Below are positions 1 to 64,000 of a stretch of DNA of 64,000 bases, piece after piece (position 1 is the stretch's first letter; the number at the start of each line of letters is the position of its first letter). Under the pieces are notes generated by a model. The model was not told the DNA's origin, ran no database searches, and was given only the letters and a program-made list of their open reading frames with translations. The stretch spans positions 443 through 64,442 of the forward strand of contig JAJDCB010000022.1 of the NCBI GenBank assembly GCA_029261065.1. The letters run 5' to 3'. The translations under genes and the position numbers were made by a program. Source of the stretch: Candidatus Omnitrophota bacterium. Lineage in GTDB: Bacteria; Omnitrophota; Gorgyraeia; Zapsychrales; Zapsychraceae.

Positions 1-210
1 AGACCGGATGTTAGACAATTCCTTAAATATTCGTTGGGGGAGAGTATGTGGGTGGTTGTACAGATTTGTTTGAAGCTTATAAAAATGGAGAATTGCAAAA
101 AAGTTTAAAAAATATGATGTGAGTTTTGATGAATCAATCGGTTGTGATCCCTCTTCGTTCTTACCTTCTTGGTGCGCCTCTCGATAAGAAGAACATGCTT
201 TCTTGTTTTT

Positions 211-253
211 AAAATACAAAAATTTAAAAAACGATAAATTATTTTTGTATTTT
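211..253. promoter_or_regulatory. Perfect 13-bp inverted repeat (aaaatacaaaaat / atttttgtatttt) with a 17-nt spacer, about 60 nt upstream of the hybrid kinase start. Candidate operator or upstream terminator.
   Basis: Both arms read directly from the sequence. No T-run follows, so function is unresolved. Confidence 0.25.
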
Positions 254-313
254 AAGTGCTTGGTGTTATTCTACTTAAGGCCCCTTTATCAACTTAATTA
301 ATCAAATTTTGAT

Positions 314-3300
314 ATGCTTAAAAAATTAAATATTGGTTCAAAACTAGCCATCATTTTAATAGGGGTGGCGATGATACCCTTGATAGCAGTCATTAGTTAT
401 AACTTTATTGCATTCAAAAGTAAAATTCAACGTAACATGCTTAACCGCTTAAAATCCACCAACAATTCCCGTGTCGCCCATATTCAGAGTTTAATCCAAT
501 TACGACAAGAGCAGGCAAAATCTATTGCAGGTGATTTCATTTTAAAACAATTGAAAAGCGATGGGTTAAATGATCCGCAACATGTTGAAAATATTCAGAA
601 GAATATTGAATACATTTATAAAGAAATGAAGAACATTTCTACGGGGTTAGAGAGGAATAAGAGTCAACCATCTGCGATGGAGATTATTGGGGTATGGGAC
701 AGATCTGGGAAGATTATTGCCAATACAAATATAGATCTGGTAGGCAAAAAGATGCCAGAACATTATTTGAATCAGGTGCAAAAGTTAGGCGAGTATTTTG
801 GTGGATTTGAAAAGGATTCTCTTACGGGTAAGAATTTTTTAATTTTTTTACATGAAATACGTAATCATGCAACAAATGCATTCTCAGGCGCGGTCATTCT
901 AAAAGTTAAAGCAGAAATTCTTAACCAAGTTACAACAGATCGAGAAGGATTGGGGGAAACGGGGGAAACCTACATTGTCGACCGGAAGTATCGCATGGTG
1001 ACAAAATCACGATTTATAGAAAATGCCATCTTGGCACTAGAGGTGAAAACAGCAGGCACAGAAGCATGTTTTAATAACGTAAAAGCTCCTATTCATTACG
1101 CTGATTATCGTGGGGTTAGTGTGTTTGGTGCGTCAAAATATTTGCCGGATGAGGACTGGTGTTTGCTGACAGAGATTGAGGAAAAAGAGGCGTTTTCTGA
1201 AGTGGTGGATTTACGCAATCAAATGTTTCTATTTGGCTTGGCTGTGTTTTTATTTCTGATTCTTTTATCAAACAGGTTAGGGCGTTTTATAGCAAGTCCT
1301 ATACAACAATTGATGAATATAACCAAAAAGGTTGCGAAAGGTGATTTTAAAGCAAGAATAAAAGTTTCTCAAAACGATGAGTTAGGAGAGTTATCGCAAT
1401 CATTTAATGAGATGGCCCAAAAGTTGGAACAGCATACAGAAGAGTTGGAGGATATGAAATTTAGTTTAGATCAACATTCAATTGTGGGGGTTACCGATCA
1501 GACCGGTAAAATAACATATGCGAATGATAAATTTAGCGAAATATCCCAGTATTCTCAGGAAGAACTTTTAGGGCAAGATCACCGTATTTTAAATTCGGGA
1601 TATCATCCAAAAGAATTTATGAGAGATATGTGGAGAACCATTGCGCAAGGTAAGGTTTGGAAAGGAGAGGTGAAAAATAAAAAGAAAAACGGAGAATACT
1701 ATTGGGTGAATACCTCGATTATTCCTTTTTTAAATAAGCAAGGTAAACCCTATCAATATGTGGCGATACGATCAGATATTACAGATCGGAAAAATGCAGA
1801 GTTACGTTTAAAACAACAAGAGGAGACTTCCAATTTGCTTCGTCAAGTTGCAGAATTAGCTAACTCAGCAAAGGATATGCGGCAAATTTATAAAGATACG
1901 TTAAGGTATGTTTGTGAATTTATGGGTTGGCCTATAGGGCATGTTTATGTTGAAGACAATAATAGAATGATACCAGGAAAGATTTGGTTTATACCTTCGA
2001 CGCATGAATTTGATGTTTTTAAAGAAGTTACAGAAAAAACATCGTTTGAGTCAGGTATTGGTTTACCTGGTCGTGTGCTAAAGAGCAAAGAGCCGGCTTG
2101 GATCATTGATGTTCATAAAGATCCAAACTTTCCCAGAAATAAGTTAGCCAATGATTTGGGTGTAAAGGCGGCTTTTGGATTTCCCGTCAAAATAAAAGGT
2201 GATGTTAAAGCTGTTCTTGAATTTTATGCAAAAGAGCCCTTGGACCTTGATCAAGATATTTTGGATTTGATGAAGAAGGTGAGTATTCACATGGGTCTGT
2301 TTGTGGAACGAGAAGAAATAACAAATCGGTTAAAAGAAGAAGAGAGTTCTTCACGTCAATTAGCGCAGGAAGCACTAAAAGCAGCGCAAGCAAAAAGTAA
2401 TTTTTTAGCAAATATGAGTCATGAGATCCGTACGCCAATGAATGCGATTTTAGGATTCAGTGATATTTTAGGCAAAACAAAACTTGATGATCAGCAAAGA
2501 CAGTATATTGATATCGTTGAATCGAGTGGTCAATTGTTATTAGGGATCATTAATGACATTTTGGATTTTTCTAAATTAGAGGCCGGAGGGGTTACTCTTG
2601 AGAGTATTAATTTTGATTTAGAGTATTTAGTCAATGATGTTTTTAAGATGATCGGCTCAAAGCTTCGGGATAAAAAAATTGATACTTATATCGATATCGA
2701 AAATAACGTTCATCGGTTTCTTTGCGGTGATCCAACGCGTTTAAGACAAATATTGGTTAATCTTTTGGGAAATGCTATTAAGTTTACAGACCAGGGAGAT
2801 ATTGGTGTGATTGTTCGGTTAGATAAAAAGGAAAGTTTTGAGGATGAGCTGGTGATTCATTTTACGGTTAAAGATTCAGGGATAGGGATTCCAGAAGATA
2901 AAAAAGATAAAATTTTTGCAGTTTTTAGTCAGGTGGATGAAACAACGACGCGTAAATTTGGAGGGACGGGTTTAGGTTTGTCGATATGTAAATCATTATC
3001 GGAAGCTATGGGAGGCAGTATTTGGGTAGAATCCCAGGAAGGAAAGGGGAGTGAATTTCATTTTAAGATTAAACTAAAAAAAGGACAAAAGATCGAACGT
3101 GAAGGTATTAAGCCTTTGACTTTATCAGAAATGCAGGGTAAAGAAGTACTCATCGTTGATGATAACAAAAATTCTAGGGATCTTTTAAAACGATATTGCG
3201 AAGAAGTAGGGTTAAAGGTTGTTGCATCTGTTGAATCTGGTAAAAGGGCTTTAAGGCGTATTGATCAAATGATTGATGATAATAATCTAGTAGATCTTAT

Positions 3301-3943
3301 TCTTAGTGATATTATGATGCCTGAAATGGATGGGCATGGTTTGATTGCAAAGATTAGGGCAAACAAAAAGTGCAAAGACATTAAAATTATTGCCATTTCA
3401 TCTGATATTCGTTTAGGTGAGGCTCAGCATGCACAAGAAGATGGTTTTAATGGATTTTTACCTAAACCAATATCTAGAGATGCACTCTTAAAAGTTATTA
3501 CGGTCGTGCTGGGAGATAATAGAGAGCAAGGTTCCATTGTTACGCGCCATATGGCAGAAGAGCTAGCTTGTAAGGGGATAAAGGTTTTGGTTGTTGAAGA
3601 TGTTCTTCCAAATCAAGCTTTAATCAAGGCGTATTTTCAACAATTTGGTTGTGAAGGAGATTATGCGAGTAATGGTCAGGAGGCCGTTGATATGTTGCGC
3701 AGTAATATAGATCAGTATGATTTATGTCTGATGGATATGCAAATGCCTGTTATGGACGGTTTGGAGGCGACAAGAATTATTCGTAAAGAAATTTCTAAGG
3801 ACTTTCCTATCATTGCTTTGACGGCGGCAGCTTTAAAAGAAGATCAGGATCAATGTTTCAAAGCGGGTATGACAGATTACATTTCTAAACCCATACAGAC
3901 TGAAAAGTTAAAAGAAAAAATTTTAGAGTACGCCAAGGAATAA
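314..3943 (+). CDS. Hybrid sensor histidine kinase: TM-flanked periplasmic sensor, HAMP, PAS, GAF, HisKA, HATPase_c and two C-terminal receiver domains
   Basis: 1209-aa ORF. N-terminal TM helix and a second hydrophobic segment around residue 300. H-box [10 protein letters not shown]-box GGTGLGLSI. Two CheY-like blocks (LIVDDN...[10 protein letters not shown] and LVVEDV...[10 protein letters not shown]). Confidence 0.9.
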
Positions 3944-4005
3944 TTTTTGTTTGATTGTTCCTTAAGTAAAAGTTATTTATTCAAATAAAGAGGGATAAGC
4001 TTTCT

Positions 4006-4860
4006 ATGTTTACAAGGAAATGTTGTGGATGGATTATTGGTTTTTGTTTGATTGTTTTTATTACTCCTGTTGTTCAAGCGGATGAGCTTTTTGAATTAAA
4101 AGAACGACTTCGAATTATTGAAGAAGAAAAACAGGACTTGATACAAGAAATTAGGAAGCTTGAGGCTAAAGACAATGTTGAAGATGAAAAAATTCAAGAG
4201 TCTGCAGTATCAAAAGTAACGCCCCCACCAGAAGATAAACCCTACAAGACAAATGTGGCTCTTAAATTGTATTGGGATACACGTGAATATAATACATTTG
4301 AGATCGCCACAAGCTCAACAGGTTTACCCTTAGGTTTTACTTTTTGGGGCTTTACTGATTTGCATGGAAATCAAGATCAAGTGGGTGATAGTTTTGATTT
4401 TGATCGGTTTTTTATGGAGTATCGTTTGAGTCGGGCCTTTGATCCAGAGTGGGTATTAGGAATAAAAGGTTTAGGTTACCAAATGGAATACAATGATACT
4501 AACGGTTCGGGTAATCAATTAGTGCGCTTTGGTCTTACATACAAACATGGGATTCCTTCTATAATAGAAAAAGAAGGTTGGTTACAGTTAAGAGCGTTTC
4601 CTTATGAATCAGATGGTAGTGGTCAACAAATGAGTTTGATTTATTACTTTCCATTGCATGAAAGAATTTGGATTAGTGGTTTTGTAGACTTAAATCTTCG
4701 AGAAGGAGCGGATGATCGTTGGGTTATCGAGCCTCAACTTAATATTAAATTAAATGATCGGTATACATTTTTAGTTGAGTATCGATATAGCGGCTCCGAT
4801 GATGCCAGTGCAACATTGGATGGGGATGGGGTTGCTTTTGGTATGAGCATGGGTTTTTAA
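4006..4860 (+). CDS. Secreted protein with an N-terminal coiled coil and a probable outer-membrane beta-barrel
   Basis: Signal peptide and coiled-coil ELFELKERLRIIEEEKQDL. Alternating hydrophobic beta-strand pattern. The C-terminus ends in an aromatic residue (..GMSMGF), typical of outer-membrane proteins. Confidence 0.5.
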   Translation: MFTRKCCGWIIGFCLIVFITPVVQADELFELKERLRIIEEEKQDLIQEIRKLEAKDNVEDEKIQESAVSKVTPPPEDKPYKTNVALKLYWDTREYNTFEIATSSTGLPLGFTFWGFTDLHGNQDQVGDSFDFDRFFMEYRLSRAFDPEWVLGIKGLGYQMEYNDTNGSGNQLVRFGLTYKHGIPSIIEKEGWLQLRAFPYESDGSGQQMSLIYYFPLHERIWISGFVDLNLREGADDRWVIEPQLNIKLNDRYTFLVEYRYSGSDDASATLDGDGVAFGMSMGF

Positions 4861-4894
4861 AATAAATTGCTGTGTATTAAGATGGGCAGAGAGA

Positions 4895-5971
4895 ATGAGC
4901 AAAAAAATTAAAATTTTGGTAGTGGAAGATGATATTGGTGATTTCACTTTATTAAAGGGGACTCTCGATCAAGAAATTACAAATGTATTTAATCTTATAC
5001 ATGTGGATAGTTTAGAGAAGGCGTTTAAACGGTTAGATGAAGAGGATTTTGATCTTATTTTGTTGGATTTGGCGTTACCAGATAGCATGGGTTTGGATAC
5101 GGTCACAAAAATTAATGATAAACGTCCTCAAGTGCCAGTTGTCGTATTAACAGGTTTGGACGATAAAGAAGTTGGTATTGCAACCGTAAAAAAAGGAGCT
5201 CAAGATTTTTTAATTAAAGGACAGATAACGTATGACTATTTTTTTAAATCTGTTAATTATGCTCTTGAACGTGTGCGACTGGAGAATTTCAAGAACGATA
5301 TCGTTAATAATATTTCACATGAATTAAGAACCCCTCTTACTATTGTCCGAGAGAGTATAAGCCAAGTATCTGACGGCATTTTTGGGGATATCAATGAGAA
5401 ACAAGATAAATATCTAAAGATGGCTTTAACTAATATTGATCGATTAAAAAAGATTATTGATAATTTACTAGATATGTCAAAAATTGATGCAGGTAAGCTT
5501 GAGATTTTTAAAGAAAAAATAGTCGTTGCAGTATTATTTGAGGATCTTGTGGCTGATTTTTTACTTAAAGTTAAAGCAAAAGAAAATTTGAATATAAAGA
5601 ATTCAACTTTAAGCGAGAAGCTTGAAATCTTTGCTGATCGAGATAATATCATTCAAGTTTTTACAAATTTGGTTGGTAATGCTCTAAAATTTACTGATAA
5701 GGGCCTTATCGAAGTCTCAGCTACTGAAAAAGATAACTTTGTTGAATGCCGTGTTAAGGATTCGGGGATAGGAATTTCTGAAGAAGATTTACCAAGAATT
5801 TTTGGAAAATTTGATCAAATCGGAAGGCAATCTGGTCCCGGAGGTAAGGGAACGGGGTTGGGTTTGGCTATTTCAAAAAGTATCATTGAGCTGCATGGCG
5901 GTAGTATATATGCTGAAAGTGAAAAGGGAAAAGGATCGACGTTTGTTTTTACATTACCTAAAAAAGAGTAA
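4895..5971 (+). CDS. Receiver-histidine kinase fusion (REC-HisKA-HATPase_c)
   Basis: N-terminal CheY-like domain (ILVVEDD...LILLDLALPD). H-box SHELRTPLT. HATPase N/G boxes (VGNALKFT, GTGLGLAISK). Confidence 0.85.
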   Translation: MSKKIKILVVEDDIGDFTLLKGTLDQEITNVFNLIHVDSLEKAFKRLDEEDFDLILLDLALPDSMGLDTVTKINDKRPQVPVVVLTGLDDKEVGIATVKKGAQDFLIKGQITYDYFFKSVNYALERVRLENFKNDIVNNISHELRTPLTIVRESISQVSDGIFGDINEKQDKYLKMALTNIDRLKKIIDNLLDMSKIDAGKLEIFKEKIVVAVLFEDLVADFLLKVKAKENLNIKNSTLSEKLEIFADRDNIIQVFTNLVGNALKFTDKGLIEVSATEKDNFVECRVKDSGIGISEEDLPRIFGKFDQIGRQSGPGGKGTGLGLAISKSIIELHGGSIYAESEKGKGSTFVFTLPKKE

Positions 5972-6005
5972 TTTGTTTTGAAATAATATAAAGGAAAGGA
6001 GTTTT

Positions 6006-6386
6006 ATGAAAAAAATTTTAGTTGTTGATGATGAACCAGAAATTATTGAGTTAGTGGAAAGTCGATTAAGCGTAAATAATTATCAAGTTATTTCAGCTAT
6101 GGATGGGAACGAGGGGATTAAAAAAGCAGAAAAAGAATCTCCGGACTTAATCCTTATGGATGTAATGATGCCCAAGATGTCCGGAGGGGATGCTTTGAGA
6201 ATTCTTAAGGCCAATGAAAAAACGAAAGACATACCGGTTGTTTTTTTAACGGGTGTTAAAAGTAATAAAGAGCCAACGGGAGAAGAAGATAAGGGCATTA
6301 ATGTGGGTGGGCAATATTATCCAGCTGTTGGAAAGCCTTTCGAATCAGAAAAGTTGTTATTAGCCATAGAGAAAAATCTTTCCTAG
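6006..6386 (+). CDS. Single-domain response regulator (CheY-like receiver)
   Basis: 126 aa. Motifs ILVVDDEPE, LILMDVMMPKMSG and a conserved K. RBS aaaggaaaggag. Confidence 0.85.
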   Translation: MKKILVVDDEPEIIELVESRLSVNNYQVISAMDGNEGIKKAEKESPDLILMDVMMPKMSGGDALRILKANEKTKDIPVVFLTGVKSNKEPTGEEDKGINVGGQYYPAVGKPFESEKLLLAIEKNLS

Positions 6387-6395
6387 ACTATCTTT

Positions 6396-6818
6396 TTATT
6401 TGATTATTTTTTTCTGAGGATTTTTTAAAGCCGCCTTTATTTCCTTAATCATCGCTTCGCGATCCTTTTTTATTCTTTTAATGATTGTAGGCGGTGCTGC
6501 TGTTTTAGCATCGTATGTTGCTCCCCAAACGGACATTTCAAGCATTACGGGAATTAAGTCAATTCCTTTCTGAGTCAATTCATAGAGATAAACCTTGGTG
6601 TTTTTAGGATCCTGCCGTTTTGTGATAATGCCCGTATCTTCTAAGAGGTTTAATCTATTCGCTAAAATATTTGTAGCAATGCCTTCCGGAGAATTTTTAA
6701 GCGCACCATAAGTCTTTTTCTTAAAAAAGATCAAGTCGCGAATAATAAGAAGTGTCCACTTATCGCCAAAAATTTCAAGCGCAAAATTGATCGGACAATG
6801 GGATCGGTTTGTTTTCAT
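6396..6818 (-). CDS. HxlR-family winged-helix transcriptional regulator
   Basis: N-terminal CPINFALEIFGDKWTLLIIRDL is the HxlR signature. It is divergent from the GST gene, with operators between them. Confidence 0.8.
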   Translation of the reverse strand: MKTNRSHCPINFALEIFGDKWTLLIIRDLIFFKKKTYGALKNSPEGIATNILANRLNLLEDTGIITKRQDPKNTKVYLYELTQKGIDLIPVMLEMSVWGATYDAKTAAPPTIIKRIKKDREAMIKEIKAALKNPQKKIIK

Positions 6819-6837
6819 AGAAATAGTTTAAACTTAT

Positions 6838-6856
6838 TACTTGCAAAATGCAAGCA
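6838..6856. promoter_or_regulatory. Palindromic operator 1 (tacTTGCAaaaTGCAAgca) in the hxlR-GST divergent intergenic region
   Basis: Perfect inverted repeat CTTGCA-N3-TGCAAG, read directly from the sequence. Confidence 0.5.
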
Positions 6857-6873
6857 TGGGTGTATACTTATTT

Positions 6874-6892
6874 TACTTGCAAAAAGCAAGTA
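6874..6892. promoter_or_regulatory. Palindromic operator 2 (tACTTGCaaaaaGCAAGTa), a second copy 36 bp from operator 1
   Basis: Perfect inverted repeat ACTTGC-N5-GCAAGT sharing the TTGCA core with operator 1. Confidence 0.5.
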
Positions 6893-6926
6893 AAACTAAG
6901 CGTCTCAAAAATCAAGGAGGAGAGTT

Positions 6927-7574
6927 ATGAAAATTTATGGTCTTGATGTATCCAATCCCACGAATAAAGTTCGATATGTAGCTAATGCGTTGGGTCTCGA
7001 TTATGAATTTGAATTAAAGATGCCATTTAGTGAGCAAGTTCAAAATGATGAATATCAATCTCTTCATCCAGCAAGTAAAGTTCCAGCTCTTGAGGATGGA
7101 TCATTTAAGTTATTTGAAAGTAATGCCATTATCCGATATCTCGCCCAGAAAAGTAACTCAGATTTGTACCCACAAGATTTAGAGAAGAGGGCTAAGGTTG
7201 ATCAGTGGATGGATTTTGTCACTGTTCATATTCGTAATGCGTATGGACGAGTGTTTTGGAATCGAGTAGGGGTGAAGTTTATGAAAGAGGAGCCGGATGT
7301 TAATTCGTTGAATGAAGGATTAAAATTTTTAGACCGATTTCTACCAATTATTGACGATCAGCTAGGTAAGTCAAAATATTTAGCGAGTGATGATTTGACT
7401 ATTGCAGATTTTAATTTGCTCGCGGAACTGGATGGGGCGGAGGTCTGTGAGATCGATTTATTAAAATACAAAAATCTAACGGCTTGGAGAGAAAATCTTC
7501 AAAATCAAGATTTTTATCAAGTCGATCGATCTGTTGGCGCGGCCATATTTGAAGAGATTTTAGCCCAAAAGTAG
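6927..7574 (+). CDS. Glutathione S-transferase
   Basis: GST N-terminal thioredoxin-like fold (KVPALEDGSFKLFESNAIIRYL) plus an alpha-helical C-terminal domain. Strong RBS aaggagg. Confidence 0.8.
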   Translation: MKIYGLDVSNPTNKVRYVANALGLDYEFELKMPFSEQVQNDEYQSLHPASKVPALEDGSFKLFESNAIIRYLAQKSNSDLYPQDLEKRAKVDQWMDFVTVHIRNAYGRVFWNRVGVKFMKEEPDVNSLNEGLKFLDRFLPIIDDQLGKSKYLASDDLTIADFNLLAELDGAEVCEIDLLKYKNLTAWRENLQNQDFYQVDRSVGAAIFEEILAQK

Positions 7575-7707
7575 ATCTATGGCACTCTTGACACACCCCT
7601 CTAAGTTATGTTACCTTTGAAGTATAGATGTTATCTTAAGCCTTTCTGGGAGAAATAGATATATACAGGAAAGGCAAATTTAGAGTGTTTTGGAAGAATA
7701 AATCAAA

Positions 7708-8073
7708 ATGAGAACTAACTTTAAAAAACTTACGATTTTTAGCATCATTTTAACAATCCTGTTTGCAGCAACGTTTTGTTGCTGCCTAACAGGTTCCTCA
7801 CAGGCGGCTGAATCTATACCTGCCTGTCATCAATCGATGGATGATAATGATGCGTCACAAAATTCTGATGAATGCAATTGTAATCAATCTCTTGCTGTTC
7901 TTGAAAAAAATGTAGACAATTTTAATGTGCTTAAAGTTGTCAGTTTATTAGATATTGAAAAGCAAGTTGGCCAAGAATTTAATGGTATGCGTTTAATAGC
8001 CAAGAATCATCCCCCACCTATGATTTACGACACCTCACCCCTTTATATCAAACACACCATCCTTCGTATTTAG
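7708..8073 (+). CDS. Small secreted Cys-rich protein heading the metal-efflux operon (function unknown; possible periplasmic metal-binding protein)
   Basis: Signal peptide with a Cys triplet (FCCCLTGSS). Mature region contains CHQSMDD...DECNCNQS, i.e. Cys/His/Asp-rich. Sits immediately upstream of the outer-membrane efflux gene. Confidence 0.4.
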   Translation: MRTNFKKLTIFSIILTILFAATFCCCLTGSSQAAESIPACHQSMDDNDASQNSDECNCNQSLAVLEKNVDNFNVLKVVSLLDIEKQVGQEFNGMRLIAKNHPPPMIYDTSPLYIKHTILRI

Positions 8074-8154
8074 TATCTTCATAATATTGCTGTCATTTCT
8101 GTTAATTAAATAATGAGAAAGGACTCTTAATGAGCGATGTTATGGGGATAAAAA

Positions 8155-9441
8155 ATGAATAATCAAATGATTAAATTAAGAACGATGGTTTTTACAATTG
8201 TTTTATGTCTACCACCTGTGTTTGTTATGGCAGACAACAATGAAGGTAAACTTCTGGATGTTTTTATAGAAGAAGCCACACAAAACAATCCAAAAATTCA
8301 AGAAGCTTTTCATGCTTGGAAGGCGAGTGAGTATAAAACGAAACACGTCCGAAGTTTAGACGATCCGATGGCCATCTATGGCAAGTTTGGCGAAGAGGTG
8401 CAAACGAGAGTGGGACCTCAAGAGCAGAAGTTTGGAGTGTCTCAAAAAATTCCTTTTCCAGGGAAACGGAGTTTAAAAGGAAAGGCGCAGGCCAAACATG
8501 CGGCTATGCTTAAAGAAAAGTATGAAGCCACAAAACAGGAAATTATCAAAGATGTTAAATTTTCCTACTTTGATTTATTTTGGGTTGATCAGGCTCTTGA
8601 AATTAATGAAGAAGAGAAATCTATTCTAGAGAGGGTCGAAAAAGTTGCTCAACGTAAATATGAATCTAACCAAGTTCCGCAGCAAGATGTGATTAAGGTT
8701 CAGGTTGAATTATCCAAGATTATACAGAAGTTATTTCTCTTAAAGCAGAACCGACAAAGTATTGTTGTTAAGTTAAATACGTTATTGAATCGTTCCTATG
8801 GTTTTGAAATATCTAGAATTTTGACAGTTGATGATGTGTCATTTGATTATGAGCTTGATGATTTGATGGCGCACGTTAAAAATACAAGACAAGAATTACT
8901 AGCGGCTCACTTGTCTGTAGAAAAAGCAGGATACGAAAAGTCTTTAGCTAAAATGGCGTATCTTCCTGATTTTATTTTTGGCGCTGAGTATATAGAGATT
9001 GGAGGCGGTTCAACAGCGTTGTCTAATGACGGCGATGATGCATGGATGGGAATGGTGTCTGTGAATGTGCCGATATGGTTTGGCAAGTTAAAGGCTCAGG
9101 TTAAAGAGAAAGAAGAAGCTCTTTTTGCTGAGCAAAAGAATAAAGAAGATGTGGAAAGTCGTGTCGCGTTTGAAGTGCAAGATATCTATTTCAAAATTAA
9201 AACCTACCAAGATATTGTACTTCTCTATGAGACAGCGCTCATACCGCAAGCGCAACAAGCCTTTGATGCTTCACAAACAGGTTTTGAAACAGGTTCCATT
9301 TCATTCTTGGATTGGTTGGACACAGAAAGAACTTCTCTACAAACACGACTTGCTTATTATAAAGTTATAACCGATTATCATAAGTCCATCGCCTATCTGC
9401 AAAGAGTTCTTGGCGGTGATTTTCAAGGAGATCGAAAATGA
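8155..9441 (+). CDS. Outer-membrane efflux protein (TolC/CusC-like OMF)
   Basis: Signal peptide. Two-repeat helical OEP architecture. 4-nt overlap (ATGA) with the downstream adaptor gene. Confidence 0.75.
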   Translation: MNNQMIKLRTMVFTIVLCLPPVFVMADNNEGKLLDVFIEEATQNNPKIQEAFHAWKASEYKTKHVRSLDDPMAIYGKFGEEVQTRVGPQEQKFGVSQKIPFPGKRSLKGKAQAKHAAMLKEKYEATKQEIIKDVKFSYFDLFWVDQALEINEEEKSILERVEKVAQRKYESNQVPQQDVIKVQVELSKIIQKLFLLKQNRQSIVVKLNTLLNRSYGFEISRILTVDDVSFDYELDDLMAHVKNTRQELLAAHLSVEKAGYEKSLAKMAYLPDFIFGAEYIEIGGGSTALSNDGDDAWMGMVSVNVPIWFGKLKAQVKEKEEALFAEQKNKEDVESRVAFEVQDIYFKIKTYQDIVLLYETALIPQAQQAFDASQTGFETGSISFLDWLDTERTSLQTRLAYYKVITDYHKSIAYLQRVLGGDFQGDRK

Positions 9442-10625
9442 GAAATAAGATAAGGGTATTTGGAGTTATCATTTTATGTATAACATCATCTGTTTATGCT
9501 CAAGAAGGACATAAAGGAAGTCATGTGGATGGTGTTCATGAGATGATTCCTGCTGTAACAGAGGACGGGGAGATATCTCATTACACCTGTGGCATGCATC
9601 CCAGCGTTAAGGTATCTGTCGAAAATTATGAGAATGGCGATACAAAATGTCCTATTTGTTTTATGCCGTTAACGGCTGTTAAATCATCAGGAATGCGGAG
9701 CCAAGCCTTTGATGAGAATGTCATTAGTAAAGTTGAAATAAAGGCTCGCGAACTAAAATTGGCGGGAGTGCAGACAGAAGTTGTTATCAAACGACAATTG
9801 TTTAAAGAGATAAGATCTGTTGGCACGGTTGCTTATGATCCTCAATTAGCCATTGCTCAAGATGAATTGGTTTCAGCCATTAGATCTTTAGACAAAGCTA
9901 AAACAGGTGCTGTTAGGGAAATTGCAGATCGTTCGCAATCAATGGTTGATTCATCCAAAAGAAAATTATTACTTTTAGGGTTAAGTGCGGAGCAAATTGC
10001 AGAATTGGAAAAATCAAAAGAAGTTCAAACAAATCTTATATTGCCCGGTGAGAAAATGTGGATTTATGGAGATATTTATGAATATGAATTGCCTTGGGTG
10101 AAAAAAGGATCTTACATTAAGGCTAAACCGATCGGGTTTGCGGGAGAAGAGTTTTATGGAGAGGTTGTTTCCATTAATCCTGTTATTGATCCGCGAACAC
10201 GCTCTGTTCGTTTTCGCGCGTTAATTGAGAACCCAGGTAGTAAGTTAAAGCCTGAGATGTATGTTGATGTTGAGATCCTGAGTAAGTATGTTGATCCCGA
10301 TGGTCAAGAGGAAGTTATCGCCTTACCTAAAAGTGCATTGCTTGATACCGGTCGTCGAAGAATTGTATGGGTTAATAAGGGGAATGGTCAGTTCGAAGGA
10401 CGAGCCGTTGTTGTTGGTCCAGAATCGGTGTCTCACTCCAATGAATTGCTTAAATTTTATCCTGTTCTTAAAGGAATCAAAGAAGGTGAGAAGGTTGTGA
10501 TTAAGGGAAACTTTCTGATTGATTCCCAAAGTCAAATTACAGGTGTCGTAGCTTCTTCCTTTGGAGGAACATTAGAACCAACAGAGCAAAAAGGTTCCAT
10601 GAAAGGAAGTCCTTCAGGCCATTAA
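9438..10625 (+). CDS. RND efflux periplasmic adaptor (CusB/CzcB-like) with an N-terminal heavy-metal-binding domain
   Basis: HYTCGMHP...KCPICFMPL matches the YHTCPMHP-type metal-binding motif of CusB/CzcB adaptors. Followed by the MFP beta-barrel/lipoyl fold. Confidence 0.8.
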   Translation: MRNKIRVFGVIILCITSSVYAQEGHKGSHVDGVHEMIPAVTEDGEISHYTCGMHPSVKVSVENYENGDTKCPICFMPLTAVKSSGMRSQAFDENVISKVEIKARELKLAGVQTEVVIKRQLFKEIRSVGTVAYDPQLAIAQDELVSAIRSLDKAKTGAVREIADRSQSMVDSSKRKLLLLGLSAEQIAELEKSKEVQTNLILPGEKMWIYGDIYEYELPWVKKGSYIKAKPIGFAGEEFYGEVVSINPVIDPRTRSVRFRALIENPGSKLKPEMYVDVEILSKYVDPDGQEEVIALPKSALLDTGRRRIVWVNKGNGQFEGRAVVVGPESVSHSNELLKFYPVLKGIKEGEKVVIKGNFLIDSQSQITGVVASSFGGTLEPTEQKGSMKGSPSGH

Positions 10626-10640
10626 GGAGCGGAGATTATT

Positions 10641-13600
10641 ATGATTAATAAAATTATAGAAGGTTGTCTAAGAAACAGATTTTTAGTGATCGCAGCCTTT
10701 GTTCTTGTTTTTGTTTTTGGTGTCTCATCCATGAAAAATACGCCGGTTGATGCTATTCCAGATATAGGAGAGTTGCAGGTCATTGTGTATGCGGAGTGGC
10801 CGGGAAGAAGTCCTCAAGATGTTGAAGACCAAGTTATTTATCCCCTAACAACAGGATTAATGGGGACACCAAAAGTTAAAGTTGTTCGATCTTCTGCGGG
10901 ATTTGGTTTTGGTCTGGTGAATATGATTTTTGAGGATGCGACGGATTATTATTGGGCGAGGACAAGAGTATTAGAAAGATTAGACTTTGCTAAGAAAGAT
11001 ATGCCTCAAGATGCGGTTGTAACGTTGGGACCAGATGCCACAGCACTTGGTCAAATTTTTTGGTACACCGTTGAAGGTAAAGATAAAAGTCTTGATGAAC
11101 TAAGGTCCATTCAAGATTGGTTTGTTAGATATCAATTAACATCCGTTGAAGGTGTGTCGGAGGTTGCCTCCGTTGGTGGTTATGTCAAACAATATCAAGT
11201 GGACGTTGATCCCAATAGGTTGAATGTTTTCAACGTTAGTCTTTTACATGTCATGGAGGCGATTAAGCTTTCTAATATTGATGTGGGCGCGAAAGTATTT
11301 GAAGAAGGTGGTGTTGAATATGTTGTGCGAGGATTAGGTTTCATTAAAAGTATCGAAGATATTGAACAAATTGTTATTGGGGTGCATCAGGGGACGCCGT
11401 TAACGATTAAAGATGTAGGTCAAGTGACACTTGGTCCTGACTTTCGACGAGGAGCTTTAGATAAAAATGGCCGTGAAGTCACAGGTGGCGTTGTCTTAAT
11501 GCGTTTTGGAGAAAATCCTTTAAAAGTTATTGAAAGGATTAAAACAAAGATCGAAGAGATTTCAGTTGGTTTGCCTGAAGGGGTCACAATTGTTCCTTTT
11601 TATGATCGCACAGGACTTATCAAAGATTCTATTCATACGTTAAGCAGTGCTTTGACACAAGAGATGATTATTACGGTGTTTGTTATTGCCGTATTTTTAT
11701 TTCATCTTGGGGGAAGTATTATTATTTCCATGGTTCTTCCTATAGGTGTTTTGATTGCCTTTATTTTGATGCGGCAAGTCGGTGTCGATGCCAACATTAT
11801 GTCGTTGGGAGGAATCGCAATCGCTATTGGTGTTATGGTCGACTCGGGCTGTGTTTTAGTTGAAAATATTTATCGGAAACTTGTCGAGAAACGAGAAGAA
11901 AGAAATGTTAATAAGTTATCTAGTGAAGAAAGATTAAACGTATGTATTGAGGCGTCCCAAGAAGTGGGAAGACCTGTTTTGTTTGCTTTGTTAACCACGA
12001 TTGTAAGTTTTGTGCCTGTTTTTGTTTTAACGGGACAAGCGGGGAGATTATTTAGCCCATTAGCTTACACAAAAACGTTTGCCATGATTGGAGCGGCTAT
12101 TATTGCACTAACGTTGCTGCCTACTCTGTGTTATTTTTTCTTAAGAGGACGATTGCGTGCCGTCAAAGATAACAAAACAGCAAAAATATTACATAAAAAC
12201 TATACACCCATGCTTCGATGGTCATTAAAGAATAAAAAAATAGTCGTTATTATTTCTCTTATTGTATTGGTCACAGGGTTGTCTTTAGGATCGATCATGA
12301 AACAAGAGTTTATGCCGCCTTTAAATGAAGGTGATTTGTTGTTTATGCCGGTTTTGATGCCGGGAGCATCATTAACCCAAGTTATGGAGGTGATGCAGAA
12401 ACAAAATATTATTATTAAAGATGAAATCCCAGAGGTTAAACAAGTCGTCGGAAAGCTTGGACGCGCTGAGACCGCGACAGATCCCGCTCCTGTCGTCATG
12501 ATTGAGAGTATTATCAATCTTAAAGACAAAAAGTATTGGCGAAAAGGGATGACGCGAGAAAAACTGATTGTCGAAATTCAAGAAAAAACAAAGATGCCAG
12601 GTGTGAGTCCCATTATGACACAACCGATACGTAATCGTATTGATATGTTAGCCACAGGAATCCAAACACCTGTTGGTATTAAAGTTTTTGGAGCTGATCT
12701 AAAAGAAATAGAAAAAATTGGGATTCAGTTAGAAGGTATTGTTGCTCAAGTTGATGGTGCTGTTGCCCCTTACGCGGAACGTATCGGTGGTCGCGCCTAT
12801 TTTGAAATGGACATTGATCGTGAACAAGCCGCTCGTTACGGCATTCATGTTCAAGATATTCAGGATTTAATCATGACAGGTATTGGTGGGATGAATGTCA
12901 CAACGACGGTGGAAGGTCGTGAGCGTTATCCTGTTCGCGTTCGGTATATGCGCGAGTTGCGTGATAATCCCGAAGATCTAAAACGTATTTTCGTCCCAAC
13001 CCGTTGGAAGTGGGAAAACGCACCGGGACCATTACAAATCCCGTTAGCTCAATTGGTTGACTTTAGAAAGGTTGCTGGACCTTCGATGATTTTATCTGAG
13101 AACACCATGCCGTATGCCCGTGTCTTTGTTAATGTTGATCAAAGTAAAGTGGGGCTTGTTGATTTTGTAAAAAAAGCTCAACAAAAAGTTGAAGAAGAAA
13201 TTAATCAAGGCCGTCTAAATATTCCTGCTGGATATTACATCAGTTGGTCAGGGCAGTTTGAAGCAGAGTTAGAATCAAGAAAGAAATTATTGCCTTCGAT
13301 GATGATTGCTTTACTTGTGATTCTCATTTTACTTTACATGGCGTTTAAGAATTTTAGAGTGTTAGGAATATTAGCGGGTGTCCTTCCGTTATCCTTGATG
13401 GGAGGGATTATTTTACTATTTGTTTTAAACTTTAAGTTTTCGACAGCGGTATGGGTTGGTTTTATAGCCTTGTTTGGTGTTGCGACCGATAATGCAGTTG
13501 TATTGCTTTCAACTCTTGAGAATTTATTTAAAGAAAGACTGCCCAAAACAGTAGAAGATATTAGAGCGACAGTTACTGAAGCTGGGTTATTAAGAGTTCG

Positions 13601-13793
13601 ACCTGCGATGATGACAACTATGACGACCATTATCGCTTTACTCCCCGTCATGTTTGCCACCGGCAGCGGTTCAGAAATCATGAAACCCATGGCCGCACCA
13701 ACGGTAGGTGGTCTTGTTACGGCAACCTTGGCCAATTTAATATTGGTGCCTGTGTTGTATGCATGGATTAAAGAAAAAGAAATACAAGACTAA
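10641..13793 (+). CDS. Heavy-metal efflux RND transporter (CusA/CzcA family)
   Basis: 1050 aa with 12-TM RND topology. N-terminus IIEGCLRNRFLVIAAF...AIPDIGELQVIVYAEWPG is typical of the HME-RND family. Confidence 0.9.
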   Translation: MINKIIEGCLRNRFLVIAAFVLVFVFGVSSMKNTPVDAIPDIGELQVIVYAEWPGRSPQDVEDQVIYPLTTGLMGTPKVKVVRSSAGFGFGLVNMIFEDATDYYWARTRVLERLDFAKKDMPQDAVVTLGPDATALGQIFWYTVEGKDKSLDELRSIQDWFVRYQLTSVEGVSEVASVGGYVKQYQVDVDPNRLNVFNVSLLHVMEAIKLSNIDVGAKVFEEGGVEYVVRGLGFIKSIEDIEQIVIGVHQGTPLTIKDVGQVTLGPDFRRGALDKNGREVTGGVVLMRFGENPLKVIERIKTKIEEISVGLPEGVTIVPFYDRTGLIKDSIHTLSSALTQEMIITVFVIAVFLFHLGGSIIISMVLPIGVLIAFILMRQVGVDANIMSLGGIAIAIGVMVDSGCVLVENIYRKLVEKREERNVNKLSSEERLNVCIEASQEVGRPVLFALLTTIVSFVPVFVLTGQAGRLFSPLAYTKTFAMIGAAIIALTLLPTLCYFFLRGRLRAVKDNKTAKILHKNYTPMLRWSLKNKKIVVIISLIVLVTGLSLGSIMKQEFMPPLNEGDLLFMPVLMPGASLTQVMEVMQKQNIIIKDEIPEVKQVVGKLGRAETATDPAPVVMIESIINLKDKKYWRKGMTREKLIVEIQEKTKMPGVSPIMTQPIRNRIDMLATGIQTPVGIKVFGADLKEIEKIGIQLEGIVAQVDGAVAPYAERIGGRAYFEMDIDREQAARYGIHVQDIQDLIMTGIGGMNVTTTVEGRERYPVRVRYMRELRDNPEDLKRIFVPTRWKWENAPGPLQIPLAQLVDFRKVAGPSMILSENTMPYARVFVNVDQSKVGLVDFVKKAQQKVEEEINQGRLNIPAGYYISWSGQFEAELESRKKLLPSMMIALLVILILLYMAFKNFRVLGILAGVLPLSLMGGIILLFVLNFKFSTAVWVGFIALFGVATDNAVVLLSTLENLFKERLPKTVEDIRATVTEAGLLRVRPAMMTTMTTIIALLPVMFATGSGSEIMKPMAAPTVGGLVTATLANLILVPVLYAWIKEKEIQD

Positions 13794-13857
13794 GATTTGT
13801 AAGACCACTTAAAAACATCAACCTTTTAATTTTAAATTCTTCAGGTATAATCATTTT

Positions 13858-14811
13858 ATGTTTTCCACGATTATATTTAATATTCCTTTTTTCATATTTT
13901 ATTTTTATGCCATTAGTGTCTCTTTAGAGAAGCGCAAAGTTCAACAACAACCAGCGACATTAAGTTTAATAGTTTTCTCTGCATTTTTAGGGAAAGCTGT
14001 TATTGTTTTTATTTTGGTTCTACTTCTGCAAAGAGGCGGTGGTGGCGAGGGAGCTTCTAAGTCCTTATATCAAGTCATGATTGCCATCCATTATGTTTTA
14101 ATGGCGTTATTAATGTTTTGTATCTTTGGTTGGCGAAAATCAGAAGAAGCGACGTATAAACGACCAATTAAATTGACGGTTGTTGGTTTTGTTCTTATAG
14201 GTGTAGGCATATTATTCAGCATTTTTTTTCAGCGTATGTTTGTAGATGGAGGATTTAATGGTGATATTAAACTGTTTGCTGGTTTTAATGCTTTCTTCTC
14301 AATGATATTTGGTTTAGGATCATTAATATTTTTTCTAAAGGCTATCTTTGATAGTCGAGGTTATCCGGAAGCAAAACCTGCTGTTGTAACGGCGGGTCAA
14401 GGTAATGGATCTTCAGCTGATCAAATCAATGTTCAAGTTCCGCTAACAGGTCTTTTTGAAGAAAAGGATTTTATTCCTTATGTCGTTGGAATTATGGGGT
14501 TCGGTGGATTATTGATCATTCCTCTTTTGTGGGGTGGTTTTATGGGGATGGGATACGAGAGATCGATGTTTCCTGCTTTACTTTCGTGTGGCATTTTTGC
14601 TTTCTCTCATGACAAGCGTGGTAATTTTTTGTGGGGACGCTTTATATTTTTATCCATTTATGTTTTTTTTATGATTATGCGTACGGCAGCCAAGTATGGT
14701 GGTGGTGGAAAACCTATGTTTCTTGCTGGTGGTTTTTTAGGATATGTTGTTATGTTTGGCTGTGGTTGGTTGGGTATTGCTATCAATCGGTTTTTGTTTA
14801 AAAAGAAATAG
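13858..14811 (+). CDS. Polytopic membrane protein with Gly-rich loops, function unknown
   Basis: About 8 hydrophobic helices and GGGG motifs. No recognisable catalytic motif. Confidence 0.5.
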   Translation: MFSTIIFNIPFFIFYFYAISVSLEKRKVQQQPATLSLIVFSAFLGKAVIVFILVLLLQRGGGGEGASKSLYQVMIAIHYVLMALLMFCIFGWRKSEEATYKRPIKLTVVGFVLIGVGILFSIFFQRMFVDGGFNGDIKLFAGFNAFFSMIFGLGSLIFFLKAIFDSRGYPEAKPAVVTAGQGNGSSADQINVQVPLTGLFEEKDFIPYVVGIMGFGGLLIIPLLWGGFMGMGYERSMFPALLSCGIFAFSHDKRGNFLWGRFIFLSIYVFFMIMRTAAKYGGGGKPMFLAGGFLGYVVMFGCGWLGIAINRFLFKKK

Positions 14812-14851
14812 TTTATTAATAATATATTAAATAAGAAATGTAATTTTTAAT

Positions 14852-15775
14852 ATGGATACTATTCTCTCCGTTAAAAATTTAAATAAAGTTTATGCCGATG
14901 GCTTTCAAGCCCTTAAGAATATCAATCTTGAGATTCGTAAAGGGGAGATTTTTGCCTTGCTTGGGCCTAATGGGGCCGGTAAGACAACGTTGATTAGCGC
15001 GATTTGTGGGTTAGTTAATCCTACCGATGGTCAGATTCTTGTTAATGGGCATGATATCAATGAAAACTTTCGACAAACACGGACATTAATTGGTCTTGTC
15101 CCACAAGAATTGTGCGTCGAAACGTTTGAACCTGTTTGGGACACGGTTAACTTTAGTCGTGGCTTGTTTGGGCTGGCACCAAATCGTGAGTACGTTGAAG
15201 ATATTTTAAAGAAATTAACTCTGTGGGATAAAAGAAAAAGTCGTATTTTAACATTATCGGGTGGTATGAAAAGAAGGGTTATGATAGCAAAGGCCTTATC
15301 TCACGAACCTCAATTATTATTTCTTGATGAGCCTACAGCAGGAGTTGATGTTGAGCTTAGAAAAGATATGTGGAATCAAGTTAAAGAGTTAAAGAATATG
15401 GGTGTTACAATCATTCTTACGACGCATTATATAGATGAGGCGGAACAGATGGCAGATAGAATAGGGGTGATCAATAAGGGAGAAATTATTGTTACAGAAA
15501 ACAAGAAAGATCTTATGCACCAATTTGGCCGAAAAAAACTAACATTGGATTTAAATGTCGTGATAAAGGTTGTTCCAAAGCAACTTGACCAATGGGATTT
15601 GAATTTAAATGAGGAAGGGTCACAGATGAGTTATTCTTATGATGCTTCTGTAGAGGACAACGGTATTTCACAACTTTTAGCTGATTTAGCTTCGGCTGGC
15701 ATTTCTTATAAAGATATTCAAACCAAACAAAGTTCCTTAGAAGAAATTTTTATTCAATTGGTGAATCAATCATGA
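14852..15775 (+). CDS. ABC transporter ATP-binding protein (ABC-2 exporter type)
   Basis: Walker [10 protein letters not shown], signature LSGGMKRR, Walker B LLFLDEPT. 4-nt overlap with the permease gene. Confidence 0.9.
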
Positions 15776-16533
15776 ACTTTTATGCTGTCCGCTCAATTTA
15801 TTATTTTGAAATGGCTCGTACTTGGCGAACGATCGCTCAAAGTATAGCGTCACCTGTTATATCAACGACTTTATACTTTGTTGTCTTTGGTTCGGCTATT
15901 GGTTCGCGTATCAGCGAAATTGATGGTATCAGTTACGGTTCGTTTATTGTGCCGGGTCTAATTATGTTATCGATTTTGACAGAAAGCATCTCAAATGCAT
16001 CTTTTGGCATTTATTTTCCTAAGTTTACCGGAACTATTTACGAAATTCTATCAGCGCCTGTTTCTTATGTTGAAATTTTGTTGGGATATGTTGGAGCCGC
16101 CGCAACGAAGTCGATTATTGTTGGATTACTTATTTTAACAACAGCCAGTTTTTTCGTGCCTCTTGAAATAAAACATCCGGGCCTCATGATTCTTTTTCTG
16201 GTGCTGACGGCGGTCACATTTAGTCTCTTTGGTTTTATCATCGGTGTCTGGGCTGATGGATTTGAAAAGCTTCAAATTATTCCTATGTTAATTATCACAC
16301 CGCTAACCTTTTTGGGAGGAAGCTTTTATAGTATCAAAATGCTCCCCGAATTCTGGCAAAAAGTATCTTTATTCAACCCTGTCGTTTATTTAATCAGTGG
16401 TTTTCGCTTTAGCTTCTATGAAAAATCAGATGTTAATTTAAGTGTTAGCCTTTGTATGATCTTTATATTTTTAAGTACGTGTATTATTTTGGCAAGATGG
16501 ATGTTGAAATCGGGGTATCGTTTGAAGAGTTAA
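15772..16533 (+). CDS. ABC-2 family transporter permease
   Basis: 6-TM protein translationally coupled to the upstream ATPase. ABC-2 membrane-domain pattern. Confidence 0.75.
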
Positions 16534-16637
16534 TAGTAACAGGTTTTACGTCGTAACAATTTAAGAAAAAGATAGGTTCTCTGCGGCTCTGGATCGGAAG
16601 GTTTTGGAGGGACGGTATAAAAGTGATTTTAATATAT

Positions 16638-16678
16638 AAAAAAGGTGATAACCATAACGGTTATCACCTTTTTTATAA
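16638..16678. terminator. Bidirectional rho-independent terminator between convergent genes
   Basis: Stem ggtgataacc / ggttatcacc with a 5-nt loop, an A-run upstream and a T-run downstream. Confidence 0.75.
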
Positions 16679-16694
16679 AAAACGATACTGATTA

Positions 16695-17438
16695 TTACAT
16701 TCCAGCAGGTAATTGCATAATAAGAACCCCTACCAAAGTATCTCCATCAAATACAGGAGCTCCCATGAAGCGAGCTGGATCTTCATAAGATGGTGTGTAA
16801 GGTTCCATATCCACAAAGTTTGTCATGTCTTTGTCTGAGGTGCCTTTTATAGCATCATAAACACGAGCAAAGTTTGTATCGGCATAGGGCCCATCTTTTA
16901 AACTCGTTGTAAAGTCTAGTTCTTTAAAGACACTATAAACAATATCTCCGGATTCGATATCAATAAGAAAGATATCATATAGCCCAAATTCTTCTAAATA
17001 AGCGCGGAATTTAGGGTGATATTTTTCATGAATCGTTGACCACTTTGATTTGTCACTTCCTTTATCGAGTTTGTCCTTTGACCCTAAAGGGTTTGAGTTT
17101 TCTATGATGTAATAGTATTGCATTGCAATCGTATCATCATCAAGAGAATCAAACATTTTACTTATAGGGGCTTCTTTTCCGTTATTTCTTTTTTTGTACT
17201 CAGCACCATATTGATCGGTGTAGTACGCCTTGAGTTTAGGTTTCATTTCTTCAACAGATTCAATGGCATTATCCGAACGAAAGGTCTTAAATGCTTCATT
17301 AAACTCTTTCATAGCGCTAACGACATAATCTTGTTGCGCGAAACTTTGACATTGAATTTCTTCAACACTCATGGCAAAGGCCTGCGTTGAGCAGAACATG
17401 CTCACAGCAAGTGTTAACATACAGATGATTTTTTTCAT
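16695..17438 (-). CDS. Secreted periplasmic protein, possibly a stand-alone Cache-like ligand-binding domain
   Basis: Signal peptide MKKIICMLTLAVSMFCSTQAFA. Motifs YDIFLIDIESGDIVYSV and GAPVFDGDTLVGVLIMQL resemble Cache-type sensor folds. The assignment is tentative. Confidence 0.4.
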   Translation of the reverse strand: MKKIICMLTLAVSMFCSTQAFAMSVEEIQCQSFAQQDYVVSAMKEFNEAFKTFRSDNAIESVEEMKPKLKAYYTDQYGAEYKKRNNGKEAPISKMFDSLDDDTIAMQYYYIIENSNPLGSKDKLDKGSDKSKWSTIHEKYHPKFRAYLEEFGLYDIFLIDIESGDIVYSVFKELDFTTSLKDGPYADTNFARVYDAIKGTSDKDMTNFVDMEPYTPSYEDPARFMGAPVFDGDTLVGVLIMQLPAGM

Positions 17439-17752
17439 TTTTTCTCCGTTTAGTAAAAGTTTTTATTTTTACTTATCTATGTTTTGTTTCATTATTGTTG
17501 AGTGTAAGTGAGAAATAGGGAATAGTCAATTTTTTTTCATTTTATTTTTAATAGTATAAAGTGAGCGTTTTTATTTACATAAGTATTTGCAGTGTAACAG
17601 TTTATGTTAGTAAATGTTTTGGAAAATGAAGGTTTGATTGTATTTATCTTAATCCTCTTTAATCAATAGCGAAGTGTATTGCATAGATATTACTTATAAA
17701 ATAAGGATGGAAAAGTGTTAAGTTTCAAGTTTAATGTATTTTTATACATTTC

Positions 17753-17797
17753 TTGACAAGGCGTTATTTATATTATATATTTAACCATATGGTTAAA
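17753..17797 (+). promoter_or_regulatory. Sigma70-like promoter (TTGACA-17-TATATT) with an 18-bp perfect palindrome tTTAACCATATGGTTAAa (17780..17797) overlapping the arsR start codon
   Basis: Read directly from the sequence. The palindrome centre CATATG contains the ATG of the ArsR gene. Confidence 0.6.
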
Positions 17798-18127
17798 CAA
17801 AAAGAGCAACATATCAATGATATTTTTCATGCTTTAGCAGATCCTACGAGGCGAAAAATTCTTAAAATGCTTTCAGAGAAGGATTGCCAAGCTACGGAAT
17901 TGGCGCAGGCTTTTGAAATGTCGTTTCCTGCAGTATCTAAGCATTTAAAAGTATTAGAGAAGGCTCAGTTTATCAGAAGAAAGGTGAATGGGCGTATTCA
18001 TCGATTCTATTTTGAGGAAAAAACGATGAAAGAAGTTTATCATTGGGTGAAATTTTATGAAAAATTCTGGTTACAAAATTTGAGTAATCTGGATGATTTT
18101 CTTAATAAAAAAGGTCGTCAAGAGTAG
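17789..18127 (+). CDS. ArsR/SmtB-family metalloregulator-type transcriptional repressor
   Basis: HTH signature LADPTRRKILKML...ELAQAFEMSFPAVSKHLKVL. The ATG at 17789 is preferred over the upstream in-frame ATG at 17753. Confidence 0.8.
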   Translation: MVKQKEQHINDIFHALADPTRRKILKMLSEKDCQATELAQAFEMSFPAVSKHLKVLEKAQFIRRKVNGRIHRFYFEEKTMKEVYHWVKFYEKFWLQNLSNLDDFLNKKGRQE

Positions 18128-18188
18128 TGATTTTTGTCGAACCTCGTCATTTCTTACAGATAATGACGAAAATGCTAGGAGATAACAA

Positions 18189-18629
18189 ATGACACTACAC
18201 AATTTATCAGAAACATCACTTAAAATAGAACGAGAGTTTGCGGCAAAGAGAGAAGATGTCTTTTCGGCATGGACGGATCCGGCAAAAATGGTTCAGTGGA
18301 TGGGGCCAGGTGAGGTTAATTGTGGAGGTGTTGATATCGATTTAAAGGTGGGAGGCTGTTATAGCATTCAAATGCTGACGCCTGATAATGAAAATCCGAT
18401 TGCCGTTGGTGAATATAAAGAGATTGTTCCAAATGAAAAACTTCAATTTACATGGACCTGGAAGGGCGGCGAGATGCCAGATACCCTTGTAACGTTAACG
18501 TTTGAAGATGCCAATGGTAATACAAAGTTAACGCTTTTGCATGAAAACTTCCCAGCCAAGGAAGCTGCAGAGAAACATACACATGGGTGGAATGGGTGTC
18601 TTGATAAGTTAGGGAAATTTGTTCAATAA
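18189..18629 (+). CDS. SRPBCC/AHSA1-family (Aha1-like) protein
   Basis: About 146 aa. Conserved W...W pattern (FSAWTDPAKMVQW) typical of the AHSA1 domain, which is commonly operonic with ArsR. Confidence 0.7.
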   Translation: MTLHNLSETSLKIEREFAAKREDVFSAWTDPAKMVQWMGPGEVNCGGVDIDLKVGGCYSIQMLTPDNENPIAVGEYKEIVPNEKLQFTWTWKGGEMPDTLVTLTFEDANGNTKLTLLHENFPAKEAAEKHTHGWNGCLDKLGKFVQ

Positions 18630-18830
18630 ATAGTTAGGAGTAAAAAAATTAAACCCTGTTTTCCTTTTTAAGGAGAGCAGGGTTTTTCTTTGTGCGGAAT
18701 CTCGGCAAAACAGAGAACTATTTGAAAAATAAACGAGTACTTTTATATTTGATGATATAATTGTTTGATTATCATCCATAAACTTTACTTATAAATTCTA
18801 AGTAGTATTATTTAACGAAAGGATTTACAG

Positions 18831-19415
18831 ATGTCAGACAAAGTTAAAATTCTAGCTTTTGCTGGTAGCGCTAGGGCTCAATCGTTTAATAAAATGTTAG
18901 TTAATGTTGCTGCCAAAGGTGCCGTTGAGGCTGGGGCTGAAGTCACGGTTATTGATTTAAAAGATTATCCTATGCCGTTATTGGATCAAGATTTGGAAAC
19001 AAATGAAGGAATGCCGGAGAATGCAAAAAAAGTAAAACAGTTAATGATTGAACATGATGGTTTTTTAATCGCCTGCCCGGAATATAACAGTTCCATCACA
19101 CCTCTTTTAAAAAATACAATTGATTGGGCTTCAAGGCCAACAGAAAAAGATGAGCCCATGTTAAAAGCCTACACAGGTAAGATAACAGCCATTATGAGTG
19201 CATCTCCAGGAGGGCTTGGAGGATTACGTGGCCTTGTTCATGTTAGATCAATTTTTGAAAATATTAATGTTATAGTTTTGCCTAATCAGCGTGCTATTGG
19301 AAGTGCATATAACGCATTTGATGATCAAGGGAATCTAAAAGATGAAAAGCAAAACAATGCCGTGAAGGCCTTGGGTGGGGAGCTGGCCAACTTTATTAAA
19401 AAGATTAAAGGGTAG
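18831..19415 (+). CDS. NAD(P)H-dependent FMN reductase (flavodoxin-like fold)
   Basis: KILAFAGSARAQSFN... flavodoxin-like motif of the FMN_red family. Confidence 0.75.
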   Translation: MSDKVKILAFAGSARAQSFNKMLVNVAAKGAVEAGAEVTVIDLKDYPMPLLDQDLETNEGMPENAKKVKQLMIEHDGFLIACPEYNSSITPLLKNTIDWASRPTEKDEPMLKAYTGKITAIMSASPGGLGGLRGLVHVRSIFENINVIVLPNQRAIGSAYNAFDDQGNLKDEKQNNAVKALGGELANFIKKIKG

Positions 19416-19422
19416 ATGAGAT

Positions 19423-19977
19423 ATGAAACTTATTGGTTCTACGACATCTCCTTATGTTCGACGCATCAGACTTCAGTTGAAGGATCAAGATCATGAGTTT
19501 AGGTGTGTTAATATTTTTACAAAAGAAGGTCAAATGGAGGTGGCTCAATATACGACTACGGGGCGCATTCCTCTTTTGGTTGATGATAATAAGGTGATAT
19601 GGGATTCATTTTTGATTGCACAGTATTTAGCGCCTAAGCCACTTGCCTTAGATCTTCAAAAGGATTTGGTTCTTATCAATGAAATGACTGATGCTGGTGT
19701 GCAGTTGTTTCAGTTGAGAAAGTTTGAAATTGACGTTGAAGATAAGGGGCTTTTTTCCAAAAATAATTTAAGACGCATAAAAAATATCCTTAGCTATTTT
19801 GAAGCTAAAAAATTAGTAGAGTGGAATATCCTTACTCAATGGCTTTATTGCACGCTAGATTGGTTTGATTTCCGTAATGTTTTTAAATGGCGTGATGATC
19901 ATCCGCGACTTGTGAGTTTTTATAATACATATTGTGAGCATATCAAAATTAAAGAAACGGAACCACGGCAAAATTAG
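19423..19977 (+). CDS. Glutathione S-transferase-like protein
   Basis: N-terminal thioredoxin-like GST fold (LIGSTTSPYVRRIRLQL...IPLLVDDNKVIWDSFLIAQYL). Confidence 0.6.
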   Translation: MKLIGSTTSPYVRRIRLQLKDQDHEFRCVNIFTKEGQMEVAQYTTTGRIPLLVDDNKVIWDSFLIAQYLAPKPLALDLQKDLVLINEMTDAGVQLFQLRKFEIDVEDKGLFSKNNLRRIKNILSYFEAKKLVEWNILTQWLYCTLDWFDFRNVFKWRDDHPRLVSFYNTYCEHIKIKETEPRQN

Positions 19978-20003
19978 AAATTAACTTTAAAAAGAAGGTG
20001 ATT

Positions 20004-21248
20004 ATGTCAAAAATTTTGGATCAGGATATATTAAAGAAAAAAAGATTCGTTAATATTTTTCACAATCCGATTACAGCTTGGATCATATTGGGAACTTCCT
20101 TGGGGTTAACATTTTTCGCCTATAGAATATCAAGCGACTTTGTCCATAAACGTGCGGAGGATAGATTTATTTTTAGACTGCACGAAATTAAGCAAGCCAT
20201 TAAAGATAGATTGGATGTTTATGAACAAGTTCTTTGGAGTGGTGTTGGCTTAATGTATGCTTCTGAAAATTTGAAAAGAGAAGGATTTAGTAAGTTTGTT
20301 GAAGCTTTAAATATTCAGAGGCATTGGCCTGGCATACAAGGTGTGGGTTTTAGTGTTTTTTTAAAACCCGAGGAGAAACAAGCTCATATTGATGCGATTC
20401 GTGCTCAAGGATTTCCAAATTTTCAGATTAAGCCTGAGGGTGAGCGAGAGATGTATTCCTCAATTGTTTATTTGGAACCCTTTGATTGGCGCAATAAACG
20501 AGCTTTTGGCTATGACATGTGGTCAAATGATATGCGTCAAGAAGCAATGAAGCGTGCACGTGATGAAGCGGTTGCAGCGACATCAGGTATTATCACACTG
20601 GTGCAGGAGACGAACGATGATGTGCAAAAAGGTTTTTTAACTTATGTTCCAGTATATAAGAGTAAGAGCATTCCAAGAACGCTCGAAGAGCGGAGAAACC
20701 AATTTCTCGGCTGGGTTTATGCTCCTTATCGGACGGGTAATTTAATGAAAGGTATTCTGGGAGCGGAGGATCCCAATATTGAATTTGAAATCTTTGATGG
20801 GGAGAACATGAATCAAGAGTCGCTTCTTTTTGATAGCAATGATGAATTGCATATATCTTTATCGAATGATAAGCCAGATTTCGAAAAAGTTATTAAAGTT
20901 GTTAATCAAGGGCGAACATGGACGTTATATTTTAGTACTCCTTATAATTATTTAAGTAACAGTGAAAAAAATCAACCTCGTTTTGTGGCGATCGCGGGAC
21001 TTATAGTAGATGTTCTTCTTTTTTACGTTATTTATTCGTTATATTTTATCAATCGACGAGCAGAGGCAATGGCCCGTGAATTAACAAAAGATGCTAAAGA
21101 GGATAAAGAAAGTTTAATGCAGGCTCTTAAGGAAGCTGAAGGTAAGGCCGATGAGCTTAAGAAAACAAATGAAGTTATGGTTAATCGTGAAGCTAAGATG
21201 GTCGAGCTAAAAAAAGAAATTATTGAGCTTAAAAAAAGAGTAAAGTAA
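20004..21248 (+). CDS. CHASE-domain membrane protein with no output domain (TM - CHASE - TM - cytoplasmic coiled coil)
   Basis: Periplasmic region carries the CHASE signature (W..RAFGYDMWS...AMKRARDEAVAATSGIITLVQE). The 70-aa C-terminal tail is charged coiled coil only. A GTG at 19998 is an alternative start. Confidence 0.7.
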   Translation: MSKILDQDILKKKRFVNIFHNPITAWIILGTSLGLTFFAYRISSDFVHKRAEDRFIFRLHEIKQAIKDRLDVYEQVLWSGVGLMYASENLKREGFSKFVEALNIQRHWPGIQGVGFSVFLKPEEKQAHIDAIRAQGFPNFQIKPEGEREMYSSIVYLEPFDWRNKRAFGYDMWSNDMRQEAMKRARDEAVAATSGIITLVQETNDDVQKGFLTYVPVYKSKSIPRTLEERRNQFLGWVYAPYRTGNLMKGILGAEDPNIEFEIFDGENMNQESLLFDSNDELHISLSNDKPDFEKVIKVVNQGRTWTLYFSTPYNYLSNSEKNQPRFVAIAGLIVDVLLFYVIYSLYFINRRAEAMARELTKDAKEDKESLMQALKEAEGKADELKKTNEVMVNREAKMVELKKEIIELKKRVK

Positions 21249-21251
21249 ATT

Positions 21252-23522
21252 ATGAAAGTAAGACAACAATGTGTGATCGCTTTAATTTTTGTAATGGGCG
21301 TTGGTTTTTCTTTATTCGGGTATCGAATGGCTCTTCAATGGGAAAATAGTCGTAGAGAATTATTTTTTGAGAGCGCTGCCAAGGAGGAAATTAAAGCATT
21401 ACAAGAAGCTATTAAGGATGATTTGGATTATTTAGATTCCATAAAGGGTTTTTACAATGCTTCTACTTTTGTTGATCGGCATGAGTTTCAAATTTTCACA
21501 CAAGATATACTTGCACGGAATCGAACCATTCAGGCTTTAGAATGGATTCCTCGTGTGAGGTTAGAAGAAGTGCCTAAATATGTGAATTTAGCAAAAGCCG
21601 ATGGGTATAATAACTTTCAAATTTTAGAAAAAGATAAAGTTGGGAAAATGAAAGCAGTAGGTGTCAGGAAAGAATACTTTCCTGTTTATTATGTGGAACC
21701 AATGTTGGGCAATGAGAACGCTTTTGGATTTGATTTGGCCAGTAATAAAGCTCGTAAAGATAGTTTGACGATGGCACGCGATACAGGCGAAATGAAAGCA
21801 ACCGCGAGTATAACCTTAGTGCAGGAGGAAAAAAATCAAAAAGGTTTTTTGGTTTTTAATCCGATATATAAGGACAATTCTTGGAATACTACGGTAGAAG
21901 ACCGTCGGGAAATGTTAGTAGGTTTTGTGCTAGGTGTTTATAGCGTTAAAGATCTTGTAGATGGGAGTCTCATCAGGCTTAAAACGACGGATCTAAAATT
22001 TTTTGTATATGAATTGTTTGAGAATAATGAAAAAAATCTTTTATATATTCACGGAGAAAAAAATGAAGGACATTTAAAAGATGAAATAAATGAACGTAAG
22101 GTAGAAGACTCAAGATATTTGAAATACGGTCAAATTATTGATGTTGCCGGAAAAAAATGGGAAGTTGTAGCGCAACCGTTGAATAATACTTTTGGGAAAA
22201 AAACGAGCCAACCTATTCTTGTACTAGTAATTTGTCTTATGATTACTATATTTTTAGTTGGTTTTACATTTTCTAATATGAGAAAAACAGCTGATATTGA
22301 GAAATTGGTCAAGTTGCGAACGCGAGAGTTGATGGAGGCTAAGCAGAGTTTAGAAAAAAATAAAGTTAAGATTGAATCGGCCCTTACTTATGCTGAGAAA
22401 ACTAAGCTTGCATTACAAAATGTTATGGAAGACTTAGAAGCGGAACGTGTAAAATTAGCGTCGAGTGAAGAGAGATTTGCAATAGCCAATTTTTCAGCAA
22501 AAGTTGGTATTTGGGATTGGGATGTTGTTAATAATCATATCATTTGGGATAAGGCTATGTATGGACTTTATGGAATCAAGGAGGGAGATTTTGGAGGCGC
22601 TATTGAAGCTTGGGAAGCTGGTCTTCATCCTGAAGATGCCAAAAGGTGTCAAGTTGAAATTCAAGCAGCACTAAAGGGGGAGAAGAATTTTGATACTGAC
22701 TTTCGAATTGTTTGGCCTGAAGATAAATCCATTCATCACATTCGGGCGCATGCAACAGTTCAGAGAGATGAGAAAGGTGAGGCTATTCGGATGCTTGGGA
22801 CAAACTGGGATATTACTGAGCTTAAGAGTTTGGCACAACGTTTAGCTTCTTCTAATCAAGAGCTTGAACAATTTGCTTATGTGGCATCGCATGATTTGCA
22901 AGAGCCGATACGTAAGATCGTTGGATTTACACAATTGTTTTCAAATTTGTTTGAAGGAGAGATGGATGGGAAGAAAAAAGAATATATGCATTATATTGTA
23001 GATGGTGCGAAACGAATGCAGTTGTTGATTCAAGATTTGTTGCAATACTCAAGAGTTGGAAGCACGCAATTGGATTTTGAGGAATTTGATTTTACCTCGA
23101 TTGTTGAAGAAGCTAAAGCCAATCTTGAATTAATTATTGATGAAACGGATACTAAAATTACGTATAAGCAACTACCAAGTTTAAAAGTTCATAGAGGTTT
23201 TATGGTCAGATTAATTCAAAATTTGATTAACAATTCAATAAAATATAGAAGTGAGGCTCCTCCTGAGATTAATATATTAGCTGAGTTAAAAAATCGTCGC
23301 TGGGAATTTACGATTTCTGATAATGGCATTGGTATTGCTGAAGAATTTTTTGAGCAGGTCTTTGTCGTATTTAAACGGTTACATGGAAAGGGCGAATATT
23401 CAGGTACGGGTATTGGACTGGCTATTTGCAGACGCATTGTTGAAAGGCATGGGGGAAGGATTTGGATTAAAAAATCGATGTCTAGCAAAGGGACAACTTT
23501 TAAATTTTATCTTCCCGAATAG
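21252..23522 (+). CDS. CHASE-domain sensor histidine kinase (TM-CHASE-TM-PAS-HisKA-HATPase_c)
   Basis: CHASE signature (ALEWIPRV...AFGFDLASN...ARDTGEMKATASITLVQE). PAS (VGIWDWDVVNNHIIWD). H-box ASHDLQEPIRKI. G-boxes GTGIGLAICRRIV. The gap to the upstream CHASE gene is only 3 nt. Confidence 0.85.
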   Translation: MKVRQQCVIALIFVMGVGFSLFGYRMALQWENSRRELFFESAAKEEIKALQEAIKDDLDYLDSIKGFYNASTFVDRHEFQIFTQDILARNRTIQALEWIPRVRLEEVPKYVNLAKADGYNNFQILEKDKVGKMKAVGVRKEYFPVYYVEPMLGNENAFGFDLASNKARKDSLTMARDTGEMKATASITLVQEEKNQKGFLVFNPIYKDNSWNTTVEDRREMLVGFVLGVYSVKDLVDGSLIRLKTTDLKFFVYELFENNEKNLLYIHGEKNEGHLKDEINERKVEDSRYLKYGQIIDVAGKKWEVVAQPLNNTFGKKTSQPILVLVICLMITIFLVGFTFSNMRKTADIEKLVKLRTRELMEAKQSLEKNKVKIESALTYAEKTKLALQNVMEDLEAERVKLASSEERFAIANFSAKVGIWDWDVVNNHIIWDKAMYGLYGIKEGDFGGAIEAWEAGLHPEDAKRCQVEIQAALKGEKNFDTDFRIVWPEDKSIHHIRAHATVQRDEKGEAIRMLGTNWDITELKSLAQRLASSNQELEQFAYVASHDLQEPIRKIVGFTQLFSNLFEGEMDGKKKEYMHYIVDGAKRMQLLIQDLLQYSRVGSTQLDFEEFDFTSIVEEAKANLELIIDETDTKITYKQLPSLKVHRGFMVRLIQNLINNSIKYRSEAPPEINILAELKNRRWEFTISDNGIGIAEEFFEQVFVVFKRLHGKGEYSGTGIGLAICRRIVERHGGRIWIKKSMSSKGTTFKFYLPE

Positions 23523-23634
23523 TTGTACGAAAGCATTAAAAATCTTCTCGTTTACATTATTTCTAGAACATGCTTTAATGTTTTTATATAAAAGTTTAAT
23601 CGTCATTATATTTTTGAAATAGAAAGGAGTTTGT

Positions 23635-24300
23635 ATGCGAAAGATTTTGCTGATGGTTTTTGTTGGATTGTTTTTGGCTTTTTCGAGTAATGCCATAGCG
23701 AGTGAGGTTTGTGATGGTATGAAAGATCGTGCTGTTCGTGGTGTGACTAATTTGGTTACAGGTATCGTTGAATGGCCTTTTCAAATAAAGAAAGGTTATA
23801 CCAATGGGGTAAGTTTTATCGAAAATGAAGCGGGTTCCAAAACGGTTGGAACAATTCTTGGGTTTTTTAGAGGAATTGGTCATGCCGGTGGCCGTATGAG
23901 TTCTGGAGCAGTAGAACTTTTTGGATTTTGGGCGGTTAGTCCTGATGATAATGATGGTGTTGGCGTTCCTCTTGATGCAGAATATGCTTGGGAAGAAGGC
24001 GAACAATACAGCATTTTTAAACCAAATCTTACTGAAGGTGTCAAACCATGGTTCCGTAAGTTAGGACGCGGTTTGGGTAATGGTTTTCTTGGTATTTTAG
24101 AAGTTCCAGGCCAAATTAAAAAAGGCGCTGATGATGGTAATGTTGCCAAAGGTGTTGGCAAGGGTGTCTGGTATTGGTTTTCGCGAGAAGTTTATGGAAT
24201 GGGAGATATCATGTCATCCTTTGTTCCCAATCCAGAAGATAATATGGGAGCCGTTCATTTTGAAGAAGAGTGGCCATGGGAGGCTTTAACAGCAGAATAA
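23635..24300 (+). CDS. Secreted protein with an internal two-fold repeat, function unknown
   Basis: Signal peptide. Repeat units RGVTNLVTGIVEWPFQIKKGYTNG and RGLGNGFLGILEVPGQIKKGADDG. Gly/Trp-rich. Confidence 0.45.
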   Translation: MRKILLMVFVGLFLAFSSNAIASEVCDGMKDRAVRGVTNLVTGIVEWPFQIKKGYTNGVSFIENEAGSKTVGTILGFFRGIGHAGGRMSSGAVELFGFWAVSPDDNDGVGVPLDAEYAWEEGEQYSIFKPNLTEGVKPWFRKLGRGLGNGFLGILEVPGQIKKGADDGNVAKGVGKGVWYWFSREVYGMGDIMSSFVPNPEDNMGAVHFEEEWPWEALTAE

Positions 24301-24327
24301 TAAAATTACTTATGATGATTTTTAATA

Positions 24328-24368
24328 AAAAACCCAGTCAACAAAAAGAAGTTGGCTGGGTTTTTTAT
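24328..24368 (+). terminator. Rho-independent terminator
   Basis: Stem cccagtcaac / gttggctggg (one G-U pair) followed by a T7 run. Confidence 0.7.
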
Positions 24369-24402
24369 TAAATTAAATGAATTATGTAAGAAAGGTGTGG
24401 CG

Positions 24403-24939
24403 ATGGCAAAATTTTATGATGAGTTAGATGAAAAGTTAACAGCATTTATTAAAGACCAAAAAATATTTTTTACAGCGACAGCGTGTGACTCAGGAAGAAT
24501 TAATTTAAGTCCAAAGGGGATGGATACGTTTTGTATCCTTTCAGAGAGACAAGTTGCCTTCTTAAGCCTTACAGGTAGTGGCAATGAGACAGCCGCACAT
24601 CTTAAAGTTAATGGTAGGATAACGTTAATGTTCTGTGGTTTTGAAAAAAATCCTTTAATATTGCGAATATATGGTAAGGGGCAATGCATTTACACAGATG
24701 ACGCGCAGTGGGGGGCGTATCAACAACATTTTCCAAACTTAGCAGGAGCAAGGCAAATATTTGTAATCGATATCGAATCCATTCAAACCTCTTGTGGTTT
24801 TGCGGTTCCTTTTTATGAGTTTAAAGGGGATCGAGATGCGCTGGTAAGATGGGCGGAACAAAAGGGAGAGGAGGGTGTTCGACAATATTGGCAAGACAAT
24901 AATATCCAAAGCATTGATGGTCTTTCAACAGGGATGTAA
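24403..24939 (+). CDS. Pyridoxamine 5'-phosphate oxidase-family FMN-binding protein
   Basis: PNPOx-like split-barrel motif region. The ATG at 24403 with RBS aaaggtg is preferred over the ATG at 24352. Confidence 0.7.
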   Translation: MAKFYDELDEKLTAFIKDQKIFFTATACDSGRINLSPKGMDTFCILSERQVAFLSLTGSGNETAAHLKVNGRITLMFCGFEKNPLILRIYGKGQCIYTDDAQWGAYQQHFPNLAGARQIFVIDIESIQTSCGFAVPFYEFKGDRDALVRWAEQKGEEGVRQYWQDNNIQSIDGLSTGM

Positions 24940-25013
24940 AGATGTGTTATGAAAAAGGATAGTCTTTTTATGCAACATGCGGTCTATGTATAACATTAAG
25001 TTTGTAAAACAAT

Positions 25014-25658
25014 TTAGATGGTCATAGCCGTTATAACAAGATCATTTTCAAATATAAATTTTCCGTTAAAGTGTAAATGTTCTTTCAGGGTATTTTTGGA
25101 TGGGTTGGTGATAGTGGCTTTAAATGCATAGATCGTAGGATCTATGCTAATAAGAACATCTTTAAAGTTTAGCCAGTTTTGAGTTAAAGGAAATTGGCAT
25201 TTATAAAAACATTCTTTAGCGCTGAAAATAAGGGCTAAATATTTTTGCCGTTCTTCATCGGGTAATGTTTGAACCCATTGCCATTCATCATTTTGACAAA
25301 TATGATCATGAATATTGGAATTAACTCTACTTATTTTTTCTGCATCAATTCCTATACTTTGAATGTCATTTTTTAAAGCAATAGTTACGGCACAATAACT
25401 ATTTGTGTGAGTAATGCTGCCGCAGATATTCTCAGGCCAAAGCGGAGCGCGATGTTCTCCCATAAGTAAGGGGAAGTCTTGGATGTCAAATTGAGAAAGT
25501 AATGTTTTAGCTAAGAGGCGGGAAGCGCAAAATTCTCGTTTGCGTTTATCTCCCATTTTATGCGTAAGCGAATGCTCTTGAGGGTGCAGGGAGCCTTCAA
25601 CGTGGGATGGATTAGCACTTGCAATTTTAACGGTTGAGGGTAATATTTTTTCTAACAT
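25014..25658 (-). CDS. 4'-phosphopantetheinyl transferase (Sfp/EntD type)
   Basis: Motifs KRKREFCASRLLAK, WPENICGSITHT and IGIDAEKI match the PPTase signature boxes. Confidence 0.75.
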   Translation of the reverse strand: MLEKILPSTVKIASANPSHVEGSLHPQEHSLTHKMGDKRKREFCASRLLAKTLLSQFDIQDFPLLMGEHRAPLWPENICGSITHTNSYCAVTIALKNDIQSIGIDAEKISRVNSNIHDHICQNDEWQWVQTLPDEERQKYLALIFSAKECFYKCQFPLTQNWLNFKDVLISIDPTIYAFKATITNPSKNTLKEHLHFNGKFIFENDLVITAMTI

Positions 25659-25958
25659 AGTAGGATAATTATAACATATGAAGTTTTTTTTAGAATTTTA
25701 TCTCGAATGACATCTGGCAGCGTAATTAGTGGGTGTTGTGTGGTCATTTTATCTTTAACAAATCCTAATAAGAGTATTTTTGACGTTGGTTATCAAGGAG
25801 CGACAGATCGGCTGCACGTAATTCTTATGACTATCTTTACCACCTTAGTTGGACTTCCTCTCAGTAGCTTACAGCCTTAGATTAAAAGTATAGTGCTTTA
25901 AGTAACAATAATTCTGTAAATAGTTAAGAAAAAAGGGTTTATTATTTGAATTATTTAC

Positions 25959-25987
25959 TTGACATATCAAACATTGATATGTTAAAC
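25959..25987 (+). promoter_or_regulatory. Candidate promoter (TTGACA...) with the palindrome CATATCAA-aca-TTGATATG (25963..25981) as a putative MarR operator
   Basis: 8-bp perfect inverted arms with a 3-nt spacer overlap the -35/spacer region about 35 nt upstream of the marR ATG. Confidence 0.5.
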
Positions 25988-26015
25988 TTTGTTTAGGTTA
26001 AACAAAGGAGAAAAA

Positions 26016-26516
26016 ATGGCAGCCATGAAGAACTTTTATTTAGATACCGTTAAAGGAAGGGTGAGTGCCGAGGCCTTTAATGGATTAATTTGTGTCTACT
26101 CACTTTTACAAAGAAAAATGGAAGAGTACTTTAAGCCCTATGCGTTGACACCGGTTAAATTTAATACGCTTATGCTGATACGCCATTTGGGTGCTGATCA
26201 AGGGGTCTCTCAGAATGAAATTTGTCACCATCTTATTGTTAGTCCTTCCAATATCACACGTCTTATTGATCGTATGATTGCTGATGAATATGTAGAGAGG
26301 ACGATATCTGAAAAAGATCGAAGAGTTAAGTTGATAAAGATAACAAAGAAGGGAACTAAAGTTTTAGATACGGTCTTTCATGGGTATGGCGAGATGATTC
26401 AACAATCCGCTTATGTCTTAGAACGATCAGATGTGGAGAAGTTATCTGAATTGTTATTGAAATGGTTTTCAAAGTTAGAGTCTTCTTTTAAAAAAGATGA
26501 GGTCGATGATGAATAA
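26016..26516 (+). CDS. MarR-family transcriptional regulator
   Basis: Winged-HTH MarR pattern (LTPVKFNTLMLIRHLG...SQNEICHHLIVSPSNITRLIDRM). RBS aaggag. An upstream in-frame ATG at 25989 is the alternative. Confidence 0.8.
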   Translation: MAAMKNFYLDTVKGRVSAEAFNGLICVYSLLQRKMEEYFKPYALTPVKFNTLMLIRHLGADQGVSQNEICHHLIVSPSNITRLIDRMIADEYVERTISEKDRRVKLIKITKKGTKVLDTVFHGYGEMIQQSAYVLERSDVEKLSELLLKWFSKLESSFKKDEVDDE

Positions 26517-26847
26517 GAAAAATTTATTGTTAATTCTTTTTGCTGGCTTATCTTTTGGTATGGTTGCTTTAGTTGTTAATACTTCTTTAAAGAGTAATCT
26601 TTTTGAAGTTCTTCCATATCTAAATTCAGAACCATGGTTTGTGACAACAATTGTTGATTTTTATTTTAATATTGTGATCATCTCTGTTTGGGTTGTCTAT
26701 AAAGAGAAAAGCCATTTTAAGGCTTTGATTTGGATTATTTCATTTATTTTATTAGGAAGTATATCAACGGCATTTTATGTGTTTCTTCAAATAATAACTT
26801 TAAAACAAAATGACACAATGGATCAAGTTGTATTAAGAAAGGTGTAA
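26497..26847 (+). CDS. Small integral membrane protein (3 TM), function unknown
   Basis: Hydrophobic helices. Overlaps the marR stop, so it sits in the operon with the lipid-modification genes. Confidence 0.45.
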   Translation: MRSMMNKKNLLLILFAGLSFGMVALVVNTSLKSNLFEVLPYLNSEPWFVTTIVDFYFNIVIISVWVVYKEKSHFKALIWIISFILLGSISTAFYVFLQIITLKQNDTMDQVVLRKV

Positions 26848-26851
26848 GGAT

Positions 26852-27655
26852 ATGAGTCAGGTAATATTACATACTATTGCTTTGGGAACGATAAGCGTGA
26901 TTAGCATGTTTTTTATTATTTGGGTTGTTCATATATTTCTAAAGAATGCTGGTGTTGTTGATGTCGGTTGGGGGTTAGGTTTTATGATTCTTTGTGGAAT
27001 CTATGTCTTGATGGGGGAGGGTTTTAATTTGCGTAATACAATCCTTTTTCTTATGGTTTCTTTATGGGGCTTACGGATTGTATTGTTTTTGTTTAAAAGA
27101 TTAACACTCGAAGGCCATGAAGATCGTCGGTATCAGAAAATTCGTAAAGAGTGGGGTGGTAATGTAACTCTCAAGTTTTTGTTCTTCTTTGAGTTTCAAG
27201 CCGTTCTTGAAATCATCCTAGCTATTCCGTTTTTAATTGTTAGTTTAAATCCTGCCTCGGGGTTATCTGTGCTTGAAATTTTTGGCGTAATCATATTTTC
27301 TGTGGCTCTTATTGGAGAGACGATCGCGGATGAACAATTACAAAGTTTTAAAAATAATTCCGAAAATAAAGGTAAGACGTGTAATGTCGGGTTGTGGAAC
27401 TATTCGCGACATCCGAATTATTTCTTTGAATGGCTTGTATGGATGGGCATTTTTGTCTTTGCTATTGCGAGTCCCTACGGTTGGGTATCATTTGTTAGTC
27501 CACTACTAATGTATTACTTAATGGTTTATGTCAGTGGAGTTCCTTTGGCAGAGGAACAATCCATTCTTTCACGCGGTGATAATTATAGAGAATATCAAAA
27601 GACAACAAGCATGTTTTTTCCTATGCCTAAAAGGAAAATTAAGGAGGTCCTATGA
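26852..27655 (+). CDS. DUF1295 / steroid-5-alpha-reductase-like membrane protein
   Basis: C-terminal NxxRHPNYFFEWLVW motif characteristic of the DUF1295/ICMT-like family. Confidence 0.7.
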   Translation: MSQVILHTIALGTISVISMFFIIWVVHIFLKNAGVVDVGWGLGFMILCGIYVLMGEGFNLRNTILFLMVSLWGLRIVLFLFKRLTLEGHEDRRYQKIRKEWGGNVTLKFLFFFEFQAVLEIILAIPFLIVSLNPASGLSVLEIFGVIIFSVALIGETIADEQLQSFKNNSENKGKTCNVGLWNYSRHPNYFFEWLVWMGIFVFAIASPYGWVSFVSPLLMYYLMVYVSGVPLAEEQSILSRGDNYREYQKTTSMFFPMPKRKIKEVL

Positions 27656-28698
27656 GAACAATGGCTCAAGTTACTAATCGGTTATTAGAGAAAGGCGTTA
27701 TTCCTGATCCATTGATTCGTTTTGGTATACGAGGATTACTTAAAGATAAACTAAAAGAAGAAAGAAAGAATAAAAAAAGTTTTGGAGAAAAAAACAAGTT
27801 CGAATTAATTGAATTGTTAAAAACGTCCCCTATTGCTGTCAATACTACGGATGCAAATGAACAACATTATGAGTTGCCCACTGAATTCTTTAAATTTGTG
27901 ATGGGTAAACACATGAAATACAGTTGTGGTTTATGGAAGGAGGGGACAACAAGTTTTGATACCTCTGAGGAGGATATGCTTCAATTAACAGTAGAACGCG
28001 CTCAAATTTTAGATGGGCAACGTGTTCTTGAATTGGGCTGTGGTTGGGGTTCTTTAACATTGTTTATGGCCCAGAAATTTCCAAAGTGTCAAATTCTTGG
28101 CGTATCAAATTCTTCAACACAAAAGCAATACATATTAAGAGAAGCGAAGAAAAGACAATTAACAAATGTTCGTATTATGACAGCTGATATGAATGATTTT
28201 CTAACAGAAGAAAATTTTGATCGCATCGTCTCAGTGGAGATGTTTGAACATATGCGAAATTATAAAAAGTTACTTGGAAAAATCTCAGATTTTCTTAACA
28301 AGGAAGGTAAGTTGTTTATTCATATTTTCACACATAAAGAGTTTGCTTATCTTTATAAAGAAGAGGATGAGAATGATTGGATAGCAAAATATTTCTTTAC
28401 GGGAGGCATTATGCCCTCAGATGATTTGTTATTCCATTTTCAAGATCATCTCAAGGTCGAGGAGCATTGGCATGTAAATGGGAGTCATTATCAAAAAACA
28501 TCAGAAGAATGGCTTAAGAACATGGATCGAAATAAAGATAAGATAATGCCTATTTTAAAAAATACATATGGTGAAGATTATCGTAAATGGTGGGTTTATT
28601 GGAGGGTGTTTTTTATGTCGTGTGCGGAGTTGTGGGGTTATAACAATGGGACTGAATGGATTGTGAGTCATTATCGACTTATAAAGGAGTCACGTTAG
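27652..28698 (+). CDS. Cyclopropane-fatty-acyl-phospholipid synthase-family SAM-dependent methyltransferase (short paralog, UfaM-like candidate)
   Basis: SAM motif I VLELGCGWGSLTL. CMAS-family C-terminal region. ATGA overlap with the upstream gene. Confidence 0.8.
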   Translation: MRTMAQVTNRLLEKGVIPDPLIRFGIRGLLKDKLKEERKNKKSFGEKNKFELIELLKTSPIAVNTTDANEQHYELPTEFFKFVMGKHMKYSCGLWKEGTTSFDTSEEDMLQLTVERAQILDGQRVLELGCGWGSLTLFMAQKFPKCQILGVSNSSTQKQYILREAKKRQLTNVRIMTADMNDFLTEENFDRIVSVEMFEHMRNYKKLLGKISDFLNKEGKLFIHIFTHKEFAYLYKEEDENDWIAKYFFTGGIMPSDDLLFHFQDHLKVEEHWHVNGSHYQKTSEEWLKNMDRNKDKIMPILKNTYGEDYRKWWVYWRVFFMSCAELWGYNNGTEWIVSHYRLIKESR

Positions 28699-29948
28699 TG
28701 CAAACTATTGCCATTATAGGAACAGGGATATCAGCGATGGGTGCTGCTTACTTTCTTAAGGATAAGTATGATATTTCTTTTTATGAAAAAAATAATTACC
28801 CAGGTGGGCATACCAACACGTTAACTATTGAAGAAGAAGGTGAGCCAATATATATCGATTCCGCGTTTATGGTTTACAACGAACGGACATATCCCAATTT
28901 AACGCGATTATTTAAAGAGCTTGATGTTAAGGCCAAGGATGCCGATATGTCTTTTAGCGTCCAACATAAGGCTAGCAATTTAGAATATTGTGGGACAGGT
29001 TTAAATGGATTGTTTGCTCAACGGAAAAATATTTTTAGCTTAAGTCATTGGAAGCTTATTCTTGAGATGGACCGTTTTAATAAAGAGGCGTTAGAAGTTT
29101 TAGATGACGATCGGTATCTCTCTTATTCGTTACTAAAATATGTCACAGAAAAAAGTTATAGCAAAAATTTTGTAAATAGATTCTTAACACCCATATCTTC
29201 GGCAGTTTGGTCAACGCCTCCTGATTTGATGCTTGAATTTCCTGTTGTTACATTAGTTCGGTTTTTTAAAAATCATGGTTTCTTGGGATTACGTGGTCAT
29301 TATCAATGGAAGACGGTTAGGGAAGGCTCGCAACGTTATCGAGATAAAATTTTGGGAGGTTTTAAGGGTCAAGTATTTTTAAATCGAGCAGCAGTGAGGG
29401 TTTATCGAGAAGATTCCAAGGGGGTTGTTGTCGATCAGCAGGGTGATAAAAAGACGTATGATAAAGTTATTATGGCGTCGCATGCGGATGATACTTTGAA
29501 AGTATTAGATGATGCCAATCCAGAAGAAAAAAAATTGTTATCAAAATTTTCTTATCAAAAAAATAGAGTAACGTTACATTGTGATGAAACAATCATGCCT
29601 CGTATGCGTTTGGCGTGGAGTTCGTGGAATTATCTTATAACAGAAAAAGGTCCTTCAACCATTTATTGGATGAATAATCTTCAAGGTGTGTCTAAACAAA
29701 AAAATTATTTTGTTTCCATTAATGACAATGATTTGGTAGATGAATCAAAAATAATTTGGGACTCAAGTTATGAACACCCATTATTTAACGTTGAGGCGAT
29801 CAAGACACAAAAGCAGTTGCCCAAACTAAATGAAGATGGTCCGATATATTTTTGTGGAGCCTATTTTAAATATGGATTTCATGAAGATGGTCTGACTGCG
29901 GGCTTAAATGTGGCAAGATCAATTACAGGTGAGACGATATGGAATTAA
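28698..29948 (+). CDS. FAD/NAD(P)-binding amine-oxidase-like oxidoreductase (UfaD-like fatty-acyl desaturase candidate)
   Basis: Rossmann dinucleotide motif IAIIGTGISAMGAAYFL...YEKNNYPGGH. GTG start at 28698 overlaps the preceding stop. The first in-frame ATG at 28656 is the alternative. Confidence 0.75.
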   Translation: MQTIAIIGTGISAMGAAYFLKDKYDISFYEKNNYPGGHTNTLTIEEEGEPIYIDSAFMVYNERTYPNLTRLFKELDVKAKDADMSFSVQHKASNLEYCGTGLNGLFAQRKNIFSLSHWKLILEMDRFNKEALEVLDDDRYLSYSLLKYVTEKSYSKNFVNRFLTPISSAVWSTPPDLMLEFPVVTLVRFFKNHGFLGLRGHYQWKTVREGSQRYRDKILGGFKGQVFLNRAAVRVYREDSKGVVVDQQGDKKTYDKVIMASHADDTLKVLDDANPEEKKLLSKFSYQKNRVTLHCDETIMPRMRLAWSSWNYLITEKGPSTIYWMNNLQGVSKQKNYFVSINDNDLVDESKIIWDSSYEHPLFNVEAIKTQKQLPKLNEDGPIYFCGAYFKYGFHEDGLTAGLNVARSITGETIWN

Positions 29949-30733
29949 CATCTTCTTTATATGAAACAGAAATCATGCATCATCGACTGACACCAAAAGA
30001 ACATAAGTTTTCTTATCGCTTTTTTTCGTTTTACATCAATTTAGATGAAATTGATGAGCTTACAAGTCGTATTACTTTATTAAGTCACAATAAATTTAAC
30101 ATTTATTCTTTCTTTGATAAAGACCATATGGAGGTAGGTGATAAAACAATTAAAGAAAAGATTCTTAATTATTTAGCAGAGCAGGGCATTGATTTAACAA
30201 ATGGACGGATCATGTTGCTGACTTATTTACGTACTTTTGGCTATGTTTTTAATCCAGTTTCCTTTTATTATTGCTTTGATGAAAACGACTCCCCTGTATG
30301 CGTCGTACCAGAGATCGGAAACACATTTGGAGAAATAAAAGCCTTTTTTATTAATCAAAATCATTTAGTGGGAAATAAATTTAAAGATTGTCAAGACAAG
30401 TACTACTATATATCACCATTTACACGACTGAATGATCAATTAGATTTTAAACTAACTATACCAAGTGAATATTTAGATGTTCGTATCAATACATCAAGAG
30501 ATGGTGAAAATATTCTTCTTACATCAATGATGGGGCCTAAAAAGGAATTAAATAATGTGCAATTATTTTGGATGACCTTAAAGTTTCCTTTTGTGACCTT
30601 AAAAGTTATTGTTTTGATTCATTGGCATGCCTTATTGTTGTGGTTTAAGAAAATTGTTTTTAAAAATAAAGAAGAACATATGGATTTACAAAGAGACGTT
30701 CTTAGAAAAAATATTCATCTTAAGCCTCAGTAG
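29939..30733 (+). CDS. DUF1365-family protein (UfaO-like candidate)
   Basis: N-terminal LYETEIMHHRLTPKEHKFSYRFF pattern typical of DUF1365. 10-nt overlap with the oxidoreductase gene. Confidence 0.7.
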   Translation: MELTSSLYETEIMHHRLTPKEHKFSYRFFSFYINLDEIDELTSRITLLSHNKFNIYSFFDKDHMEVGDKTIKEKILNYLAEQGIDLTNGRIMLLTYLRTFGYVFNPVSFYYCFDENDSPVCVVPEIGNTFGEIKAFFINQNHLVGNKFKDCQDKYYYISPFTRLNDQLDFKLTIPSEYLDVRINTSRDGENILLTSMMGPKKELNNVQLFWMTLKFPFVTLKVIVLIHWHALLLWFKKIVFKNKEEHMDLQRDVLRKNIHLKPQ

Positions 30734-30758
30734 ATGATTTAAAAAAGGGAAGGTTAAT

Positions 30759-32027
30759 ATGCCTGGAATAAAAACTATTCACAAAAGAAATAAAGGTGCC
30801 CATAAAAGATTAAGTCTATATCAAAAAATTATTGATAAAGTTTTTCGGCCGATGACTTTAGGGGGATTAACAATTACGTTGCCTGATGGTGATTTATTAG
30901 AATATGGAGATGGGAATGGCGTTATCGCTAATGTTCGTGTTTTAGATAATGTTTTCTTTAAAAAGTGTGTTCTCTACGGTGATGTGGGTTTTGGTGAGTC
31001 TTATGTTGATGGTGATTGGGAGACGGAGGACATCACAAAGGTCATCGAATGGATGATTACGAATGTTGAAAACCACCCAACACTTATGTCAGATAAGATT
31101 AAGAAATCTCCGGTTAATTTTTTTAAAATGTTTAATGATGCCATTTCGTTATTTCGTAAAAATTCTATGCAAGGAAGTCGTAAGAATATAAGTGCTCATT
31201 ATGATTTAGGGAATGATTTTTATCAGAAATTTCTCGATCCGAGTATGACTTATTCTGCCGCGTATTTTAAAAAATCTAGTGATTCGTTAGAAGAGGCTCA
31301 ATATCAAAAATATGAACAGCTTTGTCAAAAGGTGTGCCTTAAACAGACAGACCATCTTTTGGAAATTGGAAGTGGATGGGGCGGTTTCGCTATTTACGCA
31401 GCCAAAAACTTTGGATGTCGCGTAACAACAGTGACGGTATCGCAGCAACAATATGATTTTGCTTTAGCAAAGATACGTCACGAAGGTTTAGAAGATAAGA
31501 TTACAATTAAGTTTCAAGATTATCGTCAGATAGAAGGTTTGTATGATAAAATTGTATCCATTGAGATGTTAGAGGCAGTAGGACATGATTTTTATGAGAT
31601 TTACTTTAAGCAATGTCACCGTTTACTTAAAAAAGATGGAATGTTAGCTTTGCAGGTCATAACATCACCTGATAACCGATATGAATCATTTCGAAGAAGT
31701 ACGGATTGGATACAAAAGTATATTTTTCCAGGAAGCCTTCTGCCTTCGGTATCCGTTATTCAAGAAAATATTTGTAAGACAGGAGATTTGACGTTGTTAG
31801 ATTTTGAAGACATGAGCAAACATTACGCCAGAACTTTACATGAATGGTTTTTAGAGTTTAATTTAAAATTAGATGACATTAAAAATTTGGGATTGTCGGA
31901 AGAATTTGTTAGAAAGTGGAATTATTATTGGTGTTATTGTATGGCAGCCTTCAAGACGAGAAACATTAGTGTAGCGCAGCTTGTATATACTCGACCCAAC
32001 AACTTATCTCTTGGAGGCACAATATGA
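30759..32027 (+). CDS. cfa: Cyclopropane-fatty-acyl-phospholipid synthase
   Basis: Full-length CMAS architecture with SAM motif LLEIGSGWGGFAIYAAK and the C-terminal YWxYC motif. Confidence 0.85.
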   Translation: MPGIKTIHKRNKGAHKRLSLYQKIIDKVFRPMTLGGLTITLPDGDLLEYGDGNGVIANVRVLDNVFFKKCVLYGDVGFGESYVDGDWETEDITKVIEWMITNVENHPTLMSDKIKKSPVNFFKMFNDAISLFRKNSMQGSRKNISAHYDLGNDFYQKFLDPSMTYSAAYFKKSSDSLEEAQYQKYEQLCQKVCLKQTDHLLEIGSGWGGFAIYAAKNFGCRVTTVTVSQQQYDFALAKIRHEGLEDKITIKFQDYRQIEGLYDKIVSIEMLEAVGHDFYEIYFKQCHRLLKKDGMLALQVITSPDNRYESFRRSTDWIQKYIFPGSLLPSVSVIQENICKTGDLTLLDFEDMSKHYARTLHEWFLEFNLKLDDIKNLGLSEEFVRKWNYYWCYCMAAFKTRNISVAQLVYTRPNNLSLGGTI

Positions 32028-32587
32028 AAAAAATAATTTTAGCATTAGTGATCGTTTTATTATCGCAAGGATCATCTGCTAATTCTCCAAAAGAGCTCCA
32101 TGGTATTCGTTTTGCGGGTGATTACGTTTACGAGGGAGAGGAGCTGGTTCTACAAGGTGTTGCTTTAAAAAGACATTTCTTTATTAAAGCCTTTGTTGCT
32201 GGCTTATATTTAGGGGAACCTGTTATTACTGATGATTTTTTTGAGAATGTTCCTATAAGGATTGAAGTGTCCTATTTTGTAAATATTCCTGGCAAAAAAT
32301 TATCAAAGTATACAAGAGGTTTGATGCGCAAAAATGTAACAAAAGAGGAATATCAATCTATTAATAAAGAAATAAATATGATGAATCAATATTTTGTGGA
32401 TTTGAAACCCGGGGATCGTTATGCCTTAACGTATATCCCAGAAATAGGAACTCAATTTGAATATAATGGCGATTTTGTTGGTGTGATACCTGGAAAAGAT
32501 TTTGCTAACGGATTGTTCTCAACATGGATTGGTGTTCATCCTATGGATAAAAAAGTTAAACAACAGATATTGGGTTTGGCCTCATAA
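32024..32587 (+). CDS. Chalcone-isomerase-like (fatty-acid-binding) periplasmic protein
   Basis: Signal peptide plus a CHI-like fold pattern (HGIRFAGDYVYEGEELVLQGVALKRHFFIKAFVAGLY). ATGA overlap with cfa. Confidence 0.6.
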   Translation: MKKIILALVIVLLSQGSSANSPKELHGIRFAGDYVYEGEELVLQGVALKRHFFIKAFVAGLYLGEPVITDDFFENVPIRIEVSYFVNIPGKKLSKYTRGLMRKNVTKEEYQSINKEINMMNQYFVDLKPGDRYALTYIPEIGTQFEYNGDFVGVIPGKDFANGLFSTWIGVHPMDKKVKQQILGLAS

Positions 32588-32670
32588 ATATATTGTTTGC
32601 AATAATTTTTGTTTTGAGTAAAATAAATAATTCTTACATTTTATTTTAATTCAACAGCCAAAAAATATTA

Positions 32671-33042
32671 GTGAATCATAAACTCACAAAGAAAGTTGTA
32701 TCGCTTCTCGTTTCTATTTTGTTTTTTATTTGGATTCTTCCTTTAGGGGCGTTTATTGCACCGGAGAAAGAAGAGGCTGCGTGTAATGGGCAACGCGGTA
32801 TTTGTTTGTGCTCTCACTTGATTGCAAAGCATGTTGCTGAGACTGTGGCTCAAGCAGGATCGGTATTTAAGAGTGGAGGAGCGGCTCAAAAAGAAAAGAA
32901 TGGCTTCTCCTCTCTTAATGATTTTCTTGTTCTAAAACAGAGTTTTTCTCACAATATTTTAATAAAGGCATGTTCAAAAGAGTTGGCATCATCCTACCAA
33001 TATGCTTTTATCCGACCTATTGATCATATTCCTAAGGTTTAA
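32671..33042 (+). CDS. Hypothetical membrane-anchored protein
   Basis: N-terminal TM helix. Cys-containing region CNGQRGICLCSHL. No known domain recognised. Confidence 0.35.
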   Translation: MNHKLTKKVVSLLVSILFFIWILPLGAFIAPEKEEAACNGQRGICLCSHLIAKHVAETVAQAGSVFKSGGAAQKEKNGFSSLNDFLVLKQSFSHNILIKACSKELASSYQYAFIRPIDHIPKV

Positions 33043-33094
33043 ATTTTCTCCCTCATTCAATTTTTACTTATTTTAATTACATTAGGAGATATTT

Positions 33095-34096
33095 ATGAAA
33101 TTAAAAAGGATATTTCTTTTTATCCTAGCTGGAATTAGTGTTTTTATATCCCATGGACTATCCTTTGCCGGTGAAGTTGAAGATCATGCCCCTATTGGTG
33201 TGATGGGTGATCATCAACACAAAAAAGGCGAGTGGATGGCATCTTACCGGTATATGCGTATGGACATGCCCGAACATTACACGGGTACAAAAAAACAATC
33301 CATCTCAGATGTACATAATGATTTTGTGGTATCTCCTGTCGATATGACTATGGAGATGCATATGTTGGGATTGATGTATGGCGTGTCTGATGAGTTAACC
33401 TTGATGGTGATGGTTCCGTATTTAATTAAAGATATGGAACATCGCAGAAGAACAGACAGCAAACAGTTTAGTACGCATTCTCAAGGTTTGGGGGATGTTA
33501 AGTTATCTGGGATGTATTCTTTAAAAGAGATGACGGAGTTGCCTCTCCATTTAAACATGGGTATTAGCGCGCCTACAGGCTCGATTAATCGAACGGATCG
33601 AACGTTGTTGGGGCCGGATAGAAATTTGCCTTATCCGATGCAATTAGGATCTGGTACGGTTGATTTTCATCCAGGTGTTACGTATTTGGATAAATCAGAG
33701 AATTGGTCTTGGGGTGCTCAAGCTAATTCGATTGTTCGTTTCGGTAGAAATGAGCAGAAGTATAAATTGGGCAATGCCTATGACGCGAGTTCTTGGTTAG
33801 CATATAAGTTTAACGAGCTCGTTAGTTCATCGATACGTGTTAAGGGAAGCATTTGGGGCAATGTCGATGGAGCGGATCCTAGGTTAAACGTTAATTTAGT
33901 TCCAACAGCCGATCCTAATTTGCAAGGTGGGGAAAGGGTTGATATGTTTTTAGGAGTTAACCTTCTTTCACATAAAGGAGCTCTTAAAGATCATCGCTTA
34001 GCACTTGAAGTTGGATATCCTGTTTATCAAAATCTAACAGGGCCGCAACTTGGTGTTGGTCTTCAAGGAACTGTTGGTTGGCAAAAAGCTTGGTAA
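33095..34096 (+). CDS. Outer-membrane beta-barrel protein of the MetA-pathway/Phenol_MetA_deg-like transporter family
   Basis: Signal peptide. N-terminal HAPIGVMGDHQHKKGEWMASYRYMRM motif. C-terminal aromatic residue (..QKAW). Confidence 0.65.
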   Translation: MKLKRIFLFILAGISVFISHGLSFAGEVEDHAPIGVMGDHQHKKGEWMASYRYMRMDMPEHYTGTKKQSISDVHNDFVVSPVDMTMEMHMLGLMYGVSDELTLMVMVPYLIKDMEHRRRTDSKQFSTHSQGLGDVKLSGMYSLKEMTELPLHLNMGISAPTGSINRTDRTLLGPDRNLPYPMQLGSGTVDFHPGVTYLDKSENWSWGAQANSIVRFGRNEQKYKLGNAYDASSWLAYKFNELVSSSIRVKGSIWGNVDGADPRLNVNLVPTADPNLQGGERVDMFLGVNLLSHKGALKDHRLALEVGYPVYQNLTGPQLGVGLQGTVGWQKAW

Positions 34097-34113
34097 ACAA
34101 ATCAACAAAGCAT

Positions 34114-34150
34114 AAAAAAGCTCTGAGATATCATTCTCAGAGCTTTTTTA
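34114..34150. terminator. Bidirectional rho-independent terminator
   Basis: Stem agctctgaga / tctcagagct flanked by A6 and T6 runs. Confidence 0.75.
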
Positions 34151-34166
34151 TGTTTCGTATTGCTTA

Positions 34167-34200
34167 ATTTAGGAATTTCGAAGCTTTAACGAAATTCCAG
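34167..34200. repeat. 34-nt interspersed hairpin repeat, copy 1 (atttaggaatttcgaagctttaacgaaattccag)
   Basis: Identical to the reverse complement of 43089..43122. Contains a 9-bp stem ggaatttcg / cgaaattcc. Confidence 0.7.
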
Positions 34201-34246
34201 GTTTGTTTAAAACCCCTGTAGTTTGCTCAGCGGTTCATGCCTTTAA

Positions 34247-34453
34247 TTAAGCAAGGATATCGTGTCTACGGATAGTCTTTCTTCCGTTAGCGGCGCATCT
34301 AGCTTGCGCTTGGGCTACTAGCCAATATACGTAATCATTAAGACCTTCAAGAGCATCAGATGATACATTAAAAGTGTTCTTGCCACTTCCCTTAAGAGCT
34401 TCTTTAGTTTTAGAACCAACCAACAACATATCTTTTGATTTTCCCTTAGCCAT
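34247..34453 (-). CDS. Small basic protein, possibly DUF1931-type histone-fold-like DNA-binding protein
   Basis: 68 aa, Lys-rich N-terminus. Segment DYVYWLVAQAQARCAANGRKTIRRHDI resembles a histone-fold helix. Confidence 0.4.
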   Translation of the reverse strand: MAKGKSKDMLLVGSKTKEALKGSGKNTFNVSSDALEGLNDYVYWLVAQAQARCAANGRKTIRRHDILA

Positions 34454-34607
34454 AATACTTATCCTTTTGTTAAAAATTTAAGTTAAATTAATAGATAGAA
34501 TTTAGTGTAAAATTCTCTTTTCGTCAAGGAAAATATATTTTGATATTTGTGGGGTGATTGTTATAATCAAAACATTATTAACAAAAAGGATAAAAGTTAG
34601 AGGAAGC

Positions 34608-34940
34608 ATGGACCGAAAAGAAATAGTTCTAAAATATTTAGAATGTTTTTGTAAGCCAGATGTCGCCTCATTGGAAAATTTGTTAAGTCCCGACTTTCAA
34701 CTTATTGGACCATTATTTCAATTTTCATCATCGCAATCCTATATATCTGCATTAAAGCAAGACCCTCCAGAAAAATCTAAGTTCAATGTTCAACAAATTT
34801 ATGAAAACGATCAAGGTGTTTGTGTTGTCTATGAGTACGTTAAATCAAAGGATTCCATGCTCATTGCGCAAACATTTCAATTTCAAGATAATAAAATAAG
34901 TTCGACTCTTCTAATTTTTGATGGGAGAGTTAACTCTTAA
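34608..34940 (+). CDS. NTF2/SnoaL-like fold protein, function unknown
   Basis: About 110 aa with alpha+beta cone-fold-like hydrophobic periodicity. ATG at 34608 with RBS agagga is preferred over the ATG at 34554. Confidence 0.4.
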   Translation: MDRKEIVLKYLECFCKPDVASLENLLSPDFQLIGPLFQFSSSQSYISALKQDPPEKSKFNVQQIYENDQGVCVVYEYVKSKDSMLIAQTFQFQDNKISSTLLIFDGRVNS

Positions 34941-34953
34941 CAGAGGATAAATT

Positions 34954-36033
34954 GTGGAACCATTAAAAGACATTTATATGAATAAGGATATATTGCGTCA
35001 GTTTGCTCGCGATATGAAGAAAGTCTATCCTAAGCTTAATGAGAAAGAATTTTATCAAGCTCTCATTAAGGGGCTAGATCAATTGGAACTCAAGGCGAGG
35101 ATTGAAAGGGCGGCTGATGTGGCTTATCGTTATTTGCCGTCATCGTATGAACAAGGATTGAATGTTCTTTATCGGTTTGTAGAGGGAAAAGATAATAAGT
35201 TGCTTTATTTGTTTCTTCCTAATTTTATAGCAAAATATGGACAAGAAGATTATGAGCGCTCTATTAAAGCTATTAGAGATTTTACTCAGTATTCATCATC
35301 AGAGGAAGGTGTGAGGATATTTTTGGAATTGAATTTGAATAAGACAATTAATTACATGATGAAATGGACAACATCAAAAAATGTTCATATTCGACGGCTG
35401 GCCTCTGAAGGATCACGGCCAAGGTTGCCATGGGCAAAAAAGATTTCAGCCTTTATTGAAGATCCGCAATTGGCTTGGCCAATATTAGAAGCGCTGAAAG
35501 AGGATTGTGAAAAATATGTTCAAAAATCGGTAGCAAATCACATTAATGATATTTCAAAAGATCATCCGGATTGGGTGGTTAAGAAGGTAAGTCAATGGGA
35601 TCGTTCTTGTGAACCAACAGCCTGGATTGTTAAACATGGGATGCGTAGTCTGATAAAGAGGGGGCATAAGGGTGCGTTAAAGTTATTTGGAACTCATCAA
35701 TTGCCTAAGGTTGAACTTAGGGAAGTGAATTGGAAGAAAAGCGTGAAGATAGGGCAGGTGTTTAATTTTCAAGTAGAAATAGTATCAAAGTCGAAAAAAG
35801 AGCAAGTCTTAATGATTGATTATATTATGCATTTTGTTAAGAACAACGGGAAATCATCGGCAAAGGTTTTTAAATTAAAGAAATGCAAGTTATCTTCAAA
35901 AGAAAGTGTTCTTCTTAAATCTAAATATACATTTAAGGATTTATCAACGCGAAAACATTACACGGGCAGGCATAGTTGGCAATTAAAGATTAATGGAGAG
36001 GCGATGCAAAGTTATGCTTTTGAGGTAATGTAA
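34954..36033 (+). CDS. DNA alkylation repair enzyme-family (AlkC/AlkD-like HEAT-repeat) protein with a C-terminal extension
   Basis: HEAT-like helical repeats. Region VHIRRLASEGSRPRLPWAKK matches the AlkD-family signature. Confidence 0.6.
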   Translation: MEPLKDIYMNKDILRQFARDMKKVYPKLNEKEFYQALIKGLDQLELKARIERAADVAYRYLPSSYEQGLNVLYRFVEGKDNKLLYLFLPNFIAKYGQEDYERSIKAIRDFTQYSSSEEGVRIFLELNLNKTINYMMKWTTSKNVHIRRLASEGSRPRLPWAKKISAFIEDPQLAWPILEALKEDCEKYVQKSVANHINDISKDHPDWVVKKVSQWDRSCEPTAWIVKHGMRSLIKRGHKGALKLFGTHQLPKVELREVNWKKSVKIGQVFNFQVEIVSKSKKEQVLMIDYIMHFVKNNGKSSAKVFKLKKCKLSSKESVLLKSKYTFKDLSTRKHYTGRHSWQLKINGEAMQSYAFEVM

Positions 36034-36160
36034 GGGAAAATTTTTTAGATACAATTGTAGATAAATGTTAAAAATAGTTAAAAAAAATAGTATTTCTATA
36101 AATAATTGATATTATAAATTATGTGTATAGGTAGGAGGGATCTTTCAGGTTTTTGAGAAA

Positions 36161-36607
36161 ATGCCTTTAATTGGAGTTGTAATGGAAAAAATTCGAGGAG
36201 CGTGTTTACAAGAATTTCCTTCTAAAGAGGAAATGACGGAGGCATCAACACAAGATAAAGTGTGGGGGATTGCAAGCAGTTTTGATATATATGATTGCAA
36301 TCCTGAGTCCATTCGAAGTGAAGCGAAGATTAAGCAATTTGTCAAAGAGCTGTGCGAGCTTATTGAAATGAAAAGATTTGGAGAAACGCAAGTCGTTCAT
36401 TTTGGAGAGGAAGATCGCGTAGCTGGATTTTCCATGGTTCAGCTAATCGAGACATCTCTCATTTCAGCTCATTTTGCGAATTTAACGAACACGGTTTATC
36501 TTGATGTTTTTAGTTGTAAACCATACGATTTAAAAGCAGTAGAAGATTTTTCAAAATTATTTTTCGGCGGCAAAGAATGCATAACAAATGTCAAGTATCG
36601 TCATTGA
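36161..36607 (+). CDS. Pyruvoyl-dependent decarboxylase of the SpeH/AdoMetDC class 1b family
   Basis: About 148 aa. Putative self-cleavage/pyruvoyl site around ETSLISAH. C-terminal YLDVFSCK motif as in small S-adenosylmethionine decarboxylase proenzymes. Confidence 0.55.
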   Translation: MPLIGVVMEKIRGACLQEFPSKEEMTEASTQDKVWGIASSFDIYDCNPESIRSEAKIKQFVKELCELIEMKRFGETQVVHFGEEDRVAGFSMVQLIETSLISAHFANLTNTVYLDVFSCKPYDLKAVEDFSKLFFGGKECITNVKYRH

Positions 36608-36621
36608 TTAGGTCACGTCAT

Positions 36622-36845
36622 TTGACAATTAAAAAAAGTTATGTTAAACTTCTTAAACTATGAATCAATTTACGAATTTCAAAATGCACATGACTTGCTT
36701 ACCTGTCGCCAAGACAGGTATTCTGCTTTCACCTACGTGGAGAAAGTATGCAAGAGGAGGTGTGTTTTGATTCGTTAAGTAGTTACTAGTAATGAAATTT
36801 TTCAAAACCACCGATTCTTAATCAGAATTGGTGGTTTTTTTTTGC
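36622..36845 (+). other. Self-contained small transcription unit: TTGACA-17-TAAACT promoter (36622..36650), a 36-codon ORF (36660..36770, MNQFTNFKMHMTCLPVAKTGILLSPTWRKYARGGVF) containing a 7-bp perfect hairpin, and a strong terminator (36808..36843). Candidate sRNA or micro-protein.
   Basis: Promoter hexamers and the terminator (ccaccgattc / gaattggtgg + T9) are read directly from the sequence. The ORF has no convincing RBS. Confidence 0.35.
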
Positions 36846-36948
36846 CTTGGCGCAGCCGGGCAACGTCTTTGAAGCCCCCAAATGTAAGTTTTGGGGCGCA
36901 GAAGGGTCCTTGGTATCCTGGATTAGTAAATAGATAAAGAGAACAACA

Positions 36949-37815
36949 ATGATACACATAAAATTAATAATTATGGCCCTTTTATGGGCAGGAGGTCTTA
37001 TCGCCGGCAAGCTTATTGCAAGTCAAGCAGGCCCATTTACGATTTCATTTCTTCGATTTCTCGTAGCCACTTTTGTTTTAGCGGCTTTGGTTCATCGAAG
37101 AGGGGAGAATCGCGTGATTCCAGGGGGGGTATTGATATATGCTTTTATCGCTGCCTTTTTTGGGGTATTTTGTTACAACTATTTATTTTTCTCTGGAATT
37201 AAGCTTATCGAGGCAAGTCGAGGTTCCGTTATCATTAGCATGGTCCCTATTGTCATAGCACTTTTTTCATACATTGTTTTCCGAGAGAAAATGAATTTTA
37301 TAAAGGTTATAGGAATTGTGTTGTCAGTGCTGGGGGCTAGCATTGTTGTCTCAAAAGGTGAGTTAGCTTCTATTTTTGGAAAGGCCCTTGGGCTTGGTGA
37401 GATCTATTTAGTCTTATGTGTATTTTGTGCCGCTACGTTTACTTTGCTTTCTAAAAAATTGTTACAAGCCCTGACACCTTTGGTCACAATGACGATGATC
37501 TCAGCGATCGGAACCTGTTTTTTATTTGGACCGGCTTTATTAGAAATTAGCCAAATCCAAAATAGCCCGGTGTCCTATACTTTTTTCTTAAATTTATTGT
37601 ACTTGGCTATTGGACCTTCAGTGATCGCTGTCACATTTTATTATGAAGCCATTTGTGTCGTCGGACCGTCAAGGGCTAGTCAGTACATGAATCTTATGCC
37701 AGTGTTCGCTGTTGTCTTGGCATTTATATTCTTAGGCGAAAACGTTACGACATCATTAATGTTAGGCGGGGGGTTAGTGACAACAGGGTTGTATGTAACC
37801 AATATAACGAGTTAA
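36949..37815 (+). CDS. DMT-superfamily (EamA-like) transporter
   Basis: 10-TM protein with two EamA-type repeats. Confidence 0.8.
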   Translation: MIHIKLIIMALLWAGGLIAGKLIASQAGPFTISFLRFLVATFVLAALVHRRGENRVIPGGVLIYAFIAAFFGVFCYNYLFFSGIKLIEASRGSVIISMVPIVIALFSYIVFREKMNFIKVIGIVLSVLGASIVVSKGELASIFGKALGLGEIYLVLCVFCAATFTLLSKKLLQALTPLVTMTMISAIGTCFLFGPALLEISQIQNSPVSYTFFLNLLYLAIGPSVIAVTFYYEAICVVGPSRASQYMNLMPVFAVVLAFIFLGENVTTSLMLGGGLVTTGLYVTNITS

Positions 37816-37937
37816 GAAAGGAGGTGATACTTATGGAGCTTACAGTGTTAAACGTGCTTATGTTAACAGATTACTTTTATACAGGTGAAAGTTAGACGTT
37901 GTTAACTAAATTAAACAATATAAAAGGAGGTAAAAGC

Positions 37938-38207
37938 ATGAAAGAAAATGCTATTTTAAAAAGTAAAAATAAAAATAAAAAATCGGTTTTTCCTGATGAA
38001 GCTTCAAAGGTGACAAACTTGTTACGTTTAAAGGATTCTTTGTTAAGGCAAGAGTTCGAGCAAAGTGCTGAACTTATTGAGTTGGCAAGGAGTTTTGGAG
38101 CAAGTAATAAGGAGGTGAAAACTGTCATCAATGAAAGTATAAGAAGGTTAAAAAATGGCCTGAGGTATGAGGCAAATCAAAGCAGGACTAATCGATCTAG
38201 ATTCTAG
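37938..38207 (+). CDS. Small hypothetical protein (Lys-rich N-terminus)
   Basis: ATG at 37938 preceded by a strong RBS aaaggagg. The upstream ATG at 37899 lacks an RBS. Confidence 0.4.
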   Translation: MKENAILKSKNKNKKSVFPDEASKVTNLLRLKDSLLRQEFEQSAELIELARSFGASNKEVKTVINESIRRLKNGLRYEANQSRTNRSRF

Positions 38208-38242
38208 GGAGGATCTAAAATTATGCCTCATGTCTGTTATTA

Positions 38243-38279
38243 AAGAGGACAGTTCAAAATTTGAGCTGTCCTCTTTTTG
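38243..38279 (+). terminator. Rho-independent terminator
   Basis: Stem aagaggacag / ctgtcctctt followed by a T5 run. Confidence 0.7.
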
Positions 38280-38380
38280 TATAAACTTTTTATAAAATTA
38301 GCAAAGTGGTAGATAGTTGATTTTTATAATTTGTTGTATATCAACAGTTTGCGATTAAACGAGGGATGTGAGTTTTATTG

Positions 38381-38409
38381 TTGACAAATATATCAAAATA
38401 GGTCATACT
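38381..38409 (+). promoter_or_regulatory. Sigma70-like promoter TTGACA-17-CATACT for the cold-shock gene, followed by a 130-nt leader
   Basis: Hexamers and 17-nt spacing read directly from the sequence. Confidence 0.55.
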
Positions 38410-38444
38410 TGCAATCGAGTAAATCAGCGGGTTGAAATTTTAGA

Positions 38445-38484
38445 CCGTAAGATAGAAGGATTTATCTTACGGCTTTTTTATTTT
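38445..38484 (+). terminator. Hairpin plus T-run inside the csp 5' leader (candidate attenuator)
   Basis: Stem ccgtaagata / tatcttacgg followed by cttttttatttt. Lies between the promoter and the csp RBS. Confidence 0.5.
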
Positions 38485-38538
38485 CGTTCTGTCATCGTTT
38501 ACTCAGTTTGTTATTTTAGAGAAAGGAGGGAGTAAATA

Positions 38539-38739
38539 ATGGCACAAGGAAAAGTAAAGTGGTTTAACGCTACAAAAGGATTCGGTTTTATCGAACAAGA
38601 ATCAGGCCAAGATCTTTTTGTACATCACAATGAGATTCAAGGCGAAGGCTATAAGACATTAGACGAAGGTCAAGCAGTTGAATTCGAGGTTGCATCAGGA
38701 CCAAAGGGTGACTACGCAACGAATGTCGTAAAGCAATAA
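38539..38739 (+). CDS. cspA: Cold-shock protein (CspA family)
   Basis: 66 aa. RNP1/RNP2 motifs KGFGFI and VFVHH. Confidence 0.95.
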
Positions 38740-38760
38740 GAAGTAAAAAGTTAGAGTAAA

Positions 38761-38822
38761 AAAGGCAACTTGATGATGTACTTAATCTCAAGATTAGGTG
38801 CATCATTCAAGTTGCCTTTTCT
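38761..38822 (+). terminator. Long hairpin terminator after csp
   Basis: Stem aggcaacttgatgatg / catcattcaagttgcct followed by tttt. Partial read-through into the helicase gene is likely. Confidence 0.55.
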
Positions 38823-38844
38823 ATTGAAAGGATGTTTGTAAGCA

Positions 38845-40449
38845 ATGGGATCATTTGAAAAATTAGGATTATCACAAGACACTCTTGGTGTATTAAAGCG
38901 TAAAGGTTTTGAAGAACCTACGCCCATACAAGAAAAGGCGATTCCCGCCGTATTATTAGGGAAAAAAGATATTGTTGGGCAAGCTCAGACAGGGACTGGA
39001 AAAACGGCGGCTTTTGGATTGCCTATTATTGAGTTATTAAAAGAGAAGTCAAAAGCTGTTCAGGCCATTGTTCTAGCTCCAACCCGCGAGTTGGCTATTC
39101 AGGTGGCTGAGGAGATGCATTCTCTAAAGGGAAAGAAAAAGTTAAGTATTATTCCTATTTATGGTGGGCAATCTATCGATCTTCAGTTAAGACGATTACG
39201 TAAAGGTGTTGATATCGTTGTTGGTACACCAGGGCGAGTATTAGATCATCTTAAAAGACGGACATTAAAATTAGATCAGATTTCTTTTATGGTATTAGAT
39301 GAAGCGGATGAAATGTTGAATATGGGATTTTTTGAGGATGTTAAAGCCATTATGGATCAGACTTCGCAAGACAAACGTGTGATGCTATTTTCTGCTACGA
39401 TGCCTAATGAAATTATGCAAATTTCTAAAAAGTATATGAAGGATTATGAAATTCTCAAAGTGGTCTCTGATCAGCTAACAGGTAGTCGAACCGATCAATT
39501 ATATTTTGAAGTGGCGGCCCAAGATAAATTTGAATCTTTATGTCGCATTATTGATATTGAAGATAATTTTTATGGGCTTGTATTTTGTCGAACAAAAATT
39601 GATGTTGATAAAGTGGCTAATCATCTTATGGAACGCGGTTATGATTCAGCCGCCCTTCATGGAGACATGTCGCAAACGTTAAGAGAAAGAATTTTAAATA
39701 AGTTTAAAAAAAGACAAGTTAACATTCTTGTTGCAACAGATGTCGCGGCCCGAGGTATTGATGTTCAGGATATATCACATGTCATCAATTTTGCTCTTCC
39801 TCAAGATTCTGAATCGTATGTTCACAGAATTGGACGCACGGGTCGTGCGGGTAAGGAAGGCGTTGCGATTACTTTTGTGACACCAGAAGAATATCGAAAG
39901 CTAAAAGTTATCACAAGAAAAGTAAAGACAGATATTCGTAAGGCTAAGCTTCCTAAAGTTAGCGATATTATTGAATCAAAGCGAAAAAAGATTAAAACGC
40001 AGTTAGGGGAAATCGTTCGTTCTGATCGAAAGCAAGAATATACCGATCTTGCTCAAGAACTTTTAAAGGAAAATGACTCCCAAGAGATATTGGGAGCCTT
40101 GTTACAACATACATTTCAAGGTGTGCTAGATGTCAGCAGTTATGCTCTAGTTGAAGAAGGGGTTGTTGATAGAAAGGGTAAGACTCGACTTTTTGTTCAG
40201 CAGGGAAAAGATAATGGGCTGACTAACGCGAAGCTTGTTAAAATTATTGTAGATAAATGTTCCATTACAAGTGAAAAAATTCGCGATATTCAAATTTTTG
40301 ATAGATTTGCGTTTGTCACGTTGCCGTTTCATGAAGCAGAAACGGTTCTAAGTTTTTTTAAGAGAAATAGACAGTCAGGCTTTTATATTACAAAAGCAAA
40401 GCAAGATCGTACACGTACAAGTGCACGTACACGTACACGAAGACGATAA
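38845..40449 (+). CDS. DEAD-box ATP-dependent RNA helicase (DeaD/CsdA-like) with a C-terminal DbpA-type RNA-binding domain
   Basis: Q motif, Walker A AQTGTGKT, DEAD (VLDEAD), SAT, HRIGRTGR. C-terminal DbpA-like domain and a basic RTRTRRR tail. Confidence 0.95.
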   Translation: MGSFEKLGLSQDTLGVLKRKGFEEPTPIQEKAIPAVLLGKKDIVGQAQTGTGKTAAFGLPIIELLKEKSKAVQAIVLAPTRELAIQVAEEMHSLKGKKKLSIIPIYGGQSIDLQLRRLRKGVDIVVGTPGRVLDHLKRRTLKLDQISFMVLDEADEMLNMGFFEDVKAIMDQTSQDKRVMLFSATMPNEIMQISKKYMKDYEILKVVSDQLTGSRTDQLYFEVAAQDKFESLCRIIDIEDNFYGLVFCRTKIDVDKVANHLMERGYDSAALHGDMSQTLRERILNKFKKRQVNILVATDVAARGIDVQDISHVINFALPQDSESYVHRIGRTGRAGKEGVAITFVTPEEYRKLKVITRKVKTDIRKAKLPKVSDIIESKRKKIKTQLGEIVRSDRKQEYTDLAQELLKENDSQEILGALLQHTFQGVLDVSSYALVEEGVVDRKGKTRLFVQQGKDNGLTNAKLVKIIVDKCSITSEKIRDIQIFDRFAFVTLPFHEAETVLSFFKRNRQSGFYITKAKQDRTRTSARTRTRRR

Positions 40450-40453
40450 GACT

Positions 40454-41170
40454 ATGATTAATTTATTAGATGGTGATATTCAACATTCTAATCTTTTTGT
40501 TCATATGCCTTTGTTCGACGAAATCTTTTACGAAGGATTTCTAGAGGGAAAGGTAAGAAAGTATAGAGCTGTTCGTGAAGATCAACCTTGTCAGATATTA
40601 GTGCTTAATGTTATCCGCAAAGATGAAGATGTTGTTTGGGATGCGATGGAAGATTTGTTAAAACGTAGTGTCATTGAAGCCAAGCATAGTGCACATGGGG
40701 TATATGTCTTAGATTTGTTAACACTCGATATTCATAGTGAAATTCAAACGTTTAATCCTAATGAACTTACAACAACTATTCTTAATCATACACGTAAGTG
40801 TGCGCCTGGCGAACAGCGGCTAATCAAATATTCATCTGTGTATGGAATGTTACAAAAGACACTTGCTGAAGATTGGGGGAAAATTATTTTTAAAACGGCT
40901 GTTGAGGTTTTTAAAGATAAGCCCCACTTTCTAGACGTTTTGGTAAAACAATTGTTGAAAAACTTTGAGTTTTCCAACGATCCTGGTATTCTACTGTTAA
41001 ACGATCTGAGTTTAGATCCCCTTTTTAATGCTGAAGATTCACTTCAGGTTGAACGTTTAAATAAAGTTATTGAAAAACAAATACCTAAATCTATTGATTT
41101 CCCGCCTGAGGTTTATATTCAAGATAAAAATGGTGTTAGAGAGTTACTCTCAGGCTCGGTCATCCATTAA
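40454..41170 (+). CDS. Hypothetical cytoplasmic protein
   Basis: ATG at 40454 just after the helicase stop. No recognised domain. Confidence 0.45.
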   Translation: MINLLDGDIQHSNLFVHMPLFDEIFYEGFLEGKVRKYRAVREDQPCQILVLNVIRKDEDVVWDAMEDLLKRSVIEAKHSAHGVYVLDLLTLDIHSEIQTFNPNELTTTILNHTRKCAPGEQRLIKYSSVYGMLQKTLAEDWGKIIFKTAVEVFKDKPHFLDVLVKQLLKNFEFSNDPGILLLNDLSLDPLFNAEDSLQVERLNKVIEKQIPKSIDFPPEVYIQDKNGVRELLSGSVIH

Positions 41171-41192
41171 AAGTTGATATAAAAATTACGCA

Positions 41193-42107
41193 ATGCCTCT
41201 TCCAGTAAAAAAAAGAGACCTTTTAAATACCCTTGCCATTACAAGTCTATTTTTCGTCCAATGGATTATCAGTCATCTCCCCTTTAAATTTGTTAGTTTT
41301 TTTATGGAAATTCAATTTAACATCGCTTGTTTAATGATGCCACGTGTGTCTAATATTTGCGAAAGAACTTTGGAGTCCGTGTATGGGGCTTCAAAAACTA
41401 AAAGTGAATATAAAGAAATGAGATGCGAGTGTATTAAAAACATTGGTCGATGTATGATTGATTTGAATTATTACCTGGATCATACAGACCTTCTGGCCAA
41501 GAGATCGACTGTGCATAATGAACATCATTTACAAAAAGCATTGGAGGCAGGAAAGGGCGCGATTGTTATTACGGGTCATATGGGAAATTTTCCTTTGATG
41601 TTTGTTCAACTTATTAAGATGGGATATAAGGTAAATGTTGTTATTCGGCCTATGCGCAGTAACGCATTTGGTGATTTTATGTATCGTTTGTGTGCGCGAG
41701 GCGAAGTTAATATGATAGAGACTTCTCCTCCAAGAGAGTTTTTTAAGCGGTCTTTAACAGCATTGAGAAATAATGAATTGTTATTTATTTTGTATGATGA
41801 GCCTTTGGAGGCGGGAGATGGTGCTGAGGTGGATTTTTTAGGAGGAAAAGTAGTAAGACCTAGGGGTCCTTTGATGTTACATGAAAGGTCCAAAGCTCCT
41901 ATTTTGCCGATGTTTATTGTCAAAGATGAAAAGTCTCACTTTCAAATATTTATAGAAGATGTGTTAGCTGTTGGGCAATCTAATACCGAAAGAGATAACT
42001 ATATATCTCAATTAACGCAGACGATTGAGGAATATGTACGTAAATACCCGTTACAATGGGGTGGTTGGTTAAACAAAAGAAATATTAGAAGCAGTGTTTC
42101 CAAATGA
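41193..42107 (+). CDS. Lipid A biosynthesis late acyltransferase-family (LpxL/HtrB-like lysophospholipid acyltransferase)
   Basis: Catalytic HX4D-type motif in ITGHMGNFPLM. C-terminal YPLQWGGW motif typical of the LpxL family. Confidence 0.7.
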   Translation: MPLPVKKRDLLNTLAITSLFFVQWIISHLPFKFVSFFMEIQFNIACLMMPRVSNICERTLESVYGASKTKSEYKEMRCECIKNIGRCMIDLNYYLDHTDLLAKRSTVHNEHHLQKALEAGKGAIVITGHMGNFPLMFVQLIKMGYKVNVVIRPMRSNAFGDFMYRLCARGEVNMIETSPPREFFKRSLTALRNNELLFILYDEPLEAGDGAEVDFLGGKVVRPRGPLMLHERSKAPILPMFIVKDEKSHFQIFIEDVLAVGQSNTERDNYISQLTQTIEEYVRKYPLQWGGWLNKRNIRSSVSK

Positions 42108-42127
42108 CATTATTTTCTTTATAATAT

Positions 42128-42679
42128 TTGATACCTATGGAAGGCAGCGCTTTGAAGACAAAAAAAATAAAATTGATTCTTGGTCATGCAGGCAAACAAC
42201 ACGATGATGCTTTAACTTTAGATATTGATTCTCAGCATAATCCAGACGTTGTGCATGATTTAAACACTGTTCCCTATCCTTTTAAAGATAACCAATTTGA
42301 AATTATTGTCTGCCATCACGTTCTTGAACACTTAAACGATCTTCCGCCAGTTATGGATGAGTTGTATCGTATTTGTTCGCCGCAAGGAGAAGTTTGTATT
42401 GAAGTGCCTCATCATAGTTCTTGGATGGCTGATGTGCCAGAACATAAATTGCGTTTTAATTACTTTGCTTTTGATGGTTATATTAAGGATGGAACCAATA
42501 AGTGGCTTTTGGGTAAAAAATATAGATGTCTTAAAAAAGAAATTACTTTTCATAGACGTTTTAGGCGATTAGGTTTGCATAAACTTTTTAATCGTTATCC
42601 AAAAGAGTATGAAAGTTTTTGGAAATTTATGTGTCCAGCTGAACATCTTAAGGTAACGCTACAACCTTTAAAGGATTAA
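42128..42679 (+). CDS. Class I SAM-dependent methyltransferase-like protein
   Basis: Region DVVHDLNTVPYPFKDNQFEIIVCHHVLEHL matches the motif II/III region of small Methyltransf_11/23-type enzymes. Confidence 0.5.
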   Translation: MIPMEGSALKTKKIKLILGHAGKQHDDALTLDIDSQHNPDVVHDLNTVPYPFKDNQFEIIVCHHVLEHLNDLPPVMDELYRICSPQGEVCIEVPHHSSWMADVPEHKLRFNYFAFDGYIKDGTNKWLLGKKYRCLKKEITFHRRFRRLGLHKLFNRYPKEYESFWKFMCPAEHLKVTLQPLKD

Positions 42680-42681
42680 CC

Positions 42682-43065
42682 ATGGACGATGATCTAAAAC
42701 CATTTTTTATTGCAACAGAAAAAGACGATTTCATTATTGTAGAGATGGGTGGGGTTCTTAATGCATCCACGGCTCCAGAATCACGAAAGATGATTGAGGC
42801 TATAATTGAGAAGCATGAGATATATAAACGCAGAAATTTAAAAATATTAGTTGATTACAAGCAGGTCAAAGATGTAGATAGTTCTACTATTGCTGGTATC
42901 CTCGATCGAATTAACGAACACAAGAAGCATTATCATACCATTGCTTTTATTAATGTTCCGGAAGATTTTAAAAGTATTATCGAAATTAATAAGTTGGAGG
43001 GTGAGGTTTTAATTTTTGATACGGAGAAAGAGGCGATCTTGGAGTTAAAGAAGAAGTCTCAATAG
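42682..43065 (+). CDS. STAS-domain protein (anti-sigma-factor antagonist-like)
   Basis: SpoIIAA-like pattern (FIIVEMGGVLNASTAPESRKMIEAII...VDSSTIAGIL). Confidence 0.55.
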   Translation: MDDDLKPFFIATEKDDFIIVEMGGVLNASTAPESRKMIEAIIEKHEIYKRRNLKILVDYKQVKDVDSSTIAGILDRINEHKKHYHTIAFINVPEDFKSIIEINKLEGEVLIFDTEKEAILELKKKSQ

Positions 43066-43088
43066 ATAATCAAGGGTATTAAACCTAT

Positions 43089-43122
43089 CTGGAATTTCGT
43101 TAAAGCTTCGAAATTCCTAAAT
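43089..43122. repeat. 34-nt interspersed hairpin repeat, copy 2 (inverted relative to copy 1)
   Basis: ctggaatttcgttaaagcttcgaaattcctaaat is the exact reverse complement of 34167..34200. Confidence 0.7.
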
Positions 43123-43161
43123 AAACGTAGTTTTGGCAAAATAGAGATAAGCCTTTTTTTG

Positions 43162-43190
43162 TTGACGAACTAGTAATCTTGATTCATAAT
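43162..43190 (+). promoter_or_regulatory. Sigma70-like promoter TTGACG-17-CATAAT for the second cold-shock gene
   Basis: Hexamers and 17-nt spacing read directly from the sequence. Leader is about 125 nt. Confidence 0.55.
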
Positions 43191-43226
43191 TTGGATTGAG
43201 TAAATGAAGCATGCGGGATCTTTAAC

Positions 43227-43262
43227 CGCCAGGAAAGTGTTCTGGTTCTTGGCGTGTTTTTT
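43227..43262 (+). terminator. Hairpin plus T-run inside the second csp leader (candidate attenuator)
   Basis: Stem cgccaggaa / ttcttggcg (one G-U pair) followed by tgtttttt. Confidence 0.45.
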
Positions 43263-43317
43263 AGTTCTTCTGCTTACTGTTATTTGCTCGTTAATTTTTA
43301 AAAGGAGGCAGTAAATA

Positions 43318-43518
43318 ATGGTAAAAGGAACAGTAAAGTGGTTTAGTAACCAAAAAGGCTATGGTTTCATTACACCAGAGTCAGGTAAAGATGTGTTTGT
43401 TCACCACTCAGAAATTCAAGGAGATGGCTACAAAACATTGGAAGAAGGAGAAGCGGTTGAGTTTGAGGTTGAGGATGGAGAAAAAGGTGAGCAAGCTAAA
43501 AATGTCGTAAAATCATAA
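43318..43518 (+). CDS. cspA: Cold-shock protein (CspA family), second copy
   Basis: 66 aa. RNP1/RNP2 motifs KGYGFI and VFVHH. Shine-Dalgarno context identical to the first csp. Confidence 0.95.
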
Positions 43519-43534
43519 TTGAAATAAAAGAAAA

Positions 43535-43563
43535 GGCCCAGCCAAAAGCTGGGTCTTTTTTTA
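43535..43563 (+). terminator. Rho-independent terminator
   Basis: Stem gcccagc / gctgggt followed by a T9 run. Confidence 0.75.
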
Positions 43564-43873
43564 TGCAAAAAATGGGATCTTTAAGCTCCACTTTAAAAAT
43601 TCCTTGACTTTTAAATGAATTTTTAATAAAGTGTTTTTAAATAAGTTGACATCTAACTTATTTAATTAAGAAAATATTTTATTTTCTTATCACCCAAGTC
43701 TAATCATTTGGAAGGATTTGGGTTTTTATTTCACAATATATAAGTTGATATACGACTTATTTGTATTGATACATTGATATATTTTTATATAAGTTTAATG
43801 TTATCAGTAATTTACGCGTCTAGATGTGCGGAGCAAATTTTTTTAATTACTTTAATCAACAATGGAGGAGTAA

Positions 43874-45235
43874 ATGAAGAAGGTTAGAATATTGGTTGCA
43901 GCAATTATGATTTTGTTATTAATGGGGCAGCCCGTGTTTGCTAATGATGTTGGCGAATTAAAAGCGATGGTTGAGCAATTGCGTCATGATTATGAGACAA
44001 AAATCGAATTTCTTGAGTCGAAGATTGAACAGCTAGAATCTAATCATAATCAGCAAGTTCAAGAACAGGTAGCTGAGTTAACCGAACAAATCAAAGAAGA
44101 TATTAAAGAAGAAAGTATGAACGTAGAATACGTTGGCCGGCACAACGCCGATTTTGGACATGGTGGGGTTGTTGTTGATAGTTTGATGGGTGATGCGCAA
44201 GTTGCTGTTGGTGGTTATACAGATATGGAATATCGAGATTTAAATAATTCCGAATCAACGTTTCGTCAACATCGGTTTGTTATTAATGTGGCAGCTCAAG
44301 TGACAGATCGTATTCGTTTTAATTCGGAATTTGAACTCGAGTATGGCGGTCCTGATGCTGCCGCTGGTGATGGAGAGGCAAAAGTTGAGCAAGCGTATGT
44401 GGATTATCTTATTAATGATATGATTAATGTTCGCGGTGGAGCGATTTTAGCGCCGTTTGGTCGTTATAATCTTTATCACGATTCTGATTCAGTAGATTTA
44501 ACAGACAGACCTTTGCTGGCACGTGACATTATTCCAACAACGTGGACAGAGGCTGGTTTCGGATTGTTTGGAGAGTTTGATCCTGTCTTTGGTTCTTATG
44601 AAGATATGTTAGTTAATTATGAAGTCTATGCGGTTAATGGACTTGATGCGGGTTTTTCAGATACAGGATTTCGAGGAGCGCGTAATAGTTTAAAAACAGA
44701 TAACAATGACGGTAAAGCCGTTGTTGGGCGAGCCGTTCTCAGCCCTTTTCTTAGCCAAGAGTTTGGAGTCAGTGGCTACTGGGGAGAATACAATGGTTCA
44801 GGAGATGCGATCACCGGTGTTGCTTTTGATACCTTTAATTCGTTAGGCCCTGTTGAACTTATTTCAGAGTATGCCTATTTTGATGTTGAAGAATCTCCAA
44901 CAGCATCAAGTGATGTGGCCAATTATTTACAAGGGGCGTATGTTCAATTGAATTATCATTTCTGGCCTAAATTTTTAAATGGTACGTTTTTAGGAAGAAA
45001 CTTTGAGGATCCTACCTTTACACTTGTTAGTCGCTATGGATGGGCCAATATTAAAGATGATATTGATGCAGCCTCAGGTGACAACGAAGAAAAACGTTAT
45101 ACTTTTGGTTTCAATTATCGTCCTATTGATAACTTTGTCGTAAAGTTTGAATATCAATTGAATGATACGGATAACGAATCTCTTGAGGCCGGAGATGGGG
45201 ATGGTTTTATAACATCTTTTGCATTAGGATTTTAA
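43874..45235 (+). CDS. Outer-membrane porin-like beta-barrel with an N-terminal coiled coil (Porin_O_P-like)
   Basis: Signal peptide, coiled coil (LKAMVEQLRHDYETKIEFLESKIEQLE), amphipathic beta strands and a C-terminal ..FALGF. Confidence 0.55.
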   Translation: MKKVRILVAAIMILLLMGQPVFANDVGELKAMVEQLRHDYETKIEFLESKIEQLESNHNQQVQEQVAELTEQIKEDIKEESMNVEYVGRHNADFGHGGVVVDSLMGDAQVAVGGYTDMEYRDLNNSESTFRQHRFVINVAAQVTDRIRFNSEFELEYGGPDAAAGDGEAKVEQAYVDYLINDMINVRGGAILAPFGRYNLYHDSDSVDLTDRPLLARDIIPTTWTEAGFGLFGEFDPVFGSYEDMLVNYEVYAVNGLDAGFSDTGFRGARNSLKTDNNDGKAVVGRAVLSPFLSQEFGVSGYWGEYNGSGDAITGVAFDTFNSLGPVELISEYAYFDVEESPTASSDVANYLQGAYVQLNYHFWPKFLNGTFLGRNFEDPTFTLVSRYGWANIKDDIDAASGDNEEKRYTFGFNYRPIDNFVVKFEYQLNDTDNESLEAGDGDGFITSFALGF

Positions 45236-45237
45236 GA

Positions 45238-45822
45238 ATGAACAAAGTTTCTTTTTCAAATAATGTTCGTAATGGAAGGGTTGTATTTTTATTGCTAGCC
45301 GTGTTTATCAGCAGCCTGCTAATATCATCGAATATTTATGCTGAAGAAATACTCATATCACGGGATAAAGCCTTAGCCCAAGCTTTTCCAAATGCTAGCC
45401 GTTTTACAAAAGAAGAATTTGTTCTCACCCCAGATCAAATAAGGAAATTAAAAACTGAAGCCAAGATTCGGATTGGTCCGAAACATCAATCGAAAATCAC
45501 CTTGTTTACCGCCAAAAAAGACGAGCAGGTTCTTGGTTATGTCTTTGAAGATGTTGTTCTGGGTAAGTGGGGTATCATTCATTATGTGTTGGCATTGAAT
45601 AAAAAGGGCGCCGTCTTAAAGGTGATCATTCTCGATTATTCAGAGATCCGAGGTCGTCCGATTGCCAGAAATCGGTTCTTAAAGCAATATAAAGGAAAGA
45701 CTTACAGAAATCCTGTGCGCTTAAAAAAAGACATTGATGGCATCTCAGGAGCAACCATATCATCTCGTTCTATTACAGATGGTATCCGAAAATTGTTACA
45801 TATTTTTAAAGATTACAAATAA
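45238..45822 (+). CDS. FMN-binding-domain protein (membrane-anchored/periplasmic), likely covalently flavinylated
   Basis: C-terminal DGISGATISSRSITDG matches the FMN_bind [S/T]GAT flavinylation motif. N-terminal signal/anchor. Confidence 0.65.
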   Translation: MNKVSFSNNVRNGRVVFLLLAVFISSLLISSNIYAEEILISRDKALAQAFPNASRFTKEEFVLTPDQIRKLKTEAKIRIGPKHQSKITLFTAKKDEQVLGYVFEDVVLGKWGIIHYVLALNKKGAVLKVIILDYSEIRGRPIARNRFLKQYKGKTYRNPVRLKKDIDGISGATISSRSITDGIRKLLHIFKDYK

Positions 45823-45841
45823 ATTCTTACCTATTTTTGGG

Positions 45842-45872
45842 TTGACACAGCATTGTTGTTTGATTACAATCA
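45842..45872 (+). promoter_or_regulatory. Candidate feo promoter TTGACA-17-TACAAT with an overlapping Fur-box-like palindrome TGATTacAATCA (45861..45872)
   Basis: Hexamers read directly from the sequence. The palindrome overlaps the -10. A second inverted repeat aataagt..acttatt lies just downstream. Confidence 0.4.
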
Positions 45873-45915
45873 AATAAGTCATTTGAGAACTTATTTCAAT
45901 GAGAAGTGCGAATGG

Positions 45916-45941
45916 ACCCCGCCAAAGGCGTGGTTTTTTTC
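45916..45941 (+). terminator. GC-rich hairpin plus T7 run (accccgcc aaa ggcgtggt tttttt) in the feo leader
   Basis: Stem with one mismatch. Member of the CCCCGC..GCGGGG hairpin family seen at 55401 and 56893. Confidence 0.5.
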
Positions 45942-45956
45942 TAGGAGAATGTGGTT

Positions 45957-46097
45957 ATGCAAATGGCTGTCGTTATATTATTAATCATTTTGAGTGTGCT
46001 TTATTTAACCAGGCATTTTCTTTTAAAATTCACACAGACAAAAAATGGCGGTTGTTCAACGTGTGGTGTCGATAAGAGTGACAACAAAGGACTATAA
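45957..46097 (+). CDS. FeoB-associated Cys-rich membrane protein (small TM peptide with a C-terminal GGCSxCG motif)
   Basis: 46-aa ORF MQMAVVILLIILSVLYLTRHFLLKFTQTKNGGCSTCGVDKSDNKGL, absent from the ORF track. RBS aggag 9 nt upstream. TAATG overlap with feoA. Confidence 0.55.
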   Translation: MQMAVVILLIILSVLYLTRHFLLKFTQTKNGGCSTCGVDKSDNKGL

Positions 46098-46351
46098 TGG
46101 AAACAGATTATCTTCAAGCAGATAACAGTACTGAAAAAAATCTTTGTGATGTTAGTTGTGGTGCTTGTGTTCGTATTACAGAACTTGTAGGTGACCCCGA
46201 ACTGTGTAAACGCCTTCGAGAGATGGGGCTTTGTGAGAGTGAAAGTATTCGAAAAGTTTCTGATCAAGGCGCTTTAATCTGTGATGTCAAAAATAGTCGT
46301 GTTGCTATTAGTCAACACGTCGCTCAAAGTATTAAAGTTCTTGAAATTTAA
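46097..46351 (+). CDS. feoA: FeoA-domain protein
   Basis: About 84-aa SH3-like FeoA pattern (ITELVGDPELCKRLREMGLCESESIRKV). Confidence 0.7.
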   Translation: METDYLQADNSTEKNLCDVSCGACVRITELVGDPELCKRLREMGLCESESIRKVSDQGALICDVKNSRVAISQHVAQSIKVLEI

Positions 46352-46373
46352 TAATCCTCTATAAAAACTCACC

Positions 46374-46622
46374 ATGAACGCTGTGCAAAAAGAATCAAAA
46401 TTATTAAGTGATCTAAAAAAAGGCGATCAAGCTGAAATCGTCAATTTTGTTGACGATGGTCCTCTTTCACAACGACTAGCAGAGATGGGTGTGACCCCGG
46501 GTGAAAAAGTTGAGATTATTCGTTTTGCTCCTTTAGGTGATCCTATTGAAATCAAAATCAGAGGCTATAATCTTTCATTACGTAAAGAAGAAGCCGATCT
46601 CATCAAAGTAAGCATGTCATAA
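46374..46622 (+). CDS. feoA: FeoA-domain protein (second copy)
   Basis: FeoA pattern (AEIVNFVDDGPLSQRLAEMGVTPGEKVEIIRFAPLGDPIEIKIRGY). Confidence 0.8.
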   Translation: MNAVQKESKLLSDLKKGDQAEIVNFVDDGPLSQRLAEMGVTPGEKVEIIRFAPLGDPIEIKIRGYNLSLRKEEADLIKVSMS

Positions 46623-46633
46623 CCCTATTTGCT

Positions 46634-48754
46634 ATGAATGAAAAAAATCCTTCCTCTCATTTATCCCAAAACAAAAATTTAACAATCGCTCTTGCCGGAA
46701 ATCCCAATTGCGGAAAAACAACGTTATTTAATGCGTTGACGAAATTAAAACAGAAGGTTGGGAATTACCCTGGAGTAACTGTTGAAAAAAAGACAGGGTC
46801 TTTTGATCTTGCTTCTGGCAGAGAAGTAGAAGTTATTGATTTACCTGGTACATACAGTTTATCTGTTCGCACACCCGATGAAGAGGTTGCTCGAGAGGTT
46901 TTGTTAGGAAGAGAGCCTGGAACGGAAAGACCAGATTTGGTTGTATGCATCGTGGATGCGGGAAACTTAGAGCGAAATCTTTATCTCGTTTCACAAATTC
47001 AAGACCTACAGATTCCGATGGTTGTTGCATTAAACATGATGGATGAGGTTGAAAGCCAAGGATGTAAGATTGATGTAGAGAGATTTTCAAAATTGTTAGG
47101 ACTTCCTGTTATCCCGATGGTGGCTAATCAAGGACAGGGAATAGGGGAGCTAAAAAAAGTTTTAGATCAGGGGGTTGAGGTTACTTACGAACGCCATTGG
47201 CGTATGTCCGCCTTAATGGAGGAGGATTTAGAAAGTATTGTTCAACTGCTTATGGAGAAAGGTGATTTAGATCGTTCTCAAGCTTTTTTTGAGGCTGTAT
47301 TTTTAATATCTAGTGCAGCTCAAATTCCAGATGACAATAAGTTGCATGGTGTGGATATGACGTTTTCAAAAGAAGTGAAAGGGGAGTTGAATCAAATTCA
47401 TGCTCGATTAGTTCGACAAGGTGTAAGAGCGCGTTCGGCTGCTATTGAAGCACGATATGAATGGATTAAATCCGTTGTTAAGAAAACAGTTGTTGAACCC
47501 TTAACGCCTTTGATGAATTGGACGCATAAGATTGATTCGGTATTAACGCATAAAGTTTGGGGTTGGTTTGCTTTTCTTGGCATGATGGCTTTTATGTTTT
47601 ACATGATTTTTACTGTAGCGACTTATCCGATGGATTTGATTGATACCACGTTTAGTTCGTTATCTAATTACGTCACACAAATTATGCCACCTGGTGATTT
47701 ACGTGATCTTATTACTGATGGTATTTTAGCTGGTGTGGGTGGCGTTATTATTTTTTTACCACAAATTTTGATCTTATTCTTTTTTATCGGACTTCTTCAA
47801 GATACGGGTTACATGGCACGAGCAGCTTTTATTATGGATAGACTCATGAGTAAGGTGGGGCTTCATGGAAAATCGTTTATACCTCTCTTAAGTTCTTTTG
47901 CATGTGCGATACCTGGTATTATGGCAGCAAGAACAATTGAAAATCCTAAAGATCGTTTGGTGACCATTTTAGTTGCCCCCTTAATGAGTTGTTCGGCACG
48001 ACTTCCTGTTTATACCATTTTGATTGCCGTATTACTTCCTCAAGCTTCAGCATGGGAGAAATCAGGTATTATGCTCATTATGTATTTGTTAGGAATTGTC
48101 GGTGCTTGTTTGATGGGGTGGTTGTTTAAGAAAACATTACTGCGAGGTCAAAAACCTTCTTTTATTATGGAGCTGCCACCCTATCGTTTTCCATCTGTAA
48201 AAGTTATCATATTGCAGATGTGGGAGAGAAGCCGATTATTCGTAAAGCGTGCCGGAACCATTATTCTGACACTTTCAATTGTGTTGTGGGCCTTAATGAG
48301 TTTTCCTAAACATGAAACGCTAGAACCCTCACAAGCTTTAAAACAAAGTTACGCGGGTCAAATGGGAACCGCTTTGGAGCCTATCATTAAACCTCTAGGA
48401 TATGATTGGCGTGTTGGCATTGGATTAATTGGATCTTTCGCAGCACGTGAGGTGTTTGTTAGTACGATGAGCATAGTATTTAATCTAGATGAGGATGCCG
48501 AGGATCTGACATTGCGCGATGCATTTTCAAAGGCTCATTGGCCGGATGGACGAACGCTATTTACGCCATTGGTCTGTGTGAGTTTAATGGTCTTTTATGT
48601 TTTTGCCTTACAATGTGTCAGTACAATTGTCGTGGTTTTTAAAGAAACTGAGAGTTGGCGCTGGACACTTTTTCAGCTTGTTTATATGACGGCCTTAGCC
48701 TACTTCTGTGCTTTCCTTGTGTTTCAAGGCGGGAGAATGTTTGGCTTTAGTTAG
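46634..48754 (+). CDS. feoB: Ferrous iron transporter FeoB
   Basis: G-domain GNPNCGKTTLFN, DLPG, NMMD, then polytopic nucleoside-transporter-like membrane domains. Confidence 0.95.
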   Translation: MNEKNPSSHLSQNKNLTIALAGNPNCGKTTLFNALTKLKQKVGNYPGVTVEKKTGSFDLASGREVEVIDLPGTYSLSVRTPDEEVAREVLLGREPGTERPDLVVCIVDAGNLERNLYLVSQIQDLQIPMVVALNMMDEVESQGCKIDVERFSKLLGLPVIPMVANQGQGIGELKKVLDQGVEVTYERHWRMSALMEEDLESIVQLLMEKGDLDRSQAFFEAVFLISSAAQIPDDNKLHGVDMTFSKEVKGELNQIHARLVRQGVRARSAAIEARYEWIKSVVKKTVVEPLTPLMNWTHKIDSVLTHKVWGWFAFLGMMAFMFYMIFTVATYPMDLIDTTFSSLSNYVTQIMPPGDLRDLITDGILAGVGGVIIFLPQILILFFFIGLLQDTGYMARAAFIMDRLMSKVGLHGKSFIPLLSSFACAIPGIMAARTIENPKDRLVTILVAPLMSCSARLPVYTILIAVLLPQASAWEKSGIMLIMYLLGIVGACLMGWLFKKTLLRGQKPSFIMELPPYRFPSVKVIILQMWERSRLFVKRAGTIILTLSIVLWALMSFPKHETLEPSQALKQSYAGQMGTALEPIIKPLGYDWRVGIGLIGSFAAREVFVSTMSIVFNLDEDAEDLTLRDAFSKAHWPDGRTLFTPLVCVSLMVFYVFALQCVSTIVVVFKETESWRWTLFQLVYMTALAYFCAFLVFQGGRMFGFS

Positions 48755-48759
48755 AATTT

Positions 48760-49047
48760 ATGGACTTTGAATCGTATCAAAATTCGCTTAATAACCACAC
48801 TCCTCCAGAAGGTTTATCAACACTTCTTGAAGCTTTATGGTGGGATGCTAAAGGTAATTGGGAAAAGGCCCATCAATTAGCACAAGGTGTCAATAACACC
48901 GACGGTGCGTGGGTTCACGCTTATTTACATCGTAAAGAAGGCAATGATGGTAACGCGGGCTATTGGTACAGTCGATCCGGAAAATCTCACCCTCAGAAAT
49001 CTCTCGACGATGAATGGCTAGAAATTGTCGAATTTTTCCTCGATTAA
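48760..49047 (+). CDS. Small hypothetical protein downstream of feoB
   Basis: 95 aa, Trp/His-rich (EALWWDAKGNWEKAHQLAQ...WVHAYLHRKEG). No domain recognised. Confidence 0.45.
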   Translation: MDFESYQNSLNNHTPPEGLSTLLEALWWDAKGNWEKAHQLAQGVNNTDGAWVHAYLHRKEGNDGNAGYWYSRSGKSHPQKSLDDEWLEIVEFFLD

Positions 49048-49262
49048 TAACGTTATTTTTCTCAAGAAAACGCTTTCCTTAAACCCCTCTCGACGGGTTT
49101 TTTATTAAATAATATATGTCATACTATACATAGGGAGCCAGAACTTGGTTTAGTTTTCTTACCGGCTCATGTCTTTGAATTATATAAAGCTCGTTGTTTT
49201 GAACCGCAATGAATATCTCCTTGTTTTATAGAGGAGAAATCTTTTAAAGGTGGTGATAGCAA

Positions 49263-50282
49263 ATGAAGCGATTTGTTATTTACGTATGTGGTCTTCTGTT
49301 AGTTCCTACATTTTGTCTAGCCGAAGTTGTTTCTTCTCAAGACGGCCCTTCTCAGGGTATCAATTTACAAGAAGAAAATATCCAAATTTCTTATGGTGGT
49401 ACAACATTGAATTTTCTTAATGAAAATATCGTCTCTGTTGAGCTTGATGATGTTAAAGAGGAGAAGAAGTTTGTTATCCCTTTTTTACTTGGAGAGGCCG
49501 AAGCGGCACCAGAATCAACAAGCCATGTTATTCAGTCGTTTTTGGAATCTCAAAATACGATTCAAAATGCTTGGGCGTTAGATCAATTAAAGCAATATGT
49601 GTCGAAAGATTATTATCAATCTTTAAGTCAAAGAATCGATAATGGAGCAAACGAAAAGGTCGTTTTGTTGATGATGCAAAATTTACGACCTGATTTCGCG
49701 GAGGTTAGGGATGTTCGTATAAATGAAGGACAAGCTAAGCTGATTGCCGTTGGTGATTCTTCTTATGGGGAACTTTACGGTGTTATTGATTTAGTAAGGG
49801 AAGATACTCAATGGAAAATTAGCCGTGAAGCTTGGATGGCAGGGGATAAAGCACACATTCAAGAAAAAGCCCACATCGTTAGAGCTATTAATCCTGTGAA
49901 ATTGGAATCTATGAAAGAGCGTATCGATATCTCGACTTTTAACATGCAAATGCCTGCCTATAAATATAATACGAGTTTGTTGCCTTTAAAGCGTGTGCAT
50001 TCGTATGTGAAAAAGGAAGCTTTTATGTTTGTTTTTTTTAAAGAGCGAGGACAATCAATTGAAAAAAAGCTAAATGAAGAAGATTCGACAAGAAAACAGA
50101 TGCATGTCTTATGGACAGGACCAAAAGAGGTGTTGCCTGATCAAAAGTTGTATAAAGATCGGTATCCCATGGATATTTCTATTGCCAATCAAAAAGATGG
50201 CTATTCGCCTGGGATGTTAAATGTGCGTCTTCCTAAGAAAAAACCGAGAGAGGTTTGGGGTGCGTTTTTATACAATTTTTAG
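49263..50282 (+). CDS. Hypothetical secreted protein
   Basis: Signal peptide, 339 aa, RBS aaaggtgg. Confidence 0.5.
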   Translation: MKRFVIYVCGLLLVPTFCLAEVVSSQDGPSQGINLQEENIQISYGGTTLNFLNENIVSVELDDVKEEKKFVIPFLLGEAEAAPESTSHVIQSFLESQNTIQNAWALDQLKQYVSKDYYQSLSQRIDNGANEKVVLLMMQNLRPDFAEVRDVRINEGQAKLIAVGDSSYGELYGVIDLVREDTQWKISREAWMAGDKAHIQEKAHIVRAINPVKLESMKERIDISTFNMQMPAYKYNTSLLPLKRVHSYVKKEAFMFVFFKERGQSIEKKLNEEDSTRKQMHVLWTGPKEVLPDQKLYKDRYPMDISIANQKDGYSPGMLNVRLPKKKPREVWGAFLYNF

Positions 50283-50335
50283 ATAATTTTGACTAGATAT
50301 TGCATCAGATGTATTTTGTTTGTATAATTTAAGAG

Positions 50336-50626
50336 ATGAAACGACAAGGCGACTTACTTATTATTGCAGTTGAAGATATTCCGGCTAAAGCCAAGAAGTT
50401 AGATCATTTAATTTTGGCTGAAGGCGAGAAAACGGGCCATTTACATCAGTTAGATCATGGTGCAGTTTATGAAAAAGATGAGTATCTCTATTTCCAAGTT
50501 CCTTCCCTTAGTGAGGTCACCTTAACACATCCCGAACATGGTGCTGTTGTTTTTACACCAGGCCGCTATAAAGTTATTCGTCAACGTGAGTATGCGCCGG
50601 AAGGTTGGCGGTATGTACAAGACTAA
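50336..50626 (+). CDS. Small hypothetical protein (beta-rich, His-containing)
   Basis: 96-aa ORF whose end overlaps the start of the MORN-repeat gene. Confidence 0.4.
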   Translation: MKRQGDLLIIAVEDIPAKAKKLDHLILAEGEKTGHLHQLDHGAVYEKDEYLYFQVPSLSEVTLTHPEHGAVVFTPGRYKVIRQREYAPEGWRYVQD

Positions 50627-51482
50627 ATATATTTATACGCTTTTGCAAGAATCTAAACGCAAAGGCTTATTGCATTCTTACAAGAATGAAACCAATGCTT
50701 CATTAATCATTAATGAAGCATTTTTTAATGATGGGTCCAGGCGTTTTCAATATTCATTGTTAAACGGTAAATTGCATGGTGTTGGTCGTTTGTGGCATGA
50801 AAATGGTCAGCTTCTTGAAGAGGAGCCTTGGTATAAAGGGATTTATCATGGGCGATATAGAAAATGGTATGACAGTGGTCGTCTTTGTGAGGAGGCATTT
50901 TTTGTTAATAACGAATATAATCAAAGACACCGTTTTTGGTATGCAAATGGTAATCTAAAATCGGAATGTTTGTATGAATCGAATAAAATAAATGGTCTAT
51001 TTATGGAATGGTTTGAAAATGGCATGCCAAAATCGAGTGTGACGTATGTCAATGGTTTGAGGCACGGGATTGAAAAGGAATATGACGTTCAAGGTAAACT
51101 CATTTCAAGAAAATTGTATATACGGGGTGTTATGTTAACGGGAAAGACGGCGTTACTTATTAAGAAAAATCAGTTAACAGCGAAAAAGATCATGACGATG
51201 AAAAATGCGGCTGTTAGAAGGATTTGTTTAGAAGAAATGGGTTATGAACGGTTTTTAATGAATGTTGATCATAGTGTTATTGATCATAACGAAAAAGGTG
51301 ATCTTATTAAAATATGTTGGCACAAGAATGAAGAACCTCTTATGGTTGTGAAAGTACGATGCCCATCAACAGGAGCTTTCTACACTCTTCGCGTTCCCCC
51401 TCATATGCGCACAGCGCCAGAAGCGATTGCATGGACATTCGGCCTGCAAGAGCAAGATTATCAGCCTATTGAAGAAACTTAA
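50613..51482 (+). CDS. MORN/YwqK-type repeat protein with a conserved C-terminal domain of unknown function
   Basis: Repeats G.LHG....WHENGQL, YKGIYHGRYRKWYDSGRL, WYANGNLKSE, MEWFENGMPK. C-terminal block CPSTGAFYTLRVPP...EAIAWTFG. Start uncertain: in-frame ATGs at 50538, 50592 and 50613. Confidence 0.55.
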   Translation: MYKTKYIYTLLQESKRKGLLHSYKNETNASLIINEAFFNDGSRRFQYSLLNGKLHGVGRLWHENGQLLEEEPWYKGIYHGRYRKWYDSGRLCEEAFFVNNEYNQRHRFWYANGNLKSECLYESNKINGLFMEWFENGMPKSSVTYVNGLRHGIEKEYDVQGKLISRKLYIRGVMLTGKTALLIKKNQLTAKKIMTMKNAAVRRICLEEMGYERFLMNVDHSVIDHNEKGDLIKICWHKNEEPLMVVKVRCPSTGAFYTLRVPPHMRTAPEAIAWTFGLQEQDYQPIEET

Positions 51483-51493
51483 TCTAGGGAATT

Positions 51494-51590
51494 CCAACAG
51501 GACATAGGTAGTCGCGGTATTTCGAGCTCAAACAACTTCGCTTGCGCTCGTAACTCGCGCGAAATACCACGGTTGCCTATGTTCTGTTGG
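51494..51590. repeat. Large imperfect palindrome (31-nt arms ccaacaggacataggtagtcgcggtatttcg / cgaaataccacggttgcctatgttctgttgg around a GC-rich 35-nt centre)
   Basis: Arms read directly from the sequence; about 25 of 31 positions are complementary. Intergenic between two + strand genes. Confidence 0.5.
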
Positions 51591-51636
51591 TTGCAAGATT
51601 GGTAAACTTTTAATACCTTGACGCTATGTAAAGTTA

Positions 51637-52521
51637 ATGTTAAAAATACGTACTTATCTTAGACGATATTTTAAATTTAGAGAGGACTTTTCAGTGAATA
51701 AAATAATTATGGCTATATGTTTGTGTTTTTTGACAGGTTGCAGCGCAACGGTCCAAAATCGTGATGATATTTTCAAGCAATCTCAAAAAATAAAGCAAGC
51801 CAATGCTATCAAAGAGGAAGTCGTTGATCTAAAGAAACCATTGTTGCTCTTGCCGGAGTCTGAAGAACTAGTCTATAAAGCCAAATATCTAGGCATTACT
51901 GTCGGAGAGATGCGGACGAAGATTGTTGGAAAGACACAATTACGCGGTGTGGAGGTTACGCATTTTGAGATGACAGCCACTACAAATGCCTTTTTCTCCA
52001 AATTTTTTAAAGTCAACGATCGTTTTGTTGCGTATATGGATGTTAAGAATCATCGTGTTCTAAGGCATGAAGAATATAGGCACGAAGGTGGCTATAACAA
52101 AGAGGCGGTAGTTGATTTTTATTATGATGAAGGGATTGCGCATTTTAGAAATGCTGTTGATAATACAGAAAAGAAAGTCAAAATTCCTAAAGAAGGTGTA
52201 TTTGATATTTTAGGCGCGAATTATTATTTTCGTATGGTGCCGTGGGAATTAGGCGACACGGTTGAGTTTAAGCTTTATGTGGAGGAGAAGATTTATGGTT
52301 TTGTAGGATTAGTGAAATCAAAGACAAAGGTGCATGTTCATAAGCAAGGCAGAAAGGAAGCTTATAAATTTCTCCCGTACGCTTTCTTAAATGGAGATGA
52401 AGTTAAGGATGGATCAGCGATAGCTTTTTTCTCAACGGAAGAATATCGAATCCCGCTACGTGGTATGGTTAAAACACCAATATTTGGAAGCGCCTCTATA
52501 TCGCTGCACGAGACAAAGTAA
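51637..52521 (+). CDS. Putative lipoprotein, function unknown
   Basis: Lipobox-like FLTGCSA after a hydrophobic stretch. The real start is probably internal, near 51700. Confidence 0.45.
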   Translation: MLKIRTYLRRYFKFREDFSVNKIIMAICLCFLTGCSATVQNRDDIFKQSQKIKQANAIKEEVVDLKKPLLLLPESEELVYKAKYLGITVGEMRTKIVGKTQLRGVEVTHFEMTATTNAFFSKFFKVNDRFVAYMDVKNHRVLRHEEYRHEGGYNKEAVVDFYYDEGIAHFRNAVDNTEKKVKIPKEGVFDILGANYYFRMVPWELGDTVEFKLYVEEKIYGFVGLVKSKTKVHVHKQGRKEAYKFLPYAFLNGDEVKDGSAIAFFSTEEYRIPLRGMVKTPIFGSASISLHETK

Positions 52522-52526
52522 ATAAA

Positions 52527-53312
52527 ATGAAAAACAACGTTCCTAAAAGCACAGTATTTATTCAAGACGTCCAAAAGCTTCGTCGTAGGGAGCATCGATT
52601 GAGAATGGGATTAACGATTGTTGAAGGTTATCCTGAGTTACGAAAAGCTATGGATGCTGGTGTGCGGATCGAAACACTTTATATATGTAAGAAACTTTTT
52701 ACACCGAAGCCTAACGAGTTTGATAATGAAAATATTATCTATGTGACTGTTGATGAGTTTGATCAAATGGCATTTGGTGATCGTTTAAAGGGAATATTAG
52801 CTTTATGCGCTCCCAAGCAAAATACATTCGTTGATTTAAAATTTAAAAAAAATCCTTTTTTTGTCGTGTTAGAAGGCGTTGAAAAGCCAGGAAATCTTGG
52901 AGCTGTTGTTCGTACCTGTGATGGCGCCGGTGTCGATGGTGTTATTATGTGTGAGGGGCGGACAGATGTTTATAATCATAATGTCGTTCGATCCAGTTTA
53001 GGGACCATTTTTGTGGTGCCGACTTTGGCTGCAACTAAAGAAGAAACCTTTGCCTTTTTTAGAAAGCATAACGTGCGGATTTATGCGACAACATCAAAGG
53101 CGACCACGTATTATTCAAATTGTGATTTTAATCATCCTAGTGCCATTGTTGTTGGTAGCGAGCATGAAGGGTTGTCCTCTTTTTGGTTGGAGAACTCTGA
53201 TGACGTTGTAAAAATTCCGATGGCAGGTCAATCGAGTAGCTTAAATGTGGGGATAAGTGCTTCAATTCTCATTTATGAGGCTATGCGTCAAAGGCAATTC
53301 AAAAAATCGTAA
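52527..53312 (+). CDS. SpoU/TrmH-family RNA 2'-O-methyltransferase
   Basis: SPOUT motifs VLEGVEKPGNLGAVVRTCDGAG, VVGSEHEGLS and SLNVGISASI. Confidence 0.85.
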   Translation: MKNNVPKSTVFIQDVQKLRRREHRLRMGLTIVEGYPELRKAMDAGVRIETLYICKKLFTPKPNEFDNENIIYVTVDEFDQMAFGDRLKGILALCAPKQNTFVDLKFKKNPFFVVLEGVEKPGNLGAVVRTCDGAGVDGVIMCEGRTDVYNHNVVRSSLGTIFVVPTLAATKEETFAFFRKHNVRIYATTSKATTYYSNCDFNHPSAIVVGSEHEGLSSFWLENSDDVVKIPMAGQSSSLNVGISASILIYEAMRQRQFKKS

Positions 53313-53542
53313 GTAGCTCTCTTGTGAAACATTTTTTGGTAATTCTGTTAGTTTTATCCTTTTCAAATACTTCCGTAATATAGAATTATAAACATATGCA
53401 GTTAATATAGTTATGAGCGATAACTATTTTGAAAGGGTTCCAGATAGCAAAATTTTACTGGTTTTTTTAAGGATTTTCCATATAATAGACTCTCCTTTAT
53501 ATGCGGCTTACAATTTTTTAACGTTAAGGAGGCAAATCAGTT

Positions 53543-53731
53543 ATGGCGGAATTCTGGGAACAACAATTGATGGATAGGCTTCTAAATCTGGCATTTGAAT
53601 ATCGTGTCAGCGAAAAAGAAATTATGCCTGCCAAACAAGTCAATGAAGTGATGGATTTTGTGAAGTTTCTCTTAAAGGAACAAGAACAAATAACCATCGA
53701 GAAGATAAAATCGTCAAAAATTAGTATTTAA
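53543..53731 (+). CDS. Small hypothetical protein heading the sulfur-carrier cluster
   Basis: 62 aa. Strong RBS taaggagg. 30 nt upstream of the ThiS-like gene. Confidence 0.4.
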   Translation: MAEFWEQQLMDRLLNLAFEYRVSEKEIMPAKQVNEVMDFVKFLLKEQEQITIEKIKSSKISI

Positions 53732-53760
53732 CGACCTGCAATAATATTTCAAAAGAATAC

Positions 53761-54000
53761 TTGAGGAGTTTTTTTATGAAAATTACTGTCAATGGCAAAG
53801 AAGAGACTATAGAGGGCGCAACTCTTTCTGTGAAGGGTCTTCTCAGTGCTTTAAATGTGTCCCAGCCGGATATGGTGTCTGTGCAACTTAACGGGGCCTT
53901 TGTAAACAAAGAAAATTATGAAACAACAACTGTCAAAGAGGCGGATACGGTTGATTTTCTTTATTTTATGGGTGGGGGAGCTCATATCTTTTCATTATGA
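53761..54000 (+). CDS. ThiS/MoaD-like sulfur-carrier protein with a C-terminal extension beyond the Gly-Gly (HcyS/CysO-like)
   Basis: MKITVNGKEETIEG...VQLNGAFV...DTVDFLYFMGGG then AHIFSL before the stop. The stop overlaps the metY start (ATGA). Confidence 0.75.
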   Translation: MRSFFMKITVNGKEETIEGATLSVKGLLSALNVSQPDMVSVQLNGAFVNKENYETTTVKEADTVDFLYFMGGGAHIFSL

Positions 54001-55235
54001 AAGATCCAGATTTTATAACTAAAATTTTACATAATCGTTTTTTAAAAAGCGATCCACATGGTTCAATGCATATGCCTGTGTATGAAAACGTGGCGTTTGA
54101 ATTTGAGAGTGCGGAAGATATCGAATTAGCCTTTCAACGTAAGAAGCCGGCACATATGTACTCGAGAATCAGCAACCCAACGGTAGAAGCCTTTGAACAA
54201 CGTATCAGGGCTGTCACCGATGCTTCGGGTGTTATTGCTGTTTCCTCCGGAATGGCTGCCATTACAAATGTAATCATGACGATTGCAGGTCAAGGCGATA
54301 ACATTATTACAACCAAACATCTTTTTGGAAATACGTATTCTTTATTTGAGAAGACCTTTAAAGATTGGGGTTTGGAAGTTCGATTTGCGGATTTAACACA
54401 AGCGGAATCTCTAAGCCAACTCATTGATGGGAAAACCAAAGCTATCTTTTTTGAAACCATTACCAATCCACAATTAGAAATTGTTGATATCAAGGCTTTA
54501 TCGGAGGTTGCGAAGAAAAATAATGTGTTATTGTTAGCAGACACAACATTAACTCCTCCGTATGTCTTTGAATCAAAGAAATTTGGTGTTGATGTCGAGG
54601 TTCTTTCAAGTACAAAATATATTTCCGGTGGTGCTACAACTGTTGGCGGTCTTATTATTGATAATGGTTTCTTTGATTGGAGCAAAAATGAGAAGTTAGC
54701 CGATGATGCCAAACAATTTGGTCCTTTTGCTTTTATTAGTCGACTCAGACGACAAGTTTATCGTAATTTAGGTTCATGCATGTCAGCGCATTGTGCTTTT
54801 TTACAAAGTGTTGGTTTAGAGACTCTTCCTTTGAGGGTTGATGTTTCTTGTGCGAATGCATTAACTGTTGCAAATTATTTAGAAGAAAATCCTTTAGTTA
54901 AGAAGGTCGATTATCCTGGATTACAAAGTTCACCTTATCATGATATTGCTGAGCAACAATTTGGAGATAGGTCTGGGGGACTTTTAACGTTTGATTTAGA
55001 ATCGAAGGACGTTTGTTTTAAGTTTATGAATAAACTAAAACTTATCAGACGTTCTACTAATCTAAATGATAATCGAACACTTATTCTGCATCCGGCGTCG
55101 ACCATTTTTTGTGAATATGATGATGCGCTTAAAGAAGAGATGCATGTTAGAGAAACAATGATAAGGCTGTCTGTTGGTATTGAGGGTGTGCATGATTTGA
55201 TGAATGATATCGAACAAGCGTTAGCGGTCGGATAA
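53997..55235 (+). CDS. metY: O-acetylhomoserine sulfhydrylase / Cys-Met-metabolism PLP-dependent enzyme (MetY-like)
   Basis: PF01053-type pattern. N-terminal MHMPVYENVAFEF. PLP-lysine motif SSTKYISGG. Confidence 0.85.
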   Translation: MKDPDFITKILHNRFLKSDPHGSMHMPVYENVAFEFESAEDIELAFQRKKPAHMYSRISNPTVEAFEQRIRAVTDASGVIAVSSGMAAITNVIMTIAGQGDNIITTKHLFGNTYSLFEKTFKDWGLEVRFADLTQAESLSQLIDGKTKAIFFETITNPQLEIVDIKALSEVAKKNNVLLLADTTLTPPYVFESKKFGVDVEVLSSTKYISGGATTVGGLIIDNGFFDWSKNEKLADDAKQFGPFAFISRLRRQVYRNLGSCMSAHCAFLQSVGLETLPLRVDVSCANALTVANYLEENPLVKKVDYPGLQSSPYHDIAEQQFGDRSGGLLTFDLESKDVCFKFMNKLKLIRRSTNLNDNRTLILHPASTIFCEYDDALKEEMHVRETMIRLSVGIEGVHDLMNDIEQALAVG

Positions 55236-55253
55236 TTTTTAAATAGCATGAAA

Positions 55254-55356
55254 GATACAAGTAACAAGATACAAGACACAAAAAATAATCAATGACCAAA
55301 AAGAAAATAACCAAAGAGTTTGATTATTCAGTCATTGGATATTGATTATTTTTTGC
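55254..55356. repeat. MITE-like palindromic repeat, copy A (acaagNNacaag heptamer-like units plus the caaaaaataatcaa...aataaccaaa hairpin)
   Basis: Close match to the reverse complement of the right arm of copy B at 56326..56451. Internal inverted repeat caaaaaataatcaatgac / gtcattgg..attgattattttttg. Confidence 0.6.
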
Positions 55357-55360
55357 CAAA

Positions 55361-55435
55361 GCGTCAAGAGACGCTGGTTCGGCCGTAGGCCGAATAACTT
55401 GCCCCGCCTTTGGCGGGGTCCCGCTAACAGCGGGA
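55361..55435. repeat. Array of four consecutive GC-rich stem-loops (gcgtc..gacgc; ttcggcc..ggccgaa; gccccgcc..ggcggggtc; cccgct..agcggg)
   Basis: Read directly from the sequence. Strongly GC-rich relative to the local AT-rich context. REP-like or a structured RNA. Confidence 0.5.
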
Positions 55436-55498
55436 TACCTTGTACCTTGGTTATTTTATAGAATTCTGACAATATCTACTTTCGGTTGAGGAGACAAT

Positions 55499-56305
55499 AT
55501 GGATTTTAATGAAGAACAATTAGAGCGTTATAGCCGTCATATCATTTTGCAAGATGTGAGTATTGAAGGTCAGCAGAAGATTATGGAAGGTAAGGTGCTT
55601 ATTATAGGAATGGGAGGCTTAGGTGCGCCTGTTGCTCTTTATTTAGCCGCCGCTGGTGTTGGGACGCTTGGGCTCGTTGATGGTGATGTTGTTGATTTAA
55701 GTAATTTGCAACGACAAGTCATTCATTTTACGCCTGATGTTGGAAAGCCAAAGGTTCTTTCTGCTAAAGAGAAGATTGCTCAAATTAATCCGGATGTTAA
55801 GGTTGTTACGCATCAAGAGTTAGCTTTGGCTAACAATATTGCTGATTTAATTAAGGACTATGATTTCATTATTGATGGAACGGATAACTTTCCTGCCAAG
55901 TTTTTAGTGAACGATGCTTGCGTGTTTGGCAAAAAGCCATTTTCACATGGGGGTATTTTAAGATTTGATGGACAAACCATGACGCATGTTCCAGGGGAAG
56001 CCTGTTATCGATGTGTTTTTGGTTTTGCGCCACCCTTAAATGCTGTTCCGTCATGTTCACAAGCAGGTGTTCTTGGAGCGATTGCCGGAATGCTTGGAAC
56101 GATTCAAGCAACCGAAGCGCTTAAGTTTTTAGTCGGTAAAGGAGAGTTGTTAACCAATCGGTTGTTAGTTTTTAATGCGTTAAACATGAATTTTAGAACA
56201 GTGAATTTGAAAAAAAATGCGAACTGCCCTGTGTGTGGAGACAATCCTTCGATTACGGAGTTGAGGGATGAGGAGCAGAAGGCTTGTGATATTACGCAGA
56301 GGTAA
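55499..56305 (+). CDS. ThiF/MoeB/HesA-family E1-like adenylyltransferase with a C-terminal zinc tetrad
   Basis: Nucleotide-binding GMGGLGAPVALYLAAAGVG. CxxC...CxxC (CYRC, CPVC). Confidence 0.85.
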   Translation: MDFNEEQLERYSRHIILQDVSIEGQQKIMEGKVLIIGMGGLGAPVALYLAAAGVGTLGLVDGDVVDLSNLQRQVIHFTPDVGKPKVLSAKEKIAQINPDVKVVTHQELALANNIADLIKDYDFIIDGTDNFPAKFLVNDACVFGKKPFSHGGILRFDGQTMTHVPGEACYRCVFGFAPPLNAVPSCSQAGVLGAIAGMLGTIQATEALKFLVGKGELLTNRLLVFNALNMNFRTVNLKKNANCPVCGDNPSITELRDEEQKACDITQR

Positions 56306-56325
56306 AGTAGGTAAAGGGAAGCAAT

Positions 56326-56451
56326 AATCAAGTTACAAGTTACAAGTTACAAAAAATAATCAAAAACCAGACAACAACAATAACCAAACATTTGGTTATT
56401 TGTAATTGGTCATTGTTTCTTTTTTGTAACTTGTATCTTGTAACTTGTACC
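56326..56451. repeat. MITE-like 126-nt imperfect palindrome, copy B, with three tandem caagtta heptamers in the left arm and a central perfect hairpin aataaccaaa-cat-tttggttatt
   Basis: Left and right arms are diverged reverse complements of each other. Fills the thiF-like / JAMM intergenic region. Confidence 0.6.
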
Positions 56452-56471
56452 TTCTGCGAGGTAATTAAATT

Positions 56472-56867
56472 ATGAAAATTCAAAAACAAATTTTAGACAA
56501 TATTATTAAGCACGCCAAAACCGGCTTGCCTTTAGAAATTTGCGGTTATCTCGCATCAAAAGACGGCGTGGTTATCAAGCATTACGAGCTTACCAACATT
56601 GATCAAAGCGAAGAGCATTTTTCTTTTGATCCAGCAGAACAATTTGCCACCGTTAAAGATGCTCGGGCCAATGGATTAGAATTATCAGCTGTTTATCACA
56701 GTCATCCTGTTACACCCGCGAGGCCATCACAAGAAGATATCAAGTTGGCGTATGATCCAAACATTAGTTATGTGATTGTTTCTATGGCTGAGCGAGAAGG
56801 TGATGTGAAGTCGTTTAAGATTCGTGAGGGTGTTGTTGAGAAGGAAGAGATTGAGGTTGTTAGTTAA
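56472..56867 (+). CDS. JAMM/MPN+ metalloprotease (Mec+/HcyD-like)
   Basis: EICGYL plus JAMM motif HSHPvtparpSqeD (H-x-H-x7-S-x2-D). Confidence 0.85.
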   Translation: MKIQKQILDNIIKHAKTGLPLEICGYLASKDGVVIKHYELTNIDQSEEHFSFDPAEQFATVKDARANGLELSAVYHSHPVTPARPSQEDIKLAYDPNISYVIVSMAEREGDVKSFKIREGVVEKEEIEVVS

Positions 56868-56890
56868 TATTTGCTGTTTGACTCTTATGG

Positions 56891-56912
56891 GATCCCCGCT
56901 TCCGCGGGGACG
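56891..56912 (+). terminator. GC-rich hairpin tccccgc-ttcc-gcgggga after the JAMM gene (same family as 45916 and 55401)
   Basis: Perfect 7-bp stem. No strong T-run, so it is a terminator or REP-like element. Confidence 0.35.
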
Positions 56913-57013
56913 ACACTTTAAATTTTACTTGAAGTATATATATTATTTGCTATACTTTAAATAAGTTAAAAATAAACTTATTTAAGGGGTAATCCTTTAA
57001 TTGGAGAATTCAT

Positions 57014-59473
57014 ATGATTAAGAAATCAGCTAATGCATTAAAGACTCATACGTTACCAGATAATCTAGGTGATGAAATAAACGTGCTTGAAACTTATGTT
57101 GAGAGGTTTAAGAAAGATGACCTTTCCTTAATGGAATTTAAAGTTCAGCGCGTTCCATTTGGTGTCTATGAGCAACGTAAAAAAGACACTTATATGATTC
57201 GTATTCGTTGTGCAGGTGCCTGTGTTCGCCCTGACCAACTTAAAAAAATTGCAGAGATTTCTCAAGTTCATGGAGCTGATTACATCCATTTAACGTCTCG
57301 CCAAGAAATCCAATTACATTATGTTTTAGTTGATAGTATTGTTCCTGTTATGTGGGAACTTAAAGCCGCTGATTTGGCTTCTCGTGGAGGAGGAGGAAAT
57401 ACGGTTCGAAATATTATGGCTCAAGAAGATGCTGGTATCGCCGAAGATGAGGCTTTTGATGTAACGCCTTATGCCATTGAGTTAACGTCACGTTTAGTTG
57501 TAGAGCCGGATTCTTGGAACTTACCAAGAAAGTTTAAGTTTGCTTTCTCTGGATCTTCCGATGATCGCGGTTATGCAACTCTTCATGATGTTGGTTACAT
57601 CGCCAAAATCAAAGACGGTGTAAAAGGTTTTACTGTTTATGTCGCTGGAGGAATGGGAGCAAAAGCGATGTTAGGAAATCTTTTGTTTGATTTTATTCCT
57701 GATACGGAAGTTTACAATGTTGCTAAGGCCACAAAAAATCTTTTTTACAAAAATGGTAATAGAAAAAATAAACATGCCTCACGCCTACGTTTTTTGTGGA
57801 AACAATTAGGTGGAGATGAGTTTAAACGTATCTTTTTTGAAGAATACGAAGCTGTAAAGAAAGAAAACTATCTACCTCTAGCTGTAAAAGATATTGATAA
57901 TGTTGGTATTGACCCGAATTCGGATATTGAACAACCAGCGGATCAAAAAGACTATGAGTTGTGGAAAAAGCGTTTTGTTCAATCACAAAGACAAGAAGGG
58001 CTTAATGCGATTATTTTACCTATTCATTTAGGTCATGTTGATAATGACAAAGCGATTAAACTTGCTGAGTTTTTGATGCCATTTGGTGAAAACGTTATCC
58101 GTATTCGAAAAGATCAAAACTTTTTGATCAGAAATATTATGGATAAATATCTACCGAATCTTTATAACATGTTGAAAGATACATTTGATAACTTTAATAG
58201 ACCATTTATCATTGATAAAGTTTTAGCCTGTGCCGGTGCCTCAACATGCCAATTGGGTATTTGTTTATCACCTGGAGCAGCTACTGCAACCAAAAGATAT
58301 TTAGAAACTTGTGATCTTGATTTGGATGCGGTTTCAGATGCCAAAGTTAACATCTCAGGATGTCCAAACTCTTGTGGTCAGCACCATGTGGCTGATTTAG
58401 GTTTCTTTGGAAAGGTAGCGCGCCGAGGAGATAAGGTTCATCCAGCATATAATGTCTTAGTCGGTTCTCTTGTCAAAGAAGGCGAAACCGAATTTGCTCA
58501 AAAAGTAGGAGAGATTGCCGCACGCGATATGCCTTTTATTACAAAAGCTGTTTTTAAATCTTATTTAGGAAAAAGAGCGAAATACGAAACCTTTAGAGAT
58601 TATATGCGTAGTGATGAAGGTAAAGAAGACGTAAAAGCTCTTTGTGTGAAATATAAATCGGACATTCCTGATTATGAAGTGGATAAAAATTATTATCTTG
58701 ATTGGGGAACTGATAAAACGTTTTCAGTAGCTGAACGTGGTAAGGGTGAATGTTCAGCCGGGATTTTTGATTTGATTGAAAGTGATTTAGGTCACATTCA
58801 ACAAGCCAAAAAACTTCTTGAGGAAATTAATGAAAATGGTGGTGATATTGGGCAAAAGCAAACGCTGTTAAGAGACGTCATTTATTATAGCGCTCGAATC
58901 CTTTTGATTTCAAAGGCGCTTGAGCCGCAGAATGAAAAAGAAGTTTACAGTTATTTCCGTGAGCATTTTATCAATACGGGATTAATTGCTGCTTCCTTTG
59001 ATGAGATCATTAAATTAGCGGAAGCCGGAGATTTTAAGACGTTGATCGAAAAAGAAGATCAAGTGTTTGCCTTGGCAGATCGTCTTAAATACCTTTATGA
59101 TGTCATGGATAGTGCCTTTCGATATAAACTTAAAGAGGGCGACAGTCTTCATAACGATAAGGTTGATTTTATTCCTGTGGTCCATCAAGCGGCAAGTGCG
59201 TCTGCCAAAGCTAAGACAGCCTCAACGACAGCAACAAAAACCGCAGATCCTGCTTTAGTCAAAGATTTTCGAGGCGTGGGTTGTCCAATGAACTTTGTGA
59301 AGACAAAGATGGAGTTGGCAAAACTCAAGTCTAAAGATATTCTTGAAATATGGTTAGACGATGGCCAACCGATTGAAAATGTCCCTGGTTCCGTTCGTGA
59401 AGAAGGGCATACTGTTTTAGAACAACAAAAGACGGATGAAGGTTATTGGTCCGTTGTTATAGAGAAGCAATAA
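57014..59473 (+). CDS. Sulfite/nitrite reductase-family siroheme-[4Fe-4S] enzyme fused to a C-terminal TusA-like sulfur-carrier domain
   Basis: NIR_SIR ferredoxin-like and 4Fe-4S modules with Cys clusters CAGASTCQLGIC and SGCPNSCGQHH. The C-terminal 70 aa (FRGVGCPMNFVKTKMELAKL...WSVVIEK) match the TusA CPxP-type motif. Confidence 0.8.
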   Translation: MIKKSANALKTHTLPDNLGDEINVLETYVERFKKDDLSLMEFKVQRVPFGVYEQRKKDTYMIRIRCAGACVRPDQLKKIAEISQVHGADYIHLTSRQEIQLHYVLVDSIVPVMWELKAADLASRGGGGNTVRNIMAQEDAGIAEDEAFDVTPYAIELTSRLVVEPDSWNLPRKFKFAFSGSSDDRGYATLHDVGYIAKIKDGVKGFTVYVAGGMGAKAMLGNLLFDFIPDTEVYNVAKATKNLFYKNGNRKNKHASRLRFLWKQLGGDEFKRIFFEEYEAVKKENYLPLAVKDIDNVGIDPNSDIEQPADQKDYELWKKRFVQSQRQEGLNAIILPIHLGHVDNDKAIKLAEFLMPFGENVIRIRKDQNFLIRNIMDKYLPNLYNMLKDTFDNFNRPFIIDKVLACAGASTCQLGICLSPGAATATKRYLETCDLDLDAVSDAKVNISGCPNSCGQHHVADLGFFGKVARRGDKVHPAYNVLVGSLVKEGETEFAQKVGEIAARDMPFITKAVFKSYLGKRAKYETFRDYMRSDEGKEDVKALCVKYKSDIPDYEVDKNYYLDWGTDKTFSVAERGKGECSAGIFDLIESDLGHIQQAKKLLEEINENGGDIGQKQTLLRDVIYYSARILLISKALEPQNEKEVYSYFREHFINTGLIAASFDEIIKLAEAGDFKTLIEKEDQVFALADRLKYLYDVMDSAFRYKLKEGDSLHNDKVDFIPVVHQAASASAKAKTASTTATKTADPALVKDFRGVGCPMNFVKTKMELAKLKSKDILEIWLDDGQPIENVPGSVREEGHTVLEQQKTDEGYWSVVIEKQ

Positions 59474-59505
59474 TAAAAGTTATGTAGGTACCTATTTTTT
59501 TTGAA

Positions 59506-59826
59506 ATGGTATTTTTTCTAAAATACAAATCCATTAATGCGCAACAAGCAAAGAAGCTGCTTGATGAGAATCAAATAACATTAGTGGATACTCGCGAGCA
59601 TGAATCTTACCAAAAGTCTCATATTCCTGGGGCGATACATATTCACGATAATAATATTCATCAGCTGGATAGTTCAATAGATAAGACAAAGCCTATCCTT
59701 TGTTATTGTTATAAAGGAAAGGGAAGTCGATTAGTCTGCAAAAAATTATATAAGGCTGGGTTTCGCTTGGTATTTAACTTAAAGGGTGGATACGAGTCAT
59801 GGGAGATTGTATTTTCCACATTATGA
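59506..59826 (+). CDS. Single-domain rhodanese (sulfurtransferase)
   Basis: Rhodanese fold with the active-site loop CYCYKGKGS. The start may lie downstream of 59506. Confidence 0.7.
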   Translation: MVFFLKYKSINAQQAKKLLDENQITLVDTREHESYQKSHIPGAIHIHDNNIHQLDSSIDKTKPILCYCYKGKGSRLVCKKLYKAGFRLVFNLKGGYESWEIVFSTL

Positions 59827-61304
59827 AAAACACTAATAAACTCAAAAAGTACTATGCTAATATCGATTATATAAGATTGAATCCATTCTTTTTAATATTC
59901 TTTATTATTACCCTCTGGGCCTCCGTCAGCTTTGCAGACGCGGTTTACCTTCGACGAGGTGCTAAAATTATTGGAGAAATTGTTAGATATAACAATGAAG
60001 GCGTCAGCATTCAAGGGCAGGAAATTCTTTATTCTTATCCGTGGAATCATGTTGATCACATAGAGATTTTTTCTTTGAGGGATAAATTAAAGAAAAAGGA
60101 GCAGGTGCAGTTGTCTAAACATAAGGAAGATATTAGTCATTCAAAGAATCTTTATGCGCGAGCTCGTTCTTTAGTGAAAATACCAGCGCCGGGTTTTGGA
60201 CGCAAAACAAAATATTCCCTTTATGATCTTCAGAAGATTCTCTTGGGTTTTGATAAAGAAGACCCTCAAGTGTTGGCTTTATTGTTATTCAATTATGAGG
60301 CCATTGATTTATTTAAGAAAGCAATTGATCATTCGAGTGATAGGGATAGTGGGTACATTAGAAAGTTCCAACCGCTCTTTACTCTTCTTTTAATTCAAGC
60401 CCAAGATTATTTAGTGAATGGTCAAACAGCTAAGGCCGAGGAAAACTATAGATCTGCTGCTAAATTCATAAGGTTTCTTTGGCAAAGAGAAAATGCAAAA
60501 TATTCTTTCAATTCTTCTTCAATAAATGATCCAGCAACCTTGGACCGATGTCTCGATGATTTCTCACTCGAAATTTTGAAGGCCATGCAAGCCAATCAAC
60601 TGAGTAAAACATTTTATGAAAGCATTATCAAAGAATTGACAACGGTTAAAATTAGTGCAGAATCAGGAAAAATCCATCTGGCAGATGTATATCTTTATAC
60701 CGACAAGGAAATTAAAAAGGAAATGAGGGGTCTTGACCCGAGACTTTGGGACTCCGTTGAGGAGTACGCGCTCTTTTTTATGATCTTGGCAGATACGCCT
60801 CAACAGCAAAAAGAAATGAAAGAAGAGTTGCAAAGTTATTTTAAAGACCTTGATGCCAAAGATTCATCGGTATTTTTTCCAACATCAAACCACTATATTG
60901 CCGGTTCCATTCGCGCCTATTACCGTATTGCCGCAAAACATCACAATCTTTTATTGGCCGCAGCGATTCAAGCTTATCGAATGGAGTACAAAGATTTTCC
61001 GGAAAGCTTAAACGATTTGATTCCGAAATACCTGTCAGAGCTCCCGGTTGATCCATTTCGTAATTTTGAGCCAGTCACGTATTTAAAGAAGGAGAATGAT
61101 TTTTTACTCTACAGTATTGGACCTGATCTCATTGACCAAAAGGGGAAAATTGTGAGCCGTGATTATGGCAATGGTTGGGACAGTGTTGGTGATATTCTTT
61201 GGGGAAAAGATTATTCATTAAGAAGATTAGATACAAAGACAATCCCAGAAGAAGAGAAGGTCCCGGCAGATACTGTGCTTCCCGGCGGGCGCCGTACTCG
61301 CTAA
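59823..61304 (+). CDS. Membrane-anchored hypothetical protein with a C-terminal region resembling a type II secretion GspG-like pseudopilin domain
   Basis: ATGA overlap with the rhodanese gene. N-terminal TM. C-terminal VDPFRNFEPVTYLKKENDFLLYSIGPDLIDQKGK..GNGWDSVGDILW resembles the GspG DPW...Y.L.S.G.DG motif. Confidence 0.45.
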   Translation: MKNTNKLKKYYANIDYIRLNPFFLIFFIITLWASVSFADAVYLRRGAKIIGEIVRYNNEGVSIQGQEILYSYPWNHVDHIEIFSLRDKLKKKEQVQLSKHKEDISHSKNLYARARSLVKIPAPGFGRKTKYSLYDLQKILLGFDKEDPQVLALLLFNYEAIDLFKKAIDHSSDRDSGYIRKFQPLFTLLLIQAQDYLVNGQTAKAEENYRSAAKFIRFLWQRENAKYSFNSSSINDPATLDRCLDDFSLEILKAMQANQLSKTFYESIIKELTTVKISAESGKIHLADVYLYTDKEIKKEMRGLDPRLWDSVEEYALFFMILADTPQQQKEMKEELQSYFKDLDAKDSSVFFPTSNHYIAGSIRAYYRIAAKHHNLLLAAAIQAYRMEYKDFPESLNDLIPKYLSELPVDPFRNFEPVTYLKKENDFLLYSIGPDLIDQKGKIVSRDYGNGWDSVGDILWGKDYSLRRLDTKTIPEEEKVPADTVLPGGRRTR

Positions 61305-61351
61305 AACAGAATATTTTAATTAACAAATAGTATCAGAAGTGACCGTCACCT

Positions 61352-62377
61352 TTATTTAGAGTATTTTTTGATGAGAGTATCGATATCGGTTTGGTGAAGG
61401 TCTAAATCTTTTGTTTTAAGAAACTCTTCGGTATAGAGTTTGGAGAAGGAACGTTCTCCTAGATCACAGCTGAAAGTAACAATGCGTTTGCCTGGACCAT
61501 TTTCAATAGCAATTTTTAGGGCACCTGCAAGATTAAGAGCAGAGCTACTTCCTAATAAAATACCGTCGTGTTGTCTGACATATTGAGAGATGGTTACTAA
61601 GTCTTGATCGGGGAGGCTAAAGGCTTCATCAATCTGGGCTTTGGCAAAGTTAGCAACTAAACGCATAATCCCAATGCCTTCGGTGATCGATCCGCCTTCA
61701 GATTTAAATTCTTTGGTATGAACATAAGAGCAGAGTCCGGAACCACCTGGATCAACAAGAACGACTTTTAGGTTTGGTAGTTTTTCTTTAAGGAAAGAGG
61801 AGCAGCCTCCAATTGTGCCACCAGTTCCAGCGACGGAGACAAGATAATCAAGTTTTCCATCCGTTTGTTCCAAGATTTCAGGGCCAGTTCGTGTATAATG
61901 AGCTTTGTAGTTGCTTAAGTTTTCAAATTGATTCGCCCACCAGTATTTGTCAGAATCTTCTTCAGCTAAACGGCGAGCGGTGTGATAGAAATGGTTTTCG
62001 TTTTTAAAAGGGCAGGGATCAACCAATTTTAATTGGGCGCCATGAAGTTCGATCATACGTTGTTTTTCAATGGCTTGGTTGTTGGGCATAACGGCTAAGC
62101 AGTCATACCCTAAAGCCTTGGCCACTAAAGCGAGACCAATACCGGTGTTACCCGCTGTTCCTTCAACAATGGTCATACCTTTTTTTAGCTGACCAGACTC
62201 AATCGCATCAAGCGTCATTTGAAGGGCGGCGCGATCTTTAATGGAGCCACCGGGGTTTAGATGTTCGCATTTGACAAAGATGTCGCAACCAGTAAGTTCA
62301 CTAAGGGAAGGCACACGCAGTAACGGCGTGTTACCGATAAGTTCTGATAGATTTTTTGCTGGGGTGGATGTATTCAT
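61352..62377 (-). CDS. Cysteine synthase / cystathionine beta-synthase-family PLP enzyme (CysK/CysM-like)
   Basis: PALP motifs NPGGSIKDRAAL and GTAGNTGIGLA. Start set at the internal Met (62377) because the longest ORF (to 62443) would overlap the divergent gene start. Confidence 0.75.
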   Translation of the reverse strand: MNTSTPAKNLSELIGNTPLLRVPSLSELTGCDIFVKCEHLNPGGSIKDRAALQMTLDAIESGQLKKGMTIVEGTAGNTGIGLALVAKALGYDCLAVMPNNQAIEKQRMIELHGAQLKLVDPCPFKNENHFYHTARRLAEEDSDKYWWANQFENLSNYKAHYTRTGPEILEQTDGKLDYLVSVAGTGGTIGGCSSFLKEKLPNLKVVLVDPGGSGLCSYVHTKEFKSEGGSITEGIGIMRLVANFAKAQIDEAFSLPDQDLVTISQYVRQHDGILLGSSSALNLAGALKIAIENGPGKRIVTFSCDLGERSFSKLYTEEFLKTKDLDLHQTDIDTLIKKYSK

Positions 62378-62441
62378 AAGATTATGAATCAAAGTATATC
62401 TTGGAAGGGAAATCTGGTCAAGTTTATATTGAAAGGGGATC

Positions 62442-63233
62442 ATGGATAAATATCAGATTCTTGGAATTGTGCTTTTTACACTTATTCTTCTCGCGGAGAA
62501 CTTCTTTCCCTATAGAAAGCATTATAAGCACCGGATGCGACATTATGGACGTAACACTGTTTTATCAGCCGTGAATGGATTGATTATGGGATTGTCTGGG
62601 GCCTATATCACCGTGCATGTCTTTTTATGGGTGGCTGAGAATAAGATAGGAATGCTTAATCAATTTGAAGCCTCATTTGTTATTAAAGCTATCTTGGCTT
62701 TTTTGATCTTTGATGCGTGGACTTATTTCTGGCATCGGATCAATCATGTGATTCCTTTTCTGTGGCGATTTCATCGTGTGCACCACAATGATCCGGCGAT
62801 GGATGTTAGTACTGCGCTACGATTCCATCCAATCGAAATATTGTTATCAGCCATTATTAATCTCGGTATCATTGCGGCCTTTGGGATTCGCCTGGAGCAT
62901 CTCATCGTCTATAAACTTATTTTTCATACCAATGTTTTTTTCCATCACAGTAACGTCGCTATTTCTGATTCCGTTGATAAGATGTTACGTTACATCATCG
63001 TGACACCCAATATGCATAAAGTGCATCACTCCTGCAAACAAGAAGAAACAGATTCAAACTTTGCGAGTATTCTCTCATGGTGGGATCGTTTATTTGGTTC
63101 TTATTGTGAACGTGATCCAAAGTCGATTATATTTGGATTAGACTCTTATATGGAAGAGCGATGGCAAACCGTTAAGGGGTTGTTTAAGTTGCCGTTTGCA
63201 GGGCCTTGTAAGAAAAAAGAAGATAACGGTTAA
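62442..63233 (+). CDS. Fatty-acid hydroxylase / sterol-desaturase-family membrane di-iron enzyme
   Basis: Histidine boxes HRINH, HRVHHND and HKVHHS. Confidence 0.8.
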   Translation: MDKYQILGIVLFTLILLAENFFPYRKHYKHRMRHYGRNTVLSAVNGLIMGLSGAYITVHVFLWVAENKIGMLNQFEASFVIKAILAFLIFDAWTYFWHRINHVIPFLWRFHRVHHNDPAMDVSTALRFHPIEILLSAIINLGIIAAFGIRLEHLIVYKLIFHTNVFFHHSNVAISDSVDKMLRYIIVTPNMHKVHHSCKQEETDSNFASILSWWDRLFGSYCERDPKSIIFGLDSYMEERWQTVKGLFKLPFAGPCKKKEDNG

Positions 63234-63338
63234 TTTCGCAGAAAAAATTATTTTGACGAAATTCTTTCCTTTCCCTATAATGAGGACCTTCACACAAGGG
63301 AAATAACAAATCATTAATTACATTTAAGGAGCGATATT

Positions 63339-63974
63339 ATGGCTTTAAGATTAGGTGATACAGCGCCAGATTTCACGGCGGAAACAACAGAGGGGACTAT
63401 TAATTTTCATGAATGGTTGGGGACAAGTTGGGGTATTCTTTTTTCTCATCCTAAAGATTTCACGCCTGTGTGTACAACGGAGTTGGGTAAGGTTGCCAAG
63501 CTTAAAGGCGAGTTTGATAAAAGAGAGGTTAAAGTTATTGGGCTTAGTGTTGATAGTTTAGAGTCGCATCAAAAATGGGTGCCGGACATCAATGAAACAC
63601 AAGGGACAGCCGTTAACTTTCCTTTAATTGCGGATCCTGAAAGAAAGACAGCTATCCTTTATGATATGCTTGATCCTCAATCAGAAAATAATCTAACAGC
63701 ACGATCTGTTTATATTATTGGGCCTGATAAAAAAATTAAATTGATGATCGTATATCCTGCTTCAACAGGAAGAAATTTTGAAGAGGTTTTAAGGGCTATT
63801 GATTCCGTTCAATTAACAGCCAACTTTAGTGTCGCCACACCTGCGGATTGGAAAGATGGTGGAGAATGTATTATTGTTCCATCTGTGTCTGATGAAGATG
63901 CCCAAAAGAAATTTCCTAAAGGATTTAATCGGGTTAAGCCTTATCTTAGAACAACACCACAACCTAATCGGTAA
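63339..63974 (+). CDS. 1-Cys peroxiredoxin (Prx6-type)
   Basis: Peroxidatic Cys motif FTPVCTTE. N-terminal LGDTAPDF. Confidence 0.9.
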   Translation: MALRLGDTAPDFTAETTEGTINFHEWLGTSWGILFSHPKDFTPVCTTELGKVAKLKGEFDKREVKVIGLSVDSLESHQKWVPDINETQGTAVNFPLIADPERKTAILYDMLDPQSENNLTARSVYIIGPDKKIKLMIVYPASTGRNFEEVLRAIDSVQLTANFSVATPADWKDGGECIIVPSVSDEDAQKKFPKGFNRVKPYLRTTPQPNR

Positions 63975-64000
63975 TTTTTGATAAAAAGACAGAGATTCTG

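What the first reader, a model, noticed from the sequence alone, without database searches (positions are those of the whole stretch)
53761..54000. Sulfur-carrier protein carries a 6-7 residue tail after GG and is translationally coupled to metY
The ORF reads ...DTVDFLYFMGGGAHIFSL-stop. Canonical ThiS/MoaD end at GG. Known pro-forms have one residue (HcyS-Ala) or an amino-acid adduct (CysO). A hexapeptide tail implies obligatory JAMM processing. The stop overlaps the metY ATG (ATGA), which argues for stoichiometric co-expression of carrier and sulfhydrylase.
Basis: seen in the sequence. Interest (0 to 1): 0.6.

Follow-up and report, generated by a model that had tools for sequence, protein, structure and literature searches.

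The report
Capped sulfur carrier for methionine synthesis
This small gene encodes a sulfur-carrier protein with six extra residues after its reactive Gly-Gly end, but such removable "caps" are the rule in this already-described methionine-synthesis gene cluster, so the finding is real but ordinary.

Summary
A 74-aa ThiS-fold protein (ATG 53776, stop 53998-54000) ends ...FLYFMGGG-AHIFSL, and its TGA overlaps the ATG of the next gene (ATGA).

The diglycine is G67-G68, so the tail is 6 residues, not 7. It sits right after the last beta-strand and is predicted to be disordered.

The gene opens an operon: carrier, MetY, ThiF-like E1, JAMM protease, sulfite reductase-TusA, rhodanese. This is the protein-thiocarboxylate homocysteine pathway characterised in Wolinella succinogenes (HcyS/MetY/HcyF/HcyD). 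It was also catalogued as a gene-neighbourhood class in 2006. The window's MetY is closest to the Wolinella enzyme among solved structures.

The tail is not unusual:
- All 119 nearest homologues and at least 576 genome matches belong to one FLYFMGGG subfamily; 80 of those genome loci were examined.
- Tails there are unconserved and run from 0 to 26 residues.
- 96-98% of members are capped, and 15-22% have tails of 6 or more.
- Three loci are in-frame fusions to MetY, ThiF or a DsrE-like protein.
- JAMM is present in 66 of 68 loci with enough flank.
- ATGA-type overlap with the next gene occurs in 22 of 76 loci.

Longer caps are already published (QbsE 2 residues, CxnE 10, MoaD-MoaE fusions). 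JAMM processing and translational coupling are reasonable inferences. "Stoichiometric" expression is not supported.

Verdict: new member of a known kind, low interest.

The parts
53776..54000 (+). HcyS-type sulfur-carrier protein, pro-form (74 aa). Beta-grasp core is residues 1-65, GGG is 66-68, and the cap AHIFSL is 69-74.
   Evidence: Pfam ThiS 8.2e-11 with the profile end at residue 68. TIGR01683 scores 60.4 bits. PDB 2k5p/3cwi E=4e-19. AF2 mean pLDDT 86.9, last strand 58-63, residues 72-74 below pLDDT 50 (last block, 71-74, averages 46). Foldseek top hit 3cwi, TM 0.84-0.90.
53980..53997 (+). The six cap codons (GCT CAT ATC TTT TCA TTA = AHIFSL). They occupy the position that in relatives holds a short cap, a stop and an SD-bearing spacer.
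   Evidence: The distance from the end of GGG to the metY ATG is 17 nt. Omnitrophota relatives L002, L006 and L008 have 1-3 residue caps, then a stop and a 16-79 nt spacer.
53763..53768 (+). Shine-Dalgarno GAGGAG of the carrier gene, 7 nt before the ATG.
53997..54000 (+). ATGA start/stop overlap between the carrier and metY.
   Evidence: The same -4 overlap with the next gene occurs in 22 of 76 related loci.
53997..55235 (+). O-acetylhomoserine sulfhydrylase (MetY) of the carrier-dependent Wolinella type.
   Evidence: Pfam Cys_Met_Meta_PP 2.7e-107. Best PDB hit is 3ri6, W. succinogenes OAHS, at 420 bits against 294 for the next hit. The alignment starts at residue 6, which supports this ATG.
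55499..56305 (+). ThiF/MoeB-type E1-like adenylyltransferase without a rhodanese domain (HcyF-like).
   Evidence: Pfam ThiF 3e-80, 268 aa, no second domain. NCBIfam MoeB/UbaA-like.
56472..56867 (+). JAMM/MPN+ metalloprotease (HcyD/Mec+-like). Proposed to remove the cap and hydrolyse the carrier-homocysteine adduct.
   Evidence: Pfam Prok-JAB 1.5e-24. E22 and H76-S-H78-x7-S86-x2-D89 are read from the translation. PDB 2kks 1.5e-32.
57014..59473 (+). Sulfite/nitrite reductase hemoprotein fused to a C-terminal TusA (SirA) domain. Proposed sulfide source and relay.
   Evidence: Pfam NIR_SIR, NIR_SIR_ferr and TusA at residues 751-818.
59506..59826 (+). Single-domain rhodanese, the last recognisable sulfur-transfer gene of the cluster.
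   Evidence: Pfam Rhodanese 1.3e-22.

Best explanation
The ORF encodes the pro-form of an HcyS-type sulfur-carrier protein, the first gene of a protein-thiocarboxylate homocysteine (methionine) biosynthesis operon.

Proposed mechanism, all steps inferred by homology with the Wolinella succinogenes system:
1. The operon's JAMM protease cuts after G68 and removes AHIFSL.
2. The ThiF-like E1 adenylates the exposed Gly carboxylate.
3. Sulfide made by the sulfite reductase, possibly relayed through the TusA domain and the rhodanese, converts the adenylate to a thiocarboxylate.
4. MetY condenses the carrier thiocarboxylate with O-acetylhomoserine.
5. The same JAMM hydrolyses the resulting carrier-homocysteine amide. 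This releases homocysteine and regenerates the carrier.

The cap itself most likely has no sequence-specific function. Because everything after GGG is removed, the position of the stop codon is free to drift. In this lineage the early stop and the separate ribosome-binding spacer seen in relatives are absent. The reading frame therefore runs on to the ATGA at the metY start, and metY translation is probably coupled to carrier termination.
For: Shown here:
- ThiS fold with GGG directly after the last strand and a low-confidence tail.
- Gene order carrier-MetY-ThiF-JAB-SiR/TusA-rhodanese.
- Intact JAMM motif.
- MetY is closest to W. succinogenes 3ri6.
- The same operon recurs across many phyla in the 80 loci examined, drawn from at least 576 genome matches, with JAB in 66 of 68 loci.
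- Tails after the invariant FLYFMGGG are unconserved in sequence, from 0 to 26 residues, with a median of 2.
- Natural in-frame fusions of the carrier to MetY, ThiF or DrsE_2 exist. Whatever follows GGG must therefore be removable.
- Campylobacterota members end GGG-A, matching the HcyS-Ala description.
- Seven of ten loci with tails of 5 or more residues run into the next gene.
- metY lacks an SD at 5-9 nt, whereas the carrier, thiF and SiR genes have one at 6-8 nt and the JAB gene a weaker GAGG about 12 nt upstream.

From the literature:
- The W. succinogenes MetY uses a carrier-protein thiocarboxylate (PMC8191291; PMC6225789).
- The neighbourhood class with JAB, an E1 lacking rhodanese, SirA, sulfite reductase and OAH sulfhydrylase was listed for Gmet and Wsuc (PMC1779556).
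- Capped carriers need a JAMM protease (PMC6006322; PMC5925218).
Against: - No biochemical step was or could be tested here.
- The primary Wolinella paper (Krishnamoorthy & Begley, JACS 2011) was not readable in the library. The HcyD cap-removal and adduct-hydrolysis steps rest on my own knowledge of it.
- Caps are nearly universal (only 2-4% of members end at GGG). This is hard to square with purely neutral drift and hints that having some cap is selected.
- NCBIfam scores the protein above the cut-off of the thiamin ThiS equivalog model.
- Cleavage of a 6-residue cap by this particular JAMM is extrapolated from 1-2 residue caps and from fusion cleavage in other systems.
Confidence: 0.8

Rival explanations
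1. The cap is a selected control device, not a neutral by-product. It keeps the carrier inert, so that neither its own E1 nor non-cognate E1s such as ThiF or MoeB can adenylate it until the operon's JAMM is present. This would insulate or gate sulfur flow. Only the presence of a cap matters, not its sequence.
For: 96-98% of subfamily members carry at least one residue after GGG, even where a long intergenic spacer follows and no overlap constrains the stop codon. JAB is in the operon in 66 of 68 loci.
Against: Cap length and sequence are completely unconstrained. Three genomes and two metagenomic proteins end at GGG, and the one uncapped locus with enough flank to check (L047) still has JAB. 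The JAMM is needed anyway for adduct hydrolysis, so its presence does not argue for gating. No experiment bears on cross-activation.
Confidence: 0.25
2. The protein is the thiamin-pathway ThiS, as automatic annotation would name it. The neighbouring genes are coincidental.
For: TIGR01683 'thiS' equivalog scores 60.4 bits against a cut-off of 37.45. Several sources name homologues 'sulfur carrier protein ThiS'. The PDB homologue 3cwi was deposited as a thiamine-biosynthesis protein.
Against: No thiG, thiH, thiO or thiE-type domain is among the operon genes and most flanking ORFs scanned between 46.6 and 62.4 kb. The neighbours are MetY, E1, JAB, SiR-TusA and rhodanese. The same linkage to MetY, JAB and SiR is conserved in about 80 genomes. 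Iyer et al. note that JAB is completely absent from thiamin and MoCo pathways (PMC1779556). Canonical ThiS proteins are uncapped.
Confidence: 0.04
3. The tail is an artefact: a sequencing or assembly indel in the G5 run (53974-53978), or a missed stop. The true protein would then end at or near GGG, or would be fused to MetY.
For: A run of five G lies exactly at the Gly codons. One extra G would put the carrier in frame with MetY (reading), like the L076 fusion.
Against: An independent Logan assembly contig gives the identical sequence. Tails of comparable length are common in the family. The observed frame gives a clean ATGA junction of the type seen in 22 of 76 relatives.
Confidence: 0.04
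4. The carrier is a ubiquitin-like protein modifier (SAMP/TtuB-like) that is conjugated to target proteins. The JAMM would act as the deconjugase rather than as a biosynthetic enzyme.
For: The E1 scores well on the SAMP-activating UbaA model and the JAB on a desampylase model, though both are below cut-off. Iyer et al. raised this possibility for JAB-linked operons.
Against: No E2/E3-like gene is present. The linkage to MetY and sulfite reductase is tight and conserved. The homologous Wolinella system was shown to be biosynthetic (cited).
Confidence: 0.05

Closest known systems
HcyS / MetY / HcyF / HcyD system of Wolinella succinogenes (protein-thiocarboxylate-dependent methionine biosynthesis; Krishnamoorthy & Begley 2011; MetY structure 3RI6, Tran et al. 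2011)
   Same: A ThiS-fold carrier with a capped GGG end. MetY is most similar to 3ri6 (420 bits). The E1 lacks a rhodanese domain. A JAMM protease and a sulfite reductase are present. Campylobacterota members of the same FLYFMGGG subfamily end GGG-A.
   Different: The cap is 6 residues instead of 1. The gene order is carrier then MetY, with an ATGA overlap, whereas Campylobacterota loci have MetY upstream and the carrier overlapping ThiF. TusA is fused to the sulfite reductase, and there is an extra rhodanese. The host is probably Omnitrophota-like; the closest operon is L008, with 62-81% protein identity.
Gene-neighbourhood class '4e' of Iyer, Burroughs & Aravind 2006 (PMC1779556): ThiS/MoaD + JAB + E1 + SirA + sulfite reductase + O-acetylhomoserine sulfhydrylase
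   Same: The component list is the same, including an E1 without rhodanese and the obligatory SirA/TusA. Geobacter metallireducens, listed there, supplies the closest solved carrier structure (3cwi/2k5p, ending GGGK).
   Different: That work is a comparative-genomic catalogue. It did not tabulate cap lengths. The passages I searched mention processing only for fusions.
Capped sulfur-carrier proteins of secondary metabolism: QbsE (GG-CF, removed by QbsD), PtmS2/PtmS3 (GG-MV, GG-C), CxnE (GG + SEAARAEESR, with CxnF)
   Same: C-terminal residues after GG must be removed by a clustered JAMM before adenylation.
   Different: They belong to different carrier subfamilies and make different products (siderophore, thioacid antibiotics, chuangxinmycin). 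They have no MetY partner.
CysO / CysM / Mec+ of Mycobacterium tuberculosis
   Same: A carrier thiocarboxylate is used by a PLP enzyme, and a JAMM hydrolyses the carrier-amino-acid adduct. Many related loci carry a PALP (CysK/CysM-like) gene just upstream of the carrier.
   Different: CysO is translated uncapped. In the window the PALP gene is 1.5 kb beyond the cluster on the opposite strand (61352-62443). It scores as cysteine synthase A.
MoaD-MoaE fusions cleaved by JAMM (Deinococcus DRJAMM, archaeal HvJAMM1/PfJAMM1)
   Same: They show that JAMM proteases release beta-grasp carriers from long linear C-terminal extensions. This parallels the ThiS-MetY, ThiS-ThiF and ThiS-DrsE fusions found here.
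   Different: They act in the molybdopterin pathway and involve a different carrier family.

Membership tests
ThiS/MoaD beta-grasp sulfur carriers (PF02597) | Beta-grasp fold with significant profile and structure matches | tested here: met
   Pfam 8.2e-11. PDB 2k5p 4e-19. AF2 pLDDT 86.9. Foldseek 3cwi TM 0.84-0.90, then E. coli and B. subtilis ThiS.
ThiS/MoaD beta-grasp sulfur carriers (PF02597) | Gly-Gly immediately after the last beta-strand | tested here: met
   Last strand is 58-63 and GGG is 66-68. The profile ends on G68. GGG is invariant in 32 aligned homologues.
ThiS/MoaD beta-grasp sulfur carriers (PF02597) | Free Gly-Gly carboxyl terminus in the primary translation product | tested here: not met
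   Six residues (AHIFSL) follow G68. This is the defining difference of 'capped' carriers, not an exclusion from the fold family.
HcyS-type carrier / protein-thiocarboxylate homocysteine pathway | Carrier gene clustered with MetY, an E1-like adenylyltransferase, a JAMM protease and a sulfite reductase | tested here: met
   All five lie on the + strand between 53776 and 59473. The same set is seen in most of the 80 related loci.
HcyS-type carrier / protein-thiocarboxylate homocysteine pathway | MetY belongs to the carrier-dependent (Wolinella) type | tested here: met
   Best solved relative is 3ri6 at 420 bits, E=9e-125. The next is T. maritima MetY at 294 bits. This is similarity only; no carrier-binding residues were examined.
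HcyS-type carrier / protein-thiocarboxylate homocysteine pathway | Capped C-terminus removed by the JAMM protease | not testable with these tools
   The cap is present and the JAMM catalytic motif is intact. Cleavage itself needs biochemistry.
HcyS-type carrier / protein-thiocarboxylate homocysteine pathway | Thiocarboxylate formation and transfer to O-acetylhomoserine | not testable with these tools
   Inferred from homology only.
Thiamin-pathway ThiS (TIGR01683 equivalog) | Score above the curated cut-off | tested here: met
   60.4 bits against 37.45. The model evidently does not separate the HcyS subfamily.
Thiamin-pathway ThiS (TIGR01683 equivalog) | Genomic association with thiG, thiH, thiO or thiE, and absence of JAB | tested here: not met
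   The neighbours are MetY, ThiF, JAB, SiR-TusA and rhodanese. Flanking genes scanned are SpoU, DUF3108, MORN/DUF6745, FeoB and PALP. The rest of the 64-kb window was not scanned.
CysO/CysM/Mec+ cysteine pathway | Carrier adjacent to a CysM-type PALP enzyme | tested here: inconclusive
   In the window the PALP gene is non-adjacent and on the opposite strand (61352-62443). In about 35 related loci a PALP gene directly precedes the carrier, so a dual Cys/Met role of the family is possible.
Ubiquitin-like protein conjugation systems (SAMP/TtuB/bacterial Ubl) | E2/E3-like genes or evidence of protein conjugation | not tested
   No such domain was found among the scanned neighbours. Conjugation cannot be assessed from sequence.

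The most novel reading that the evidence does not exclude
A cap of arbitrary sequence is positively selected across the whole HcyS subfamily (96-98% capped). It would act as a zymogen-like lock that keeps the carrier unreactive towards E1 enzymes until the operon's own JAMM is made. The window's long hydrophobic cap, translated up to the metY start, would then be one extreme of a general insulation strategy for sulfur-carrier pathways.
Probability: 0.2. Interest if true: 0.4.

Novelty: new member of a known kind. Interest (0 to 1): 0.17.

Why it matters
Its main value is for annotation. Carriers of this subfamily are routinely named 'ThiS'. The protein-thiocarboxylate route to homocysteine is missing from pathway databases (PMC5764234). 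Genomes like this one, probably an Omnitrophota-like uncultured bacterium, may therefore be wrongly scored as lacking methionine synthesis or as having a thiamin gene.

The family survey adds a modest general point. In this pathway anything may follow GGG, from nothing to a whole enzyme, and the carrier gene is usually packed tightly against the next gene. None of this changes the understanding of the mechanism.

Tried and rejected
1. Idea: the three Gly codons (GGAGGNGG) are selected as the Shine-Dalgarno for the next gene, with the cap as the spacer. An SD-like motif at 4-12 nt does lie in the Gly codons in 27 of 48 tightly packed loci. But GGAGG is no more frequent there than in loosely packed loci (25/46 against 18/30, Fisher p=0.65). 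It comes for free with Gly codons. Rejected as evidence of selection.

2. Riboswitch or leader upstream of the operon. Rfam found no match at E<=1 in 53200-54100 and nothing at gathering score in the whole window.

3. Organism identity. Exact-sequence cluster look-up gave no names. The genome scan did not return the source genome. Only 'closest to Omnitrophota MAGs' can be said.

4. Reading the primary Wolinella papers. PMC3089676, PMC3176619 and PMID 21162571 are not held. Searches for HcyD/HcyF returned only homocysteine-abbreviation hits.

5. Promoter and terminator pattern scans were uninformative. Counts were near shuffle expectation and no terminator-like site was found after the carrier gene or after metY.

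6. Conservation of the tail sequence. No homologue shares AHIFSL, and the nearest protein is only 69% identical. Whether this tail is stable within the lineage cannot be tested.

Full report
**1. The observation**

The window between 53761 and 54000 holds an open frame ending ...DTVDFLYFMGGGAHIFSL followed by TGA. The mechanical ORF starts at a TTG. The biologically sensible start is the ATG at 53776, which has GAGGAG 7 nt upstream. All homologues start at that position. The product is then 74 aa.

The stop codon is at 53998-54000 and the ATG of the next ORF is at 53997-53999. This is the classic ATGA four-base overlap. The next ORF (412 aa) aligns to the Pfam Cys_Met_Meta_PP profile from its residue 8. 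It aligns to the W. succinogenes enzyme from its residue 6. The overlapping ATG is therefore the right start.

An independently assembled short contig (Logan SRR15505515) encodes the identical 74-aa protein and the same overlap.

**2. Where the Gly-Gly is**

- The Pfam ThiS profile (76 positions) and TIGR01683 (64 positions) both end on residue 68.
- B. subtilis ThiS (1tyg_B) ends ...VGGG, aligned to residues 66-68.
- The AlphaFold model is confident (mean pLDDT 86.9). Its last beta-strand spans 58-63, followed by a coil. Confidence falls to a mean of 46 over 71-74, with 72-74 below 50.
- Foldseek finds the Geobacter metallireducens 'ThiS' structures 3cwi/2k5p first (55% identity, TM 0.84-0.90). 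ThiS from E. coli and B. subtilis come next.
- Among relatives, a few end exactly at GGG. One has AGG in place of GGG.

The functional diglycine is therefore G67-G68 and the tail is the six residues AHIFSL.

**3. The surroundings**

On the same strand, in order:

| Gene | Coordinates |
|---|---|
| Carrier | 53776-54000 |
| MetY | 53997-55235 |
| ThiF-family E1 without rhodanese domain | 55499-56305 |
| Prok-JAB protease | 56472-56867 |
| Sulfite/nitrite-reductase hemoprotein with C-terminal TusA domain | 57014-59473 |
| Single-domain rhodanese | 59506-59826 |

The JAB protein carries E22 and H76-S-H78-x7-S86-x2-D89, the complete JAMM motif (translation; alignment). Among solved structures, MetY is far closer to 3ri6 (420 bits) than to any other sulfhydrylase; the next scores 294 bits. 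3ri6 is the W. succinogenes O-acetylhomoserine sulfhydrylase. Its sulfur donor is a carrier-protein thiocarboxylate rather than bisulfide (PMC8191291).

**4. The family**

The 119 best database homologues all carry the invariant motif FLYFMGGG, followed by a tail. A scan of one genome per species found at least 576 matches. The 80 best come from Omnitrophota, Bacteroidota, Spirochaetota, Desulfobacterota, Campylobacterota, Planctomycetota, Bacillota and others.

Mapping the window's proteins onto these loci shows two recurrent operon layouts:
- carrier-MetY-ThiF-JAB-SiR(TusA);
- carrier-ThiF-(TusA)-JAB-SiR, often with a PALP cysteine-synthase-like gene just upstream.

JAB is present in 66 of the 68 loci that have at least 3.5 kb of downstream sequence. 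The closest operon is in an Omnitrophota MAG (L008: MetY 77%, ThiF 81%, JAB 73%, SiR 62% identity).

**5. How unusual is the tail?**

It is not unusual.

| Tail after GGG | 119 metagenomic proteins | 80 genome loci |
|---|---|---|
| Median length | 2 | 2 |
| 0 residues | 2% | 4% |
| 6 or more residues | 22% | 15% |

- The genome set has 1-3 residues in 76% of loci.
- Non-fusion tails reach 26 residues among the metagenomic proteins and 21 among the genome loci.
- Tail sequences are unrelated to one another.
- Three loci are in-frame fusions, confirmed by Pfam: carrier-MetY (L076), carrier-ThiF (L055) and carrier-DrsE_2 (L042). Two of these MAGs carry 'MFD' sample names. From my own knowledge this project used long-read assembly, which is prone to indels, so L076 and L042 deserve caution.
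- Campylobacterota and Helicobacteraceae members end GGG-A. This is the 'HcyS-Ala' form I recall from the Wolinella work.

**6. How unusual is the overlap?**

Also not unusual. Among 76 related loci, the gap between the carrier's stop and the next gene's start is distributed as follows:

| Spacing | Loci |
|---|---|
| Overlap of 4 nt (ATGA/GTGA/TTGA) | 22 |
| Overlap of 1 nt | 7 |
| Other overlaps | 7 |
| Gap of 0-4 nt | 12 |

The downstream partner is MetY in 44 loci and ThiF in 30. Of the ten non-fusion loci with tails of 5 or more residues, seven run into the next gene.

In the window, the distance from the last Gly codon to the metY ATG is 17 nt. Omnitrophota relatives have a 1-3 residue cap, then a stop, then a 16-79 nt spacer. 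In L002 and L006 that spacer carries a Shine-Dalgarno. The window's cap therefore amounts to that spacer being translated.

The carrier, thiF and SiR genes have GAGGAG or GGAG 6-8 nt before their ATG, and the JAB gene has a weaker GAGG about 12 nt upstream. metY has only GGAG 16 nt away, and the rhodanese gene has no SD at all. This fits translation of metY by termination-reinitiation coupling. That is an inference, not a demonstration. Nothing supports a 1:1 stoichiometry, and the carrier is recycled in the known mechanism.

**7. Mechanism (inferred)**

1. The JAMM removes AHIFSL after G68.
2. The E1 adenylates G68.
3. Sulfide from the sulfite reductase, possibly relayed by TusA and rhodanese, gives the thiocarboxylate.
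4. MetY joins it to O-acetylhomoserine.
5. The JAMM hydrolyses the carrier-homocysteine amide.

These steps follow the Wolinella system, which is cited as established in PMC6225789 and PMC8191291. The details of HcyD action are from my own knowledge of Krishnamoorthy & Begley 2011, which the library does not hold.

JAMM enzymes can remove longer linear extensions. This is documented for MoaD-MoaE fusions and SAMP fusions (PMC8832034) and proposed for the CxnE decapeptide (PMC5925218).

**8. Comparison with what is known**

Iyer, Burroughs and Aravind (2006) listed exactly this neighbourhood: ThiS/MoaD, JAB, an E1 lacking rhodanese, SirA, sulfite reductase and O-acetylhomoserine sulfhydrylase. 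They named Geobacter metallireducens and W. succinogenes among others. They also suggested that JAB frees the carrier's C-terminus where it is fused to another protein.

'Capped' carriers are a recognised category: QbsE has CF, PtmS2 has MV, PtmS3 has C, and CxnE has a decapeptide.

**9. Rivals**

- Thiamin ThiS: only the generic TIGR01683 score supports it. The conserved neighbourhood contradicts it, as does the reported absence of JAB from thiamin pathways.
- Sequencing artefact at the G5 run: possible in principle, and one extra G would fuse the carrier to MetY. It is unsupported.
- Protein-modifier role: cannot be excluded by sequence, but there are no E2/E3 genes.
- Selected 'lock': the most interesting alternative is that having a cap is itself selected, because uncapped members are so rare (2-4%). 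Sequence data alone cannot separate this from historical contingency.

**10. Verdict**

This is a real feature, correctly read, in a correctly guessed functional context. It is an ordinary member of a widespread, already characterised system. The tail length lies in the upper fifth of its family's normal range. Novelty: new member of a known kind. Interest is low.

Noticed in passing
window 55236-55498 and 56306-56471: The unusually long spacers metY-thiF (263 nt) and thiF-JAB (166 nt) each carry a copy of a palindromic repeat built from ACAAGTT/ACAAGAT heptamers. 55258-55298 matches 56329-56369 at 85%. Hairpin arms 56329-56369 and 56407-56447 are 88% complementary. Predicted folds are -86 and -55 kcal/mol. 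The core motif occurs nowhere else in the 64-kb window (3 matches against 0 expected). The closest relative, L008, has spacers of about 10 nt at these positions, so these look like inserted MITE/REP-like elements. They could uncouple expression of carrier+MetY from E1 and JAMM.
   Followed up: partly
L060:7205-7425 and L060:9540-9670; also L009, L014, L023, L038, L058 (carrier-ThiF spacers): Another Omnitrophota MAG (L060) has a different, strongly folding palindromic element (TGTAGGGGTTCGATT...AAGCCCCTACA) in two spacers of the same operon. Several Bacteroidales loci have spacers of about 100 nt with short tandem or inverted repeats such as TTTACGATTTACGATTG and AATAGTAAATAGTAAATG. Structured intergenic insertions thus recur in this operon across phyla.
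   Followed up: no
L076:7001-8446, L055:7001-8029, L042:7001-7678: In-frame fusions of the carrier to MetY (Spirochaetota MAG), to ThiF (uncultured bacterium) and to a DsrE/DrsE_2 protein (Bacteroidota MAG), confirmed by Pfam. L076 and L042 have 'MFD' isolate names. From my own knowledge, not checked here, this project used long-read assembly, so an indel artefact is possible. L055 is not an MFD assembly. A ThiS-MetY fusion would be a natural test substrate for the JAMM.
   Followed up: partly
window 59823-59826: A second ATGA stop/start overlap in the cluster. The rhodanese stop (TGA 59824-59826) overlaps an ATG at 59823 that would start a 493-aa protein with no Pfam match. The local sequence CATTATGAAA is identical to the carrier/metY junction. 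The mechanical ORF list places the start of that ORF earlier, at 59799.
   Followed up: partly
window 53974-53978: A run of five G spans the Gly codons. One extra G would place the carrier in frame with MetY (linker SSYLFI), reproducing the L076-type fusion. One fewer would destroy the third Gly.
   Followed up: no
window 53543-53731: A 62-aa ORF with a strong AAGGAGG Shine-Dalgarno lies just upstream of the carrier gene. It was also called as a gene in the Logan contig. It has only a weak, sub-threshold DUF2281 match (20.4 bits against 26.5). Its relation to the operon is unknown.
   Followed up: no
window 61352-62443 (minus strand): A PALP-fold cysteine synthase A-like gene (NF007989, 448 bits, above cut-off) lies 1.5 kb beyond the cluster on the opposite strand. 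In about 35 related loci a PALP gene (31-39% identical) sits directly upstream of the carrier. This suggests that in many genomes the same carrier also feeds a CysM-like cysteine synthase.
   Followed up: partly
window 53776-54000 (annotation issue): The NCBIfam thiamin 'thiS' equivalog model scores this HcyS-type carrier well above its cut-off (60.4 against 37.45). Public sources name homologues 'sulfur carrier protein ThiS'. The subfamily is probably systematically mis-named.
   Followed up: partly

Follow-up and report, generated by a model that had tools for sequence, protein, structure and literature searches.

What are the two structured spacers that lie on either side of a ThiF-like E1 gene in an uncultured Omnitrophota bacterium, and how did they come to be there? 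The DNA analyzed here (the window) is a 64,000-nucleotide stretch of one contig of this organism, and the original prediction was that the E1 gene is bracketed by palindromic repeats with tandem heptamers. Inverted-repeat scans, TRF arrays and predicted folds beyond those of shuffled sequences confirmed this arrangement. On balance we lean toward the view that the two repeats, called elements A and B below, are sister copies, by now diverged, of a foldback repeat that is non-autonomous, spreads by copy-and-paste and is tolerated as stem-loops in the mRNA.

Two foldback elements in a sulfur-amino-acid operon

Elements A and B are spacers inside a sulfur-amino-acid operon with the gene order ThiS-MetY-ThiF-JAB-sulfite reductase (Table 1), a sulfur-carrier, homocysteine-type operon whose translationally coupled genes they split. 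They start 17-24 nt past the stop codons of the genes upstream, neither overlaps a gene, and the small reverse-strand open reading frames at 55332-55472 and 56340-56489 are without any support. The 412-aa MetY protein is equal in length to that of relative L002, so MetY was not truncated by element A; the thiF product has 268 aa, as it does in relatives L238 and L239, and thiF has its own upstream Shine-Dalgarno sequence, GAGGAG.

Table 1. Elements A and B, their parts and the neighboring operon genes (positions in the window).
Feature	Position	Strand	Basis
ThiS-family sulfur-carrier gene, first gene of the operon	53761..54000	+	Pfam ThiS E 9e-11; same position in relatives
MetY-like sulfhydrylase (Cys/Met-metabolism PLP enzyme), upstream of element A	53997..55235	+	Pfam Cys_Met_Meta_PP E 3e-107
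Element A, full extent (foldback element and nested GC-rich block)	55252..55457		Repeat scans, fold, nhmmer, collinearity with B
A, left arm: CAAGNNA-type heptamers AAGATAC AAGTAAC AAGATAC AAGACAC, into CAAAAAA	55252..55281		TRF period 7, 4.3 copies
A, inner AT-rich palindrome CAAAAAATAATCAA ... TTGATTATTTTTTG, center AATAACCAAAGAGTTTGATTATT	55279..55355		Inverted-repeat scan, fold
A, GC-rich 80-nt block interrupting the right arm	55356..55435		Fold, hairpin scan
A, orphan TAACTTG heptamer between GC hairpins 2 and 3	55395..55401		Read off the sequence
A, right arm: TACCTTG x2 and family-type terminus GTTATTTT	55436..55457		Direct repeats, pattern match; fold pairs arm with left heptamers
ThiF/MoeB-type E1 adenylyltransferase gene, between A and B	55499..56305	+	Pfam ThiF E 3e-80
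Element B, complete foldback element	56323..56453		nhmmer, both strands (E 3e-20, 1e-19), model positions 3-121
B, left arm: terminus AATAATCAAG, CAAGTTA x3, then CAAAAAA	56323..56356		Sequence, tandem-repeat and pattern scans
B, center: perfect 10-bp hairpin AATAACCAAA / TTTGGTTATT, 2-nt loop	56379..56400		Inverted-repeat scan
B, right arm: TTTTTTG, then TAACTTG TATCTTG TAACTTG TACCTT	56420..56453		Tandem- and inverted-repeat scans
Predicted small alternative hairpin UACCUU-CUGC-GAGGUA	56448..56463	+	MFE structure, prediction only
Prokaryotic JAB/JAMM gene, downstream of element B	56472..56867	+	Pfam Prok-JAB E 1.5e-24

The two elements are the two longest inverted repeats of the window, and their heptamer arrays are the only period-7 arrays in it that score 39 or more. 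Element B (131 nt) contains the longest of all, with 41-nt arms (56329-56369 and 56407-56447) that are 88% complementary; TRF finds 3.4 copies of CAAGTTA at 100% identity in its left array (56329-56352) and 4.3 copies of a TTGTAAC-type unit in the mirror array (56424-56453), both with period 7. The perfect central hairpin that had been predicted is present in its two 10-nt arms (56379-56388 and 56391-56400), but the loop is the dinucleotide ca and not cat. As RNA, the region from 56306 to 56471 has a predicted folding energy of -54.7 kcal/mol, compared with -25.5 +/- 4.2 for shuffled sequences (z -7.0, with 0 of 200 shuffles as good), and its fold as DNA is -35 kcal/mol (z -9.2). The last heptamer of B is predicted to pair with the Shine-Dalgarno sequence of the JAB gene in the small alternative hairpin.

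Element A (206 nt) has an inner palindrome with 37-nt arms (55279-55315 and 55319-55355) that are 78% complementary, and a folding energy of -86.2 kcal/mol (z -7.8) is predicted for its entire spacer. The original prediction ended this copy at 55356; its complementarity to the right arm of B and its own inverted repeat stand, but the true right arm lies beyond a GC-rich block and reaches 55457. The block consists of four mini-hairpins (55361-55374, 55379-55393, 55402-55418 and 55420-55434), the third of which shares an exact 17 nt, on the reverse strand, with a terminator at 45914-45930. Without 55356-55435, the whole of A aligns collinearly with B, and the orphan heptamer within the block is a leftover of the right-arm array of A. 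A separate GC-rich insertion would have entered element A at a later time, splitting the right arm; very small dispersed repeats in Nostoc, reportedly described by Elhai et al. in 2008, may be a parallel. Such GC-rich mini-hairpins were rejected as general invaders of elements of this kind, as they occur at 0.57 per kb inside them and 0.71 per kb elsewhere.

Are A and B related to one another beyond their heptamers? Element A is 84% complementary to the right arm of B over 55 nt, and it also matches B in direct orientation, in register, 1071 nt apart. The units in the two are CAAGTTA, CAAGATA, CAAGTAA and CAAGACA, with the complements TAACTTG, TATCTTG and TACCTTG, and their numbers differ between the arms (4 versus 2, plus 1, in A; 3 versus 4 in B). 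Whole-length similarity between A and B (67) is barely above that of each to elements from unrelated contigs (64.5 and 65). Their inner segments have a similarity of 0.46, and among 558 between-contig pairs this ranks at the 99.6th percentile; on this score the inner sequences of A and B are shown to be specifically related, as expected of sister copies.

Six related operons, whose ThiF proteins are 82-87% identical to that of the window, have neither element. In all six the MetY and ThiF genes overlap or are at most 12 nt apart, and in five of the six the ThiF/JAB gap is 0-15 nt; the corresponding spacers in the window are 263 and 166 nt long. Because the genes overlap or abut in these relatives, both window spacers were gained, and at the level of sequence comparison this shows both elements to be acquired DNA in junctions that are gene overlaps in the relatives, with boundaries that are not defined to the base since the identity of ThiF is no higher than stated. 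Related Omnitrophota DNA taken without selection (62 kb) gave no family copy. The ThiS-MetY-ThiF-JAB order is kept in relatives without the elements, which speaks against the earlier idea that the elements mediated gain or loss of thiF.

A dispersed family of heptamer-armed palindromes

An HMM profile (alignment A1) was made from 20 elements, none of them from the window, and searched with nhmmer. In the 64-kb window it matches nothing but B, over the full length at E 3e-20, and A (E 2e-13, at 55256-55356, model positions 2-100); the next match has E > 1. A search for other copies of the cores and repeats had been proposed with the original prediction; pattern and profile searches found no further copies of the core motifs in the window, so that its 64 kb hold two copies, 1.07 kb from each other, but in other loci (1.56 Mb of pattern-selected DNA) the profile has 114 matching places, of which 64 are near full length. 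A 20-base pattern from the window's own arms had been used to retrieve the training loci, and the sample is therefore biased to CAAG arms followed by an A-run. Over 100 contigs, produced by many projects and assemblers, share the architecture, and its hosts are Omnitrophota, Patescibacteria/CPR and Saganbacteria as well as the sources of metagenome contigs; named hosts among the matches listed are Omnitrophota (L054, L115), Patescibacteria (L006), Peregrinibacteria (L033, L046, L083) and Saganbacteria (L088). The family appears to be undescribed so far.

A family element is ~120 nt long with ~28% GC, and is built as follows: the arm is made of 7-nt CAA-N4 units, namely (CAAGNNA)n, CAAAAAA, a 4-nt offset and 3-4 AT-rich CAANNNN units, and after a short loop comes the mirror image, closing in (TNNCTTG)n. 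The A-rich arm is always 5', and the offset (A-run, 4 nt, CAA) is present in 8 of 10 elements from a scan that did not force it. About one third of the members have AATAAYCAAG / CTTGRTTATT ends, and the CTTGRTTATT terminus is found in 13 of 58. Of 96 metagenome matches, 32 have a mirrored arm within the next 200 nt downstream and none has one within that distance upstream, among the 102 genome matches listed the arm is downstream in 10 and upstream in 3, and 13 arm pairs are convergent versus 1 divergent; the hairpin arrangement is thus not due to chance.

Members also sit directly after stop codons, and of the flanking gene pairs 20 are co-directional, 10 convergent and 3 divergent. Arrays also occur inside coding genes and rRNA genes, with widely varying unit numbers, and two family elements stand in place of helix-tip loops of a single 23S rRNA gene, as AT-rich hairpins of 110 nt and ~200 nt. 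Phage carriage was considered and rejected, as the single viral match is in a coding region and is a chance one.

At least two places were found in 17 of the 94 loci with a match; contigs with several copies have 2-3 of them within 0.5-5 kb, and the inner segments of the two copies in L219 have a similarity of 0.66. Over 194 nt, the sole difference between loci L129 and L225 is an additional CAAGATA unit in one of them, which shows that heptamer number shifts by whole units between alleles.

Copying, growth in place or function?

The above comparisons demonstrate that DNA was gained at two junctions and that similar palindromes exist elsewhere, but are these elements mobile? The MITE-like character that had been proposed holds for their behavior, as structured non-coding insertions of a dispersed palindromic family; membership is unproven, with no clear target-site duplication and no cognate transposase nearby. 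In 45 elements the longest word shared by the two flanks averages 4.58 nt, versus 4.28 in controls, which is no clear duplication, and words of at least 6 nt were seen 12 times against 5.3 expected, a mild excess. At element A the flank words are TTTTAAATAG / TTTTATAG, not exactly adjacent to the ends, and near element B the word AGGTAA is at 56300-56305, 56309-56314 and 56459-56464, none of these exactly adjacent either. When 765 ORF segments within 3 kb of elements were clustered, every protein family was confined to at most 4 of 66 loci (the leading clusters were housekeeping genes, namely glycosyltransferases, pilins, Mur ligases and FolD), and no transposase or other mobilizing enzyme was found within 3 kb in these 66 loci, nor a transposase among 20 window proteins scanned. 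The element is therefore counted as non-autonomous.

The favored reading, copy-and-paste spread, would proceed as follows. The agent may be an enzyme acting in trans, perhaps encoded elsewhere in the genome, or hairpin-directed template switching or repair, and new copies would enter at a stop codon or an existing hairpin, or right beside one, after which the arms would lengthen and shorten through slipped-strand mispairing. In the operon the elements would be co-transcribed as imperfect ~60-bp stem-loops that replace translational coupling, each downstream gene now having its own Shine-Dalgarno sequence, and at most they would attenuate weakly, be cut by RNase III or hold up 3' exonucleases. 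The most likely view is that the host tolerates them as passengers, and that they are not regulators built for the E1 and JAMM genes. That the family is a new class of bacterial mobile DNA, foldback elements with self-renewing heptamer arms and no adjacent transposase that cross phyla and seed rRNA, operon and protein inserts, is possible but doubtful. The hosts are small-celled groundwater bacteria, and the movers postulated for such a class are a conserved host or trans-acting enzyme or hairpin-targeted copy-and-paste.

Might the elements instead have grown where they are? In this alternative, which we consider unlikely, they are non-mobile palindromic microsatellites in which slippage beside a local hairpin or A/T tract makes an array, intrastrand template switching copies it across, and the whole grows outward. 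Heptanucleotide repeats have been described as the commonest long simple repeats of prokaryotes, with polymerase slippage as the proposed cause (Mrazek 2007, as reported in PMC4679880). The whole-unit change in copy number, seen directly, agrees with such growth, as does the lack of both a target-site duplication and a linked transposase. The similarity between loci would then be a common mutational bias, with units derived from CAAAAAA; the arms are of low complexity and generically complementary, so some of the family resemblance could reflect a shared mutational process and not descent. The arms are in fact interchangeable between elements (-35.1 kcal/mol for chimeric-arm hairpins versus -37.4 for native ones). 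One Peregrinibacteria MAG (L033, L046, L083) has the same arms around unrelated centers, the gammaproteobacterial loci L017, L029, L075 and L094 have arms around ordinary GC-rich terminators, and the A-rich-arm-first polarity would fit an origin in which a terminator's A-tract and T-tract served as seeds. However, none of the six relatives has a spacer or hairpin at the window's junctions from which growth could start, A and B share inner sequence beyond generic heptamers (the 99.6th percentile above), the rRNA helix tips that received A-run arms are sites without an A/T-tract seed, and the 4-nt offset and recurrent termini are common to several phyla.

The original prediction also allowed that the elements are RNA-level regulators of the E1 and JAMM genes, and the results run against this: no compensatory change, swappable arms, no Rfam family, absence from the orthologous operons and presence in unrelated contexts that include a 23S rRNA gene. 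Could they still be a selected intercistronic RNA element, perhaps a co-opted repeat, that sets the ThiS/MetY:ThiF:JAB ratio as a partial, bidirectional-type terminator or attenuator, an RNase III site or a 3'-end stabilizer? We regard this as quite unlikely. The A6-hairpin-T6 geometry with its strict polarity would suit a terminator, but a consensus scan for intrinsic terminators made no call at either element in spite of their A6...T6 flanks, and the stems beside the T-run (TTTTTTG) are AT-rich and interrupted, unlike the short stems with G-C pairs of ordinary terminators in the source genome. The starts close behind stop codons, the excess of convergent over divergent flanking genes (10 versus 3), the very stable predicted stem-loops and the predicted pairing with the JAB Shine-Dalgarno sequence are all in keeping with selection, as is the presence of both copies around one cistron with none elsewhere in the window; against it are the members inside a 23S rRNA gene, which would suffer from efficient termination, the absence from every orthologous operon examined, and the finding that none of the 11 pairs predicted by RNAalifold from 20 homologues, all of them invariant CAAG/CTTG, has a compensatory change. 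Between the two arms, the variable heptamer positions agree in 90 of 148 cases, only modestly more than the 73 +/- 4 of shuffled partners. Sigma-70-like matches in the left arms (GTTACA-17-AATAAT, 9/12) are weak and were judged uninformative.

Ribbon-helix-helix proteins, for example omega of plasmid pSM19035, bind consecutive 7-bp repeats, and by analogy the heptad arrays might be sites on the DNA to which a protein binds, as in an operator or centromere-like sequence. In favor of this, 7-bp units occur in both direct and inverted order, their CAAG core is invariant while other positions vary, and three 7-bp steps would make two helical turns. We consider this very improbable: the arrays occur within coding and rRNA genes and in widely varying unit numbers, one spacer (L114) strings together many different heptamers, the elements have no linked candidate binding protein, and those of the window lie inside an operon, not at a promoter. 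A conserved structured ncRNA gene, or a riboswitch-like leader for the E1 and JAMM genes, is largely refuted and extremely unlikely, since apart from the strong predicted folding everything opposes it: Rfam 15 gives 0 matches in the window at the gathering score (by E-value it gives nothing more than hairpin look-alikes far below threshold, such as plant miRNA precursors), 0 of the 11 consensus pairs covary, the center varies between elements, and orthologous operons have no counterpart. An assembly artefact such as a chimeric palindrome is scarcely credible, for although the Logan contig L001 ends inside both elements, so that assemblers evidently struggle there, its sequence agrees with that of the window at 100% from 55399 to 56408, a range that takes in 52 nt of A and 86 nt of B, and the architecture recurs across the many projects and assemblers noted above.

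Comparison with known repeats

Knowledge of bacterial heptanucleotide repeats goes back to the STRRs of heterocystous cyanobacteria, and their origin and function are unexplained. TAACTGA repeats are reported from marine Beggiatoaceae, cyanobacteria and Bacteroidetes, and for the Beggiatoa genome 169 sets are given as direct and one as indirect (MacGregor 2015, PMC4679880). Both these repeats and those of the present family are short intergenic tandem 7-nt arrays with a patchy distribution across phyla, often near start codons and in some cases inside ORFs. The present arrays are likewise tandem with period 7 (TRF, at 55252-55281, 56329-56352 and 56424-56453), and the mRNA-sense unit upstream of the JAB gene, TAACTTG, shares TAACT with TAACTGA. 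The unit here, CAAGNNA/TNNCTTG with two free positions, is however neither TAACTGA nor one of STRR1-3 (CCCCAGT, TTGGTCA and CAACAGT); the arrays form mirror-image pairs round an AT-rich core in a ~120-nt hairpin, whereas by that account nearly all TAACTGA sets are direct; and Omnitrophota, CPR and Saganbacteria are not the host phyla of the STRR and TAACTGA repeats.

Correia, RUP, ERIC and Nezha are examples of MITEs. These miniature inverted-repeat transposable elements are treated in a review (PMC3184786). Like them, the elements are small, non-coding and AT-rich, with inverted-repeat ends, copies dispersed over the family as a whole, presence or absence at orthologous sites, intergenic location, probable co-transcription and the capacity to fold into long hairpins. 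They differ in the lack of a clear target-site duplication and of a parent insertion sequence or transposase near them, in ends that are variable-number tandem heptamers and not a fixed transposase-binding end, and in an apparently low copy number (2 in 64 kb). REP, BIME and REPIN elements, which are described together with RAYT transposases (PMC3116915; PMC3733652), are also extragenic palindromes after genes, non-autonomous elements that would be mobilized in trans, with proposed roles in mRNA stabilization or termination. Membership among them was rejected: REPs are GC-rich, 20-40 nt long and have a GTAG/CGTC tag, and the present elements have ~120 nt, 28% GC, no tag and no RAYT nearby. Integron attC sites (R''/R', RYYYAAC ... 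GTTRRRY) were likewise rejected, as the ends are AATAATCAAG ... CTTGTACCTT in B and GAAAGATACAAG ... CTTGGTTATTTT in A, and thiF is a conserved operon member and not a cassette.

Palindromes whose arms are themselves tandem repeats exist in eukaryotes as foldback (FB) transposons, which have long inverted ends made of short tandem repeats. "Palindromic microsatellite repeats" are described for fungal and algal mitochondria (PMC7218506, PMC4524435). In both, as in the family, arms of this kind would make the length variable, but domain of life, size and unit length are different; homology is not suggested, and the analogy is an architectural one only.

Intervening sequences (IVSs) are located at helix tips of bacterial 23S rRNA, at the helix 9, 25 and 45 sites, and in a similar way two 23S helices have family members where their terminal loops would be; to our knowledge, classical IVSs do not share sequence with intergenic repeats and are not built of heptamers. 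The same family occupies classical intervening-sequence positions in a 23S rRNA gene and operon spacers. If it is mobile, it would offer a sequence model for rRNA expansions, operon spacers and repeat-encoded protein inserts in uncultured small-genome bacteria, and the A1 profile can serve as an annotation tool for its elements. The family joins heptamer arrays, a ~120-nt polar foldback and putative copy-and-paste spread in Omnitrophota, CPR and Saganbacteria, and is the first to do so as far as the searchable literature shows.

Elements A and B are acquired DNA

The foldback palindromes A and B lie on either side of the ThiF-type E1 gene in an operon (table below) with the gene content of a pathway known from Wolinella, protein-thiocarboxylate-dependent homocysteine/methionine synthesis. 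The same reductase-TusA fusion is present in the related locus L003. The window has a GC content of about 36% and a GC skew that is positive everywhere (+0.08 to +0.33, positions 1-64000); its genes are nearly all on the + strand (32 of the 33 ORFs of at least 250 aa), they also encode outer-membrane efflux and porin proteins, and no tRNA or any other Rfam family was found in the 64 kb. Among named homologues of both ThiF and FeoB, Candidatus Omnitrophota/Omnitrophica predominates overwhelmingly, and an Omnitrophota MAG is therefore the most likely source of the window. Elsewhere in the window, the hexamer array (CGTACA)x5 encodes an Arg/Thr-rich tail (RTRTSARTRTRRR), and a 97-nt hairpin (34-nt arms, 82% complementary, GC above its surroundings) matches no Rfam family, even when E values up to 1 are allowed.

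Coordinates of the features discussed (positions in the window unless a locus is named)
Feature	Location	Strand	Remark
DEAD-box/DbpA helicase	38845-40449		C-terminus is the Arg/Thr-rich tail
Hexamer array	40408-40439
Terminator sharing 17 nt with element A	45914-45930
97-nt hairpin	51494-51590		between ORF 50538-51482 and DUF3108 gene
ThiS-like carrier	53761-54000	+	first operon gene
MetY-like PLP sulfhydrylase	53997-55235	+	second operon gene
Element A	55252-55457
A, left arm	55252-55281		four CAAGNNA-type units
A, inner palindrome	55279-55355
A, GC-rich block	55356-55435		80 nt, four mini-hairpins
A, orphan TAACTTG unit	55395-55401		between GC hairpins
A, true right arm	55436-55457		TACCTTG x2 + GTTATTTT
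ThiF-type E1	55499-56305	+	third operon gene
Element B	56323-56453
Prokaryotic JAB protease	56472-56867	+	fourth operon gene
Sulfite/nitrite reductase	57014-59473	+	operon gene; C-terminal TusA sulfurtransferase domain fused
Rhodanese	59506-59826	+	operon gene, after reductase-TusA fusion
L003 palindromic insert	5805-6000		196 nt
L153 23S rRNA gene	12177-14679
L153 23S insert 1	12340-12449		110 nt; near Rfam LSU model position 165
L153 23S insert 2	~13711-13913		~200 nt; Rfam LSU model position 1218

Inverted repeats, arrays and folds confirm and extend the original observation that related palindromes with tandem heptamers and a central hairpin flank E1. Element B is the window's longest inverted repeat (41-nt arms, 88% complementary) and consists of a perfect CAAGTTA array of 3.4 units, its mirror array and a central hairpin, whose reported perfect stem is indeed present (10 bp) but whose loop is 2 nt rather than 3. 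Element A had been taken to end at 55356, which is too early: the GC-rich block (in a genome of 36% GC) is nested in its right arm, the predicted fold pairs the left heptamers with the true right arm, and a heptamer unit is stranded inside the block. Deletion of this block in silico leaves A collinear with B over the whole length. The two elements have the same orientation and are in register with a spacing of 1071 nt, and unit numbers differ between left and right arms in both. No shuffled sequence folded as well as the RNA of the B and A spacers (z -7.0 and -7.8, respectively) or the DNA of B (z -9.2). Mini-hairpin 3 of the GC block shares exactly 17 nt, on the opposite strand, with a terminator, and a hairpin scan found GC-rich mini-hairpins not generally enriched in family members. 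Logan contig L001 (run SRR15505515) is 100% identical to window positions 55399-56408 and ends inside both elements; the palindromes evidently interrupt short-read assembly graphs.

Comparison with six related operons (L002, L003, L004, L237, L238 and L239; ThiF 82-87% identical) demonstrates that both elements were acquired. In these relatives the MetY stop codon overlaps the ThiF start codon (TGATGG, TAATGG) or lies no more than 12 nt from it, and in five of the six ThiF and JAB abut (TAAATG) or are separated by 12-15 nt; the corresponding spacers in the window are 263 and 166 nt, and each downstream gene there has its own Shine-Dalgarno sequence (GAGGAG for ThiF, GAGGT for JAB). MetY (412 aa), ThiF (268 aa) and JAB (131 aa) have kept their lengths, so no gene was truncated by the elements. 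In L003 (ThiF 82% identical) a different inserted palindrome occupies the ThiF/JAB junction, and such junctions thus seem to take in hairpin-forming DNA repeatedly. Arrays of other heptamers are also present in this locus (346-420, 3717-3749): AGTGGTC, which forms a hairpin with GACCACT, and, between ThiS and MetY, GGAAGTA.

A repeat family across phyla

Searching a single genome from each species with CAAGNNACAAGNNACAAAAAA gave at least 119 loci, and the hosts among the matches listed were Bacteroidota, CPR/Patescibacteria, Omnitrophota, Saganbacteria, gammaproteobacteria and cyanobacteria. Arrays of the CAAG-type heptamer are therefore common, in agreement with Mrazek 2007 as PMC4679880 summarises it: of the long simple repeats in prokaryotes, those with heptanucleotide units are the commonest. 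The full window-type architecture is found in only a subset of heptamer-array loci. A 20-base pattern run against JGI metagenomes gave 112 loci; a mirrored arm lies within 200 nt downstream in 32 of the 96 testable matches and upstream in none of the 96; arm pairs in the genome set, among the matches listed, are convergent in 13 cases and divergent in 1.

Twenty elements from outside the window align well, with the consensus ...CAAGAAACAAGATACAAAAAATATTCAAT..CCAAATT.CAA...loop...TTG..TTTG..TTTGGAATTTGTTTGTTTCTTGT.TCTTG, with a 7-nt period for CAA on the left and for TTG on the right. Both A and B belong to this family: the HMM of the alignment, built without any window sequence, finds only B (E 3e-20, full length, both strands) and A (E 2e-13) in the window. 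Neither the motifs nor the profile has further copies elsewhere in the 64 kb, and the only two copies flank one and the same gene, thiF. In 1.56 Mb of fetched loci the HMM matches at 114 places, of which 64 are near full length; members have a median length of 118 nt and 28% GC. Named hosts of near-full-length members, besides unclassified MAGs, are Omnitrophota (L054, L115), Patescibacteria (L006), Peregrinibacteria (L033, L046, L083) and Saganbacteria (L088). Not imposed by the search patterns are a 4-nt offset after the A-run (8/10 elements in an unbiased scan), the termini AATAAYCAAG / CTTGRTTATT (21/58 members) and, by a relaxed definition, a centre of the CAAAC...GTTTG type (17/58).

Related arrays were seen in other settings. 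On CPR-like contigs (L065, 2547-2600; L164, L130, L147, L155, L162), CAAGATA-type arrays apparently lie in frame inside lepA-, topA-, uvrD/pcrA-, folD-, uvrA- and miaA-like housekeeping genes (flanking translations read by eye), which suggests repeat-encoded protein insertions. In gammaproteobacterial MAGs (L017, L029, L075, L094, L097, L061), (CAAGTCA)n or (CAAGCTA)n adjoins the A/T-run of canonical GC-rich intrinsic terminators, at some loci with inverted (CTCTTGC)n arrays on the far side. A single spacer of a Bacteroidales MAG (L114, - strand, around 1812-2300) holds successive arrays of AAGAACC, AAGGAAC, AATCACG, AAGATTC and GGTGAAC; AATCACG/AATCACC fits the heptad WATCACW to which the omega repressor of plasmids binds, probably by coincidence.

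Spread, origin and effects of the elements

Two metagenome contigs (L129, 700-900; L225, 1975-2175) differ by a single extra CAAGATA in 194 nt that are otherwise identical, a direct heptamer copy-number polymorphism, and the arms undergo unit slippage. Over their whole length A and B are hardly more alike than unrelated family members; their inner segments are at the 99.6th percentile of between-contig similarity (the two L219 copies are at the 99.8th), and A and B are sister copies. Seventeen loci contain at least two family places, and both findings speak for copying within a genome. One 23S rRNA gene (L153, the same locus as L193) contains two elements that replace terminal loops and lengthen their rRNA helices, the second at the classical helix-45 intervening-sequence site; family elements are thus tolerated inside structured RNA. 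The proposed reading as a MITE-like family is partly supported: the family is dispersed and its copies here are acquired, but no target-site duplication was found beyond a weak excess of flank words of at least 6 nt. Nor did a linked gene emerge from the 765 ORF segments that lie up to 3 kb from elements at 66 loci; the commonest neighbour clusters are glycosyltransferases, pilins, Mur ligases and FolD.

On the evidence, A and B are best read as diverged sister copies of a non-autonomous foldback repeat, which would spread by copy-and-paste, through an enzyme in trans or hairpin-directed template switching/repair, with heptamer slippage maintaining and resizing the arms. Could they instead have grown in place? 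In-situ growth by slippage and template switching, the main rival, explains the missing target-site duplications and transposase and the presence of the same arms around unrelated centres or ordinary terminators, but it does not fit the zero-length ancestral junctions at this operon, the specific inner homology of A and B, or the 23S rRNA inserts.

Whichever strand carries the element, its A-rich arm is 5', the A6-hairpin-T6 geometry of a bidirectional terminator, and a stop codon usually lies a few to a few tens of nt upstream; crude ORF calls put 20 elements between co-directional genes, 10 between convergent and 3 between divergent ones. This polarity and placement suggest that the family derives from terminator-like hairpins or is kept where a weak terminator or stem-loop is harmless. 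Efficient termination is unlikely, since copies lie within a 23S rRNA gene and between genes of a single pathway, and the stem beside the T-run is weak. Regulation at the RNA level, also proposed originally, is not supported: every consensus pair is an invariant CAAG/CTTG, with no structural covariation, chimeric left and right arms fold nearly as well as native ones (-35.1 vs -37.4 kcal/mol), and the elements gave no Rfam family match and no terminator call. In this operon translational coupling has likely been lost and two long stem-loops added to the mRNA. The elements might act as attenuators, RNase III sites or exonuclease barriers, and the last heptamer (UACCUU) could pair with the JAB Shine-Dalgarno sequence in a small modelled hairpin. 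The main interest lies in the cross-phylum family and its presence in rRNA.

Comparison with known repeats

Full-text searches, in a library that lacks most subscription journals, turned up no account of comparable elements from Omnitrophota or CPR. REP elements were rejected on size, composition, tag and the lack of a RAYT gene, and attC sites were also rejected. In behaviour the elements resemble MITEs, being small, non-coding and dispersed, with inverted ends and presence/absence at orthologous sites; they should not be filed as such, since target-site duplication and a parent transposase, two defining features, are not established. They share a 7-nt unit and patchy cross-phylum spread with the STRR and TAACTGA repeats (PMC4679880), but the unit sequence is different and the arrays here are mirror images, an arrangement nearly absent from the Beggiatoa TAACTGA arrays (1 indirect set among 170). 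The 23S inserts resemble classical intervening sequences. In architecture the closest parallel is with eukaryotic foldback transposons, which have inverted ends made of tandem repeats.

Follow-up and report, generated by a model that had tools for sequence, protein, structure and literature searches.

The sir-tusA gene and its neighborhood

The window, the whole stretch of 64,000 nucleotides that was analyzed, carries on its forward strand an operon of five genes, the last of which is the subject of this study. The first encodes an HcyS-like sulfur carrier of the ThiS family (53776..54000, +; Pfam ThiS, E 9e-11; NCBIfam thiS, E 2e-16). The ORF list gives a TTG start for this gene at 53761, and the ATG at 53776 agrees with homologs. 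The predicted carrier ends in ...FLYFMGGG followed by a six-residue tail, AHIFSL. Its stop codon overlaps by 4 nt the start of metY (53997..55235, +; Pfam Cys_Met_Meta_PP, E 3e-107), which encodes an O-acetylhomoserine sulfhydrylase. The best solved relative of the MetY product is the Wolinella MetY (3RI6), with 420 bits versus 294 bits for the next, conventional MetY, and we assign it on this basis to the thiocarboxylate-using Wolinella subtype, its use of that substrate being predicted. These genes are followed by an hcyF-like gene for an E1 adenylyltransferase of the ThiF/MoeB family (55499..56305, +; 268 aa; Pfam ThiF, E 3e-80), which has no rhodanese domain, and by an hcyD-like gene for a JAMM/JAB metalloprotease with the motif HSHPVTPARPSQED (56472..56867, +; Pfam Prok-JAB, E 1.5e-24). 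The E1 and the ThiS-like protein, both proposed in the initial annotation as recipients of reduced sulfur, are thus encoded together with the reductase.

The sir-tusA gene itself (57014..59473, +) is an open reading frame of 819 codons with exactly the extent and strand originally described, and was characterized from the ORF list, Pfam matches, alignment, fold comparison and its Wolinella ortholog. The initial annotation had also placed a translationally coupled rhodanese directly behind it. A GlpE-like single-domain rhodanese does occupy that position (59506..59826, +; Pfam Rhodanese, E 1.3e-22), its catalytic Cys in register with that of GlpE (1GMX), but coupling to the reductase must be rejected. 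A 32-nt spacer lies between the TAA stop of sir-tusA (59471-59473) and the rhodanese ATG at 59506; the two genes do not overlap, and a Shine-Dalgarno sequence is not evident. It is instead the stop of the rhodanese gene that overlaps, by 4 nt, the start of the next, unrelated downstream gene. A CysK-type cysteine synthase A is encoded nearby on the opposite strand (61352..62443, -; NCBIfam cysteine synthase A, 448 bits versus a cut-off of 387). No sulfate-activation genes (CysD/N, CysH) were found among the ORFs of the part of the window scanned (38.8-64 kb), and an Rfam search of the window returned no match and hence no riboswitch upstream of the operon.

The sulfite reductase core

The sir-tusA product is predicted to be a siroheme/[4Fe-4S] sulfite reductase that ends in a genuine TusA domain. 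Its core (aa 1-545; 57014..58648, +) consists of two NIR_SIR_ferr/NIR_SIR repeats, with two matching stretches for each Pfam family (NIR_SIR_ferr, E 7.5e-24; NIR_SIR, E 4.3e-41). The same domains were recovered from an independent gene call, and all three families that the initial annotation had expected, NIR_SIR_ferr, NIR_SIR and TusA, were matched far beyond chance. The predicted model has an overall pLDDT of 86.7. The closest solved fold for the core is M. tuberculosis NirA (1ZJ8; E 1.4e-28, TMt 0.77), maize SiR and E. coli SiRHP are also among the fold matches of the model, and a structure match (E about 1e-5) places the core in a fold superfamily common with DsrA/B.

Conservation was assessed as counts in alignment columns, each of which holds about 260-347 sequences. 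The cysteine clusters pointed out in the initial annotation are present as C406-x5-C412 and C450-x3-C454 (codons for Cys406 to Cys454, 58229..58375, +). Aligned as the four ligands of the [4Fe-4S]/siroheme center, they are invariant in 51 homologs and in some 300 sequences more broadly (C406 in 296/297, C412 in 296/296, and C450 and C454 each in 302/302). An anion site of the sulfite type is equally well kept: Lys173 and Lys175 occur in all 263 sequences, Arg132 in 261 of 262 and Arg63 in 260 of 261. The segment LPRKFK that holds the two lysines aligns with LPRKYK of M. tuberculosis NirA, versus LPRKWN in plant nitrite reductase.

The middle domain, the tether and the TusA domain

The core is followed by an unannotated middle domain (aa 546-712; 58649..59149, +), in which a GECSAGxFDL loop carrying Cys580 (codon 58751-58753) precedes a helical bundle. 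No Pfam family matched this domain, and a fold search with it gave just weak HEPN-like matches (E >= 0.07). Modelled alone, the domain reaches a pLDDT of 87, and in the full model the Cys580 loop is of moderate confidence (pLDDT about 66-70). Cys580 is present in 333 of 335 sequences and the adjacent Glu579 in 334 of 335, so that the conservation of this second extra cysteine, previously unremarked, is on par with that of the cluster ligands. A DsrC-like domain was not found in the protein, DsrC having neither a sequence nor a fold relation to the middle or TusA domains.

The TusA domain is attached through a stretch rich in Ala, Ser, Thr and Lys (aa 713-747; 59150..59254, +), which the model and the comparison of homologs describe as a flexible tether, predicted to be disordered and variable in length. 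Residues 713-742 have a pLDDT below 50, and the segment that matches residues 700-748 ranges from 14 to 74 residues in the 51 homologs, where its sequence is not conserved.

The TusA domain proper (aa 748-819; 59255..59470, +) was delineated by Pfam, alignment and fold. The Cys-Pro motif GCPMNFVKTKMEL noted at first inspection does lie at the C-terminus, and the match to Pfam TusA (PF01206; aa 751-818) spans profile positions 4-70 of 70 with an E value of 3.2e-19 and 69 bits versus a cut-off of 28.6. The region also aligns to TusA/SirA with the conserved cysteine in place: the catalytic-type Cys757 (codon 59282-59284; motif GCPMNF) and Pro758 are in register with TM0983 (1JDQ) and YedF (1JE3). 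Residues 748-817 are predicted to form the strand-helix-strand-helix-strand-strand succession of the TusA two-layer alpha/beta sandwich, and superposition of the model gives a TMt of 0.86 with E. coli TusA (3LVJ_C) and of 0.81 with 3HZ7. Cys757 is conserved in 345/347 sequences, Pro758 in 347/347 and Asn760 in 345/346.

Distribution of the fusion and gene order

Relatives of sir-tusA occur in at least 568 species genomes, from which the best 80 loci were examined. The full fusion was present in all of these 80, which span more than a dozen phyla. Consequently, the fusion of reductase and TusA, which the initial annotation had singled out and proposed to look for in orthologs, is no peculiarity of this genome: many phyla have the enzyme in this form as standard, and the Sir of Wolinella is one example. 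Overall, the initial reading of the domains and of the recipients within the operon stands, and what does not is the partnership of the rhodanese, which is neither coupled nor conserved. The combined module of middle domain and TusA was seen solely attached to a reductase of the sir-tusA type, short proteins (250-310 aa) made of this module only aside; the latter, which occur among the representatives, may result from truncated gene calls or may be modules that stand on their own.

The gene order ThiS-MetY-E1-JAMM-Sir is conserved across the 80 loci, with JAMM found in 69, E1 in 67, MetY in 58 and ThiS in 55, and most of the missing partner genes fall at contig ends. In the carrier partners FMGGG is followed by a variable end of 1-8 residues, and in 64 of 66 loci the E1 partners are proteins of 265-322 aa without a rhodanese domain. 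At 14 loci the E1 and JAMM genes are separated by a gene for a DsrE2-like sulfur carrier, which bears an invariant Cys. Other lineages hold JAMM-Sir-TusA and ThiS-MetY fusions, which suggests that the proteins concerned act in direct contact with one another. PALP genes occur at 36-39 of the 80 loci; CysK, a user of free sulfide, is co-operonic in 36 of the 80, and a CysK-family gene lies immediately upstream of hcyS in many of them. Related loci also hold CysH/CysD, CysN and genes of siroheme synthesis, with sulfate-activation genes in 28-39 of the 80. The rhodanese, by comparison, is not a conserved partner: it was matched in just 5 of the 80 loci, in 4 of them as part of a fusion with a second E1, and even the closest Omnitrophota relatives in the set lack it. 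Its membership in the sir-tusA system is therefore doubtful.

Iyer et al. 2006 (PMC1779556) had already reported this type of neighborhood, 'always' with SirA/TusA and with an E1 devoid of rhodanese, while other sulfur-carrier E1s carry a rhodanese domain. Our literature searches found no open-access paper describing a sulfite reductase-TusA fusion, and in 2017 the main pathway databases did not yet include the route to homocysteine by way of a thiocarboxylate (PMC5764234).

Comparison with known systems

The closest characterized counterpart is the locus of Wolinella succinogenes that holds the exact MetY of 3RI6 and encodes HcyS, HcyF, HcyD and a 764-aa Sir (Pfam NIR_SIR x2 plus TusA). The Sir proteins are 40% identical over 813 residues, end to end, and share in the same order the core, a middle domain with GECSAG, a tether and a TusA domain with GVxCPMNFVKTKM. 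Identity is 51% for HcyS (whose Wolinella end is ...FMGGGA), 48% for MetY, 62% for HcyF and 57% for HcyD, which has the H-x-H...S-x-x-D motif in both organisms. By these values (40-62% identity), all five operon proteins are orthologous to the Wolinella set; the same five genes are represented, and in both organisms the carrier has an extra C-terminal tail. The loci differ in that the Wolinella cluster holds CysH, CysD, CysN and siroheme synthase and transcribes MetY divergently, whereas in the window MetY lies inside the operon, the carrier tail is longer (AHIFSL versus A), a rhodanese is found downstream and the scanned part lacks sulfate-activation genes.

Other systems resemble the locus in part. 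M. tuberculosis NirA/SirA (1ZJ8) offers the closest core fold and the same LPRK-x-K anion site, but it has neither middle domain nor TusA, and the Cys of its Tyr-Cys cross-link is absent from the window enzyme, in which GGGGNTVRN replaces EACGDCPRV. The CysO-MoeZ-Mec-CysM system of the same organism follows the same logic of ThiS-like thiocarboxylate carrier, E1 and JAMM protease; however, its E1 (MoeZ) carries a rhodanese domain of its own and it yields cysteine instead of homocysteine. E. coli TusA shares the fold and the Cys-Pro active-site motif of the C-terminal domain, and the DsrE-TusA relays find an echo in the DsrE2-like partners within the operon at the 14 loci mentioned above. In those relays TusA is free-standing and receives S(0) from cysteine desulfurase or from sulfur oxidation, whereas the TusA of the window enzyme hangs by a tether on a protein that produces fully reduced sulfide. 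In the DsrAB-DsrC system, a siroheme reductase from this fold superfamily works with a partner protein that has two cysteines on a mobile arm, and we know of no second example of sulfur passing straight from siroheme to a protein cysteine. It is, however, heteromeric and respiratory, and siroheme capture in the window enzyme would be purely hypothetical. Finally, the actinobacterial sulfite reductase-ThiS fusions (PMC1779556), compared here by description, also have, fused to the C-terminus, a component that transfers sulfur in this pathway, and belong to the same neighborhood type, but carry the carrier protein itself instead of a TusA transfer domain.

The pathway and the supply of sulfur to the carrier

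The orthology with Wolinella makes it very probable that the Sir encoded by sir-tusA, in what is probably a member of the Omnitrophota, serves the HcyS protein-thiocarboxylate route, which leads to homocysteine and methionine. By orthology with the Wolinella proteins, HcyD, the JAMM protease, would remove the tail of HcyS and expose its Gly-Gly end, which HcyF, the E1, would adenylate. The reductase core would reduce sulfite at the siroheme/[4Fe-4S] center, and the sulfur would finish as a thiocarboxylate on HcyS. MetY would then transfer the HcyS-borne sulfur to O-acetylhomoserine, and HcyD would release homocysteine.

How the sulfur passes from the reductase to the carrier is the point at which the C-terminal extension becomes significant. 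The near-strict conservation of Cys757, the flexible and variable tether and the E1 partners without rhodanese domain favor a catalytic role for the TusA cysteine. A relay role is further supported by the conservation of Cys580 and Cys757, which equals that of metal ligands, by the predicted disorder of the tether over its 14-74 residues, by the restriction of the module to this reductase alone, by the recruitment of the DsrE2-like carrier, and by the fusions that join other members of the pathway. We propose that the C-terminal part may be a built-in sulfur relay to HcyS, composed of the family-specific Cys580 domain and the tethered Cys757 of TusA, and that this relay would take the place of the rhodanese domain carried by other sulfur-carrier E1s.

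Direct hand-off of a persulfide from TusA, as originally suggested, is plausible as a hypothesis. Note, however, that six-electron reduction of sulfite yields S(2-) and a persulfide carries S(0); because of this redox mismatch the relay needs an extra disulfide cycle. The chemistry that we consider most likely is a cycle without net redox change. Sulfide leaving the siroheme would open a Cys580-Cys757 disulfide and leave a persulfide on Cys757, the TusA arm would swing to the E1-HcyS adenylate and form an acyl-disulfide, and Cys580 would resolve this intermediate, which would free the thiocarboxylate of HcyS and restore the disulfide. Taken by itself, a role of TusA and Cys580 as a relay has odds that we judge to be close to balanced. 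Pathway identity and relay together constitute the best overall explanation, which we hold with moderate confidence.

The rival that survives best, one we judge to be unlikely on balance, holds that bisulfide released by the reductase reacts unaided with the acyl-adenylate of HcyS and supplies CysK as well, while TusA and the middle domain carry no sulfur and serve E1 docking, regulation or protection of the enzyme. Sulfide is the natural product of the six-electron reaction, and the acyl-adenylates of ThiS-like proteins (CysO, HcyS) react with sulfide in vitro. This account also matches the scheme published for the Wolinella ortholog (Krishnamoorthy and Begley, J Am Chem Soc 2011), in which the HcyS thiocarboxylate reportedly forms from 'bisulfide produced by Sir' in W. 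succinogenes; if so, a relay is not chemically required. Moreover, the presence of CysK in the operon at 36 of 80 loci, and near sir-tusA in the window, implies that the enzyme probably also releases sulfide. Yet a docking or regulatory module would need neither two cysteines as strict as metal ligands nor a Cys-Pro motif in register with catalytic TusA proteins, and the model sits poorly with E1 partners that consistently lack rhodanese and with operons that have recruited an additional DsrE2-like carrier.

Considerably less probable is a capture of the DsrC kind, in which Cys580, Cys757 or both would attack siroheme-bound sulfur after four electrons to give a persulfide or a Cys-S-Cys trisulfide, with no free sulfide on this branch, an assimilatory analogue of DsrAB-DsrC. 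It would solve the redox mismatch without a pre-formed disulfide, and it can appeal to the strict conservation of two cysteines beyond the core, of which one is carried by a mobile arm, to the DsrAB-DsrC precedent and to the shared fold superfamily. Against it stand the lack of homology to DsrC, the CysK genes within the operons, which imply sulfide release, and the behavior of assimilatory enzymes of this fold, which to our knowledge have all, where studied, completed the six-electron reduction.

A role on the substrate side is very improbable. Here TusA and the window rhodanese would handle thiosulfate or sulfane sulfur, the rhodanese splitting thiosulfate into a persulfide for TusA and HcyS and a sulfite for the core, so that both sulfurs would be assimilated. 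Next to sir-tusA there is indeed a thiosulfate sulfurtransferase of the GlpE type whose catalytic Cys is intact, and members of the TusA family such as YeeD/TsuB (PDB 8K1R, which was matched) and DsrE3-TusA (PMC4175335) handle thiosulfate. The rarity of the rhodanese among related loci and its absence from the closest Omnitrophota relatives nevertheless speak against this role, as do its coupling to an unrelated downstream gene instead of the reductase and the CysD/N/H genes of related loci, which point to sulfate as the source. That the enzyme reduces nitrite has negligible probability and was rejected: the best NCBIfam and PDB sequence matches are named 'NirA' or 'nitrite reductase', but every NCBIfam match is far below its cut-off, the M. 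tuberculosis 'NirA' is itself a sulfite reductase, the invariant K-x-K anion site aligns with that protein and not with the K-x-N of plant nitrite reductases, and the whole gene context is one of sulfur assimilation.

Evolutionary and biological implications

The sir-tusA gene is by itself an ordinary member of a known pathway, and it leaves the general picture of sulfur assimilation unchanged; its value is that of a pointer. The thiocarboxylate route to homocysteine, demonstrated in one organism, corresponds to a syntenic block that is conserved in the 80 best loci, which come from over a dozen phyla, and the loading of sulfur onto the carrier protein is its least understood step. The tethered TusA and the invariant second cysteine turn this step into a testable hypothesis, that reduced sulfur is passed on without the release of toxic sulfide. 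In its strongest form, which we offer tentatively and would lean against, Cys580 and Cys757 would make the sulfite reductase a self-contained machine for sulfur channelling, in which these cysteines would pick up sulfur at the siroheme or close to it and deliver a persulfide to the E1-bound carrier with no free sulfide on that branch, with capture occurring either through the Cys580-Cys757 disulfide or through DsrC-like interception of a partly reduced intermediate. If true, the DsrAB-DsrC mechanism would thereby gain its first counterpart in assimilation, one shared by hundreds of species from many phyla.

A sulfite reductase that ends in a TusA domain

The open reading frame sir-tusA (57014..59473, + strand) encodes a protein of 819 residues, and its description in the initial annotation, a siroheme reductase with two cysteine clusters and a C-terminal TusA module bearing a Cys-Pro motif, is borne out by our analysis. 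The domain searches proposed there returned Pfam matches to NIR_SIR_ferr (E 7.5e-24), NIR_SIR (E 4.3e-41) and TusA (residues 751-818, E 3.2e-19, 69 bits where the curated cut-off is 28.6), and the C406-x5-C412 ... C450-x3-C454 pattern was invariant among 51 full-length homologs. The Cys-Pro of the TusA motif GCPMNFVKTKMEL aligned in register with the solved TusA-family proteins TM0983 and YedF. Furthermore, the AlphaFold model of the whole protein was confident (pLDDT 86.7, pTM 0.84), and its C-terminal module superposed on E. coli TusA with a TMt of 0.86.

The best solved relative of the reductase core is NirA of M. tuberculosis (1ZJ8, E 1e-28, TMt 0.77), which, its name notwithstanding, is a sulfite reductase. 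Next come the nitrite and sulfite reductases of plants and E. coli SiRHP. The anion-binding segment LPRKFK agrees with the LPRKYK of NirA, unlike the LPRKWN of plant nitrite reductases, and both lysines of the anion site are kept in all relatives compared (263/263). Together with the gene context, these features point to sulfite reductase as the only reasonable reading of the enzyme.

The operon and its Wolinella counterpart

The reductase gene is the last of a block of genes on the + strand, in which it is preceded by genes for a ThiS-like protein (53776..54000), the O-acetylhomoserine sulfhydrylase MetY (53997..55235), a ThiF/MoeB-type E1 of 268 residues that lacks a rhodanese domain (55499..56305), and a JAMM protease (56472..56867). 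The same genes make up the protein-thiocarboxylate homocysteine route of Wolinella succinogenes, a route cited as such in PMC5764234, PMC6225789 and PMC8191291. The MetY of the window is by far nearest to the crystallised Wolinella enzyme (3RI6; 420 bits, versus 294 for the next). We rebuilt the Wolinella MetY sequence from the alignment, and an identical database protein (P0270) led to its contig, which carries the ThiS-like carrier HcyS, the E1 HcyF and the JAMM protease HcyD, then a reductase (Sir) of 764 residues and after it a siroheme synthase, with CysH, CysD and CysN upstream. The Pfam domains recorded for Wolinella Sir are NIR_SIR_ferr, NIR_SIR (twice) and TusA; it aligns with the window reductase from end to end, TusA motif included (40% identity, 591 bits), and the other four operon proteins are 48-62% identical to their counterparts. 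The carrier ends in ...FMGGGA in Wolinella and in ...FMGGGAHIFSL in the window, and other related loci show FMGGG followed by a short variable tail, which fits the known requirement that the JAMM protease expose the Gly-Gly terminus. The product of sir-tusA is thus very probably the Sir of the HcyS pathway.

Two long stretches are non-coding, one of about 460 nt upstream of the ThiS-like gene (53313-53775, with a 62-aa open reading frame at 53543..53731) and one of 263 nt between metY and the E1 gene (55236-55498). Rfam searches found no riboswitch or other RNA in the window, and no tRNA or rRNA gene in the 64 kb. Every 2-kb bin across positions 1-64000 shows a positive GC skew (0.08-0.34), long open reading frames lie nearly all on the + strand, and G+C is about 36-39%.

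Distribution of the fusion and its neighbors

The full-length proteins among the 120 database matches listed all carry the three Pfam domains, and the named ones are mostly from Omnitrophota, with identities of up to 69%, so that the window probably stems from this phylum. Scanning a single genome from each species, we recovered a relative of the reductase in at least 568 genomes; in the best 80 the match always extends to residue 818 or 819. These 80 span Omnitrophota, Bacteroidota, Margulisbacteria, Calditrichota, Desulfobacterota, Spirochaetota, Elusimicrobia, Acidobacteriota, Verrucomicrobiota, Planctomycetota, Fibrobacterota, Chlorobiota, Actinomycetota and other phyla, and core, middle domain and TusA form one reading frame in every one of them (80/80). 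The partner genes lie upstream in constant order (JAMM 69/80, E1 67/80, MetY 58/80, ThiS 55/80), and those missing mostly reflect contig ends. An unbiased census of neighbors at the same loci gave CysH/CysD (39), CysK (36), siroheme methylase (33), an Rrf2 regulator (29) and CysN (28). This neighborhood type, in which the E1 lacks a rhodanese domain and SirA/TusA is always present, was described by Iyer, Burroughs and Aravind in 2006 (PMC1779556), who predicted that SirA/TusA fills the rhodanese role, and some of these reductases are already labeled 'sulfurtransferase TusA family protein' by NCBI. Consequently, the sulfite reductase-TusA fusion is the normal form of the enzyme and no peculiarity of this genome, and the rarity implied when it was first singled out does not hold.

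The rhodanese gene (59506..59826) had been regarded as translationally coupled to the reductase and as a possible recipient of its sulfur. However, 32 nt lie between the reductase stop codon and its start; the two genes do not overlap, and the gap shows no clear ribosome-binding site. At its other end the rhodanese gene overlaps the following one, stop over start, by 4 nt; the latter (59823..61304) encodes a 493-aa protein with a hydrophobic N-terminal segment and no Pfam or NCBIfam match, and the two genes (59506-61304) look like a separate unit. The catalytic cysteine of the rhodanese is intact. Just 5 of the 80 best loci contain a rhodanese match; in four of them, all from Acidobacteriota, it is fused to a second E1, and the loci of the closest Omnitrophota relatives have none. 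In view of this pattern, and because it is coupled to the gene behind it, we treat the rhodanese as a lineage-specific neighbor of doubtful relevance; the weight first given to it was misplaced.

Several lineages add fusions and genes to the common set. In three loci, from Desulfobacterales, Sedimentisphaerales and Pirellulales, the reductase carries the JAMM protease as an in-frame N-terminal fusion (L037:140-2926, L054:7578-10367 and L060:7518-10343; 929-942 aa). ThiS and MetY are fused in frame with FMGGG at the junction in three loci (L008, L014 and L018), as single reading frames of 486-493 aa upstream of the E1, and also in database protein P0306; by analogy with ubiquitin precursors, a carrier fused in this way would have to be excised by the JAMM protease. 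In 14 loci a gene for a DsrE2-like carrier (Pfam DrsE_2), with one invariant cysteine in the motif Y-x-C-E-M-S-M, lies between E1 and JAMM (e.g., L057:7332-7829, L022:7428-7949 and L013:2588-3070); Bacteroidota account for most of these loci, with others in Chlorobiota, Fibrobacteria, Spirochaetota and one Marinamargulisbacteria genome. Downstream of the reductase-TusA gene of four Acidobacteriota loci (L028, L029, L035 and L038, about 10300-12600 in each) is a second gene set that looks like the mycobacterial CysO system and comprises a cysteine synthase of the PALP family, a JAMM with a weak match and an E1-rhodanese fusion. The window itself encodes a CysK-type cysteine synthase A (61352-62443, - strand) whose N-terminus is longer by about 30 residues than that of solved CysK proteins.

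The middle domain and the TusA tether

Between core and TusA lies an unannotated domain of about 170 residues (546-712; 58649-59149), for which we found no Pfam family match and, by sequence, no solved relative. Modeled alone it is a confident helical bundle (pLDDT 87), with weak HEPN resemblance in fold searches (E >= 0.07). A loop at its start carries the motif GECSAGxFDL, which includes Cys580 (codon 58751-58753). Conservation was counted over roughly 300-347 sequences, comprising representatives at 50% identity, the 80 loci and Wolinella. Cys580 is present in 333/335 and Glu579 in 334/335, and Cys757 of TusA in 345/347; for comparison, the cluster ligand Cys406 is present in 296/297. When 1.84 billion representatives were searched with the middle and TusA region, 372 clusters were obtained at E <= 1e-10, and all full-length matches were reductases of 750-840 residues. 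Six representatives of 250-310 aa from this search (P0133, P0146, P0165, P0206, P0248 and P0267) consist of middle domain and TusA alone, and may reflect either truncated gene calls or modules that stand on their own; in P0206, Ser replaces the TusA cysteine.

In the model, the segment joining middle domain and TusA comes out as disordered (pLDDT under 50 over residues 713-742). Among the 51 homologs the stretch that aligns with residues 700-748 is anywhere from 14 to 74 residues long, shows no conservation of sequence, and looks like a flexible tether. What is new in the anatomy of the enzyme is the middle domain with its Cys580, which had gone unremarked.

Proposed sulfur hand-off to the carrier

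Whether TusA and Cys580 carry sulfur to HcyS is a proposal to which we assign roughly even chances. In its favor are the strict conservation of both cysteines, the tether, the lack of a rhodanese domain on the E1, the recruitment of DsrE-like carriers, and the Rosetta-stone fusions. A redox mismatch has to be accommodated, in that the reductase yields S(2-) and a persulfide holds S(0). The simplest scheme fitting two cysteines would be a redox-neutral cycle. Sulfide would open a Cys580-Cys757 disulfide to give a persulfide on Cys757, which would attack the HcyS adenylate; Cys580 would then resolve the acyl-disulfide, so that the thiocarboxylate is freed and the disulfide forms again. Such a cycle would, in our inference, mirror ThiI and MOCS3, which use persulfide and resolving-cysteine chemistry.

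Alternatively, the carrier would receive plain free sulfide and bypass the two cysteines. Two points speak against a relay: the published Wolinella scheme reportedly runs on free bisulfide, and CysK, a user of free sulfide, is often part of the reductase operon, in many lineages (upstream of ThiS in 36 of the 80 best loci). We nevertheless consider the free-sulfide route less likely than the relay. DsrC-like capture of partly reduced sulfur is very improbable.

The persulfide hand-off put forward in the initial annotation is overall a reasonable but unproven idea, and its useful yield is a more sharply posed, testable question concerning Cys580 and the tethered arm of TusA.
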